NCBI GenBank assembly: GCA_051313645.2
Contig: JBNRSN020000002.1
Coordinates: 344,286,001 to 344,350,000, forward strand
Direction of reading: 5' to 3'
From: Centroscyllium fabricii
Lineage: Eukaryota
DNA length: 64,000 nucleotides
In this document: positions 1 through 64,000 of the stretch, one piece after another
How the letters are laid out: every line of letters begins with the position of its first letter
Numbering within the stretch: position 1 is the first letter of the stretch
Made by a program: the position numbers and the translations under genes
The notes under the pieces: model-generated
Seen by the model: the letters and a program-made list of their open reading frames with translations, nothing else
Told to the model about the DNA's origin: nothing
Database searches by the model: none

Positions 1-282
1 TCCCTCGACCCCAATCGAGCCTGCACCGACACATATCCCACCCGATCCCTGTAACCCCACATATTTAATCCCCCTAACACTAAGGGTCAATTTATCCTGG
101 CCAATCAACCTAACCTGCACATCTTTGGACTGTGGGAGGAAACCGGAGCACCCGGAGGAAACCCACGCAGACACAGGGAGAATGTGCAAACTCCACACAG
201 ATAGTACCCGAGGCGGGATTTGAACCCGGGTCTCCAGTGCTGTGAGGCAACAGTGCTAACCACTGTGCCACCGTGCCGCCCC
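1..282 (-). mobile_element. HE1-type tRNA-derived SINE (V-SINE), 3' part beyond the window edge
   Basis: Minus strand starts GGGCGGCACGGTGGCACAGTGGTTAGCAC with a B-box GGTTCAAATCCC, then the core TGCGTGGGTTTCCTCCGGGTGCTCCGGTTTCCTCCCACAGTCCAAAGA. Near-identical copies at 5054 and 25643. Confidence 0.9.
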
Positions 283-1940
283 TGGCCAAGCTTCCCATAA
301 TTCTCCAACCATCTGTTTGTACTAGTAGATATGCAGCTGACTTTCTCCCAGTGTACAGCAGTGCTGCTTTCAACACATTGGTTTGCAAATTCAGTGAGAG
401 TTCTCCAGATCGCCCATCGTACCTTTAACGACACACCCGCGACACTTCAGAGAAACGTTGTAAACGGCTACTTTTATCCATTTATGGTATTTCTCCAAAA
501 GTTCTGCTGGTCTCCTGCTGAACTTAAGCCGAGAGACTTGGAGAACCATCACGTAATTCCAGGGGCAGTCACTACAATGTCCTCCCTTCACAAGAAACAT
601 TTTGCCTATGCTCACTGAATTCCCCAATAGCATGGCTGAGATTGGATTCTGGTGACGCATGGGTATAAACCTATATCCCATCATTCCGTGACACAGTGCA
701 CTACAGCATCACCATCCATGGGCCTATGTAATGTATAATACCCGTGGTTATAGCACTCTCATATTTGTGTGAACTTTAGTGCTGGGAAATGGAAAGCGAA
801 CTTCGCATCAGAAACTTCCAGGTCATGTATAGCATGGTTAGAGACGGAGTAAAGCTTCTGGTCAACAACGTGCCTCAACCTGAACTTCAGAACAGAGAAA
901 AAAAAGGAAATATTTAATTTGCATAGTGCCTTAAAGAACTCACCATAAAAGTGGAAGTTGTGCTGGTGGCAGAATAGTGAACTAATTGTTCATGATGGCA
1001 CAGCGGAGACTAGTGAGAAACACTGCTTTCTTTGATGTGGGCATGTGGAAGGTCCTGCTGTAGAAGGTGCCCCAAAGCAGAGTGGCTCTAAGTGGGTCTG
1101 ATGGGCACCATCTAAAGTATGAGTTCCACACATGGAAAGATGTTGCTGAACAAGTCAATGTAATCATCCTGTTCCCTCGGACCCGATTGTAAATGACGAA
1201 GCGGTTTGCTGCTCTCGGGAGTGAGCGAAGGTGAATGTGCTCCTCATTTTTTCACATATTTCTTGTGGGCCCATGAAGCATGCCAAAAAAACAAATCTGA
1301 GAACTCCTGCACCCTCTGGGAGGTACCATTTCAAGCATTGTGCACAACCATTGCCCTTTCATTGTTCTGAAAATGGATAGTACGCCTTTCCTGAAGATGG
1401 AGGCGGCAGTGAGGGACAGCAAGCAGAGGGCAAGGCTTCCAGGCTAAAGTGCTCCTCTGTTCTTAAAGATGTTCCCAGTCAGCACAGCAGCAATGGTTGC
1501 CGAGAACCATCCTGTTCTCCCAAGGTTCATTCACGCAGTGTTTCTTCTCCTACACATAATGCGGCCCCCATGTATTGTCAAACATTAAAGGCATCATAGC
1601 TGCTTCCTGGATAACAGCCACTGATCTGCACAATGACATTTCTGTGATCAGATACCACCTTAACATTAATTAAATGCAAAGTCTTCCTCTCCCCGAAGGC
1701 CATGGGGTTAAACTGAAGTCTATTCATGAACAATGTCGCAGGTGATCCATTAGTGAATTTTAGAAGATAAATCAGAGTGACACTAATTTTACGGCACTAA
1801 TCTGTTTAACATCTAAACAGTAAATTGTTTGTATATCAAAGAGAAGGGAATTCTTGTAGAATAATATAATCCATAACTTGCTGTACCGTGACTGGGCAAT
1901 GTGGATATCAATAATGATGGTGAACATCAATTAATACCTT

Positions 1941-2801
1941 GGGCCAGAAATTCGGGTGCCTCGCACCAGTTGCACCCGCACGGAGGGGGACCAATGTGCC
2001 CTGTGCGATGATCGCACGGGGCATGCCCATGGATCGGAGCTTTCCGATGCTGAGGGAGAAGAGGCCTCAGCATGGAACGCACAAAAGAATTGCACCCAAA
2101 AATCCCGATGTTTTTGGGTGTGATTCTGTGTGTTCATCTGTGGGCAAATGGGCTTGGAGCTGCACGGGAAAAAAGGAGTCGTAACCTGTGCGTTGGTGAG
2201 AGCAGTGCGTTCCTAAACAAGGTAATTGACTTTTTTACCTTTAATTTTAAGTTTTATCAATTTTCTGGAGTAATGTGGCCAGATCGCTATCATTAAATTT
2301 GGCTGTTAACGTTTTTTTTAAATGTTTAAAAATCCGAATTTCAATTGTTATACCTATTCCAAATCGCTTATTTTTAAATTTAAAGTTCTGAAATTTTTAA
2401 CTATTTCCTTAATTTAAAAAACGAAGAGAAAAAATCGCTAAGACTTACCTCCATTGAAAAGCTGCTCTGGCCGTGGTGCTCACTGCCGAGTCTGTGGGTG
2501 CAGCAGTGGGCGTGGTCCTAATAACGGCCTCACGTCCCTGCTCTCTAAGAAGTCCGACTGTGAAGCAGGGGGCGTTTTTTATTTAAATTAGGGATCTGTG
2601 TGCGGGGCATCACTGCCACGCACGCACGACGGCAGCGCATATACAGCACTCCTAGCGTGGCTGGACTGCCACGCAGCCCAGGAACGGGGCGGAGCCCACA
2701 GGAAGTTCTGGCCGTAAAAAATGTGTGATTCTGGTGCGGTGCTAAAGGTGTCCGCATGGTCCTTGCACCCGAACAAACCGGCAGACTGCAATTTCTGGCC
2801 C
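1941..2801. mobile_element. Non-autonomous DNA transposon (Harbinger-like MITE)
   Basis: TIR GGGCCAGAAATT at 1941 and AATTTCTGGCCC ending 2801. GC-rich ends around an AT-rich core, same layout as 34936-35680. Flanks CTT/CAT are only an imperfect TSD. Confidence 0.65.
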
Positions 2802-4804
2802 CATGTCTATTTATCCAACCTATGTAGCATGTACCTTCAAACAAAACTCTTTGGAAATTTGTTTTTCCACTTCTCTGCCCTCTTCCCCCTCAAAACAACT
2901 GTGACTTAAAGGAATTGTGTAGCCCTGCTTGAATTCCTCATTTATTGAATGGGTTAAAGGTTATCCATTGGAATCTATTTCTATCTAACAATAAATTACA
3001 ATAATTTATGTGGTATACACAGAATGCTTCATTGAGCATTTTATGTAGCAAAAGAAATACAAATTATTTCACAACTACTGAATCACGTTTTGCAAAGAAA
3101 TAAGTTAAAACACTATTATTATGCAAGCTGAGGCTTGCAGAAGTTGAATAAAGGCAGAACACACTCCCTAGTATCCTTTCACAATCAGCCCTGTTTGAAT
3201 ATAAGCTTAAGTAAAGGCTACAGGATTGAAATTCCACTCCTTTGTGGGATGGATTTATGGGGCAGGCACGTTGCAGGAACCATATTTTGAGTCAGAATCC
3301 AAATGTGTTGGGTTTTCACACCATTAATAATATCACAGAACATTCCAATAAAGATGTTTGTGCTTCTTATGTCCCATCCCACTTATGTTGGGGCAGCAGT
3401 TTGTGGCCATATCTAAGTGTGTTCCTGAGCTACCCTTAGATTCCTACCAGATGCTCCACTGCTAGGTCCAGTGGAACCTACGGTAGGGGGTGCGGTGGGG
3501 GATAGGGTGTGTTTCCTTGGGGCTTTTCCCACTCCACCTCTGTAACTTTGGTGGAAACTCCATTTACGTACTGACAGCAGGCATAGGCTCTGTCTGGGCC
3601 TAGTATAGGCCACAGCATTGAGGAATGGAATGGCAATTGATCCCAGACTGGGCCTACTGTCCTGGGGAAGAACTGGAAAGAAAATAAGCTCATCTTTATT
3701 TTCAGGCTGATTTGGCCGCTGGCTGCCACTCTCGGAGCTCAGGGGTCAAGGTGCCCCTACAGTAGTGGGTGCCAGCCCCTATTATTTATATGACCCCATG
3801 CCTAGGATAATAGATGGATTTGTGGCCAGGTCAAAGCAGCAAGTGGATTTTTCCCCCAGAACCATTTTTTTTTTACATCAGCCATTGCATCAATTTTCTC
3901 TTTATCTGAACCTGGCATTCAAACCAAACATTTCCCGATAATTGCAGATCATCAGTTACTCTATAAGTGACTAGCTTTCATCGCAGGCCCCTGCTTGAAA
4001 AAATGCAACATTTTTAAAATTTTTGACGCTTTTTGAAGTATAACAAGTAATATTAGACGTTTATGCAGTCTTTTTTTGAGTAAAACCAGGGTTTTACTTC
4101 AGACAAAACTTTGGGAAAAAAAACACACTGGAAAAATTAGCTTCACTTTTTTTGCAAAGTGGCTCTCTTGAGGATTCTCAAAGGCCCAGTTTTAAAAACA
4201 AAACTCTTTGCAATCTGAAACTTTCTCAAAGTTCGAGTATTTTCAACAGGAGCCGAGGAGCTGCTTTAAGTCACTTTGAAGCACTTCCTTCTATTTCGCT
4301 GAGGCTGCCCTCCAGCTCTTTTAAAAAAAGAGCTAAAGTACTTCACTGGAACTGATCTGCATGTTCAACAATGGAGGTTTTATTAGCGAGCAGAGTCACT
4401 ATTACTGCCCTTAAAGATCTAGTAACAGAGGTTAATGAGCAGGCCATGAATAATATACTGCAGCTTTCTTTCTGCCTGACTCTGTCATATTAATGTTGGC
4501 TATGCAACACGTATTTGGTGCATACCAGTGGTTTACCACTCATGCCCAGTGGTTTATGTCTCCATTTAGTTAGCACTGGAATTGTTAGAACAAGTAATTT
4601 GTTTATTTTTTATAAATCATCTGGCCCTGAAATATGTCCCATTTTAAAATTTAGAATTCTTTGTTCTAAGATTATGAACAAAAAAAATGCTAAGAATGTA
4701 TTATAGATGCAGATTCACATGAGGTGGCCAACCAGAAAACATCTCTTCCAATAAAATCCAGTAATAAAGATCCCATCAATTTTGAGCTGGACTTAGCCGA
4801 ACTG

Positions 4805-6394
4805 AGGAGGTAACAAGGAGGGTCGATGAGTGTAGCGCGTTTGATGTAGTCTACATAGATTTTAGCAAGGCTTTTGACAAAGTCCCACTGGTCAGAAAAG
4901 TAAAAGCCCATGGGATCCAAGGGAAAGTGACAAGTTGGATCCAAAATTGCCTCACAGGCAGGAAGCAAAGGGTAATGGCCGAAGGGTGTTTTTGTGACTG
5001 AAAGGTGGTTTTCAGGGGGCTCTGCAGGGCTCAGTACTAGGTCCCTTGCTTTTAGAAACATAGAAACATAGAAACTAGGAGCAGGAGAAGGCCATTCGGC
5101 CCTTTGAGCCTGCTCCGCCATTCAATGAGATCATGGCTGATCATCCAAACCCAGCACCCCGTCCCTGCCTTGTCCCCATATCCCTATCGAGCCTGCACCG
5201 ACACATATCCCACCCTATCCCCGTAACCCCACATATTCAATTCCCCTAACACTAAGGGTCAATTTATCCTGGCCAATCAACCTAACCCGCACATCTTTGG
5301 ACTGTGGGAGGAAACCGGAGCACCCGGAGGAAACCCACGCAGACACGGGGAGAATGTGCAAACTCCACACAGATAGTACCTGAGGCCGGATTTGAACCCG
5401 GGTCTCTAGTGCTGTAAGGCAACAGTGCTAACCACTATGCCACCATGCCGCCCCACGGTGGTATATGTCAATGATTTAGACTTCAATATAGGGGTATCAT
5501 TAAGAAGTTTGCAGATATTACAAAAATTGGCTGTGTGGTGGATAATGAGGATGAAAGCTGTCGACTGCAGGAAGATATCAATGGACTGTTCAGGTGGGTA
5601 GAAAAGTGGCAACTGGAATTCAGTCCGGAGAAGAGTGAGGAAATGCATTTGGGGAGGGCTAACAAAGCAATAGATTCACAATAAATAGTAGAAAACTGAG
5701 AAGTGTAGAGGAACAGAGGGACCTTGGAGTGTGTGTCCACAGATAACTGAAGGTAGCAGGACAGGTAGATAAGGTGGTTAAGAAGGCATACGGGATACTT
5801 TCCTTTATTAGCCGAAGTAAATAATACAAGAGCAGGGAGGTTATGCTTGAACTGTATAAAACACTAGTTTGGCCACAGCTAAAGTACTGTGTACAATTCT
5901 GGTCACCACATTACAGGAAAGACGTGATTGCACAAGAGAATGTACAGCGTAGATTTATGAGGATGTTGCCAGGACTGGAGAATTTTAGCTTTGAAGAAAG
6001 ATTGGATAAGCTGGGGTTGTTTTCCTTGGAACAGAGGAGGCTGAGGGGAGTATACACTTATGAGAGGCCGAGATAGAATGGATAGGAAGAACCTATTTCC
6101 CTTAGCAGAGAGGTCAAGAACCAGGGTGCATAGATTTAAAGTAATTGACAGAAGGATTAGAGGGGAGTTGAGGAGAAATTTGATTACCCAGAGGATGGTG
6201 GGGGTCTGGAACTCACTGCCTGAAAGGGTGGTAGAGGCAGAAACCCTAATCGCATTTAAAAAGTACTTGGATATGCACTTGAAGTGCTGCAACCGACAGG
6301 GCTATGGACCAAGAGCTGGAAAGTGGGATTAGGCTGGATAGCACTTTTTCAGCTGGCGCAGACACGATGCTCCTTCTGTGCCATAAATTTCTAT
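4805..6394 (+). mobile_element. CR1 LINE 3' fragment, decayed, interrupted by a SINE
   Basis: RT C-terminal motifs (LELYKTLVWPQLKYCVQFWSP, VWNSLP), followed by a TTCTATG-type tail. Confidence 0.85.
5054..5454 (-). mobile_element. HE1-type SINE, full length, nested in CR1
   Basis: tRNA-like head at about 5380-5454, conserved core, CR1-derived 3' end with (TTTCTATG)n tail. Confidence 0.9.
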
Positions 6395-7209
6395 GGCCAA
6401 AAAATTGGCACTCTAACGCCGACCGATTAGCGCCCAAAAATGGGTGCAAGAGGTTTTAGCGCTGGGCGCTAAAAAATTTGCGTTGCGCCCAAAATTCGGC
6501 AAGCGATTAGCTCTGACGCTAACTGTTAGCGTGCGCTACTTGGCGCGCCTGAATCCTTGCTGATATCCTGGTGCAACTCCCACCCGCAGGGCTGCACCAG
6601 AAATTGACGAGCGGCCGCCTAACTGATGCTCAGCGCTGCCAATGCCAGCTTTCACAAATGCAGCTGAGGTGATGTGGGGCCGCTGGGGCGTTCCTTAAAG
6701 GGAGACACTTCCTCCCTTTCGTGCGCTGGCCATTTTGTGGAAGATCGGAGACAGACAGAGGGATGTTAGGAGAGTTACAGAGAGAGACAGAGGGAGGTGC
6801 GGGGAGATCGGAGACAGACAGAGGGTGGTGAGGAGAGATACAGAGAGAGAGAGAAGCAGGTGAGGAGAGTTACAGAGAGAGAGAGAGGGAGGTGAGGAGA
6901 GATACAGAGAGAGGCAGAGGGAGGTGAGGAGACATCAAAAGCTGTTTCCCCTACCACTTTAAGAGCTGACCAGCGCCAGCATTGCTGGGAAGGCCAGGAG
7001 TGGCAGATGGAGCGCTGCGCCCGCGCTCGCCACTTAGCGCCTGAATATTGGCCGTTTGCACCCGTGCAATGTTTGATTTAGCGCTGCAATCTGCAAAGCC
7101 GGCGCTAAAGTGAATATCGGGGGCTCCGGCGCTAATTTGCACCCGGCGCTAATGTTAGCGCTGCGCCGAGGTTAGCGCTCCAAAACGTGCGCTGACCAAT
7201 TTTTCGGCC
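6395..7209. mobile_element. Harbinger-like MITE inserted in the CR1 tail
   Basis: TIRs GGCCAAAAAATTGG / CCAATTTTTCGGCC, 3-bp TSD TAT (6392-6394 and 7210-7212). Internal GCGCT-rich repeats and a GA-rich tract. Confidence 0.8.
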
Positions 7210-7938
7210 TATGATTCTAAGGAATAGAACACCCAGTTAAAGTGGGGAGAGAAATTATTTTTCAAAAATCTAGCAAGAGGAATGGGGATTTGCTTCTTAA
7301 ATTGCAGTGGTGATACTTAGGAATCTTTCTCCTCACTAAACTCACTAGCTCCAAATCTGACATAAAGGGGGTTAAACTGACTTCAATACAAAAGAAAATC
7401 CGGCGTGGTGTAATACAGGCTGCCAATTTGCTTTTAAGCCCCTTTCACACTACTGGCGGAGACCAAGTTCACCCCGAAAATATTCATGCCCTGAAATTTA
7501 GGTGGGTGACATGCTGTCGGCTCTCTGCCAATAGCCATCTTTGGTCAGTGCTGGAAACATATGGCACTGCCCATGCTTAGCTACCCTGCAAGGGAAATGC
7601 CTCAGCATTGTGTGGCAGCAACAATGTAAGGCTAAGCTTATATACTGTGCAGTGTGCTGGATTTAGCTTGTGGCATCCTGTTCTGTAACACCAAGCCTTA
7701 GTACTAGGTCAAGACTGGGGGTAAGGGTTAGGCCAAGAGTAAGAATAAGTTTTAGGGTTAGTGCTGTTACAGTCAGCACTGCTACAACTGCAACAGGAAA
7801 GAACTTTGAACCTTCCCAGAGATTAAAATCATGGCATTCAAGGCTTGTCAAAACCAACGAAAGGTATGGCTAAAGAATGTGTAGGATAAGTATGAAGTCA
7901 CACAACACCAGGTTATAGTCCAACAGTTTTATTTGAAA

Positions 7939-7975
7939 TCACAAACTTTCGGAACGCTGCTCCTTCGTCAGGTGA
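7939..7975 (-). ncRNA. Minimal type I hammerhead ribozyme-like motif (Penelope pLTR), degenerate
   Basis: TCAC-CTGACGA-AGGAGCAGCGTTCC-GAAA-GTTT-GTGA: core boxes, stem II and stem I present; stem III palindrome mutated. Confidence 0.65.
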
Positions 7976-8727
7976 AGTGAAAAGATGCATATAGGCACAA
8001 CATATATAGTCAGAAAACAATGCTAGATGATTACAGGTAATTTTTCTAACTGCCCTTTATCACACCTCGGCAGAGAGATAATCACCGCAATCAAAGGTGT
8101 AAATGGTGTCCAAACAGGTCAGTCAGCAAAACATTCCATCAAAGAACAATGAGGTGGGGTCACAAGAGAGCAAATGTTGCACATGCTGTATGAAAAACAA
8201 AAAACAAACAAAGCAATAAAAAAAAATGAAAAAGAAAATGGTGCGATTTGCTGGAAATCACAGCAGGTCCAGCCGCATCTGTGTAGAGAAAACAAGCCAA
8301 CGATGACTCTAAGTCCTCATGAGTGCGGAACTTGGCTATCAGTTTCTGCTCGACGATTTTGCCTTGTCGTGTGTCTCGAAGGCCAACTTGGAGAATGCTT
8401 ACCCGAAGATTGGAGGCTGAATGTCCTTGACTGCTGAAGTGTTCCCCGACTGGGAGGGAACACTCCTGCCTGGCTATTGATGTGCGGTGTCCATTCATCC
8501 GTTGTCGCAGCGTCTGCATGGTCTCGCCAATGTACCATGCTCTGAGGCATCCTTTCCTGCAACGTATGAAGTTTTGCTGACTGACATGTTTGGACACTAT
8601 TTACACCTTTGATTGTGGTGATTATCTATCTGCCAAGGTGTGATAAAGGGCAGTTAGAAAAATTACCTGTAATCATCTAGCATTGTTTTCTGACTATATA
8701 TGCTGTGCCTATATGCATCTTTTCACT

Positions 8728-8764
8728 TCACCTGGCGAAGGAGCAGCGCTCCGAAAGCTTGTAA
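8728..8764 (+). ncRNA. Minimal type I hammerhead ribozyme-like motif (second pLTR copy), degenerate
   Basis: TCAC-CTGGCGA-AGGAGCAGCGCTCC-GAAA-GCTT-GTAA: palindromic AGCT intact; CTGA box changed to CTGG. Confidence 0.6.
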
Positions 8765-8785
8765 TTTCAAATAAAACTGTTGGAC

Positions 8786-11700
8786 TATAGCGGCGCTACC
8801 CCGGAGAGCCACCAGGGCTCCCCATCTCAGGCATAATCGCCATGCAACGGCCGGTCCCGCCCACGTGGTCCGATTGGACAACCGGTTCACCAGCCTCAGT
8901 CCCTCAGTGGCCTAAGGAACTGCCACTCAGGTCGACTCATGCGCCCCAGAGTGCTTTGCGGATTCGCGGGCTTTTTCGAACAGTTTGTTCTGCTGAACCA
9001 TGTAATAAAGACCTGTTGAACTTGTGCTCCCGCACCCCACGTCATTTTACTTCGAAACGCGAGTAGGAAGTCTGCCGACTCCTACAATTGGTGACCCCCG
9101 ATGTCGGTTTCCAACCAAGCTGATTCGAACATGCAACCCGCGGCCAGCCAGACGCCAGCCGCCGAAACCGCGACCAACCTAACGCCGCCCGCCGAACAAC
9201 CCTGCATCCTCAGCCTCCCTGCCTTCTGGGAACACCAGGCTGCTGCATGGTTCCTCCAGGCGGAGACCCAATTTGATCTCAGACGCCTCAGCAGCGATGC
9301 CGATCGCTACCTCCTCGTTGTGGCCGCGCTGCCCAGCCATGTAGCAGCGGACATTGTGGATCTCCTGCGGCAGCCGCCGCAGGCCAACAGGTACGGGGCC
9401 CTCAAAGTACGCCTGCTCCAGGCCCACGACCTGCCCGAGGACGTGCGGGCCCGGCGGCTCCTCGACCACCCGGGGCTCGGGGACTCTACCCCCACACGCC
9501 TCATGAACAGGATGCTGGCCCTCCTCGGCGACCACAGAGACTGCCCCCTGTTCCGTGCCTTATTCATCAGCCTGCTGCCGCAGTCGATTCAAACGGCCCT
9601 GGCAAACTCGGAGGGCCTCTCCTATGCTGACCTGGCGGCCGCGGCAGACCACATCCAGCTCTGTGGGACCACGCGCAGGCCCACGCCACAACCGCAGGCG
9701 GGCCTGTGTTATTACCACGCGTGGTTCGGTCCCCAGGCCCAGTGCTGCAGGCTGCCATGCTCGTTCACACCCACGCAGGCCGCCGCAGCGCCACGCCGCT
9801 GACAGGGCCCAGCCGCCACCAACGCTGTTGGTTCGGCAGGGAAGTTGCTTTTCGTAATGGACTCCCTTTCGGGCCGCCGATTCCTCTGCGATACCGGCGC
9901 CCAGTGCAGCATCCTGCCAGCCACACACCTCGAGCGCCAAGCCGGCCCCACAGGCCAACCCCTCGTGGCAGTCAACGGCACAGCCATTACCACGTTTGGT
10001 AAGCGCCGGGCGGAGATCTGCGTCGGGGGGCAGCGCTTCACATGGGACATGGTTACGGCCGCTGTAGACCAGCCTATCCTTGGCGCAGAATTTCTATGCG
10101 CCCACGGCCTCCTCGTAGACATCCGGGGCAGGCGACTCATGGATGCTTCCACCTTCGCCTCCCTGCCCTGCCAGCGGAGCAACAGCACGCCCTGGTGAGC
10201 TCCTGTGCCGCACCCCCCGCGACGAATTCACCAAGCTCCTCGCCGAGTTCCCCACACTCACACAGCCAACCTTCTCAGCTGTGGAGGCTGAGCATGGCAT
10301 GCAGCATCACATCTGCACCATGGGCCGCCGGTCTTCGCCTGCACCAGGCGACTGGACCCCACGAAAATGGCGGCGGCCAAGGAGGAGTTTTCGGCCATGG
10401 AGAAGCTCGGCATCATCCGCCCATCCAACAGCCCATGGTCATCGCCGCTCCACATCGTCCCCAAGCCCGGCGGCGGCTGGAGGCCATGCGGGGGCCTACA
10501 GACGCCTCAACAACGCCACAACACCAGACCGGTACCCGGTACCGCACATACTGGACTTTTCGGCCAACCTGGCGGGGAAGTCGATCTTCTCCAAGGTCGA
10601 CCTCGTCCAGGGCTATCACCAGGTCCCAGTGCACCCCGATGACATCCCGAAGACGGCGGTGATCACCCGCTTTGGACTATACGAATTCCTGCGCATGCCA
10701 TTCGGCCTAAAGAACGCGGCGCAGGCATTCCAACGGCTCATGGACTCAGTCCTCCGGGACTTGCACTTCCTATATGTGTACCTGGACGATATTCTGGTTG
10801 CGAGCGCAGACAAAGTGCAGCATGCTGTTCATTTACGCGCTCTGTTTCAACGGTTGTCGCAGCACGGCCTGATTATCAACCCGGTGAAGTGCCAGTTCAG
10901 CTTCACCGAGGTAGATTTTCTAGGCCACCGCATTTTGGCAGCTGGCGCCATCCCGCTGCCGGCCAAGGTCCAGGCGGTCATGGACTTCCCCCGCCCCAGC
11001 ATGGTCTGGGCCCTCCAAGAATTCCTGGGGATGATAAACTTTTATCACCGTTTCCTCCCCGGCGCGGTGTCCCCCATGCGCCCCCTCTACGGGGCCACGA
11101 GGGGTAAAACCGATAAGGACACCCTGGTTTGGACCACCGACATGGCTGAGGCCTTCAGCCAAGCCAAATCGGCCCTCGCCGAAGCCACCCTGTTGGCCCA
11201 ACCCATCACGGGCGCCCCGCTGGCGCTCACCACCGATGCTTCGGACCACGTCATCAGCGCGGTCCAACAGCAGTGGGTCAACGGGTCCTGGCAGCCCCTC
11301 GCGTTCTTCAGCCGCCAACTGCGGAAGAATGAACTGGCATACAGCACCTTTGACCGGGAGCTGCTGGCCCCTTTCCTCGTGGCGCGGCACTACCGTTTCC
11401 TCCTCAAAGGCTGCCCGTTCACGGCCTACGTTGACCATAAGCCCCTCACCTTTGCGATGGCCAAAGTCTCCGAACCCTGGTTGGGGCGCCAACAGCACCA
11501 CCTGAACTTCATCTCGGAGTTCACGACCGATATCCGCCACGTGTCCGGGAAAGACAACGTCGTCGCCGACTGCCTTTCCCGGCATTTTCTCCACACAGTC
11601 CAGGTCGGAGTCGACTACGCCGACATGGCGCAGGCCCAACGGGCAGACCTCGAACTCCAGGCCCTCCACTCCGCGGCCACGGGCATGACCCTGGCCGACG

Positions 11701-13275
11701 TCCATTTCTACGCGGCAGGGACCACGCTGTTATGCGACACCTCCGTGCCCCAACCCAGGCCCCTGGTCCCCGCCACATGACGCAGGCGGCTTATCGACGG
11801 CCTCTCCCACCCGGGCATGCGGGCTCCCCAGAAGCTCATGTCCACCAAGTACGTTTGGCCCGGCCTGCACAAAGACGTGCGGGATTGGACCAACACTTGC
11901 CCCGACTGCCAACGGGCTAAAGTGCACCTCCACACCAAGGTCCCCCTCCAGCACTTCCCGGTCCCCGAACGCCGGTTCGACCACATCCACGTGGATTTGG
12001 TCGGCCCCCTGTCCCCCTCACAGGGCTTCACCCACCTCCTCACCATGGTGGATCGCACCACCAGGTGGCCCGAGGTCATCCCCCTGTCCTCCACCACCGC
12101 GGCAGATGTGGCCCGCGCTTTCATCTCCGCCTGGGTGGCCCGGTTCGCCGTCCCGTAGGACATTACCTCCGACAGGGCCCCTAGTTCACTTCGCAGCTCT
12201 GGGGCGCCATCGCCGCAGGCCTTGGCACGACCCTGCACCGCACAACGGCCTACCATCCCCAGTCCAACGGCTTGTGCGAGCGCTTCCACCGTGCCCTCAA
12301 GGCCTCCCTCTGTGCCAGCTTGGCCGACGCCAACTGGCTCGACAGACTCCCATGGGTCCTGCTCGGGCTACGGTCGGCCCCCAAGGAGGACCTCGGCACC
12401 TCCTCGGCCGAGTTAGTCCTGGGCCAGCCCCTCCGCATCCCCGGGGAATTCCTCCCCTCCGCCACCGAGGGTTGGTTGGCGGCCGAGCAGCTGGCCCGCA
12501 GCAACGACCCAGCCCACTGCCTGCTCCCCGCACCCACGTCATCCCACCGGCCCCGGTCAACCCATGTGCCCGCTGAACTGCGCCAGGCCCGTTTCGTCTT
12601 CGTGCGCCGGGATGCCCACCGGACGCCGCTCCAGGCACCATACACGGGCCCCTTCCGTGTCCTGGAGGCCGGGGACAAGGCCATCCTGCTCGCAGTCGGC
12701 GGGAAGAAGGACCTGGTGTCCATCGACAGGCTGAAGGCGGCACACATGGGCCCCACCCTGTCCGACCCATACCCCCCGGCCCCCCATGTGGGGTTGGTAC
12801 TCCCCGCCGACGAGCCCACACCCGTCCAACCCCCGGCCCCCCTTCCCCCCCGCCCTCACCGCCTCTGGCGGCCACGCCAGCCCCGCCCGCCGCGGCCACG
12901 CCCCGGCTGGATCCCATCCCCATCCGTGACACGCCCGTGGTCTGCCACACGCGCTCCGGCCGCCTGGTCAGACCTCCCCGCAGGCTGACCTTCCATGTGC
13001 ATGGGGCTCCCCCTCTCAGGCATAATCGCCATGCAACGGTCAGTCCCGCCCACGCGGTCCGATTGGACAACCGGTTCGCCAGCCTCAGTCCCTCAGTGGC
13101 CTAAGGAACTGCCACTCAGGTTGACTCATGCGCCCCAGAGTGCTTTGCGGATTTGCGGGCTTTTTCGAACAGTTTGTGCTGCTGAACCATGTAATAAAGA
13201 CCTGTTGAACTTGTGCTCCCGCACCCCACGTCATTTTACTTCGAAACGCGAGTAGGAAGTCTGCCGACTCCGACA
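8786..13275 (+). mobile_element. Gypsy LTR retrotransposon, CsRn1 clade (copy 1, decayed)
   Basis: 5' LTR 8786-9086; 3' LTR about 13004-13275 with its 5' end deleted; 4-bp TSD GGAC; PBS TGGTGACCCC (tRNA-Trp); CHCC Gag knuckle CYYHAWFGPQAQCCRLPC. Confidence 0.93.
9101..12988 (+). pseudogene. gag-pol of CsRn1 copy 1, with stops and frameshifts
   Basis: Gag LPAFWEHQAAAWF, protease FLCDTGA, RT YLDD, RNase H TTDASD, integrase HPG..CPDC and HVDLVGP, split over several ORFs. Confidence 0.9.
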
Positions 13276-13581
13276 GGACTATAACCTGGTGTTGTGTGAC
13301 TTCTTACATTTGTCCACCCCAGTCTAACACCGGCACCTCCACATTATAGGATAAGTATAACTGATTCTCATGTTATTCAATTTGTCCATTTGTAATTGTT
13401 TTAAAAATGTAACTTTTAAAAATTGCAACAATAAAGTAATAATCAAAGTAAAACATTAATGTGTCCTGTCAGATTGTGAATTTATTTCAAAGTCAGGACT
13501 CATGTCTTACACTTGAGCATTTTGCAGTTGTAGAATGCTAGTGAGAAAGACAGATGGAGCCAGTTACCAGTTACACCAGGA

Positions 13582-13691
13582 TGTGGAGGTGCCGGTGTTG
13601 GACTGGGGTGGACAAATGTAAGAAGTCACACAACACCAGGTTATACTCCAACAGTTTGGACTATAATCTGGTGTTGTGTGACTTCTTACAT
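13582..13691. mobile_element. Very short Penelope-derived palindromic insertion
   Basis: Tail of the same pLTR family in two opposite orientations; 14-bp TSD CAGTTACACCAGGA (13568-13581 and 13692-13705). Confidence 0.75.
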
Positions 13692-14759
13692 CAGTTACAC
13701 CAGGAAAGTGAATCCAGTTACCACTCAAACCTCAGGCATGCTGTTTACACACTTTCCTCAAATGGAAGCAACAGGAATATATTTTCATTGGGAAGGTTCT
13801 AAAATTTTGGCATTTTGTTTCATGTCTTAACCATCATGCTCTTCATAGAGTTTTCGGTTAGGATCTGGTATGCTTACATTTTTAATTTGTTACTCTATAA
13901 GGTAATGCCATTTTGATGTGCCAGTCACCTCAATTACGTTCACAATGGGAAGCTCTGAAACCCCAGCAACCATTAAGTTATACTGTACTACAGTTTGCTT
14001 CTTGCAGATTTGAACTTCTGCTGTCACTTTACAATCAATCTCTACCTTTCCATTATATATTAAACTTCTTGCATGTAGCATACACTTTCTGTGTCACCCT
14101 TACTTCCGATAACACTTCGTCTGTCATGAATTTTCCTATATCTATCATGCTTTTCTGTCACTCTTTACTATTATTTGAATTTCTTTTTAATTGATTTCAC
14201 TTACCTCTGATTAAATCCTCCATGCCTGGCATTGAAGGGTAGGTGGCCTTGTTGTGCATTTACCTTTGAAATCTCCTTGCCGAGTCTCCAGACTTAGAGA
14301 CAACATAGGGGTAATTTTAACCCCCAAAAATGGATGAGTTTAGGTTGAGTGTGAAGTTAAAATTAAAAATGTTTTAAACCCAACTCCACACCATCTTGAA
14401 CTTGCCCACAACAGAAGTGGATGGGAGAGTGGGGGACAGGCAATCAATCCGTTTCATGAGGCGGATCATCAGCAAACATTTTAAGGAGGTTGTGTGCCTC
14501 CATTTTAACAACCTTTTTATTTGTAACTCATTTCAGCCGGGTTTCCCGGACCTCGGGAAACCCAGCAGATAAAAGGAGGCGAGAAGTGCTGGATCCATAA
14601 AGTAAGTGTATTTACAGCATTGTTTGTGGACCAGGAGGAGTAGGAGTGTTTCTTCTGGGCTTAACAAGCTTACCTGAAAACTCCCACTCCCCGTGATCTC
14701 CCCCCGCGATCTATCCACTCCTCCCCGCCACGATCTCACCCCTCCCGCAATCTCCCCTA

Positions 14760-15130
14760 CACACCACCATCTCCAACCCCGCAATCTCACACTGCCCCCC
14801 ACTAGACCTCCCTCCGAAGGCAATCTCTCCCTGCCCACCACCATCTCCACCCCCCCGCAATCTCACACTGCCCCCCACTAGACCTCCCTCCGAAGGCAAT
14901 CTCTCCCTGCCCACCACCATCTCCACCCCCCCGCAATCTCACACTGCCCCCCACTAGACCTCCCTCCGAAGGCAATCTCTCCCTACCCACCACCATCTCC
15001 ACCCCCTGCAATCTCACACTGCCCCCCACTAGACCTCCCTCCCGCAACCTCCCCTACCCACCACCATCTCCACCCCCCGCAATCTCACACTGCCCCCCAC
15101 TAGACCTCCCTCTGAAGGCAATCTCTCCCT
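14760..15130. repeat. C-rich minisatellite, about 76-bp unit, about 4.5 copies, probably inside a MITE-like element (about 14308-15336)
   Basis: GCAATCTCACACTGCCCCCCACTAGACCTCCC recurs at 14781, 14857, 14933, 15008 and 15079. Confidence 0.9.
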
Positions 15131-16007
15131 ACCTGCTCCTCCTTCTGCTGCCGGCTTTCCCGCTCGACAGGTAGCCAACCTGTTTTCAGGCTGACTGTCG
15201 GGTGGGAAACCTGGACAAAAAATTTCAATACCATCTGCTTACAAATTGCAAGACCTTGGGGAAATCCGTATTTCCGGTCTTACGTCAATAAATAATCCCT
15301 TCACTCCTAATGTGTAGCCCCATAAATATCGGGGCCTGTGAAATAGTTGTTTTTTTAACCATTTTTAATATATTTATTTTTATGTTATGTAATGTTTAAT
15401 GGGACTTGCATGTGGTCCCTCCACTCCTGCACCACCACTGGTTCTTGCTACTGCTACCAGTTCCAGCTGCCCATTCCCACACATCTCTGCCTAGTTCCAC
15501 TGCACCCCCACTACCACCTCCCCCACCCCCCTGCTTAGTCATGCTGCAGAAAGAAGATCAGATGAGAGGGTGGGCACGGAGGGAGTGAAGAGTAGGGTTA
15601 GAATGAATGTGGTTAGCTTTGTTGTCCTCTACTCCTTTCTTCCAAAATATTGCCAAACTGCAGGCCTCCTTACCCCAACAGTCTCATCTACCACATTAGC
15701 CTTGATCATCTGTCTCAATCAATCATTATTAGACCACTCATCCTAACCTCCACTGACTCCAACCTGGCAGCTGGTGAAGATAAGGTTGGTAGATTAGGGA
15801 TCTGGCAGAGGCATGTGGTGAGGGAGCACCAGCGGCTGATGGTTTGGTGAGACTGATGAGGAGGGCAGCTCCCTTTGCTGCCAGACCCAAGAACTCTCCT
15901 ACTGCTGCCAGATCCTAGAACCACCCTCCCCTCTCACTCCTACCTTCCCCCACGGTCCAATGCTGGCAGATCTGAGGACTACCCCATCATAACTCTCACA
16001 GACCCTA

Positions 16008-17100
16008 TGGCTAGGATTTTGCTCACCTCAGCGGCTCCAGGGTGGGTGCCGTCAGTAGTGGGTCCCGACCCTGCTGCAGCTCCATCCTGCTCTGTGAAAT
16101 GACTTTCTCTTGATGGGGCTTGTTAAGCCCTCCCAGCACGTTTACCGGTCCAATTGGAGGAAGCGGGCCTGGTGACGTCACTTCATGATACGTCATCAGC
16201 TGGTTTCCATAATGGGATCATGGCCAACTTTACTTTGACATTTGTGCTGTCAGTGTTCTGCAGCATTGAGGTGCTGCAAACACTAACAATGACAAGCACA
16301 GGTGCAGGGCTGCACAGAGGTTCTCCCATGACTCCCACCATATGCTTATGGAGGGAGTCACAGCACGCAGGGAGGCCCTCCTTCCCTTCTCTCTGTATCT
16401 ACATTATCACATCCCCATCTCACTAGCCACCACTCACCCTCATCCTATTGCAATCATACCAATTAACAACACACAAGGGTAGGCACTTGAATGTTTTAGC
16501 CAATGTTCATGTAAAGTTTCTGTCAATGTGCTGTCACACATTGAAACCTTTATTTTCAACACTTTTCCTTCTTGGACAAATTTGTGTGCACCTTTGGAAG
16601 TAGCTAAATGTGTTGCAGTGAATGGTGAGACATAACGGCACTCCCCGCAATGGTGATGAGCGTGAAAGGAATGGCTTGGACATTGTAGGGGTGCTTTATG
16701 GCGTTGGGTGGTGCCAACCTGGCGTATCAGTCTACAGCGTCAAGTGAAGTAAATCTGGCCATGGTGAGGCCATCCCTGGCCTCCTGGGCAGCAATGTGGT
16801 CGGGTTTTGTGCTGATGCCCTGTTTCCTATGCAGCATCAATTGATTGCGGAGAAGGTTAGTGTTGTTGTTGGTGCTGCTGGTGTGCCTGGTGCTGCTGGT
16901 GTTGGGGCAGATCATGGTGGGATTCTGAGGACCAAGGTGAGAGAGTAAAAAAGGGCACCCATGTTGATGGAATGGATGGCAGGTGAAGTTGAGAAGACAG
17001 AAGAATTCTGTCAATGGTGAGAGAGGTTGTTCCAATGAGGTGACACTGGATGGAGAATGGAAAATGGAAAGCCTGCTCGATTAAATCACAGAATTTTAAT
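16008..17100. mobile_element. Internally deleted, old Harbinger remnant
   Basis: GGCTAGGATTTT-type end; decayed Myb/SANT-like start near 16300-16380 (+); possible transposase C-terminal remnant near 16700-17080 (-). Boundaries approximate. Confidence 0.45.
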
Positions 17101-17224
17101 ATTAACACAGTGGGTTATTCAGCAAAGAGATATTAATTGTAAGGGAAATGCTATTAATCTGTTTCTGATATTCCATGGTGGCTTAGTGGGTTTATGGAAA
17201 GTCCCAGGTTCAATCCCTGATCAG

Positions 17225-17615
17225 AAAGAACTTGCATTTATACAGCGTCAAGATATCTCAAACAGCTTTATATCCAATAAATCAGTTTTTGAAAGGCACT
17301 TAATTGTTTTGTTAGCAAAATTTGCACACAGCAAAGCCACACAAACAGCAATGGGATTAATGACCCATCAATCTATTTTTTCATATTGTTGTTTGAAGAA
17401 GGAATGTTGAGTAGAATGAGATATGGTGTTAATGATGCGCTTCCAATAGTGCCATGGGATCAATTATGTCAATCTGAATAGATAGGCAGGGCTTTGGTTT
17501 ATCATCTACATCTAAAAGATAGCACCTCCCTGGAGTGTCAGCCTCATCACCTGAAGTGGGGCCTGAACTCAGAACTTTTGGCCTCAGAAGCGAAAATGCA
17601 ACAACTGAGCTGAGC
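17225..17615 (-). mobile_element. Old Deu-domain SINE (SacSINE1/AmnSINE-like)
   Basis: Minus strand has a degenerate tRNA-like head (GCTCAGTTG...GTTCAGGCCCC) followed by Deu-like GGTGCTATCTTTTAGATG...GATCCCATGGCAC. Confidence 0.55.
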
Positions 17616-18099
17616 TGATGGCGATTTATGCCCATTACAATATTCCCCAGTATTCATGGGCTAGAAAGTGAAAATAATCAGGTATTATTCCTGCTCCTGA
17701 TTCCGATCTGAAACGTGTGGATATCAGGAGAGAACAGGATTGGGATTTGGTTCCATTTCTCCCAGCAGTGCAGCAGCCTTCACTGCCCTGGGTCACAATG
17801 AAGAATGGTGAGTTTATGCTGGAGCTGCCAGTGACCAAAGGACTGTACCAGGAAAGGAGGGGTGAAATTTGGGGGGAAAGTTGTGCCACAAGGGGGTAGA
17901 TTTTGACTCTTGGATGACTGACCGGCGGACCGCGCTGGTCGGCTGTCCGTTCTGGCGGCAAAGAATCCCTCACAACTTCTAGGCCCCAGCCTCTTTTAAA
18001 TTTTGCAGGTGATCTGCGGTGTGCCAAACAGGCATCCTGATGCAGCTTGCTGGATTGAGGCCTCATGGTCAGGCTGGGGCAGCCGCCATCCAGGTGAGT

Positions 18100-20640
18100 T
18101 ACATAGAAGATAGGAGCAGGAGTAGGCCATTAAGCCCTTCGAGCCTGCTCCACCATTCAATTAGATCATGACTGATCTTTGAGATTCAGTACCCTGTCCC
18201 TGCCTTCTCCCCATATCCCTTGATCCCTTCAGCCTGAAGAAATATATCCAACTCCTTCTTGAATATATTTAATGAACTGGCCTCCACTGCCCTCGGTGGC
18301 AGAGAATTCCACAGGTTCACCACTCTCTGGGTGAAGAAATTCACCCTCATCTCAGTCCTAAATGGCTTTCCCCTTATCCTTAGACTATGGCCCCTGGTTC
18401 TGGACTCCCCTTTCATCGGAAACATCCTTTCTGCATCCAGTCTGTCCAGGCCTGAAAGAATCTTGTAGGTTTTGATGAGATCCCCTCTCAATCGTCTGAA
18501 CTCCAGTGAGTACAAGCCCAATCGACTCAATCTCTCCCCATACATCATTCCTGCCATCCCCGGTATCAGCCTGGTGAATCTTCGCTGCACTCCTTCAATG
18601 GCAAGAACGTCCTTCCTCAGGTGAAATGGCCAAAACTGTACACAATACTCGAGGCGTGGTCTCACCAAGGTCCTGTAGAGCTGCAGCAAGACATCCTTAT
18701 TCTTATATTCAAACCCTCTTGCTACGAAGGCCAACATACCATTTGCCTTCTTAACCGCCTGTTGCACCTGCATACTTGCCTTCAGCGACTGGTGCACAAG
18801 AACACCCAGGTCTCTTTGCACTTCCCCGTCTCCCAATCTATTGCCATTCAAATAATAATCTGCCCTCCTGTTTTTGCCACCAAAGTGGATAACCTCACAT
18901 TTATCCACATTGTAGTGCATTTGCCATGTACCTGCCCAATCCCCCAATCTGTCCAAATCACATTGGAGTTTCTCGACATCCTCCTCACAGCATACCCTTC
19001 CACCTAGCTTTGTGTTGTCTGCAAATTTGGAGATATTACATCCAATTCCCTCGTCCAAATCATTAATATATATTGTGAACAGCTGGGGTCCTAGGGCCGA
19101 TCCTTGCAGTACCCCACTAGTCACTGCCTGCCACTCGGAAAATGACCCGTTTATTCCAACACTCTGTTTTCTATCTGCCAACCAGTTCTCTATCCCAGTC
19201 AATACCTTGCCCCCAATCCCATGAGCCTTAATTTTGCACACTAATCTCTTATGTGGGACCTTATCGAAAGCTTTCTGAAAGTCCAAATACACCACATCTA
19301 CTGGTTCTCCCCTATCTATTTTACCAGTTACATCCTCAAAAATTCCAGTAGATTAGTCAAGCACGATTTACCTTTTGTAAATCCATGCTGACTCTGTCCG
19401 ATCCTGTCACTGTTTACTGCTATTACATCTTTAATAATGGACTCTAGCATTTTCCCCACTACTGATGGCAGGCTTACTGGTCTATAATTCCCTGCTTTTT
19501 CTCTACCCCCCTTTTTGAATAGTGGGGTAACATTAGCTACCCTTCAATCCATGGGTACTGTTCCAGAGTTTATCGAGTTCTGGAAGATGATCAGCAAATC
19601 ATCTGCTATCTCCAGGGCCACTTCCTTAAGTACCCTAGGATGTAGATTATCAGGCCCTGGGGATTTGTCAGCCTTCAATCCCTTCAACTTCCCCAACACC
19701 ATATCCCTACAAATACAGTACTGATTTCTATCAGTTCCTCCCTCTCATTAGTCCCTTTGTTTCCTGACATCTCTGGGAGGTTATTTGTGTCCTCCTTTGT
19801 GAAGACAGAACCAAAATATGTATTTAATTGGCCTGCCATTTCCTTGTTCCCCATTATATATTCTCCTGATTCGGACTGCAAGGGACCGATGCTTGATTTC
19901 ACCAATCTTTTCCTCTTAATATATCTATAAAAGCTTTTGCAGTCAGATTTTATGTTCGCCGCAAGCTTACTTTCATAATCTATTTTCCCTCTCTTAATTA
20001 ATCCCTTTGTCCTCCTTTGCTGTATCCTAAACTGCTCCAAATCCTCAGGTCTGTTGCTTTTTTTGGCCAAATTATATGCCCTCTCTTTGGATTTTATGTT
20101 ATCTCTTATTTCCCTTGTTATCGACGGTTGAGTCACCTTTTTTGGTTTATTTTTATGCCAAACTGGTATAAACAAGTTCTGTAATTCTTCCATTCGATCT
20201 TTGAATGTTTGCCATTGTCCATCCACCGTCAACCCCCCGAGCGACACCACCCAATCAATCCTACCCAACTCGCGTCTCACACCATCATAGTTCCCTTTAC
20301 TTAAATTCAGGACCTTAGTCTCTGAGTCAATTTCTTCACTCTCCATCTTAAGTGAGAATTCGATAATATTATGATCGCTCCGACCCAAGGGGTCTCGTGC
20401 AACAAGATTGCTAATTAATTCTTTCTCATTGCATAATACCCAGTCTAAGATGGCCTGATCCCGAGTTGGTTCCTCAACATATTGGTCCAGATAACGATCC
20501 CATAAACATTCTAGGAATTCCTCCTCCACAGTATTTTTACTAATTTGGCTAGCCCAATCTATATGTAAATTAAAGTCACCCATGATGACAGCTGTTCCCT
20601 TACTGTATGCTTCTCTAATTTCCCTTTTAATGCCTCCCCT
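18100..20640 (-). mobile_element. CR1 LINE ORF2 (endonuclease end plus RT), 5'-truncated, frameshifted
   Basis: ORFs 19684-20667 (MGDFN, SDHN) and 18186-19295 (YLDFQKAFDKVPH, QGSALGP, KFADN); TTCTATGT tail at 18100. Appears to split a MITE-like element (about 17892-18099 and 20641-21000). Confidence 0.93.
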
Positions 20641-22870
20641 GCAGGTGGTGGGGTGGGGGGGTCCCATTCACAGAGGGTGGGGGTCCCAATTGACACTTAA
20701 GCTTTGATGGGCCGCTTTGGTTCCATTGCCCATGGAGCTGTTCGGAAGGAGCACGGTGCAGGTTGGTTCCAGCCTAAAATGGCAATCAGGATTCTATTTA
20801 TGTCACAGGACCCAGGTTTCCATATTAAAAGGGGTCTATCACCTGACTCAGGCAGGTTCTTTATACACCTAATGGTAGGCCTCTTTCAAAGCAAGATGCT
20901 GGCTGCATCGCTGGTGTTAACTGGGCATTAAGGCTACAGAGCCCATTTTGAAGCCATTACCACCCCGTTAATGCCAAGCAAAGGTAGTGAAAGTTAACCC
21001 TAACTAATCAATTTTCTAAACAGTATCATTAGCTTTGAAGACTAATTCCTATAGATGAAGTTATGGTGTTAATGATGCAACTTCATGCAGAAATGCATCT
21101 TATACAGAATGTTATACACTGTGGGTAGATTTTTGTTCTCATTGCCTGGCTGTTAAAAATCTTCTGGATGGAATGTAGAGTAGAAAACCAAACAGGGAGG
21201 ATTGCATGTCCGAGATGGAGTGTGACTAATTTTCCTTCCGTTAACTTAAATGAAAGGATAATTGGGTGGGCTCCATCATGGATTTGATATCCCTCTGCCT
21301 GATTTTGCTCTTTATGCTCCCCCAGGTGATGTTTTATGCCCAGGCGGTAAAGACTAACAATTATTTAAGTTTATAACTGCAATAATCACAGAGTGATTCA
21401 ATCTTAAAGCAATGTTATGTTAAGACAAACTGTTAATGTAAGACCATCTCACCTCTGATCAGGAAGAATTTTCTTTTCTCAACCTTCTAAATAACTAACA
21501 TCAATTTCCAGCCTTTATTCTTCAGTTGGGGTTATACAAATTAACCTCTAATTAATGTAAATGGTATAATTATATCTCCTAGACATAGGTTTGATAAACT
21601 GGCGAACTGGTAGCATTCGTCGTCATCCCGACTGCAAATTCCAGGTCATTGTATTTTATTTTATAAAATATGTTACACAAAAGTACTCCTCCATCACCAC
21701 TCATCTCAGAAGCATAATAACGATAAGGACATGGCTTCTTGGTTAAAATCTAAAAACGATCTGTTACAATTTGTTTTTTGGTGATGGTTTGGGGTGGGGG
21801 ATTTTCTAATCATTAAGGCAAAGGATTTCAGTGTTTGAGATGTCACCTTTCTTTCAGTTGTTGCCCCAGTGTGAGTGTCAAATGCTCCCAGATCAGATAT
21901 AATGTGGGCCAGATGTGAGGTGAAGCTAAGCTTATCCATATGCCTCAACCTCAAAATCCACCCGGAGTGAAATTGTCAGTTTATTGCAATTAATGTCAAC
22001 TTGTAGGTAATTCTGTGGACCGAGATCTACTTAGAGCTGGGTTGAAACTTTTCAAATGTATTTCATTTAGGAGAATGAGAGCCAACATTTGTCTGGGCCG
22101 GATTCAAACCCAGGTCTCAGAAGTGGAACAATGTGGTAACATAGATACCAAAAAAATTCATTCAAATTAAATCTGAATAAATGCATACTAGAGAGTTACT
22201 GTACAATGACATTTATTATCTTTTTTAAAGTCTTGCTTGCAATGTATTATATTTTAGAGACACAAAAGTGTCATTCAATTTGCAATGGAATGACACTAAG
22301 GATAGCAGAGAGCCATCAAACTCCAGCGAGTTTCAAAAGTTTAACAAATAATAGTGAATATCCTTTAAGGATGTGTAAAGAACACATCAACAATCTCAGA
22401 GACCAGTTTACCAGAATGCACTTAACTGTTACCATAGCTGACAGCAATGTGAAGCTGTATAATTAAGTTGAAAGCACAGGTATATTTATACTTAACCTTA
22501 CTTTATAACATATACAAGCATGCATATACATTAAAACAATCTATCATTGCTCAATTTGTTTTAGTAAAAGTCACATAAATAATTGATGTTTTTTTAATCA
22601 GTACAGAACTCAAAAAGACATTCTGTGGGTACTGAACTTTAAATTGCCACATTACCAGATTCTGTTCCTTTTAGAGATATTTTTTCTGTGTTTCATGTTG
22701 ATTGCCAGGAACATATTGTGCAATGTCAAAATAACATATTCCTGGTCACAAGGTTGCCTAATATGCTAGAGTACCAAAGCCTGGATAACTCACAGAATTG
22801 GCGATCATCATACAATATGCAATAACAGCAAATCTGCAAGTGCTCCAGAGAGGTTAAGTATGAGGCCTAC

Positions 22871-22983
22871 CTGTCCACACTGAGCGCGCACAGGTTCAGC
22901 ACCGTGATCCCCACTGAAGTTTTCTGCAAGAAAGGCAGCAGCTTGCAAACAACAATTCCAAAAGGCCACTCTCGAGCCAGAAG
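22871..22983 (-). CDS. EDNRA: Endothelin receptor, coding exon 2 (ECL1-TM3)
   Basis: TCTTTTTCCAG | [38 protein letters not shown] | GTAGG; 113 nt; phase matches exon 1. The symbol is a best guess (A-like); see findings. Confidence 0.9.
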
Positions 22984-23873
22984 CTGGAAAAAGATGATTG
23001 GCAAAGGACACAAATGTCAACTTAATGTGTCTAAATAGAAAAAAATTCGCAAAATGGGGGGGGGGGGGGGGGGGAGGGAAGAAATAAAAACAAGACATCA
23101 ATTAACCTGCAAGTCCACTTAGAATAGTATAAAGAGAAATAAATGGCAAGAGTTAACAACTGACAGATGGATAGAAGCCACAAAGGAGTTGTGTTAAAAT
23201 CAGAGTGAAAACTATTGAAGACCACATGTAGAAGATAGAGAATGGTGTGAGGAGTAGAAAGAGCCAGCTTAGATAGGTGGAAATAGTGAATAGTGTACAA
23301 GGAATGAAGCCTGAAGACAATGGCTTGGTTAACACCAAAAAGTGAGAAGTGACTAACATTATTCGGATTAAATTGGAATACAGAATTCTGTCAGGAACCT
23401 GAGGCTTTTTTATTTCTTTTCAAATTTCATGAATTAAAATGCAAGAGATAAAAATACACCATAAAAGTAGATAAGGGAACATGGGAGAGTGCAATAGATA
23501 CAGAGAAGTGGTCAGGTTAGTTAATAGACAGAGGCTATGAATATATATTAAGGGACAAAGGAAGGAGGACAGAGACATTGGAAAAGGGGAAAAGAAACAG
23601 GAAATAAAATGAATGTTATGGAATGAGAGGACAAGAAAGGAGAGCACAGGACAGGAGTGTGGAGGGCTGGAGGAAGACAATGTGAGTGGGAAGGAGTGGA
23701 AAGAAGAGGGCAGACAAAGATCGGAGATGAAAGAACAAGAATGTATTTGACGTTGAGGCAAGAAATAAGAGAACAGGGCAGAAGTGAAGATGACAAGAGG
23801 TGGGATGAAGAATCGCACAGGAGAGGTGAAGACGGGAATGAGATCAGGGGGCTACAGAGGAAGGCAGATTTAC

Positions 23874-24359
23874 CTTGTAGACATGGATGGGGATGTCGAT
23901 CGTGATATAGAGCAAGTCTCCCAGGGCCAGGCTCCCGATCAACAAATTAGGACCATTCCTCATGCACTTGTTCTTGTAGATAATCCTCAGCAAGGTCGCG
24001 TTGCCAATCACCCCGATTACGAAAATGAAACAAGCGACCACGGCGGTGATGTATTTGAAGATGCTGCTGCTGGCGGGCGCGAAGGAGCAGTCAGGGATGG
24101 TCACATTGCCCATGCTTGTGTTGAAGTCGCTCATCTCGCCCAGTTCATCCGGACGGGCGCTGCTCCTTTGAGGCAATCCATCCTGCTGGGGCCAGACTGT
24201 GGTGTAATGGAATAAATCCATGTGATGGGAAGGTGAAACAAACCCCACCCCGGTCTCATTTTCAGATTCCGAATATTCTTCGGGGGTGATCTGTGATATT
24301 CCAAAGCCAGCAAATAAAGTCATCCAACACAGACTCATGCCAACATGCAACAGCTCCAT
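23874..24359 (-). CDS. EDNRA: Endothelin receptor (EDNRA-like), coding exon 1: signal peptide, N-terminus, TM1-TM2
   Basis: ATG at 24359; [62 protein letters not shown], then donor GTAAAT at the conserved endothelin-receptor exon boundary. The family call is secure; the paralogue is not. Confidence 0.92.
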
Positions 24360-24689
24360 TCTCAGGAAGTCCAAGGGAATCACACACACACAAGACACTG
24401 CGAGAAGCGCCGAAAGTGCGCCAATCGTCCTGATTTTACACGTTAAAATCACCCCAAACCTGTAGCATTGGCCAGATCTGTACAGTGCTCAAGAGCTGTG
24501 CAGACAGACAGCCTCAGTTTCTCGGCACTCTGCGCCCGGTGCTGGGTGAAGATGCAGCCCCCTTCCAGAGCTCACTCAAGCTGGTAACGAAGGCTTGTGT
24601 GACCTGGGCTGAGCCGATCCCAGCTCCTCAATCCTCAGGCTGGAGGTTGTCCCACTGAAGTTCGTCACTCTTTGAAGCTCCCAAAAACG

Positions 24690-24950
24690 GAGGGGCGGGA
24701 GAGAGAGAGAGAGAGAGAGGGGGGACAGAGGCAGGCAGAAAGTCGACAGCCTCTCCCACCCCCAGGCTCAGCAACAACCAGTCCTCCCGGGAGCTGTCCA
24801 GACACTAACCCAAGAACCAGCCGCACCGGCGCTCGGTACTGTGTCCCAGCAATCTGGGCAGCCTGTGTGGACACCAGCTCCACATATACTGGCTGGACAA
24901 GGGGAGATTGATGCAAGTATATATATATATGGTGCTTCGCGTGCATTGGA
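24690..24950 (-). promoter_or_regulatory. Putative promoter and 5' UTR of the endothelin receptor gene
   Basis: CCAAT (24945-24949, minus) just upstream of a (TA)n TATA-like run (24918-24930); GC-richer, repeat-free region with a (GA)n tract at about 24700-24720. Confidence 0.5.
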
Positions 24951-25642
24951 CCACTAAAAAGAGTTTGGAAATAAATGTTTTACACTCGTGCAAACCTTTC
25001 TAAATTTCGCTCGATAACTTTTAACACAAATGTCACCGCGTTCGTCATTTACTCATTTCAACATTTATCAAACAAAAGGCTTTGGGTTAGTGATAAATCA
25101 GTCTGCACACTCACCCCTTGTATAATCTTGGGTTTATATTCAAACAGCTGAACACATGTCCTAAGGTGAAGCGGAAGCGGTGACTTTTTAAAAAACTTTC
25201 TGTTAAGCTTTCCCCTGTTCCATAAACATCAGATAAATCTCCAGGACTCGTCATCCCACTTTCCGGTAAACAGCGTGAAAACAAAATATCCGCAAAATGT
25301 TTGAACTCTATGATCTGAGTTGTTAAGTGGAGTTTTTCAGAAACAGCAGCCTCGGCCTTCAACAGGGAACAGCGACAAGCTGCTTCACACAGGGGAAATC
25401 AGCTGCAAGAAACCAGGAGAGCGTCGGAGAAGCACGATTGGAGAGTGAGGAGAGTTGATCTTTTTGAAAAGGTTTTGAAAGATGGAGAATGAAGAAGCGA
25501 GGAGGGTGAGTGGAGGCAGCAGGGAGCAATCCCAAGGAGTGGGCAGCATTTGGCCCAAGGCTTTGCTGCCAGTCAGTGAGGATGGGGGTTAATAAAAGAG
25601 CAGGACTTATTGTGGGACAAGATATAGGCAGCTGGGCTTTGG

Positions 25643-26048
25643 ACATAGAAACATAGAAGATAGGAGCAGGAGTAGGCCATTCGGCCCTTCGAGCCTGCTC
25701 CGCCATTCAATGAGATCATGGCTGATCATCCAAACTCAGTACCCCGTCCCTGCCCTCTCCCCATATCCCTCGATCCCTATCGAGGCTGCACTGACACACA
25801 TCCCACCCCATCCCCGTAACCCCACATATTCAATTCCCCTAACACTAAGGGTCAATTTATCATGGCCAATCAACCTAACCCGCACATCTTTGGACTGTGG
25901 GAGGAAACCGGAGCACCGGGAGGAAACCCACGCAGACACGGGGAGAATGTGCAAACTCCACACAGATAGTACCCGAGGCTGGATTTGAACCCGGGTCTCC
26001 AGTGCTGTGGAGGCAACCGTGCTAACCACTGTGCCACCGTGCCGCCCC
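25643..26048 (-). mobile_element. HE1-type SINE, full length
   Basis: Same family as 1-282 and 5054-5454, with CR1-derived tail. Confidence 0.9.
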
Positions 26049-26049
26049 A

Positions 26050-27300
26050 CAAGTTGGATTCATGTAGAACGGGAGGCCAGGAAGAAAGACGTTGCAGAAA
26101 ATGAGTCTTTAGGTAACAACAATGTGGATAAGGGTTACTGCTGATTTGGGGGTCAGAGATGGGCATTTGTAAGTGTGTTTAGTGATGGATAGGATGATAG
26201 GTTTGAAGCTCAGTTTTGAATGTAATAGAATGCCAAGGTTTGGTTCAATCTGACCATTTATCAGTAGCAAGGGAGCTGAGTCAAGAGAAGTGTTGAAGAG
26301 GGACATCTGGATGTCTCAGCATGGATAGGGGACCTTACCCCATGGCTGCTGATAATGTCATTGAGGGCAGCATGTAGATGCAGAAGAGGAGGTGGCCAAG
26401 GATGGAAACTTGGCAGACTTAGTACATGATTGCGCAGGATGGAAGCCATTGCTGGCGACGTGATGGTCTTGTTTCTACAGGGAGGAGAGGAACCATTGCA
26501 AGGGCAGTCTCATGGAGCTGGGTAATGGAGGAGAGGTTATAGAGAAAGATGATGTTGTCAACCATAGCAAATGCAATGAAGTGGTGGAGAACAAGAAAGT
26601 CTAAAACAGCAGTTGCAGAGGATGTCATTTGTGACTTTGGCCAGGTTGGTCTCAGTGCTGTGACTAGAGCGGAAAATTAATTGAAGTGGGCACATGTTCA
26701 AGGACTTTAGAGATGAAAGGGAGGTTAGAGATAGGGCAGTACTTGGAGTGGATGGATTGGTTGAGGGGGGGGGGGGATTTATGGAGGGGAGGGCAATGGC
26801 TCCTTTGAAAGGGTGAGGGATAGTGCCTGAATAAAGGGAGCTGTTAACAATATCAGTAAGCATGTGAGCCAGGAGGAGAAGTGCAGTTGTCAGGAGTTGA
26901 GTGGGTTTGGGGGATTGAGGGACCAGGAGTTGGGTCTCATGGCAGTTGAGTTTGAAGAGGATGGTGAGGGGAAGGTGGGAGAGAAACTACAGAGTGATAG
27001 AGGATTGGATGTAGGGTTGGGGGGACTGGGGCCAAGTTAGGAGCAGGGGAACGGCAGGTGAAGTAGTACCAGAGGCAGTTGCGTGGATAGTCTCAATCTT
27101 AGAGTTCAAAAAATCCATGAGATCTTCAGATTTGGTAGTGGAGGTGATGGTCAAGTGGGCATGGGAAAAGGATTTGAGGAGACACTTCAACATGGAGAAA
27201 ACTAACACTGAGTTATCATGCTCTCCAAGATGATTAGCAGGAGAATTTGTCTGAGAAGCATGAGGCTGATGTTGTGTTGAACATGGTTACCCCAGATCTA
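26050..27300 (-). mobile_element. Old L2-type LINE fragment, probably continuing at about 31560-31880 beyond the Harbinger
   Basis: Decayed RT motifs (LTDIVNSSL..G..P, HSTETNLAKVTNDIL) in short minus-strand ORFs. Confidence 0.65.
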
Positions 27301-27840
27301 GATCCTATGGCGTCAATTTTCATTGAGCCGTCAGGTGGGTTTTCTGGCGGGGCGGGGTGCAAAATCGCAAAACCGGGGGGTCCCGACCGCGTACGCCCGC
27401 CGGATCCACGCCGCTTTCCGAGTTCCCGCTGCCAAGTCAGTCCGCCCCGAATCTTTCCCACCCGCCACCGGCGGGAATGGTCGTTAGGTTCCTTAAGCTC
27501 CCTTAATTGACATGGAAAATGTCATTTTAAGGGGCCTTAGCGATTTTCAGGAGTTTCCCACAACAAATCTGCCAGCTGGAAACCCCGCTGCTGAAACCTG
27601 GCGGGGACACAATCGGCTTGCTGACTATCAGCAGCAGGTCCATCATTAAGCAACAGATTTGATCAGCCATCATTGGAAGCCGGCAGGACTTTGTTGTCTC
27701 AGGCCTGGGGCAACTTGTTCCAGGCTTCATCACTCCTGCGGAAGGTTGGAGCCTTACACAATTCTCCAGTGTGACCTCCTGAGAAAGCGCTCTCTCCACC
27801 CTCACTCAGTGCTTCCTCAACGGAGGCAGCCACCAGAAGC

Positions 27841-29085
27841 ATGGGATGCCTTTTTTTCCATCCATTCTTGGCATTAGATGATCTCCAATGGCAGAGGCAG
27901 CAGCAGAAGAACCAGGAACAACAGCAGCACCAGCAACAGCAGCAGCAGCAGGAGCCACAGGCTCCTACTCACCATCCGGAGGCAGCACAGGCCAGAACGG
28001 GCCAGCGCATGGAAGCCCGTCGGCGCAGGAGATACCCCCCAAACAGACACAGGGTCAGCTACCTCAACATGACTGAGCGGCAGGGTCAAAGGTGGCTCCG
28101 ACTTTCGTGACAGGTAGTGACTGACCTCTGCGCAATGCTACAGCAAGTCCTGGAGCCCAGAGCAACAGGTGGACACTCCTTACCAGTGGCCATTAAAGTC
28201 ACCACCGCACTCAACTTATTTGCCTCAGGCTCATTCCAGGGATCATCAGCAGACATTAGCGGCATTTCCCAGTTGGCTGCACACACTTGCATCATGCAGG
28301 TAACTGATGTCCTCTTTGCCCTCGCGCACAATCACATCCATTTCACCAGGGATCGCACAAGTGTGAGGGTGCGAGCGATTGGATTAGCTCATCTGGCAGG
28401 CTTTCCAATGGTGCAGGGCATCATTGGCTGCACACATGTGGCCCTTAGGGCACCCCATCGCAATCCAGGTGTTTTCGTCAACCGCAAGGGCTTCCACTCC
28501 CTCAATGTTGAGCTGGTGTGTGACCACAAGAAGGAGATTTTGCATGTTTGTGTCAAGTACCTTGGCAGTTGCCATGACTCCTTCATCCTGCGCCAGTCCT
28601 CTGTGACTCCGTTATTCAGTCCATCAGATGAACTTGATGGATGGTTACTTGGAGATAAGGGCTATCCCCTGAGGACTTCGCTAATGACACCATTGAGGAG
28701 GCCAGCCAACGAGATTGAGGAGCGCTGCAACTCCAGCCACATTTCCACCAGATGCATTATCGAGCACACCATCGGCTTGCTGAAGATGCGATTCAGATGC
28801 CTGGATAGATCAGGTGGAGCCCTCCAGTAGTCAGCAGCCAGGGTCTCCAAAATGGTTGTGGTTTGCTGTGCACTTCGCAACATGGCACAGCATCATGGCT
28901 TGCAGATTACTGAGGACCAAGTGGCTCCTCGCATACCCTCCTCAGATGATGATGATGCAGAGGAGGAGGAGGAGGAGTCTGAAAACAAAGATCCTGCAGA
29001 AGCCCATCAACCAGCGGCAGCATTACGCGAGAACATTGCTGCCCGGGATGCAAGGAATGCAATCATCCTGGGCAGATTTGCTTAG
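27841..29085 (+). pseudogene. Harbinger (HARBI1-like) DDE transposase
   Basis: One frame with two internal stops (28108, 28828); motifs NRKGFHSLN, HDS, LLGDKGY, IEHTIGLLKMRFRCL; first catalytic Asp replaced (GIIGCTHV); poly-Q N-terminus. Confidence 0.88.
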
Positions 29086-29351
29086 CCTACTCAATCAAAC
29101 ACTTTTGACTCGCAGCTTCTTAACTGAGCAGCTTCTTAACTGAGCATCAGCAATGGCCAAGACCCTGCGGATTCCTAGCTATTTCTCTAGCATTCTGACA
29201 ATTGCAATAAGCCCTCAATGTGAAAGCCCCATTCACGAAATGACACATGCCACAACTGCAACAGTTGCCATCAGAATTTTTATGCGCAGCAGACAACTGA
29301 CGGCATAGTTAAAATATACAGCACATTGCACCCAAGTGACTACCCTTGTGA

Positions 29352-31308
29352 TTATTTGTGCTTTAGTTTTCTCTTACGCGTGCTCCTACGTAGTGGTTCC
29401 CCTGTGGCTTCAGCAGATGTGGAGGCCCCTTGCTCACTTTCCTGCTGCTCCTGTCTCGACACATTTGGCGGGCGTCCTCTGGGGTGGCGAGCCTGTGAGG
29501 CCTCGCCAGTAGTCTGCTGCTGCTGTGCGGGGGTTGAGACACCTATCTCACTTGGGCGGGGCACTGACCAAGGGCTCTGCAGTGGCATGGAAGTGTGAGC
29601 GCTTGGAGAGGAGCCCCCACTTCCTTGATGTTTGCCACCAACTTCCCTCTCATGGGTCAGGTCCCTCTCAGTGCCTGCAAGTGGCTTGAAAGCACCTTGC
29701 AGCACATCAGGGGGACCATGGGGGCCCGTATCTGCACTGGCAGTCCTATTCAGAAGGCCTTCCATGAAGGTCTGGTTTCTCCGTTCAATCGATGACCATC
29801 GCTCCTCAAGAGATGTCATTCTATTCTGAACACTCACCATGTTTTCTGCACTCTGGTGACTTATCTCCTCCATGGCTGCAGCCATCCTTTCGACGGAGGT
29901 TGCCATCATTTGCACAGAGGTTGCCATCCTTTCCGTGCTGATGCGTTCATGCACCAATGACTCCACAAAGGCCCTGCTCATGTTCGCTATGGACTTCTCC
30001 ATTCGCTCCGCACTCGCAGTGACCCTGGAGACCAAACCTGCCAGAGACTCCTGCATCTGTGCATGGAGTTCCATCACCTCTGATCTTTCGGATGGACCCA
30101 GAAGCAGAGGGTCGACATGCAGCTGAGCTGAGCTGGGAGAATGCTGCGCCCTCTTACTAGAACTCTCCGCTGCTGTCCCTGTCTCCACAATCTGCTGAGG
30201 CTCACTTGTGAGCTGTGATACACCAGGTGACAACACTACTCTATGGTCCGAAGGTCCCACCGAGGTGCGAGTGTTTGCGCTGGTGCTGAGTGCGCTAAAT
30301 TCTGCTGACGCTGCGCCCTCAGAGACTGTAGCTTCCTCTGAGGTGTCTGGCTGCTCAGCCTCTTCCTCCTCCACAGTGCGGATGGGGGCTCTCGATGGTC
30401 CTGTGGGGGAGTAAAGTAAAGAGTTAGAGATGTTATGGCAAGGTTAAATGCACATTGCATATTGCAGATGATCATAAGTCCATATGATGTACTTCAGAAT
30501 CATTATCTGCCAGTCATGCAATGTCAAGAGAGAGATGGAAAACGATTCTGTCACCAGCTTGCGAGGATGCCCCTGTCTCTCCTTCCCCAACTTCCACCAC
30601 CGCATCATCCCGGACTATCTCCATTACTCCTTCCTGCCGGGTGGTGAGGTACGCACTTGAGGGTGGGCCTGCTCCTGTACTTGCTCTTTCCCGTTTATTG
30701 TGAGCTCTCCTTTCCTGCAATGAGGGAGACAAGTGGAGATTGAGTGAGAATGAAGGCGTGAGTGCAGAGAGTGCATAGCATAGATACTTGGAGGGAGACA
30801 AAGATAGAGTGAGGTTGCAAGACCAAGGGCCCTCCCTGTGTGTTGTCAGTTGTGGTCCAAGCATCAGAGTGAGAGAGAGTGTGAGGGCTGCATAGTGGAA
30901 TAGTGAGCATAGAGAGAGAGGGAATGGGTATGGGTGTATGGGTGAGTGTGAAGTGGGATGTGCAGGAAGAGATTGGTGAAGCTAAGTGCTGGTGAGGAAA
31001 GGCAATGGGGATCAGATTGAGGGTGATGGAAACTTAATACTTACTTTTCCAGTTCAATGAAGGTCATGGAATCTCTTCCTGCACTGTATCCAAGACCGCG
31101 TTGTGAAGGCCACGGAGTTTACCCCCTCAGCCACCTGCAGCCAGGCAGCCTTGGTCTGATAGGGAGGTCTCTTCCTCCCTGAGGAAGGGAAGAGAACCTT
31201 CCTGTGGGCCCTAGCTCCATCTAGCAATGCCTGTAGTGATGCGTTGTCAAACGTTGGCAAGGGTCAGGCCCTCCCACTGGACGCAGCTGCTGTAGGCTCC
31301 TGTTCCAT
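29352..31308 (-). pseudogene. Harbinger Myb/SANT-like accessory gene, 3 exons (31308-31045, 30714-30555, 30400-29352)
   Basis: AWLQVAEGVN...RSWIQCRKRFHDL SANT motif, GT/AG boundaries, coiled-coil region and basic C-terminus; two TGA stops in exon 1. Confidence 0.75.
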
Positions 31309-32020
31309 CTTCAGTGAGCTGATGAGAAGCCTGCAGAGTAATGAAGGCTTGCTGTCTGCCTTAAAAGCACCAGCAACGATGACATCATATTGTGCGACCT
31401 TCTGACTGGAAATAGTCAATTGCCAAGGGTTCCCACATGCTGGCAATTGAGCCAAAATTGCGTGGGGCTCCCAGGTTCTTTAAGATTCGTGTCAGAAACC
31501 TGACCTGCCGGAAACCCGCCAATTCCGCACACCTATGGGAAAATTAACCCCATTGTATTTCAAATGTGCTCAGGGTTGTAGCCTTCAGACTTAAGTGAGT
31601 GAAGATGGGGTCTAAACTGGGGCAACAACAGGGATAGAGATGGTAAGTGATTTGGTGTAAATGAGGGTGTGCAAGACAGGTGAGGGAGCAGTTGAACAGG
31701 TTTAATAGTGGCAAAGATGTCGAGTGGTGGAGGGACAGTAAAATGAGAGTTGGAAGTTTAAGAATAGATTTGTGAGGGAGCTGGAGGAGAGTTTTTTTGG
31801 GGGTGAATGGTGAGATCAGTAGGTTAGGGGGAAGTTAGGGGGTTGTGAGCGTTATGGAAGAGGAGGAAGTGGTCAGAGTTTCAATATCTTACACATGCAC
31901 TTAATGGCAGTTTATGTGAACAATTGTTTATACATTGCAAGTAAATAGCTACATGGTTTTCAACTTGTTGCCTGGGTGTAAAACTGGCATTGTGGATCAG
32001 CTGTCTGTTATAGAAACCAT

Positions 32021-32822
32021 GGGGGTGATTTTCCTCGGGCCGTGAAGGCGGGTTTCTGGTGGGGCGGGGCTTAAAATCCCAAAACCGGGGGCTCCCGCCG
32101 GATCCCCGCTGCTTTGCGGTTTTCGGCCAGCGTGTCTAGCTGGCCCGCATCTTTCCCACCCGCCGCCGGTGGGGTTGATCGTTGAGCTCATTAGGGGCCC
32201 TTAATTGCTATGGGTAATCCCATTTTAAGGGCCCCTCGCGATTTTGGATCCCTTCCCATCCATACCCCGCCATCCTGAAACTCCGCCGGTGAAAGCTAGC
32301 GGTATCTCAGTCAGCTTGGTCACTTTCACCTTCAAGGCATTGAAGGACCTACAGCAGAATGCCTTCCAGGCCTTCAACACCCTGGAGCTGTAAGTGACTC
32401 CCTTCTCTGAGGAGCAGCTGCGAAGAAAACACTCAAAACACTTACCTTGACAGATGCTGAAATGCTTCATAGAGAGACTGCCTCTAACTGTGAAATGTTT
32501 CCAGCGAGTCCTTAGACCTGTCACACAACCCACGTGGGCTTTGAGATTGGTTGCACTTCATTGTGATATCACAATGGACTGTTTCCATAGAAACTAACAA
32601 CACACAGTCCTTAGAACTGCCAATCAAACCTCCAGCTCTCATCTGCAGCCCGCTGCGTTCTGACTGGAAATTGTGTATTGGCAGGGGCTCCCCTGACGCA
32701 GGCAATTAATTGGCCAATTAAGCCAAAATTGCATGGGGTTCCCAGGCCCTCAAACATTCGTGTCAGAAAGCTGGCCTGTCCAATTACCGCCAGCTTCCCA
32801 CACCTTTGCAAAAATCCCCCCC
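32021..32822. mobile_element. Harbinger-like MITE
   Basis: GGGGGTGATTTT ... AAAATCCCCCCC ends, possible CAT TSD; subterminal similarity to the adjacent Harbinger; partial inverted copy at 46792-47352. Confidence 0.7.
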
Positions 32823-32859
32823 CATAACATTTTGATTTCCGTTGATTTCAATGAAATCA

Positions 32860-34201
32860 AAAACAAGAAGGCAGAGTATTATCTGAATGGCAATAGATTG
32901 GGAGAAGGGGAAGTGCAACGAGACCTGGGCGTCTTTGTGCACCAGTCGCTGAAGGTAAACCTGCAGGTGCAGCAGGCGGTTAAGAAGGCAAATGGTATGT
33001 TGGCCTTCGTAGCAAAAGGGTTTGAGTACAGGAATAAGGATGTCTTGCTGCAGTTGTACAGGGCCTTGGTGAGACCGCATCTTGAGCATTGTGTACAGTT
33101 TTGGTCGCCTAATCTAAGGAAGGATGTTCTTGCCATGGAAGGGCAGCAGCGAAGATTCACCAGGCTGATACCTGGGATGGCAGGAATGACATACGAGGAG
33201 AGATTGGGTCGATTGGGCTTGTACTCGCTGGAGTTTAGAAGAATGAGAGGGGATCTCATTGAAACTTATAAAATTCTAATACAGGTTGAGCACCGGTAAT
33301 CCGGCACGGGCGGGATCAGGCCCGTGCCGGGAAAGTGAAAAAACCAGTAGAATGAAGTCGGTCAGTGTGCATGTGCGCACCATTCAAAATGGCCGCGCGC
33401 ATGCGCACAACATTGGAAATGGCCGCCGAACGTCCTTGCTGAGTCTCAGCTGCGGTTTGTGCCTCCTGATGATGGTCTGCAGGCTGCTCCGGGGAACCGC
33501 GTGTTTCACCATGGCGGGCGCTCGGGACTCGCACATTCAAAACGTGGCGTGAGCCGCTGCGCCCAGACGCCACGGAAGGCCCGGCTCGTCCGGTGGCCGT
33601 TTTGAATGATCTGCGCATGCGCTCGCCGTCCGGCGGTGCATGCGCAGATCGTGCAAAACATCCGGCAGTCGTTTTGAATGATCTGCGCATGCGCTCGCCG
33701 TTCGGCGGCGCATGCGCAGATCATTCGCCAAAGCCTCGATCGCGGCTACCATTTTGCGCATGCGCTGGGCAGTCGGGGCGATATTTACCAGACCACTGAA
33801 GTTGCCGGCATTTCGGGTAACGGATTACCGGTGCTCAACCTGTAGGACTTTACAGACTAGATGCAGGAAGGATGTTGCTGATGGCGGGGGAGTCCAGAAC
33901 CAGGGGTCACAGTCTAAGGATAAGGGGTAAGCCATTTAGGACCAAGATGAGGAGGAATTTCTTCACCCAGAGAGTGGTGAACCTGTGGAATTCTCTACCA
34001 CAGAAGGCAGTCGAGGCCAATTCATTAAATATATTCAAGAAAGAGTTGGATATATTTCTTAAGGCTAAAGGGATCAAGGGATATGGTGAGAAAGCAGGGA
34101 CAGGGTACTGAAATTGAATGATCAGCCATGATCGCATTGAATGGCAGAGCAGGTTCGAAGGGCCGAATGGCTTACTCCTGCTCTTATCTTCTATGTTTCT
34201 A
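32860..34201 (+). mobile_element. CR1 LINE 3' fragment, same family as 18100-20640, interrupted by a MITE
   Basis: RDLGVFVHQSLK...HCVQFWSP...VVNLWNSLP, TTCTATGTTTCTA tail. Confidence 0.9.
33282..33842. mobile_element. Tc1/mariner (Tigger/pogo-like) MITE
   Basis: TIR CAGGTTGAGCACCGGTAATCCG at both ends, TA TSD. Confidence 0.9.
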
Positions 34202-34678
34202 CAGGTTGAGCACCGTTAATCCGTTACCCGAAAAATCGGCAACTTCGAATGTCTGGCAATAATTTCCCCGACTGCCCCGTGCTTGTGCAAAATGGCCACT
34301 GCAATTCATGCATCGGCGAATGATCTGCGCATGTGCCACCAAACGGTGAGCGCATGCGCAGATCATTCACAATGGTCTCTCCGAGTCGATAACAGGCTGG
34401 TCCGGGACTCCCCAAACGCGGGTTGGGCCGGGACTCACCGATCGCGGGCTGCGCTGGAACTCCCCGATCGCGGGCTGGGCCGGGACTCCCTGATCACGGG
34501 CCGGGACTCCCCGAATGATAAGCACATGTGCAGATCACTCAAAATGGCCGCCGGGCTTTTGCGGTGGCCATTTTGAATGGTCTGCGCATGCGCTCGCCGA
34601 AGCTTCAATCGTTCGGCATTTTCACTTTCCCGGCACGGGCCTGGTCCCGCCCATGCCGGATTAATGGTGCTCAACCTG
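34202..34678. mobile_element. Related Tigger/pogo-like MITE in opposite orientation
   Basis: TIR CAGGTTGAGCACC, TA TSD; interior is a diverged reverse complement of 33282-33842. Confidence 0.88.
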
Positions 34679-34935
34679 TATTAAGATTGTGCAGTTTCTA
34701 TAATGAGTGGGCGATCCATAGTGCCAGTTTTACACCCGGGTGGCAAGTTGAAAATCTCCCCATGGACTTTATATCCCGAACTAAACAATCTCCCTTGGCA
34801 TCAGACACAGGTAGTCAAGATCAAGAATAGTCTTCAGGTGAAGCAGGGGAGGATGGGGTTAATACTGGACCAGGGCTTACATATATAATTCAGTCCCCAT
34901 TTTGAAGTCATACATTCTGTCCTTATTTTAATATT

Positions 34936-35680
34936 GGCCCAGAAATTCGAGTCGGAGGCTTCCCGCGTGTGCAAGCCTCCAACCTGCACTTATCTAGCGC
35001 GCTGGCCGTTGAGTTGTGGGCCCGCGTGGAATTCCAATGCGGGGCCTCCTCCAACTGCTGGCACGCTGTGCTCGCGTATCCCAGCGGCGCAGTTAGTGCA
35101 ATGGATGCGTAGGATCACGTGGTCCAGGGAGAGCCAATCGGAGCACAGAATGCTCCTTTCATAAGTCAAATGTATGAAAACTACAAGCCCCAAAACATCA
35201 CTAAATCTTCAAATAATTTTTTTTTAAATCACATTTTTAAAAATAACTATCAATTACATTAAATAACTATTTTAAACAATAATTTACATTTTTGAAAAAA
35301 TTAATTATTTTTTCTGACGGGGCTTAAAATAAACTTACCTTTCTTTAAAGTGTTTAAAAATAATAAACCTGTGGAAAAAATGTTTTAATTTGAATTAATT
35401 CACCACTTACCTTGTTAAAACCAGTCTTTGCACATTAAAATATCAGCCGTAACTTTTTCATACTTACCCGGACACAGAATCTTATATAAAAATCGGAAGT
35501 GCATTGCGCACACGCTGCCGCTCCCGCGCACGCATTCCGACCTCTGAACCCTTCTGTCAGGGGACCGGAAGTGCCGGGTTCGCGCGCATGTGCTGTGCAT
35601 GCACGAAACCGGCACTTTGGATGGGCCTACACGAGAGTACCCAGCGCGTACTCACGTGTTGGGACCTGAATTTATGGGCC
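34936..35680. mobile_element. Harbinger-like MITE
   Basis: TIRs GGCCCAGAAATTC / GAATTTATGGGCC, 3-bp TSD ATT. Confidence 0.8.
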
Positions 35681-38600
35681 ATTATTTATGGTTAAATAGC
35701 AACATTTATGTAATTTGGGAAATAGAGCTGGTTGGAGCACAGAAGTTTCTCTGCAGTACAGGATGAGGAGCTGGATGATGCAATATAGATGTGACAGTGT
35801 CACCATTAGTGGGAAGGTGTAATTACAGTTTACATTGGCAGTTTCCATTCGAAATGTGGAATGGATTTTATGATGAGAAAAGTTGGCAAAAATGTTACAA
35901 CAGGAAGTAAGCTTTTTTAGAGGGGAAATGGATGCAGATAGAACTTTTTGATATATTATAGATATGTATCAGTCTCAGGAAATACATCTTGGGTGTGTAC
36001 GAGACAATGAGACTTGGGCCTCGATATTAAACCCACACCCACCCCACCATGTCGGGTGGGAGAGGATTGCTCAATCGTCGTAGAACCCGACCGACTTTCA
36101 TCCATTGATTTCAATAGCTTGAAAGTTGGGTGGGTTCGACAAGCAGATGATCCGCTCCACCATATTACCGCCCAGGCAGTGAAGGTGAAAATGACCCCTG
36201 TGGCCTCTCAGATTCAAAAAGGAACGGTCCATCAAATGGAAACCAAACCAATCATGAAGTCTGCATATATTTGAAAATGACATGTTCGACATTCTCTCAC
36301 ACCTGTTACCAGGGAGACTATAAGAACAAACCTCTAAACATTGTATGGTGATAAACCTGTTACAAGGTTCTGGCTTAGATGGTTATTGAATTCCTTGAGC
36401 ACAATGATTGAGTTTTAAAGAGACAACCACTAAATTAAAACTGAGATGAAAATACACCTTTGTTGGTCACAGGGAATTTTTCATAATAGTTTATGTAATA
36501 CTGCATCAGAAATAACTTGTAGTCCCTTAATATTAGAGTAAGCTATCCATAAATTAAACTATGACAAAGAGTGTGTTTTGGAAATAAGCTATTTGTAATT
36601 CTCTGTAAACTAAGAAAACATTTATAGCCAGATGCGTTGTACTGGAAACTGGGAGCATGAAAACAAAATAATTATTGCAATGAAATCCTTTTATAGTGAG
36701 CAACACTTCCCTTATATCAAGATTCCACTTTATCAAGCGCTGACTGAATGAACCCATAGCCTACCAGTGTGGGAAGCAATGGCCTCTTAAAACTAAAAAA
36801 AGAACAGCTCCCTCCCTAGTTCAGTGGGAGAGGGCTGTGATTAAACTTTGAGACCAATATTAAAATAGTCATATATCCACACGCCCAATGGCTGCCTGAC
36901 ATTCCAATTTGGAACTAAAGGGAAAACAGATGTTCTAACTAGGCTCCCAAACTAGCATGCAAAAGACAAGATGTAAAACACCACAACTTTATCAATATTT
37001 TCCCACTCTGATTCCCTAAATCCAACATTGGTCTTCTGAAATGTAACCAACTGAACATGAATGGATTCCCTGTTTTCAGAATGCTAGCTCTACTCGTGCT
37101 TGGGAATAACTAGTTTGTCCTCATCTCATGCACTGAGCTCATAGTTCAGTTGTAGTACCCAGCAATTCTCACACAGCAGTCTAATCCTTTGCTCAGTACA
37201 CTCAGTACAAACACTGCACTACTTCCTGATGCATGATTGTCATTTTTATATTTGGCAAGGAGAAATATGTCCAGATCATCCCCAAAACTCTATGGAGCTG
37301 AATAAACTATTCCAGCGGGTCCAGCATAGTGGGAGTGAATTTCCCAAACCATGCTGTTTATTTAAGAATTACTATAGAGCAGGCAAAAATAAAACTGTTA
37401 TATCTAAGCTGATTTACAGATTTTTTAACTCACTTATGTCTGGTGTAAAATGCTGTGCCCTGATGTCAAAATGCAAATGTTTCTTTTATAAATTGTGTTG
37501 CAAACACATATTGGGGATAAGTTTAACTTTTATTGCTGGGCAGAAATTGAGCGATAGTGAATTGCCACATGCTTTACAACCTATCCAATTTTCTATTCCA
37601 GTATTTACAGTATAAATCCTATCATCTATCTCGTTAAAGCAGAAACTATTAAAAGATCACAAATCTAAATGCTAATTTGTATCTCTAAAACCAACTGTTA
37701 TAGACACAGCTCTCCTTCTCGATGTAGAATTATATCAATCTGGATGGAAAATGGGGACAAAAATAAGCAATTTCGCAAGACTATGCCTTGCACCCCAGAA
37801 ATGTCTGAAAAATATTTGATGCCTAAAAGAGGCGTTAGGCCCCTTGCATATCCTAATGACTGGGTCTAACGTCTTTTTAGGACCCCACTAAGAAATTGAG
37901 CTGCCCTGAGTGGAGCAAGGGCTGGGCCTTAGGTTTGCCAGGCATGGATGCGGCCTAGGAACCAGCCACCACCGAAAAGGTGTAAGCTTTGATTTTTTAA
38001 AAATTCATGTGGAGCCAGGAGGAGCAGGATTGCACCTTTGGGCACTACAGCACTCCTGCCAGCTACAGTTGATCCCCCACTATCTCTCTCTGCCTCCCTC
38101 CACATGGAAACACTTACTTGAGGGCCACTGTTGGTGAGACAGGCAGCCCAAAATTCGAATGCCCAGTCGGGCGAGCTGCCAGTGGAGTTTGACAGGTGCT
38201 GGCAGTACACCTAGATTATTTAGAAAAGGCCTGTGGCCCAATTTCAGGTCGGCTTTGGGGCTCCTGTCTTTGCACCCGAAAGTGGGCACCGGCAAATTTC
38301 TTCCTCCTTGTTCCCTTATGAGCTGTGGGAACTGGCTAAAATCCACCTACCTCTTTATGAAGATTTCAGTTTGTTTGATTTAACTTCAATCAGTTCATTT
38401 ACTCTTTTTACTGCCAACCTCTGTCCTATTCAGGACTGATCAAATCACAAAACCCACTTATATTTGAAAATTGTGTGTTAGACCGTCTCAAGCTTGTTAC
38501 CCAGTAGTGAATAAAAAAAATTGAAATTATATATATAACAAAATTGATTGAAGCTGTAGGCGGCTTTTTAATATCTTGTGTATTGTGCCTAGTTTAAAGG

Positions 38601-40162
38601 ACAGCTACCAAACCAAAACAAGACAGAGCCACGTCATGTTTGTTACACATTGAAGGTAGAATTGTTGCTGGTCACATGGGTTTGGTTTATGTTAATATGC
38701 TGAAGGTTCAGTGAGTAGAATTACTTTTCTCATCCACAACTTCTCTTACTTTGTGTATTGGTGTGGGTGAATTTTGCTTTGTAGTTGCCCATACATGAAA
38801 AGTGATAAGACAAGGATAAGACCCCATGGAAAACATTTACACCCACTTTTACACAGATACAGTATCAGGCAATTAAACCATTGTTGCATATTTAAAATGC
38901 TCAGTGACATTCTTATAGCTCATACAACATAGCCATATCTGTTAGCTGACCTACACTTAAAGATAAGAGGTGCAAAGCTAAGCTGAAAGTGTAACTGCCA
39001 GTGTCTGGTGCAGTGTCTGTTCAGGGACTGTATGCTGCACTGACCCCAGAAGGAGTCAGAATAATCTGTGTCTGCAGATACTTACTCATTATTAGGAAGA
39101 GGACAAGATCTTTCTATGTGATGCATCTCACGTACTAAGAATAACCTCCGTAACTCCTTATTTGTAGTTTTATGGAAAGGTAACACAGCAATGAATATTT
39201 CTGTATAATTGGCACTTATTGTCACATAAGAATTTTCACCATTAAACCTGTTGAATTCCTGCTTGTCCTGTCCTGTCACATAAGGATTTCCACAACCTTC
39301 GGAAGACTGTCATGATAATGATTTGTGGGCAATGGTCGAATCCATAGCAGTGGTGATCTTTACAATCCCACGCAATCGCAAGAATTACAATGAGCTGACT
39401 GTGACTGGTATATATATTACCTAGAGTTAGCAAAAGGTTACAATGCAATTCTAGGGTTAGAGAATGTTTGCAAACCTGAGTTTAGTTTTCCTAAGCTAAG
39501 ATGTCATTTGAGCCCTTTGGTTGCCATCGGGACTTGTATAAAACTCCATGCCAAGTGTTATTCTAGGTATAATAGCCATTGCATAGGAAACTGTTTTGGT
39601 TTTTATAATGAAACTACTAATTTCCCTGTTGTACTAATTTACTTTAATTCTTTGGTGTCACAGTTTAGTTACAAATGTCATCATCAATTGCCGTTCACAA
39701 TTTCCCCATTATGGTATTGGAGTGAAACCACCAATATCGTGTGCTTCAGGGATAACTTTGCCCATTTAAAAAACTGAAATTTAATTATACAAACTAATCA
39801 AAATCTAATATAAAATGTCAATAAAAAGAGGCATTATGATTTAAATTTACAAATGATGGCTCCATTGAATTAAGTAATGAAATAGCTTTTCCAGAGTAAT
39901 TGTATGTATTGATGTTCCAGTGGCAGCAGCTGTTTAAAGGTCTCAGCTCCAAAGATATTTATAGTTTAGAAAGCTATTGTTTCAATTTTAATTTTAATAG
40001 TACCCCAAAGGTTATCTAAACAGTCCTCTCTCTGAGGATTTTCAACATAACAAGACAATGTTTTAATGGTAGATTTGAGTAGTGATGGGCCATCAATAAC
40101 ACGAACGAGAGGTTTAAGGACTTAAAGGTAGGCTTCTAATAGCTAAGAACTGTGGTACATGA

Positions 40163-41002
40163 TTTTTTTAATTCATTGATGGGATGTGGGCGTCGCTGGC
40201 TGGCTAGGCCTGCATTTAGTGCCCATCCCTAATTGCCCTTGAGAGGATGGTGGTGAGCCGCCTTCTTGAACCGCTGCAGTCCATATGGTGTAGGTACACC
40301 CACAATGTTGTTAGGAAGGGAGTTCCAGGATTTTGGCCCAGCGACAGTGAAGGAGCGGCGATACAGATCCAAGTCAGGATGGTGTGTGGCTTGGAGGGGA
40401 ACATGTCGGTGGTGCTGTTCCCATGCGTCTGCTGCCCTTGTCCTTCTAAGTGGTAGAGGTCGTGGGTTTGGAAGGTGCTGTTGAAGGAAATTTGGCGAGT
40501 TGCTGCAGTGCATCTTGTAGATGGTACACACTGCAGCCACAGTGCGCCGGTGGTGGAGGGAGTGAATGTTGAAGGTGGTGGATGGAGTGCCAATCAAGCG
40601 GCCTGCTTTATCCTGAATGGTGTCGAGCTTCTTGAGTGTTGTTGGAGCTGCACTCATCCAGGCAAGTGGAGAGTATTCCATCACACTCCTTACTTGTGCC
40701 TTGTAGATGGTGGAAAGGCTTTGGGGAGTCAGGAGGTGAGACACTCGCCACAGAATTCCCAGCCTCTGGCCTGCTCTTGTAGCCACAGTATTTATATGGC
40801 TGGTCCAGTTCAGTTTCTGATCAATGGTAACCCCCCAGGATGTTGATAGTGGGGGATTCAGCGATGATAATGCCATTGAATGTCAAGGGCAGATGGTTAG
40901 AGTCTCGCTTGTTGGAGATGGTCATTGCCTGGCACTTGTGTGGTGCGAATGTTACTTGCCACTTGTCAGCCCAAGTCTGAATGTTGTCCAGGTCTTGCTG
41001 CA
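40163..41002 (-). mobile_element. CR1/L2-group LINE 3' fragment with poly-A tail
   Basis: QQDLDNIQ.WADKWQVTF, DQKLNWTSHI, IYKAQVRSVMEYS, WNSLP; A-rich tail. Confidence 0.85.
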
Positions 41003-41169
41003 GATCTGCAAATGTTTCTACTTCAAATATTTATCCAATTGCCTTTTGAACGTTATTATTGAATTTGCTTTCACCACCCTGTTAGGCAGTGTATTCCAGG
41101 TCGTAACAATGCGCTGTGTAAAACACATTCTCCTCATCTCCCCTCTGGTGCTTTAGGTAATGTTACCCA

Positions 41170-44100
41170 TGTAGCGCTTGCAGGACCCAAGAACCACGCG
41201 GGAGCCAGAGAGACAGAAAAACACTTGTTTAATACATTACAGTAAGGAAGGAAGAGAGTGAAACATGAGGAGCGAGCTTATTTAAAAGGCCCGCTTTAGT
41301 GAACTCATCATGCCGAGGGATGGTGGTGACGTCATCACGTCACCCGATGGGCGGGGCTATGCCCCGCAGCTCTCGAGGCGGATTCGTCAGTCTTAGTGTG
41401 CCGCCACACAGCTCCCCCCCAGAATCTGTCTGAGAGGATAAAAGAGTCTATGTGTAGCGTTGTGGTGGCCGTAAGGCGCAGCTGGCATGTGTCGTGCGTT
41501 GCTCCTTGTTCTGCGGTGGAGTGTGGGCGGGTGTTGGTGCGGGAGGGCGTCCGCGTTGAGGTGGTTGGGCGGGGACTGTTGCGTCGCCCGCTATCACGTG
41601 TGCCGGTTTTAGCCGGTCTATAGAGACAGTTTCTGTTCTGTTGCCCAGCTGCAATTGGAAAGCTTTAGTTCCCGCCCGAAGCACTCTGTAGGAACCATCG
41701 TAGGTTGGTTGCAGTGGTGAGCGATGGGCGTCGTGCCGGACGAACACATACTTGCCGTTTTTAATGCCGTCCAGTACACGTGCCGCCGGCTCTCCGTGCC
41801 GGGCCACTGGTACGGGTTTGAATGCTCGTGCCGGGTTGGCAAAGTCTTTTAAGAACTGGTCGGCTGACCAGGGAGCGTTTGGCTCGGCGAGGAATTCGCC
41901 CGGCACTGTTAAAGTTTGGCCGTAGACGAGTTCTGCTGCCGAGGCGTTTAGGTCCTCTTTGACTGCCGAGCGCAGCCCGAGGAGTACCCATGGGAGACGG
42001 TCGGTCCATGACGCGTCTTTGAGGCTGGCCCGCAGGGATGCTTTCATAGAGCGGTGGAACCGTTCGCAGAGCCCGTTAGATTGTGGGTGGTATGCGGTGG
42101 TTCGATGTACGGTTACCCCGTGGTCGCAGGCGATGGCTGCCCATAGTGCTGACGTAAACTGGGGTCCTCTGTCCGACGTGATGTCGGTGGGCACGCCGAA
42201 ACGGGCGACCCAGGTGGCGATGAACGCCCTGGCCAAGTCCGTGGTGCCGGTGGCAGCGAGGGGGACTGCTTCTGGCCAGCGAGTGTTGCGGTCGACCATG
42301 GTCATGACGTCTGTGTGGCCCCGGGATGGTGGTAGTGGCCCGACGAGGTCGATGTGGACGTGGTCGAAGCGTCTGGCCGGCACTGTGAAGGTTTCCAGCG
42401 GTGCCCTGATGTGCTTGTGCACTTTGGAGCGCTGGCAGGCAATGCAGGAGTTGGTCCAGGCGCGGACGTCTTTGCGCAGGCTGCGCCACACGAAACGGGC
42501 CGAAATTAGCTTAATGGACGCGCGGGTGCCGGGGTGGGACAGGCCATGAGGGTCTCGAAGATGTGTCGCCTCCATGCGTGGGGGACGACGGGTCTGGGCT
42601 GCGGTAGGGAAACGTCGCAGCAGACGACTGTGGCAGCGGGGCCATGTGCGATTTTGGCCAGGTGTAGGCCAGGGAGGTTTGCTGCTGGGTCGAGCAGGTC
42701 TGGGTCGGCCAGCTGGTCTGCTGCCAGCTTGGCATAATCGACCGCCATTTGGGCGGCGTTAATTGCGGGGCGTGAGAGGCAGTCAGCAACCACGTTGTCG
42801 CGGCCGGAGATATGCTGAATGTCGGTAGTGAACTCCGACACAGCCGCGAGCTGGCGCTGCTGCCTGGCCGACCAGGGTTCGGCGACCTTAGCCATAGCGA
42901 AGGTGAGTGGCTTGTGGTCGACGAAGGCTGTGAAGGGACGGCCCTCGAAGAGGAAGCGAAAATGGCGCACTGCGAGGTAGAGAGCGAGGAGCTCCCTGTC
43001 GAAGGCGCTGTACTTGACCTCTGGGGGCCGAAGTTGCCGGCTGAAAAAGGCCAGGGGCTGCCAAGAGTTGCCGGTCCACTGTTCAAAGACGGCCCCGACA
43101 GCGTGGTCGGAGGTGTCAGTGGTGAGGGCCACTCTGGCGTTGGGCCTGGGGTGGGCTAGGAGGGTGGCATTGGCCAGGGCGGTTTTGGTTGCGGTGAAGG
43201 CGGTGGCGGCGTCGGCCGTCCACTCTACCGCAGTTTTGCCGGACTGCCCGCATGTGGCCTGGTATAGGGGGGCCATGAGAGCGGCTGCTCCTGGGATAAA
43301 GCGGTTATAAAAATTAACCATCCCCAGGAATTCCTGCAGCCCCTTAATGGAGTGCGGGCAGGGTAATTCCTGAACTGCCTGCACCTTGGAGGGCAGGGGT
43401 ATGGCCCCGGTTTGGGAAATGCGGTGGCCGAGGAAGTCTATGGTCTCGAGGCTGAATTTGCATTTTGAGGGGCTTAATATAAGGCCGTGTTCGACCAGGC
43501 GCTGGAACAGGGTCCTGAGGTGCAGGAGGTGTTCCTGGGGGGAGGTGCTGGCCACGAGGATGTCGTCCAAGTAGACGAAAATGAACTTCAAGTCCCGTAG
43601 GACCGAGTCCATGAGGCGCTGGAAGGCCTGGGCCGCGTTTTTAAGGCTGAAGGGCATCCTAAGGAACTCGAAGAGTCCGAAGGGGGTGATGACGGCAGTT
43701 TTGGCGATGTCCGCCGGGTGCACCGGAACCTGGTGGTAGCCACGCACCAGGTCGATCTTAGAGAAGATCGTGCAGCCTGCTAGTCTGGTGGAGAAATCCT
43801 GGATGTGGGGTACGGGGTACCTATCCGGGGTAGTGGCATTGTTTAGGTGGCGGTAGTCGCCGCAGGGGCGCCAACCCCCGCCCGGCTTGGGGGCGATGTG
43901 GAGGGGAGAGGCCCAGGGGCTGTTGGAGCGGCGGATTATGCCGAGTTGTTCCATGGTGCGGAACTCGGTGCGCGCGATCTCCAGTTTGGCCAGGTCCAGC
44001 CTGCGGGCGTGGGCATGTACAGGAGGGCCAGTGGTGGTAATAAAATGCTCTACCCCGTGTTTGGCCCGGCGGGCGGTGAACGTGGGGTTGGTAAGGGTGG

Positions 44101-45601
44101 GGAACTCTGCGAGGAGCGTGCCGTATGCGTCAGAGTTCCGGGAGCGGCATTGTGCCGCCGTGTGGGCCAGGAGTGCGGGCCCTGTGGAGCATGGGATGGT
44201 CGACATGTTATTGATGTCGACCAGGCGGCGCCGGGTCATGTCGACCAGCAGGCCGTGGGCGCAGAGAAAATCTGCCCCGAGGAGGGGTGAAGTGACCTGG
44301 GCTGTGACAAAGTCCCAGTGATACGTGTGGCCGGCGAGCTTAATAGTGAGCTTGCGGGTGCCGTACGTTTTTATATTGGAGCCGTTGGCCGCTGCGAGTG
44401 GCGGGCCCTGGGTGCCTTGTTTGGCTTCTGCTGGGGAGGCTGGCACGATGCTGTGCTGTGCGCCTGTGTCGCAGAGGAACCGGAGGCCTGTGCCGCTATC
44501 TGTGACAAAGAGCAGTGCTCCTGTGTGTCCTACAGACATAGTGGGGGCTGGTGTGGGCCGTGGCTTAAATGCGCAGGGCTGTACGCAGCGGTGCGCTTTA
44601 TTATCGAACCGCGTGTGGTAGTAGCACCAGCCGGTGCTTGATGGACGCGGTTGCCTGGGTGGGCGCGGGGCCCTGGGTTCAGGCGTTGGGTTGGACCTGG
44701 GGGGCGAGTGGTTGCGCTCAATGGATGCGGCATTAGGGTCGCACGTGGTGGAGCGGGTGCGCTCGGCCGCCATGAGCCTGTCGGCTTCCTCGGCTAGCTC
44801 GTCCCCATTCCGGTGGCAGAGGGCCGCCAGGGCCGGTCTGATGGAGCAGGGTAGTTTGAGGAGGAAAACGGTGCGGAACAGGGAGGCAGGATCTGCGGTG
44901 AGCGCTTGCATCTGACCCCAAAGGTCCGATGGGTCTGCGTCTCCAAGTTTGGGGAGGCTAAGGAGCTGACAGTCGCGCTCAAATTGGGAGGGGGTAAATC
45001 GTTTTAGCAGCGCGGCCTTAAGGAACTCATACCTGCCTGCTGTGGGCACACGCTGTAGCTTCGACCACATCCGATCGATCGTCGATTGCGGTTGGGCCGA
45101 AAAGACCAAGTTGTAGCGGTCATCCCCCTGGACGCCGTGTGTGCGGCAGCTGGTTTCGATGCACTTGAACCAGGCCGCTGGGCGCTGCTCCCAGAACTCC
45201 GGTAGTGTAAGTCTGTGTCCGAAGTTCTGGCCAAGTCCTTGGGTTCGAGAAGCTTGGTTCCTTGTAGTCATGTTTAACTTTTAAAGTGTCCTGAGGCTGC
45301 TTGGTCTTTGGTCCTGTAGCTGCTTTTTCTCCTTGGAAGTCGTTCCAAGTCGGGGTCACCAGTGTAGCGCTTGCAGGACCCAAGAACCACGCGGGAGCCA
45401 GAGAGACAGAAAAACACTTGTTTAATACATTACAGTAAGGAAGGAAGAGAGTGAAACACGAGGAGTGAGCTTATTTAAAAGGCCCGCTTTAGTGACCTCA
45501 TCACGCCGAGGGATGGTGGTGACGTCATCACGTCACCCGATGGGCGGGGCTATGCCCCGCAGCTCTCGAGGCGGATTCGTCAGTCTTAGTGTGCCGCCAC
45601 A
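41170..45601 (-). mobile_element. Gypsy LTR retrotransposon, CsRn1 clade (copy 2, nearly intact)
   Basis: 239-bp LTRs 41170-41408 and 45363-45601 (4 differences by eye), TG..CA ends, TSD CCCA, PBS TGGTGACCCCGAC (tRNA-Trp), PPT GGGGGGGAG, CHCC knuckle. Confidence 0.96.
41448..45271 (-). pseudogene. gag-pol of CsRn1 copy 2, one frameshift before the integrase HHCC
   Basis: 921-aa Gag-PR-RT(YLDD)-RH ORF; integrase continues in another frame from about 42549, where one added C restores ...ETL-HGLSHPG. Confidence 0.9.
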
Positions 45602-46791
45602 CCCATGAGAATATTGATGAGTTTTCTAACTGTCAACACATGTATGCATGTGTACACTTGTTAATCTCCCATGGTGTTGCACACCTGGAGTCAAGACCAA
45701 CTGCAGCCTTCAGGTGAAGCAGGGGTAGAAGAGGGTAATTAATTAGACCAGGGCTGATAGAAGATTGATCGAGAGCAGAAGGGGGCGTGAGGAGCAGAGA
45801 AGGTAAAGTGGGGTAGAGTCGGGCTGGATGCTCAACAACCAGCGGATCACCATGTTAAGGCAGGAGCTTGAGGCCTAGTGGGGATGGGGTATGGAGTGAC
45901 TTGAGTGGGATACCCATGCAGGCCATCTATTGTAGGGTCCCATGGGACACCTTGGCTCCAATAGTTATGGGGAGACGAGGACGGTTCAGGTGGGGCTGAA
46001 AACAACTGAAAAACCATGGCAAGGCTGAGGAGGCGGAGGTCCTGCCCAACTTAACAGCAGGATCTCACTAACATTTTTTAGCTTTGTTTCCCACCTGGCA
46101 GATGACCAAATGGACAACCTGATCGATGAGGGGGAGGTAACACCAGCGGTATGAGGCCTTAGCTAGAGACACTTGGGGGCGGTCCTCAACAATCGGGAGG
46201 AGGGAAAGAGAGGCCACAAATGAGCAGGGCAGGGGAAAGTCGGCAATCTGGTAGGCTGGGGGATGGGTGGTTAGCTGGTGATGGGGGCGTTGGGGGAGGT
46301 TGAAGGCTTCCTTGAGTGCCAGGAGCGCACTCCTTCCTCTTCTGGCCCACAAGGATTGCTGTAAAAGGCACTTACCCCGTGGAGCCAGCAGCTCCCGCCT
46401 CCCTTTCACTGCCGGATTTCCTCACCCCTGGGAAACCCGGACAGCAACTGTCAATTTTAAATCGGGCTCCCAATTGCACTCTGGGAGCCCAGTTTAAATA
46501 TGTTAATGAAGCCTCCAGGCCCTCCATGGCGGGACACGCGGACACCCCGATATCTGCCGGCAGGCATGTGCCTTCCCCATGTTTAACTCCTTAACTGATC
46601 CTCTCCTGCCCGTCATGAGAGGGTTAATAGTGAGGCTCTTGAGAGAGTTTAAGTAAAATAAGGCTGTTAGATGAGTTTGCAAAGAAAGTTGCTCCACAGT
46701 CACCCATGCCTGTATAATTGACATGTTTGCATAGGCAAAATTCATGTTAAATGTGAATATTAGGATGCATAAGGAAAAAAGTTGACACAAA

Positions 46792-47352
46792 TGGGGATTT
46801 TCGCAAAGGTGTGGGGAAATGGCGGGTTTTGGGCGGATCAGATTTCTGACACGAATGTTCAAGGGCCTGGGAGCCCCATGCAATTTTGGCTTAATTGGCC
46901 AATTAATTGCCCGTGTGTCAGAGCCCCTGCCAATTGACTGATTCCAGTCAGAAAACGGCGGCGCTGCAGCTGACAGCCGGAGGTTTGATTGACGGGGTAA
47001 GGACTGTGTGTTGTTAGTTTCTGTGGAAACAGTGCATTGTGACATCACAATGGAGTGCAACCAATCTCAAAGCCCAAGTGGGTTGAGTGACAGGTCCAAG
47101 GACTCGCTGGAAGCATTGCCATTCATCTGTCAGGTAAGTTTGTGGAAGGTTTTCTCCACAGCTGCTCTTCAGACATGGGAGTCACTTACACCTCCAGGGT
47201 GTTGAAGGCCTGGAAGGCATTCTGCTACAGGTGCTTCAATGCCTTGAAGGCGAAAGTGACCAAGCCAAATGTGATCCCGCTAGGTTTCACCGGCGGGGTT
47301 TCAGGATGGCGGGGTATGGGTGGGAAGGGCTTCAAAATCGCGAGGGGCCCTT
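46792..47352. mobile_element. Truncated copy of the 32021-32822 MITE, inverted
   Basis: Reverse-complement similarity to about 32228-32820. Confidence 0.8.
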
Positions 47353-47614
47353 CAAGGGTAAAACTCTCCATTGGTTGGAATCATACCTAGCACAAAGGAA
47401 GTTGGCTGTGGTTGTTGGCGGTCATTTATCTCAACCACAGGACATCACTGCAGGAGTTCCTCAGGGCAGTGTCCTAGGCCCAACCATCTTCAGCTGTTTC
47501 ATCAATGACCTTCCCTCCATCATAAGGTCAGAAGTGGGGATGTTCGCTGATGATTGCACACTGTTCAGCACCATTCGAGACTCGGCAGGCACTGACGCAG
47601 TCCGTGTCCATATG
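47353..47614 (+). mobile_element. LINE RT fragment, probably the same family as 40163-41002 and 62197-62334
   Basis: GVPQGSVLGPTIFSCFINDL...MFADD. Confidence 0.85.
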
Positions 47615-47916
47615 TTGTTGGAGTTTGTCCTCGTCCGTGGTAGCCTTGGCTGCTGCCACATAGGCCTTTAGTAATCCAAACCAGTGCTTGAAGGTAGCTG
47701 GTGCCGCGTCATCCTGGGGGCTAATGTCCAGCTCCCTAGGTTTTAACGTGCTGCTCTCCATTTTAAGTTTATCAATTAAAATTGTAGCGTAGTCGCTAAC
47801 TCAATTAAAAGGCGACTCGTAAGTACCGAAATACAAGGCTTTTAATTGATAAAGAATGGAGCTAGTCTCCTTACCAGTTCACATACAAGAATGAAGGGGC
47901 TGGGTCTGGCCACACC

Positions 47917-49332
47917 TTATATCGGTGTCCCCACCTGGGGAGGAGTCGAGGGTGTGGCTGACCTGGCTCCCAGCAGTACAATGGCACTTATACAATGGTA
48001 GCCATATAAGGTAATGGTAACCATATAAGGGTTACCACATTCACCCCTTCTTAAAAACTTTGAGTCCGGGGGGGGTGAATGTACGGAACAGTTCATAATC
48101 AGTCTCTCCGGTGGTCGCGTTTGTCTTGCGGACCGCCGGGGTTCCGGTGTTGGTGGTGATGCCTCCATAGTCGAATAGCCCGCCTCCGTTGGTGCTGTAA
48201 GTTCTGGACGTGGTGGGTTCTGCTGGACCTCGTCGTCTGGTGCATCGGCGGGGAAACTCGGGGCCCATCTTGTGTCTGGTGGTAGGTTGACCTGCTGGCC
48301 AGCAGGAGGCGCTGTGGCGGTGTTTCCGGCCGGGGCCAGGTCCCTGATGGACACGGTGTCCTCACGCCCGTCTGGGAACTGCACAAAGGCATAGTGCGGG
48401 TTGGCGTGTAGGAGCTGTACCTTGTCCACCAGGGGGTCCGTCTTGTGGCACCGAACGTGCCGCTTAAGGAAAACCGGCCCCGGAGTCGTCAGCCATGGTG
48501 GGAGTGCCGTCCCCGAAGTTGACTTCCTGTTGAAGGAAAAAACAAGATCGTGCGGGGTGGCATTAGTAGCAGTACATAATAATGACCTGATAGAGTGCAG
48601 CGTGTCTGGGAGGACTGCCTGCCAATGGGACACCGAAAGGCCTCTGGACTTGAGAGCCAGGGTGACCGCCTTCCAAATGATCCCATTCTCCCTTTCTACC
48701 TGGCCGTTCCCCCGGGGGTTATAACTGGTCGTCCTGCTCGTGGCAACCCCTTTCTGGAGCAGAAACTGGCGCAGTTCATCGCTCATGAACGATGACCCCC
48801 GGTCGCTATGGATGTAGCTGGGGAGACCGAAGATGGCGAACAGCGTGGTGAAGTGTTTGATCACCGTTGCGCTCATCATATCTGGGCAGGGGAAGGCGAA
48901 GGGGAAGCGGGAGAACTCATCCACTACCGTGAGGAAGTATGAGTTGCGGTCGGTGGAGGGGAGGGGGCCTTTGAAGTCCACGCTGAGACGTTCAAAGGGG
49001 CGGGTGGCCTTAATGAGGTGCGCCGTGTCTGGCCGGAAAAAGTGGGGTTTGCACTCGGCGCAGACAGGGCAATCTCGGGTCATCTCCTTGATCTCCGTGA
49101 TGGAGTAGGGGAGGCTACGTGATTTGACGAAATGGGCTAATCTGGTGACACCCGGGTGACAGAGGCGGTCGTGGAGATCCTTCAGCCGGTCTAGCTGGGC
49201 ACTGGCGCACGTTCCCATGGACAGTGCGTCCGGGGGTTCGTTGAGTTTGCCTGGTCGGTAAAGAATGTCGTACTCGTAAGTCGAGAGTTCGATCCGCCAC
49301 CGCATGATCTTATCATTCTTGATTTTACCCCG
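47917..49332 (-). pseudogene. Family A middle unit, RNase H end plus integrase
   Basis: Continues exactly from the B insertion site. Confidence 0.92.
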
Positions 49333-49615
49333 TGTGGTAACCCATATTTGGGTATCCCTTATATGGGATACCATTGTTGTATACCTGTGTGCTGATATGT
49401 TGCTGGAGCCAGGTCAGCCACACCTCTGACTCCTCCCTCCAGGTGGAGCACCATAAAGGTATGAGCTGATCCTCCATTCATTCTTTTCCTGTATGAATCT
49501 ACCGAGGAGACACCTCTATTCTTTATTAATTAAAAGCCTAGTATTAACGGTAACTACGAGTCGTCTTTTAATTAAGTCTTCGACCTCGCTACAATTTTAA
49601 TTAATAAATTTTACA

Positions 49616-50941
49616 ATGGAGACCAAAGCAGTAAACCCTCGGATACTGGACATCAGCCCCCACGATGCTGCAGCACAGGTCAACTTCAGGCTCTGGCTCA
49701 AAGTTCTGGAGAACTACATGGAAGAAGCCAGGGCTGAAACAAGTGCGCAAAAACTTAAAGTACTGCTGGCACACATCTCCGGCAGGGTTTTCTCCCTCAT
49801 CGAAGAACACACATCGTACGAAGAATCGGTGGAGACCCTCAAGGAGCACTATGTGCGCCCTACTCACAAAGTCCACGGCCGCCACCTACTAGCGACCCGA
49901 CCTCAACAAACCGGTGAGTCAGACCACGAATTTGCGCAAGCACTCCGGAGCATGATAAAAGCCTGTGGCTGTACGGGCGGACTGAACCTGAGACAGGAGG
50001 AAAACCTCCTCCTCCGGGACGCGTTCGTTACAGGACTAAAAAACCCAGTAGCCCGTCAGAAACTACTGGAACAGGACAGCCTGACCTTTGAACAGGCAGT
50101 CAATCTAGCACAAATGGTGGACGGGGCCCACGCCAAAAACCAGACGTACGGCGGGGCCGGCTATCACGCTCCAAGCATTTGGGCTGCGACCCAGCAAGAG
50201 CCACGGATTGAGAGCCCCACCATGGCTGCGTCGGCCACCACGGACTCTAAGTATAAACACTGCTATTTTTGCGGAAAAGGCTTGCACCCCAGGGCAAAGT
50301 GCCCAGCCAAGACAGAGATCTGCGCCAAATGTTCTAAGAAGGGACACTTCGCCAAGGTCTGCAAAGCAACTCAAGCGGCTACAACACCACCGAGACGATA
50401 CAACAGTGCCTGTGAGACTTCCCAGGACAAACAGGTAGGCTGCAATAGCAGTTTTTTATTACTCCGCCAATCGCCCCCCCCCATGCAGCGGAGCCCACCC
50501 AAACGCGACCCTCTTACGTGGCCGGCTGCGCCCGAATTGCGGGCACCACGCTTCAACAGCGGGAGCTACGGGCCCTGCCAGCAACGCTCCCTAAAGCAGT
50601 GCCTCCAGAGCCTCCACAACGGGTCACTGAACGGGCACCACAATGGGAATCGCGGGTTGAAACGGACTTTCGAGCGGCGGCTGTTGAAACTGACTTTCGA
50701 GCTGGGGCTGCTGAAACTGACTATAAATCGCCAGCTGCTGCACTCACAGACCCAGCACAGCGGGTTGCCCTGCGTGAATCGCGGGCTGAAACTGACTATA
50801 GAGCTCTTGCTGAAACTGACCAGCACAGATCGCGTGCTGAACTCTCTGACTATAAATCGCGAGTTGAAACTGACTATAGAGCTGTTGCTGAAACTGACTA
50901 TAGAGCTGCTGATAAAACTAAATTGTATGAATCCCAACTAA
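49616..50941 (+). CDS. Family B Gag
   Basis: Homologous to A Gag; double CCHC knuckle. Confidence 0.88.
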   Translation: METKAVNPRILDISPHDAAAQVNFRLWLKVLENYMEEARAETSAQKLKVLLAHISGRVFSLIEEHTSYEESVETLKEHYVRPTHKVHGRHLLATRPQQTGESDHEFAQALRSMIKACGCTGGLNLRQEENLLLRDAFVTGLKNPVARQKLLEQDSLTFEQAVNLAQMVDGAHAKNQTYGGAGYHAPSIWAATQQEPRIESPTMAASATTDSKYKHCYFCGKGLHPRAKCPAKTEICAKCSKKGHFAKVCKATQAATTPPRRYNSACETSQDKQVGCNSSFLLLRQSPPPMQRSPPKRDPLTWPAAPELRAPRFNSGSYGPCQQRSLKQCLQSLHNGSLNGHHNGNRGLKRTFERRLLKLTFELGLLKLTINRQLLHSQTQHSGLPCVNRGLKLTIELLLKLTSTDRVLNSLTINRELKLTIELLLKLTIELLIKLNCMNPN

Positions 50942-53900
50942 CCTCATTCTCTCTTCCAGGTCCTCGGATGTGCCAGCAAGCCAGTACTGTAATAAATTGT
51001 CTTCCCCCAGGTCCCGCATGGTGCAAGCCAGGGGGGCCATCTTGTCCTCCCCCAGGCCCCCCCTCGTGGGGGCGGCCATTTTGTCAGGTCCACTCCATGT
51101 GCTTTCCAGGGGGGTGGCCATTTTGTGAGGGGCAGCCATTTTGTGAAGGGCGGCCATTTTGTGCGGCGACCGGCCCTACAGTTAGCCAGGACAAGCCCCA
51201 CACCCTATCCCACTCCATGAGGCCAATCAAGATCAACGACCACATGGTCAACTGCCTTTTTGACACGGGCAGCACTGAGAGTTTTATCCACCCTAATACA
51301 GTGCGGCGCTTCGGACTGCAGGTCCTACCCACTAACTACCAAGTTTCATTAGCTTCACAGTCCCACACCGAGGACATCACCGGCTACTGCTCCGTCACGC
51401 TCACCGTCCAGGGACGCGTGTACCGTAATTTTAAATTGTATACCTTCCAACAGTTGTGTGCCCCAGCCTTACTAGGTCTGGACTTCCAGTGCCACTTCAG
51501 GAGTGTGACAATGGAGTTTGGCGGTACTTTACCCCCCCTCACCCTCAGTAGCCGGGACAATCTCCTCCCAAAGCGGACCCCAGCCTGCGGCCTCTCCACC
51601 CTGAGAATCGATCCCCCCTCGCTGTTCGCCAACCTCGATCCGAAGTGCAAACCTATCGCCACTAAGAGTCGGCGGTATAGCGAGGGGGACCGCACGTTTA
51701 TCAGGTCGGAGGTCGGGCGGCTGCTAAAGGAGGGGATTATTGAGGCCAGCACCAGCCCCTGGCGGGCCCAAGTTGTAGTCGTTAAGACTGGTGAGAAACA
51801 CCGGATGGTTATCGATTACAGCCAGACCATTAACCGCTACACCGGGCTCGACGCCTACCCCCTTCCCCGCATCTCAGAAATGGTCAATCAGATCGCCCAG
51901 TACAAGGTGTTCTCCACGATCGACCTTAAATCGGCGTATCACCAGCTCCCGATTCGGAAAGCCGACCGCCCCTACACCGCCTTCGAGGCGAACGGCCGGC
52001 TCTACCACTTCCTCCGGGTCCCCTTTGGCGTCACCAACGGAGTGTCAGTGTTCCAGCGGGAGATGGACCGTATGGTTGATCACAATGACTTGCAGGCCAC
52101 CTTCCCTTACCTGGACAATGTGACCATCTGCGGCCACGGCCAGCAGGACCACGATGCCAACCTGGCCAAATTTCTTGACACGGCGGCTAAGCTGGACCTT
52201 ACGTATAACAAAGACAAATGTGTCTTTAATACAACCCGGCTCGCCATCCTCGGATACGTGGTGGAGAATGGGGTCCTCGGCCCCGACCCACAGCGTATAC
52301 GACCCCTTCAGGAACTGCCCCTACCTCACAACCCCAAAGCCTTGAGGAGATCTCTAGGATTGTTCTCCTACTATGCACAATGGGTCCCGCAGTTCGCAGA
52401 CAAGGCTAGACCACTCCTCAAGGCTGCCGTCTTCCCTCTTTCTATAGAAGCTCAAACGGCATTCGAAAAGATAAAAGGAGATATCATCAAGGCGACCATG
52501 CACGCTGTTGATGAATCCATCCCTTTCCAGGTGGAGAGTGACGCTTCGGACTTTGCCCTTGCTGCCACCCTGAATCAGGCAGGCAGGCCCGTAGCGTTTT
52601 TCTCCCGCACCTTACAGGGACCCGAAACTCGCCACTCAGCAGTGGAAAAGGAGGCCCAGGCCATTGTGGAGGCCGTGCGCTACTGGCGTCATTACCTGGC
52701 CGGTAAGCGTTTTACCCTGCTCACCGACCAACGGTCGGTGGCGTTTATGTTTAACAATAAACTACGGGGTAAAATCAAGAATGACAAGATCATGCGGTGG
52801 CGGATCGAACTCTCGACTTACGAGTATGACATTCTTTACCGACCAGGTAAACTCAATGAACCACCGGACGCACTGTCCAGGGGAACGTGCGCCAGTGCCC
52901 AGCTAGACCGGCTGAAGGACCTCCACGACCGCCTCTGCCACCCGGGTGTCACCAGACTCGCCCATTTTGTCAAAGCTAATAATCTCCCCTACTCCATCAC
53001 GGAGATCAAGGCTATGACCCGAGATTGCCCTGTCTGCGCTGAGTGCAAACCCCACTTTTTCCGGCCAGACACGGCGCACCTCATTAAGGCCACTCGCCCC
53101 TTTGAACGCCTCAGCGTAGACTTCAAAGGCCCCCTTCCCTCCACCGACCGCAACTCATACTTCCTCACGGTAGTGGACGAGTTCTCCCGTTTCCCCTTCG
53201 CCTTCCCCTGCCCAGACATGACGAGCGCAACGGTGATCAAACACTTCACCACGCTGTTCGCCATCTTTGGTTTCCCCAGCTACATCCATAGCGACCGGGG
53301 GTCATCGTTCATGAGCGATGAACTGCGTCAGTTCCTGCTCCAGAAAGGGGTTGCCACGAGCAGAACGACCAGTTACAACCCCCGGGGGAACGGCCAGGTA
53401 GAAAGGGAGAATGGGATTATCTGGAAGGCGGTCACCCTGGCCCTCAAGTCCAGAGGCCTTCCAGTGTCCCACTGGCAGGCAGTCCTCCCAGGCGCGCTGC
53501 ACTCTATTAGGTCGCTATTATGTACAGCTACTAATGCCACCCCGCACGACCTTGTCTTCTCTTTCAGCAGGAGATCATCTTCGGGGACGGCGCTCCCACC
53601 ATGGCTGACGACCCCTGGCCCGGTGTTTCTTAGAAGGCACGTTCGGGGCCACAAGACGGACCCTCTGGTGGACAGGGTACAGCTCCTACACGCCAACCCA
53701 CAATATGCTTTTGTGCAGTTCCCAGACGGGCGTGAGGACACCGTGTCCATCAGGGACCTGGCCCCGGCCGGCAACACCGCCACAGCTCCTCCTGCTGGCC
53801 AGCAGGTCGACCTACCATCAACCACAAGACGGTCCCCGAGTTCCCCCGCAGATGCACAAGACGAGGTTCAGCAGAGTCACGAAACTACAGCACCGACGGA

Positions 53901-54150
53901 GACAGACTATTCGGCCATGGGGCAATCACCGCCAACATCGGAACCCCGGCGGTCGGCAAGACAAACGCGGCCGCCGGAGAGACTCATTATGAACTGTTCA
54001 ATTTATCCACCCCCCCCCCCTGGACTCAAAGTTTTCAACAAGGCATTCACCCCGACCCCGGACTCAAAGTTTTTAACAAGGGGTGAATGTGGTAACCCAT
54101 ATTTGGGTATCCCTTATATGGGATACCATTGTTGTATACCTGTGTGCTGA
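50452..54150 (+). CDS. Family B Pol (PR-RT-RH-IN), -1 frame relative to gag; expression route uncertain
   Basis: Frame open from 50449; LFDTGS, YLDN, DASD, HHCC and DDE motifs all present. Confidence 0.88.
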   Translation, partial: FFITPPIAPPHAAEPTQTRPSYVAGCARIAGTTLQQRELRALPATLPKAVPPEPPQRVTERAPQWESRVETDFRAAAVETDFRAGAAETDYKSPAAALTDPAQRVALRESRAETDYRALAETDQHRSRAELSDYKSRVETDYRAVAETDYRAADKTKLYESQLTSFSLPGPRMCQQASTVINCLPPGPAWCKPGGPSCPPPGPPSWGRPFCQVHSMCFPGGWPFCEGQPFCEGRPFCAATGPTVSQDKPHTLSHSMRPIKINDHMVNCLFDTGSTESFIHPNTVRRFGLQVLPTNYQVSLASQSHTEDITGYCSVTLTVQGRVYRNFKLYTFQQLCAPALLGLDFQCHFRSVTMEFGGTLPPLTLSSRDNLLPKRTPACGLSTLRIDPPSLFANLDPKCKPIATKSRRYSEGDRTFIRSEVGRLLKEGIIEASTSPWRAQVVVVKTGEKHRMVIDYSQTINRYTGLDAYPLPRISEMVNQIAQYKVFSTIDLKSAYHQLPIRKADRPYTAFEANGRLYHFLRVPFGVTNGVSVFQREMDRMVDHNDLQATFPYLDNVTICGHGQQDHDANLAKFLDTAAKLDLTYNKDKCVFNTTRLAILGYVVENGVLGPDPQRIRPLQELPLPHNPKALRRSLGLFSYYAQWVPQFADKARPLLKAAVFPLSIEAQTAFEKIKGDIIKATMHAVDESIPFQVESDASDFALAATLNQAGRPVAFFSRTLQGPETRHSAVEKEAQAIVEAVRYWRHYLAGKRFTLLTDQRSVAFMFNNKLRGKIKNDKIMRWRIELSTYEYDILYRPGKLNEPPDALSRGTCASAQLDRLKDLHDRLCHPGVTRLAHFVKANNLPYSITEIKAMTRDCPVCAECKPHFFRPDTAHLIKATRPFERLSVDFKGPLPSTDRNSYFLTVVDEFSRFPFAFPCPDMTSATVIKHFTTLFAIFGFPSYIHSDRGSSFMSDELRQFLLQKGVATSRTTSYNPRGNGQVERENGIIWKAVTLALKSRGLPVSHWQAVLPGALHSIRSLLCTATNATPHDLVFSFSRRSSSGTALPPWLTTPGPVFLRRHVRGHKTDPLVDRVQLLHANPQYAFVQFPDGREDTVSIRDLAPAGNTATAPPAGQQVDLPSTTRRSPSSPADAQDEVQQSHETTAPTETDYSAMGQSPPTSEPRRSARQTRPPERLIMNCSIYPPPPPGLKVFNKAFTPTPDSKFLTRGECGNPYLGIPYMGYHCCIPVC

Positions 54151-54353
54151 TATGTTGCTGGAGCCAGGTCAGCCACACCTCTGACTCCTCCCTCCAGGTG
54201 GAGCACCATAAAGGTATGAGCTGATCCTCCATTCATTCTTTTCCTGTATGAATCTACCGAGGAGACACCTCTATTCTTTATTAATTAAAAGCCTAGTATT
54301 AACGGTAACTACGAGTCGTCTTTTAATTAAGTCTTCGACCTCGCTACACCCCG

Positions 54354-57350
54354 TAGTTTATTATTAAACATAAACGCCACCGACCGTTGGTCGGTGAGCA
54401 GGGTAAAACGCTTACCGGCCAGGTAATGACGCCAGTAGCGCACGGCCTCCACGATGGCCTGGGCCTCCTTTTCCACTGCAGAGTGGTGAGTCTCGGGTCC
54501 CTGTAAGGTGCGGGAGAAAAACGCTACGGGCCTGCCTGCCTGATTCAGGGTGGCAGCAAGAGCAAAGTCCGAAGCGTCACTCTCCACCTGGAAAGGGATG
54601 GATTCATCAACAGCGAGCATGGTCGCCTTGATGATATCTTCCTTTATCTTTTCGAATGCCTTTTGGGCTTCTATAGAAAGGGGGAAGAGTGCAGCCTTGA
54701 GGAGTGGTCTAGCCTTATCTGCGAACTGTGGGACCCATTGTGCATAGTAGGAGAAAAATCCTAGGCATCTCCTCAAGGCTTTGGGGTTGTGAGGTAAGGG
54801 CAGTTCTAGCAGGGGTCGCATACGCTGTGGGTCGGGGCCGAGGAGCCCGTTCTCCACCACGTATCCGAGGATGGCGAGCCGGGTTGTATAAAAGACACAC
54901 TTGTCTTTGTTATACGTAAGGTCCAGCTTAGCCGCCGTGGCGAGGAATTTGGCCAGATTGGCATCGTGGTCCTGCTGGTCGTGGCCGCAGATGGTCACGT
55001 TGTCCAGGTAGGGGAAGGTGGCCTGCAAGTCATTCTGGTCAACCATACGGTCCATCTCCCACTGGAACACGGACACTCCGTTGGTCACGCCAAAGGGGAC
55101 CCGGAGAAAGTGGTAGAGCCGACCGTTCGCCTCGAAGGCGGTGTAGGGGCGGTCGGCTTTCCGAATCGGGAGCTGATGATACGCCGACTTAAGGTCGATT
55201 GTGGAGAACACCTTGTACTGGGCGATCTGGTTGACCATTTCTGAGATGCGGGGAAGGGGGTAGGCGTCGAGCCCGGTGTAGCGGTTGATAGTCTGGCTAT
55301 AGTCGATCACTAGCCGTTGTTTCTCACCAGACTTCACCACTACAACTTGGGCGCGCCAGGGGCTGGTGCTGGCTTCAATAATCCCCTCCTTCAGCATCCG
55401 TCCGACCTCCGACCTGATAAACGTGCGATCCCCCTCACTGTACCGCCGACTCTTAGTGGCGATTGGTTTGCACTTTGGGTCGAGGTTGGCGAACAGCGAG
55501 GGGGGGTCGATTTTCAGGGTGGAGAGTCCGCAGGCCGGGGTCCGCTTCGGGGGGAGATTGTCCCGGCTACTGAGGGTGAGGGGGGGTAAAGTCCCGCCGA
55601 ACTCCATGGTCACGCTCTTGAAGTGGCACTGGAAATCCAAGCCTAGTAAGGCTGGGGCACACAACTTTTTGAGGGTATAGAATTTAAAATTGCGGTACAC
55701 GCGTCCCTGGACGGTGAGCGTGACGGAGCAGTAGCCGGTGACGTCCGCGGTGTGGGACTGTGAAGCTAGGGACACTTGGTAGTTGGTGGGCAGGACCTGC
55801 AGCCCGAAACGCCGCACTGTATCAGGGTGAATGAAACTCTCGGTACTGCCCGTGTCGAGGAGGCAGTCGACGGTATGGTTATTAATCCTAATACGTATTA
55901 ATGAATTAGACAAGTGATGGGGCTTGCTTTGGCTGACTGTAGTTGTAGCAGCCCCTGCTGATGGGGACTGTGCACAAAATGGCGCCGCCCATGGTTCGCA
56001 CATGGAGGGGCCCTGGATACAAAATGGTGCCGCCCTTGGCTCGCACATGGAGGGTCCCTGGGTACAAAATAGCGCCGCCCTTGACTCGCACATGGAGGGG
56101 CCCCGGCTACAAAATGGCGCCACCCTTGGCTCGCACATGGAGGAGCCCTGGGCGCAAGATGGCGTCTTCCGTGGTTCGCACATGGAGGGGCCTGGGTTGC
56201 GGGGTAGCGTTACTGCGGGGCCCTGATGCGTTGGCGGTGCCCGTGATTCGCACGCAGCGAACCGCGGTGAACGCGCTGGCGGTGCCCGTGATTCGCACAC
56301 AGTGAACCGCGGTGAACGCGCTGGCGGTGCCCATGATTCGCACGCAGCGAGCTGCGGTGAACGCGCTGGCGGCGCCCGTGATTCGCACGCAGCGAACCGC
56401 GGTGGTCGGGTTGGCGGTGCCCGTGATTCGCACGCAGCCGGCCGCGTTGTAAGCTCGCGTTTGGCCGGTTGCCGCGGCATCGAGGTGGGGGGAGGGGGCG
56501 CTTGCCGTCGCTGAATAGCACTGCAAATGCAGCTTACCTGGTGATGGTTGCTCTCACAGACTGCACTGTTGTACCTTTTAGATGCTGTGGCTGGAGTGGC
56601 TCTGCAGGCTTTGGCGAAGTGTCCCTTCTTGGAGCATTTTTCGCAGGTCGCCGTCTTGGCTGGGCATTTTGCTCTGGGGTGCAATCCTTGGCCGCAGAAA
56701 TAGCAGTGTTTGAGCTTAGTGTCCGTGGTGGCCGTCGCGGCCATCGTGGGGCTCTCAATCCGTGACGCCTGTTGTGGTGCGGCCCATATGTTGTAGACTT
56801 GATGGCTGGTACCACCGTACGTCTGCGATTTATTCCGGGCCCCCTCCACCGATTTGGCTAACGTGGTTGCCTCCTCAAGGGTCAGATTGTCCTTTTCCAG
56901 TAGCCTCTGACGGGCTACTGCACATCTTAGTCCTGAGACATAGGCGTCCCGGAGGAGGATGTTTTCTTCCTGTGCCTTGGTCAATCCACCCTTGCAGCCA
57001 CAGGCCCGTATCATGCCCCGGAGCGCTTGCTCAAACTGGTCGTTTGACTCACCGGGTAGTTGAGATCGGGTCGCTAGTAGGTGGCGGGCGTAGACAGAGT
57101 GGACCGGGCGCTCATAGTACTGTTTGAGGGACGTCACCATTTCCTCGTAGGTTGTAAGGTCCTCGACAAGGGTGAAAACCCTGCTGGAGACCCTGGATAG
57201 CAGGAGTTGGAGTTTGTCCTCGTCCGTGGTAGCCTTGGCTGCTGCCATATAGGCCTTTAGTAATCCAAACCAGTGCTTGAAGGTAGCTGGTGCCGCGTCA
57301 TCCTGGGGGCTAATGTCCAGCTCCCTAGGTTTTAACGTGCTGCTCTCCAT
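54354..57350 (-). pseudogene. Family A middle unit gag-pol, 5' part (3' part at 47917-49332)
   Basis: Near-identical to 57506-61918; interrupted in RNase H at NKLR|GKIK by the family B insertion. Confidence 0.93.
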
Positions 57351-57505
57351 TTTAAGTTTATCAATTAAAATTGTAGCGTAGTCGCTAACTCAATTAAAAG
57401 GCGACTTGTAAGTACCGAAATACAAGGCTTTTAATTGATAAAGAATGGAGCTAGTCTCCTTACCAGTTCACATACAAGAATAAAGGGGCTGGGTCTGGCC
57501 ACACC

Positions 57506-60500
57506 TTATATCGGTGTCCCCACCTGGGGAGGAGTCGAGGGTGTGGCTGACCTGGCTCCCAGCAGTACAATGGCACTTATACAATGGTAGCCATATAAGG
57601 TAATGGTAACCATATAAGGGTTACCACATTCACCCCTTCTTAAAAACTTTGAGTCCGGGGGGGGTGAATGTACGGAACAGTTCATAATCAGTCTCTCCGC
57701 GGGTCGCGTTTGTCTTGCGGACCGCCGGGGTTCCGGTGTTGGTGGTGATGCCTCCATAGTCGAATAGCCCATCTCCGTTGGTGCTGTAAGTTCTGGACGT
57801 GGTGGGTTCTGCTGGACCTCGTCGTCTGGTGCATCGGCGGGGAAACTCGGGGCCCATCTTGTGTCTGGTGGTAGGTTGACCTGCTGGCCAGCAGGAGGCG
57901 CTGTGGCGGTGTTTCCGGCCGGGGCCAGGTCCCTGATGGACACGGTGTCCTCACGCCCGTCTGGGAACTGCACAAAGGCATAATGCGGGTTGGCGTGTAG
58001 GAGCTGTACCTTGTCCACCAGGGGGTCCGTCTTGTGGCACCGAACGTGCCGCTTAAGGAAAACCGGCCCTGGAGTCGTCAGCCATGGTGGGAGTGCCGTC
58101 CCCGAAGTTGACTTCCTGTTGAAGGAAAAAACAAGATCGTGCGGGGTGGCATTAGTAGCAGTACATAATAATGACCTGATAGAGTGCAGCGCGTCTGGGA
58201 GGACTGCCTGCCAATGGGACACTGAAAGGCCTCTGGACTTGAGAGCCAGGGTGACCGCCTTCCAAATGATACCATTCTCCCTTTCTACTTGGCCGTTCCC
58301 CCGGGGGTTATAACTGGTCGTCCTGCTCGTGGCAACCCCTTTCTGGAGCAGAAACTGGCGCAGTTCATCGCTCATGAACGATGACCCCCGGTCGCTATGG
58401 ATGTAGCTGGGGAGACCGAAGATGGCGAACAGCGTGGTGAAGTGTTTGATCACCGTTGCGCTCATCATATCTGGGCAGGGGAAGGCGAAGGGGAAGCGGG
58501 AGAACTCATCCACTACCGTGAGGAAGTATGAGTTGCGGTCGGTGGAGGGGAGGGGGCCTTTGAAGTCCACGCTGAGACGTTCAAAGGGGCGGGTGGCCTT
58601 AATGAGGTGCGCCGTGTCTGGCCGGAAAAAGTGGGGTTTGCACTCGGCGCAGACAGGGCAATCTCGGGTCATCTCCTTGATCTCCGTGATGGAGTAGGGG
58701 AGGCTACGTGATTTGACGAAATGGGCTAATCTGGTGACACCCGGGTGACAGAGGCGGTCGTGGAGATCCTTCAGCCGGTCTAGCTGGGCACTGGCGCACG
58801 TTCCCCTGGACAGTGCGTCCGGGGGTTCGTTGAGTTTGCCTGGTCGGTAAAGAATGTCGTACTCGTAAGTCGAGAGTTCGATCCGCCACCGCGTGATCTT
58901 ATCATTCTTGATTTTACCCCGTAGTTTATTATTAAACATAAACGCCACCGACCGTTGGTCGGTGAGCAGGGTAAAACGCTTACCGGCCAGGTAATGACGC
59001 CAGTAGCGCACGGCCTCCACGATGGCCTGGGCCTCCTTTTCCACTGCAGAGTGGCGAGTCTCGGGTCCCTGTAAGGTGCGGGAGAAAAACGCTACGGGCC
59101 TGCCTGCCTGATTCAGGGTGGCAGCAAGAGCAAAGTCCGAAGCGTCACTCTCCACCTGGAAAGGGATGGATTCATCAACAGCGAGCATGGTCGCCTTGAT
59201 GATATCTTCCTTTATCTTTTCGAATGCCTTTTGGGCTTCTATAGAAAGGGGGAAGAGTGCAGCCTTGAGGAGTGGTCTAGCCTTATCTGCGAACTGTGGG
59301 ACCCATTGTGCATAGTAGGAGAAAAATCCTAGGCATCTCCTCAAGGCTTTGGGGTTGTGAGGTAAGGGCAGTTCTAGCAGGGGTCGCATACGCTGTGGGT
59401 CGGGGCCGAGGAGCCCGTTCTCCACCACGTATCCGAGGATGGCGAGCCGGGTTGTATAAAAGACACACTTGTCTTTGTTATACGTAAGGTCCAGCTTAGC
59501 CGCCGTGGCGAGGAATTTGGCCAGATTGGCATCGTGGTCCTGCTGGTCGTGGCCGCAGATGGTCACGTTGTCCAGGTAGGGGAAGGTGGCCTGCAAGTCA
59601 TTCTGGTCAACCATACGGTCCATCTCCCACTGGAACACGGACACTCCGTTGGTCACGCCAAAGGGGACCCGGAGAAAGTGGTAGAGCCGACCGTTCGCCT
59701 CGAAGGCGGTGTAGGGGCGGTCGGCTTTCCGAATCGGGAGCTGATGATACGCCGACTTAAGGTCGATTGTGGAGAACACCTTGTACTGGGCGATCTGGTT
59801 GACCATTTCTGAGATGCGGGGAAGGGGGTAGGCGTCGAGCCCGGTGTAGCGGTTGATAGTCTGGCTATAGTGGATCACTAGCCATTGTTTCTCACCAGAC
59901 TTCACCACTACAACTTGGGCGCGCCAGGGGCTGGTGCTGGCTTCAATAATCCCCTCCTTCAGCATCCGTCCGACCTCCGACCTGATAAACGTGCGATCCC
60001 CCTCACTGTACCGCCGACTCTTAGTGGCGATTGGTTTGCACTTTGGGTCGAGGTTGGCGAACAGCGAGGGGGGGTCGATTTTCAGGGTGGAGAGTCCGCA
60101 GGCCGGGGTCCGCTTCGGGGGGAGATTGTCCCGGCTACTGAGGGTGAGGGGGGGTAAAGTCCCGCCGAACTCCATGGTCACGCTCTTGAAGTGGCACTGG
60201 AAATCCAAGCCTAGTAAGGCTGGGGCACACAACTTTTTGAGGGTATAGAATTTAAAATTGCGGTACACGCGTCCCTGGACGGTGAGCGTGACGGAGCAGT
60301 AGCCGGTGACGTCCGCGGTGTGGGACTGTGAAGCTAGGGACACTTGGTAGTTGGTGGGCAGGACCTGCAGCCCGAAACGCCGCACTGTATCAGGGTGAAT
60401 GAAACTCTCGGTACTGCCCGTGTCGAGGAGGCAGTCGACGGTATGGTTATTAATCCTAATACGTATTAATGAATTAGACAAGTGATGGGGCTTGCTTTGG

Positions 60501-61918
60501 CTGACTGTAGTTGTAGCAGCCCCTGCTGATGGGGACTGTGCACAAAATGGCGCCGCCCATGGTTCGCACATGGAGGGGCCCTGGATACAAAATGGTGCCG
60601 CCCTTGGCTCGCACATGGAGGGTCCCTGGGTACAAAATGGCGCCGCCCTTGACTCGCACATGGAGGGGCCCCGGGTACAAAATGGCGCCGCCCTTGGCTC
60701 GCACATGGAGGAGCCCTGGGCGCAAGATGGCGTCTTCCGTGGTTCGCATATGGAGGGGCCTGGGTTGCGGGGTAGCGTTACTGCGGGGCCCTGATGCATT
60801 GGCGGTGCCCGTGATTCGCACGCAGCGAACCGCGGTGAACGCGCTGGCGGTGCCCGTGATTCGCACACAGTGAACCGCGGTGAACGCGCTGGCGGTGCCC
60901 GTGATTCGCACGCAGTGAGCCGCGGTGAACGCGCTGGCGGCGCCCGTGATTCGCACGCAGCGAACCGCGGTGGTCGGGTTGGCGGTGCCCGTGATTCGCA
61001 CGCAGCCGGCCGCGTTGTAAGCTCGCGTTTGGCCGGTTGCCGCTGCATCGAGGTGGGGGGAGGGGGCGCTTGCCGTCGCTGAATAGCACTGCAAATGCAG
61101 CTTACCTGGTGATGGTTGCTCTCACAGACTGCACTGTTGTACCTTTTAGATGCTGTGGCTGGAGTGGCTCTGCAGGCTTTGGCGAAGTGTCCCTTCTTGG
61201 AGCATTTTTCGCAGGTCGCCGTCTTGGCTGGGCATTTTGCTCTGGGGTGCAATCCTTGGCCGCAGAAATAGCAGTGTTTGAGCTTAGTGTCCGTGGTGGC
61301 CGTCGCGGCCATCGTGGGGCTCTCAATCCATGACGCCTGTTGTTGTGCGGCCCATATGTTGTAGACTTGATGGCTGGTACCACCGTACGTCTGCGATTTA
61401 TTCCGGGTCCCCTCCACCGATTTGGCTAACGTGGTTGCCTCCTCAAGGGTCAGATTGTCCTTTTCCAGTAGCCTCTGACGGGCTACTGCACATCTTAGTC
61501 CTGAGACATAGGCGTCCCGGAGGAGGATGTTTTCTTCCTGTGCCTTGGTCAATCCACCCTTGCAGCCACAGGCCCGTATCATGCCCCGGAGCGCTTGCTC
61601 AAACTGGTCGTTTGACTCACCGTGTAGTTGAGATCGGGTCGCTAGTAGGTGGCGGGCGTAGACAGAGTGGACCGGGCGCTCATAGTACTGTTTGAGGGAC
61701 GTCACCGTTTCCTCGTAGGTTGTAAGGTCCTCGACAAGGGTGAAAACCCTGCTGGAGACCCTGGATAGCAGGAGTTGGAGTTTGTCCTCGTCCGTGGTAG
61801 CCTTGGCTGCTGCCATATAGGCCTTTAGTAATCCAAACCAGTGCTTGAATGTAGCTGGTGCCGCGTCATCCTGGGGGCTAATGTCCAGCTCCCTAGGTTT
61901 TAACGTGCTGCTCTCCAT
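57506..61918 (-). CDS. Family A Gag-Pol polyprotein, single 1470-aa ORF
   Basis: Double CCHC knuckle (CYFC..HPRAKCPAK..CEKC..GHFAKAC), protease LLDTGS, RT IDLKSAY/YLDN, RNase H DASD/EKE/TDQ/DALSR, integrase HHCC plus DDE. Confidence 0.93.
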   Translation of the reverse strand: MESSTLKPRELDISPQDDAAPATFKHWFGLLKAYMAAAKATTDEDKLQLLLSRVSSRVFTLVEDLTTYEETVTSLKQYYERPVHSVYARHLLATRSQLHGESNDQFEQALRGMIRACGCKGGLTKAQEENILLRDAYVSGLRCAVARQRLLEKDNLTLEEATTLAKSVEGTRNKSQTYGGTSHQVYNIWAAQQQASWIESPTMAATATTDTKLKHCYFCGQGLHPRAKCPAKTATCEKCSKKGHFAKACRATPATASKRYNSAVCESNHHQVSCICSAIQRRQAPPPPTSMQRQPAKRELTTRPAACESRAPPTRPPRFAACESRAPPARSPRLTACESRAPPARSPRFTVCESRAPPARSPRFAACESRAPPMHQGPAVTLPRNPGPSICEPRKTPSCAQGSSMCEPRAAPFCTRGPSMCESRAAPFCTQGPSMCEPRAAPFCIQGPSMCEPWAAPFCAQSPSAGAATTTVSQSKPHHLSNSLIRIRINNHTVDCLLDTGSTESFIHPDTVRRFGLQVLPTNYQVSLASQSHTADVTGYCSVTLTVQGRVYRNFKFYTLKKLCAPALLGLDFQCHFKSVTMEFGGTLPPLTLSSRDNLPPKRTPACGLSTLKIDPPSLFANLDPKCKPIATKSRRYSEGDRTFIRSEVGRMLKEGIIEASTSPWRAQVVVVKSGEKQWLVIHYSQTINRYTGLDAYPLPRISEMVNQIAQYKVFSTIDLKSAYHQLPIRKADRPYTAFEANGRLYHFLRVPFGVTNGVSVFQWEMDRMVDQNDLQATFPYLDNVTICGHDQQDHDANLAKFLATAAKLDLTYNKDKCVFYTTRLAILGYVVENGLLGPDPQRMRPLLELPLPHNPKALRRCLGFFSYYAQWVPQFADKARPLLKAALFPLSIEAQKAFEKIKEDIIKATMLAVDESIPFQVESDASDFALAATLNQAGRPVAFFSRTLQGPETRHSAVEKEAQAIVEAVRYWRHYLAGKRFTLLTDQRSVAFMFNNKLRGKIKNDKITRWRIELSTYEYDILYRPGKLNEPPDALSRGTCASAQLDRLKDLHDRLCHPGVTRLAHFVKSRSLPYSITEIKEMTRDCPVCAECKPHFFRPDTAHLIKATRPFERLSVDFKGPLPSTDRNSYFLTVVDEFSRFPFAFPCPDMMSATVIKHFTTLFAIFGLPSYIHSDRGSSFMSDELRQFLLQKGVATSRTTSYNPRGNGQVERENGIIWKAVTLALKSRGLSVSHWQAVLPDALHSIRSLLCTATNATPHDLVFSFNRKSTSGTALPPWLTTPGPVFLKRHVRCHKTDPLVDKVQLLHANPHYAFVQFPDGREDTVSIRDLAPAGNTATAPPAGQQVNLPPDTRWAPSFPADAPDDEVQQNPPRPELTAPTEMGYSTMEASPPTPEPRRSARQTRPAERLIMNCSVHSPPPDSKFLRRGECGNPYMVTITLYGYHCISAIVLLGARSATPSTPPQVGTPI

Positions 61919-62196
61919 TTTAAGTTTATCAATTAAAATTGTAGCGTAGTCGCTAACTCAATTAAAAGGCGACTCGTAAGTACCGAAATACAAGGCTTTT
62001 AATTGATAAAGAATGGAGCTAGTCTCCTTACCAGTTCACATACAAGAATGAAGGGGCTGGGTCTGGCCACACCTTATATCGGTGTCCCCACCTGGGGAGG
62101 AGTCGAGGGTGTGGCTGACCTGGCTCCCAGCAGTACAATGGCACTTATACAATGGTAGCCATATAAGGTAATGGTAACCATATAAGGGTTACCACA

Positions 62197-62334
62197 GTAC
62201 CTACACCATATGGACTGCAGCGGTTCAAGAAGGTGGCTCACCACCATCTTCTCAAGGGCAATTAGGGATGGGCACTAAATGCAGGCCTAGCCAGCCAGCG
62301 ACGCCCACATCCCATCAATGAATTAAAAAAAAAA
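62197..62334 (+). mobile_element. LINE 3' end with poly-A (the insertion target of family A)
   Basis: Near-identical to the reverse complement of 40163-40296. Confidence 0.85.
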
Positions 62335-63077
62335 TGCTGGTCCCAGAACAGCGAAAGACTGCTGGCAGAGTTCAATGTCTCTCAATACCCGAATACAGCA
62401 ACAGCACTCATGGATTCCCTAGACGAAGGCAGATTAGCATGATGGCGAGAAACCACTGAAAGCCTGGATTTCTCACAATCCAGCAGGAAACCGTGGAACC
62501 TGCTCCATTGGCTTGGCGTCACCTCACGGCCCCCATGAGGTGCCAAAGGTCAGTGCAGATGCCATTGCAGCCTACCTCCTAACCAACTCAAAGGCAACGA
62601 CTACCACCAAAAACAAATGCAGGGAGAGAAAGCTGTTTAAGCTCTCTCTGCAAAAGGCCACTCCGCTCACCACCTTTTCACAGCCTTCACCACCGATGAG
62701 GTGGACACAACTCCAACAGCCTCCACGCCTGCAAAGGCCACCAGGATTGATAGCATTTACCCTGAATTCCTCAAGAACCAGGGCCCAAATGGATGGATGT
62801 GGCTTGCAAATTCACCTCCAACATCCTTGACACTGGGATAATCTCAGAAGTCTGATGCCATTCCAAATTCATTTGCTATCTAAAGCCAGGAAACCAGCCA
62901 ATGATCCCTAAAGCTACCGCCCCATCATCCTTCTGTCTACGGTCTACAAGGTGGTTGAATGGCTTGTCCTTAACTGGGAAAAAAAGGGCTTTAGAAGCTG
63001 CCCTCCCAAACGAGCAGGCTGGCTTCAGAGAGGGAAGAAGCTGCTCTGACCAGGTCCATGCACTCACTACTAACATT
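62335..63077 (+). mobile_element. Decayed LINE RT fragment (Ingi/Vingi- or RTE-like)
   Basis: KPGKPAND..SYRPIILLS and EQAGFREGRSCSDQV motifs across broken frames. Confidence 0.6.
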
Positions 63078-63323
63078 TAAAAAAAAATCGTTCCTGGGAT
63101 GTGGGCGTCGCTGGCAATGCCAGCATTTATTGTCCATCCCTAATTGCCCTTGAGAAGGTTGTGGTGAGCCTTCTTGAACCACTGCAGTCCCTGTGGTGAA
63201 GGTACTCCCACAGTGCTGTTAGGAAGGAATTTCCAGGATTTTGACCCAGCGATGATGAAGGAACAGCGATATATTTCCAAGTCAGGATGGTGTGTGACTT
63301 AGAGGATAACTTGGAGGTGGTAG
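63078..63323 (-). mobile_element. LINE 3' end related to 40163-41002 (the insertion target of family C)
   Basis: Similar to 40163-40415. Confidence 0.8.
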
Positions 63324-64000
63324 TGACGTATCATCAATATCTCAGAGTAAAAGACTCAACGAGTAGTTACCGTAACTATAGGCTTTTAATCACTTACTTA
63401 GGAGCTACCCTCCGAACGAACATCTGAGCAGGAATGAGGGAGCCTCAGTCAGTCTCCACCTATAAAGGCCTCACCTGGGGGAGGAGTTAGAGGTGTGGCT
63501 GACCTGGCTCCCGACAGTGTTACAGGGCTGTGTATCACACATACACAGCCAATTATTGGCAACAAGAATACAGTGGTACAACATAACATTATGGGTTACC
63601 ACATTCACCCCTTCTTGAAAATTTTAAGTCCGGGGGGGGTGAATGGACCGAGCAGTTCAATATCAGCCTATCCGGTGGTCGTGCCAGCCTGGAGGACCGC
63701 CGGAGTTCCGGTGATGATCCTTCATGGTCCGTGCTGCTTGAGTCCGCTGGTGGTGACAGTTGCCCTGGTGCCATGGTTTCGGGTGGTGATGGTCTCAGCT
63801 GGTCCGAGCTATCGGAGTGGTGGTCCTGGGTTGGCCACTGCTGGGGCTCTGGAAACCTCGGAGGCCATTGTAGGTGTAGGGGGTGTTCTGGATACTGTGG
63901 CTGAGCGGCCTGCTGGCCGACCAGGGGCTCTGCGGTGCTTCCTGCGGGTGCCAGGTCCCTGATAGATACGGTGTCCTCACGCCCATCCGGGAACTGCACG
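63324..64000 (-). mobile_element. Family C LTR element (relative of A and B): 3' LTR 63324-63603 and integrase C-terminus; continues beyond the window
   Basis: QFPDGREDTVSIRDLAP...RRGECGNP, same PPT, LTR TGTGGTAACCC...TCA. Confidence 0.9.

Follow-up and report, generated by a model that had tools for sequence, protein, structure and literature searches.

Self-priming of reverse transcription is treated, in the accessible portion of the source, as a feature of the Tf1/sushi chromoviruses, in which the primer lies at the 5' end of the RNA (PMC10085805). In Tf1 that primer comprises the first 11 bases, with RNase H cutting between bases 11 and 12 (PMC7175516), and the cDNA often retains a single-stranded copy of the primer site (PMC11042837), as set out in the available parts of these papers. 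The self-priming cases in the available text of three further sources are fungal or chromoviral only (PMC6934838, PMC3601003, PMC5443660), the available text of two others covers tRNA-primed groups (PMC12471100, PMC13524379), and self-priming terms do not occur in PMC2774666. The literature covered here, a scope outside which lie Repbase, GyDB, subscription papers and the primary papers on Tf1 and Cigr-1, yielded no description of the arrangement presented below.

The elements under study lie in a 64,000-nucleotide stretch of shark DNA, the whole of which was analysed and is called the window, and belong to three related Ty3/gypsy families, A, B and C. It had been proposed that these families dispense with a tRNA primer and prime instead through a 14-bp pairing between the start of their internal region and a segment of their own LTR, here called arm X. 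Sequence comparison indicates that the clade containing A, B and C does, in all likelihood, self-prime through arm X.

Organization of the elements

Element B is complete, occupying 49333-54348 on the plus strand (5016 bp) between copies of a 5-bp target site duplication (TSD), CCCCG, at 49328-49332 and 54349-54353. Its 261-bp LTRs, of the TG...CA form, are 100% identical (49333-49593 and 54088-54348), and the second is preceded by a polypurine tract (PPT) at 54078-54087. A gag ORF with two CCHC knuckles (49616-50941) is overlapped in a different frame by a pol frame encoding PR-RT-RH-IN (50449-54150) that lacks a chromodomain; an env ORF was looked for in both A and B and not found, pol extending into the 3' LTR with no further ORF. 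Arm X occupies 49522-49535 of the 5' LTR (13-nt core, 49523-49535) and includes the poly(A) hexamer ATTAAA, and a copy lies at 54277-54290 in the 3' LTR. After a spacer of one base, the A at 49594, comes the primer-binding site TTTTAATTAATAAA (49595-49608, core 49595-49607), which is the exact reverse complement of arm X, as had been proposed; such a 14-mer complement is expected in the B LTR 4.6e-6 times by chance under a mononucleotide model. The gag ATG follows the site by 7 nt. B is very young, all 40 scored copies, from 1573 candidates, being 100% identical over 221 bp (window positions 49480-49700).

Family A forms a minus-strand tandem array (47617-62196) of three LTRs with an identical primer site after each, and the insertion of B splits the A unit preceding the third LTR. 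In the first LTR (61940-62196) arm X lies at 62010-61997, its complement at 61938-61925 and the ATG, 6 nt later, at 61918. This pairing, the second of those originally put forward, recurs at the two internal LTRs, namely the shared middle one (57628-57372, within 57357-57628; arm 57442-57429, primer site of the next unit 57370-57357) and the third (48039-47783, within 47617-48039; arm 47853-47840, site 47781-47768), where a truncated gag start follows. In place of the separate gag and pol frames of B, A has a single gag-pol ORF of 1470 aa (57506-61918, minus strand) with RT and RNase H acidic motifs and with CCHC knuckles of the form C-X2-C-X4-H-X4-C at residues 216 and 236, a doubling that we take to be a trait of the Mag lineage. 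The LTRs of A and B are 74% identical and their helices differ by one compensated pair, the compensatory change pointed out in the original proposal. Between the two families gag is about 75% identical and pol about 92%, a mosaic pattern to which that of Tf1 and Tf2 is comparable in the accessible text of PMC10085805. Tandem repeats of 45 nt occur in the A gag-protease linker (55915-56539 and 60483-61107), and shorter repeats at the gag/pol overlap of B (50648-50922).

Family C is represented in the window by a minus-strand 3' LTR (63324-63603) in which arm X is at 63396-63384. The corresponding 5' LTR and primer site are located some 4 kb past the window end (locus L031), and in this DNA, fetched from outside the window, the sequence forecast from its arm, TTTTAATCACTTA, was found one base past the LTR; a first search pattern for family C, which assumed the TACA ending of the A and B LTRs, had given 0 matches in the genome.

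Neither A nor B has a TGG site ahead of its ATG, in keeping with the initial observation. As a control, two other Ty3/gypsy elements in the window, at 8815-13275 (plus) and 41162-45602 (minus), do have TGG primer sites, which read TGGTGACCCC and are presumably of the tRNA-Trp/CsRN1 type. These two elements are 68% alike over 2 kb, the minus-strand one carries a DUF7041 domain, and fragments of a non-LTR element with endonuclease and RT matches lie at 18186-20667 (minus). No tRNA genes were found within the 64-kb window, and an Rfam scan of 49300-49700 gave no match.

Conservation and covariation of the pairing

A junction pattern that fixed the final five arm bases with GCC, the terminus of the LTR and the five bases opening the site had 229,351 matches genome-wide against 65 for a reversed control. 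The density is about one junction per 31 kb, and if all belonged to full elements of about 4.8 kb they would account for no more than roughly 1.1 Gb of the 7.2-Gb genome. The 75 junctions analysed were taken from the first 70 of 100 places among the matches listed, and 74 were left after removal of L157, a read-through fossil treated below. Helix positions 1-5 are set by the search pattern and hence uninformative for conservation; at positions 6-13 Watson-Crick pairs were present in 91-99% of the 75 junctions, at position 14 in 45%, and beyond it in 8-48%. The helix of 14 bp originally proposed is thus exact in B, but the core conserved across the clade is 13 bp. Over positions 6-14, 614 of 675 cells in the 75 junctions are Watson-Crick paired, compared with 418 +/- 10 on permutation (maximum 453 in 2000). 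Pairing is perfect over 13 nt in 58 of the 74 junctions, through 24 different sequences, and each of the seven wobble cells among the 74 is a G in the arm opposite a T in the site. As the site starts TTT and has no TGG, no CCA-ended tRNA can prime from it, and since the 24 perfect 13-mers each match their own LTR, no single host RNA can serve them all; the host-RNA match that could have overturned the proposal is thereby ruled out.

Relatives were also sought in metagenome contigs, where 66 loci were recovered, 24 of them with a gag start and enough upstream DNA, giving 19 distinct arm-site pairs. Eleven of these 19 non-shark pairs are perfect and 16 pair at 12-13 of 13 positions, the weakest loci being L059 and L084, with 10 paired, and L092, with 8. 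At positions 6-13, 141 of 152 cells are paired against 89 +/- 6 permuted, a score inflated by the choice of the best-scoring register. Several of these loci have LTR pairs and 5-bp duplications, and exactly one base separates the site from the LTR at 22 of the 24 loci outside sharks and at every shark junction. The covariation anticipated among relatives is therefore present both within the same genome and in the metagenome contigs, the pairing being kept with different letters.

Two features absent from the original prediction accompany the pairing. The first is a hairpin, GCC...GGT, which in B (49536-49551) stands directly 3' of the inferred cut discussed below; GCC..GGY occurs within 6-14 nt in 57 of 74 junctions, the GCC being preset by the pattern, and RCC-led hairpins are visible at non-shark loci. 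The second is another complement of arm X within U5 (49565-49575 in B), for which the mean best run in the 74 junctions is 7.0 nt against 5.9 +/- 0.13 permuted. A further hairpin 5' of arm X, reading GGAG..CTCC, GGTG..CACC or GACC..GGTC according to family, ends 3-4 nt before the arm and is a candidate stop signal for plus-strand copying.

A genome-wide test at helix position 11 gave 12 double-change matches, 4-5 of them real elements, where about 3 were expected, and has low power. There was no excess of double changes at this position, where single changes numbered 702 and 1009, nor any excess of G.U over A.C (702 vs 1009), so that the copying of new mutations from arm to site lacks support from this low-power test. 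Single-copy variants altered in both arms (L166, L168, L185) were considered as proof of such copying and rejected, since the L168 variant recurs in a subfamily and position 11 shows no excess. The pairing itself is real and conserved, and it is very probably a device for self-priming.

Start site and leader fold

In B a TATA-like box (49452-49457) stands 28 nt 5' of the A of an initiator, TCATTC (49478-49483), and we infer that this A, at 49480, is +1; fossil read-throughs in sister families stop at the equivalent A. The corresponding elements in the first LTR of A are TATAA at 62078-62074 and an initiator at 62051-62046, with +1 at 62049. Within the set search interval, 63 of 74 junctions have a CA(T/G)T resembling an initiator at 51-53 nt ahead of the 3' end of the arm and 6 lack one altogether, and a TATA-like word lies 28-31 nt before the initiator, again within a set interval, in 63 of the 68 junctions that have one. 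The putative capped self-primer, from +1 to the end of arm X, would thus measure 56 nt in B (49480-49535) and 51-53 nt in most families. Contigs from four runs, two of them presumed to be of RNA, showed no transcript start, end or poly(A) junction and weigh neither way.

The predicted leader fold consists of a central helix with two hairpins inside its loop, and gives the arm-site helix pair probabilities of 0.72-1.0 in both A and B. If the primer site is absent, the arm is predicted to pair with its U5 complement instead, forming an alternative hairpin. Folding z-scores for the whole leader are modest (B -1.3, A -2.6). A helix covering the gag AUG is also predicted in A and B, for which an exact-run permutation gave a weak result (5.2 vs 4.95 nt).

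Read-through fossils

One aberrant copy, L157, consists of a full LTR and the spacer A followed by an inverted copy of the LTR that runs from the arm to the first LTR base, all flanked by a 5-bp duplication. Genome-wide, the hairpin preceding the arm follows in inverted form at 588 junctions and an inverted U3 motif at 322, with a control of 0 in each case. The first 100 of the 588 were examined, two of which lacked an initiator call, and the search pattern hides ends upstream of about -22. Of these fossils 52 are short, stopping within -22 to +12 of the initiator A; they form 42 clusters, or 41 independent ends once L234, a long palindrome, is dropped. Fifteen of the 41 fall at 0/+1 (p 3e-9 if ends were distributed evenly across 35 positions), or 13 of 39 (p 1e-7) after L263 is merged and the doubtful L292 dropped, and these end points support the start at the TATA-like box and TCATTC that had been postulated. 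Reverse transcriptase adds C opposite the G of a cap. A C comes directly after the end in 12 of the 19 fossils that stop at 0 to +4, compared with 3 of the 20 that stop earlier (Fisher p 0.0025), as expected if RT copies a cap.

The 46 long fossils among the 100 run into U3 and bear no sign of a jump at +1. Nineteen of them are palindromic LTRs flanked by 5-bp TSDs, of which 18 are exact and one has a mismatch; another 7 continue through an inverted PPT, 13 have lost part of the left arm and 7 are of other kinds. Five of the PPT type, followed at length, extend about 20-140 nt further into the 3' end of the element. Palindrome arms are 94-100% identical, and family A itself has left fossils (L251, L250/L208, L209). 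Poly(A)-like fossils were found at two sites only, 11 and 17 nt past the hexamer.

Several side products deserve description. Palindromic LTR fossils of about 500 bp, with two U3 ends and 5-bp TSDs (L198, L200, L204, L206, L207, L208, and further L211, L214, L222, L225 and others), could pass for MITEs or foldback DNA transposons. Ten read-throughs from several subfamilies rejoin gag at one codon (L239, L248, L258, L263, L264, L269, L272, L299, L305, L309), by either a recurrent microhomology jump or the continued spread of one derivative. L230 and L232 have two outer LTRs and an interior that starts with an inverted 3' end, the TSD of L230 being near-matching. Others have a complete inverted U3 end and a truncated left arm, often abutting pol (L199, L203/L244, L210, L215, L218, L220, L226, L227), and arose either by a deletion that followed insertion or as another product of replication.

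The simplest reading of the fossils is that plus-strand strong-stop synthesis overran the capped 5' RNA piece and then jumped, by homology to the 3' R of a second RNA in the palindromes and the PPT type, and elsewhere for the +1 ends. They appear to constitute new evidence, in that they record the primer from end to end. Read in this way, they indicate that RT copied arm X to the capped 5' end straight after U5, the covalent join of RNA to minus strand lying beyond what they record.

A model for self-priming and its alternatives

Transcription would start at the TATA-initiator pair about 40 nt before arm X, as the fossils support, and arm X would then occupy nucleotides ~40-53 of the RNA, holding the AWUAAA hexamer and engaging in a 13-bp pairing with the site one base past the LTR. 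A cut at the 3' end of arm X, ahead of the RCC hairpin, would release the primer, which is likely to be a capped 5' RNA fragment of ~53 nt ending just after the poly(A) signal. Tf1 suggests by analogy that the likeliest cutter is the RNase H of the element itself, an attribution with about an even chance of being right. From this primer RT would copy the spacer and U5 and jump to the short portion of 3' R that separates X from the poly(A) site. In tRNA-primed elements, plus-strand strong-stop synthesis restores the primer site by copying the primer; in the clade described here it would normally copy ~13 nt of the primer, regenerating the site and keeping the arms matched, with a stop signal or a second trim as alternative sources of the 13-nt limit. 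The RT would rarely run to the primer cap, often adding C there and jumping elsewhere, and the fossils would be the integrated products of such events. By burying the hexamer, the helix probably inactivates the poly(A) signal of the 5' LTR alone. The distance from the RNase H cut to the polymerase site is given as 11-12 nt for Ty3 RT and 10-14 nt for CaMV RT in the available text of PMC11363490, and by analogy this distance, which is close to the length of the 13-bp helix, may explain the figure of 13.

Several points weigh against the model. The first jump would be left with only about 10-17 nt of homology, as judged from the two poly(A)-like fossils, 46 of the 100 read-throughs examined cross +1 without a sign of a jump, and the inferred cut is ~53 nt from the RNA 5' end compared with 11 nt in Tf1. 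The last discrepancy makes the Tf1 analogy for the cutter imperfect.

An unlikely alternative is that the copy of arm X in the 3' LTR is the self-primer, the RNA 3' end being cut after X and the minus strand reaching the cap before it jumps. The 3' LTR was evidently a template in the 7 of 46 long read-throughs that enter the inverted PPT, 5 of which continue ~20-140 nt, and this route would give the first jump about 40 nt of homology and agree with the clean crossing of +1 by most long fossils. It gives no reason, however, for the pile-up at the initiator with an added C; it needs an extra switch onto a 5' arm that is predicted to be paired, and in the 3' LTR the arm must leave the hexamer exposed. 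That this explanation keeps some weight is due to the fossils leaving the covalent link unproven.

Considerably less probable is a purely regulatory helix, one that masks the 5' poly(A) signal or serves as a translation or packaging switch while priming falls to a protein, to an RNA of the host or to some different site. Switches of this kind are known in retroviral leaders, and the hexamer within the arm, the alternative partner in U5 and the predicted helix over the gag AUG would all suit one. Such a role would not account for a partner that starts one base past the LTR (in 22 of 24 non-shark and all shark cases) and stops sharply at 13, for the lack of TGG ahead of the ATG and of an Rfam match in 49300-49700, or for 24 sequences that match their own LTRs, nor would it give DNA that continues from the site into the sequence upstream of the arm as far as the cap. 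Least credible of all, to the point of being barely tenable, is that the fossils are DNA-level rearrangements, arising by plus-strand or chromosomal fold-back at the inverted repeat followed by deletion and so uninformative on the primer: arms 94-100% identical and a left arm partly lost in 13 of 46, which indicates that later deletion is common, would be compatible with this, but the precise TG...CA ends and 5-bp TSDs of 19 of 46 indicate integrase substrates, a plus-strand fold-back can neither pass the PPT nor stop at +1 with an extra C, and fold-back itself needs a plus strand already ending in the arm complement.

Priming by the capped 5' fragment carries several implications. The model predicts a defined small capped RNA and a cut site. 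Silencing by 3' tRNA fragments should not reach elements of this type, and annotation tools that require a tRNA site should miss them. Read-through fossils offer a general readout of primer and start site, independent of the bench, for any high-copy LTR element. At its widest, and here our confidence falls a little short of even, the interpretation is that of a second, independently evolved form of self-priming that would define a whole animal clade of Ty3/gypsy elements: the poly(A) signal would serve as the 3' end of a capped ~53-nt primer, made by an internal cut that, unlike the one in Tf1, cannot be measured from the RNA 5' end and so would need a recognition rule of its own, and one helix would silence 5' polyadenylation, license reverse transcription and free the element from control by tRNA and tRNA fragments, and would have contributed to its rise to over 200,000 junctions in a single genome.

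Classification and comparison with known systems

With PR-RT-RH-IN between TG...CA LTRs, a PPT and a TSD, the elements are of the Ty3/gypsy type, and Pfam searches found protease, RT, RNase H and integrase domains and no chromodomain or env. The best PDB match of the RT is Ty3 RT (E 1e-47). The closest RT relatives, at 74-82% identity, are from sharks and rays, and protein relatives more broadly come from rays and sharks, a tunicate, an aphid, a psyllid, a ctenophore, a nematode and an anemone; a search of viral contigs found none, and the ESM Atlas returned unnamed or generic Gag clusters only. A chromodomain is absent from the window proteins P0002 and P0003 and from 5 of 5 distant relatives, and present in the control, L331. 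In a quick RT/RH tree of 42 rows, in which long branches meet and which included no named references such as Tf1 or sushi-ichi, the 31 rows of the clade form one branch (SH-aLRT 100), apart from 5 SH3/chromodomain-type and 3 TGG-type rows of the same genome. Domain search, RT tree and Gag motifs accordingly agree with the earlier view of a non-chromoviral lineage with a double CCHC. The SH3/chromodomain-type elements of the same genome number 31,090 candidates, loci L329-L336 among them; the Tf1 layout, with the complement directly at the initiator, is present in 3 of 5 examined.

Cigr-1, found in Ciona and also in molluscs and annelids, is a possible identity of the clade. Its LTRs are short, its one ORF measures about 1210 aa and its Gag is of the echinoderm type, and relatives with a single ORF of ~1200 aa, tunicate matches included, occur here as well. 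Cigr elements exist outside tunicates according to the accessible parts of two papers (PMC6238403, PMC8556966), in which the terms primer and PBS have 0 occurrences, and the motifs of the clade are absent from the searchable supplements of PMC6238403.

With tRNA-primed Ty3/gypsy elements and retroviruses, such as Ty3 and the TGG elements of the window, the clade has in common PR-RT-RH-IN, TG...CA LTRs, the PPT and a 5-bp TSD, but it lacks TGG, and its site changes with the LTR instead of staying fixed. The fungal copia element GalEa and biv-TRIM likewise have no tRNA site, and a hairpin has been proposed in its stead (available text of PMC6934838); there, however, the inverted repeats lie inside the internal domain, whereas here one arm is in the LTR, with the geometry of a primer. 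The nearest parallel is with Tf1, Tf2, Tj1 and the Tf1/sushi group, which, in the available portions of the sources, also have no tRNA site and pair a segment of their own R beside the 5' LTR, need a cut to make the 3' end and copy the primer into the end of the cDNA (PMC7175516, PMC10085805, PMC11042837), and which form tandem arrays sharing one LTR, as family A does (PMC11042837). In the accessible literature self-priming is tied to those chromoviruses, and the present elements extend it to a separate, widespread animal clade with a different geometry. In Tf1/sushi elements the primer is the first ~9-15 nt, whereas here the 3' end of the arm is 51-53 nt past the initiator in 63 of 74 junctions; the present clade has a one-base spacer, an internal pairing arm and predicted flanking hairpins instead of a demonstrated three-duplex 'pretzel', and it has no chromodomain and an RT clade separate from the chromodomain-type elements of its own genome. 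The clade works like Tf1 self-priming but falls outside the Tf1/sushi group.
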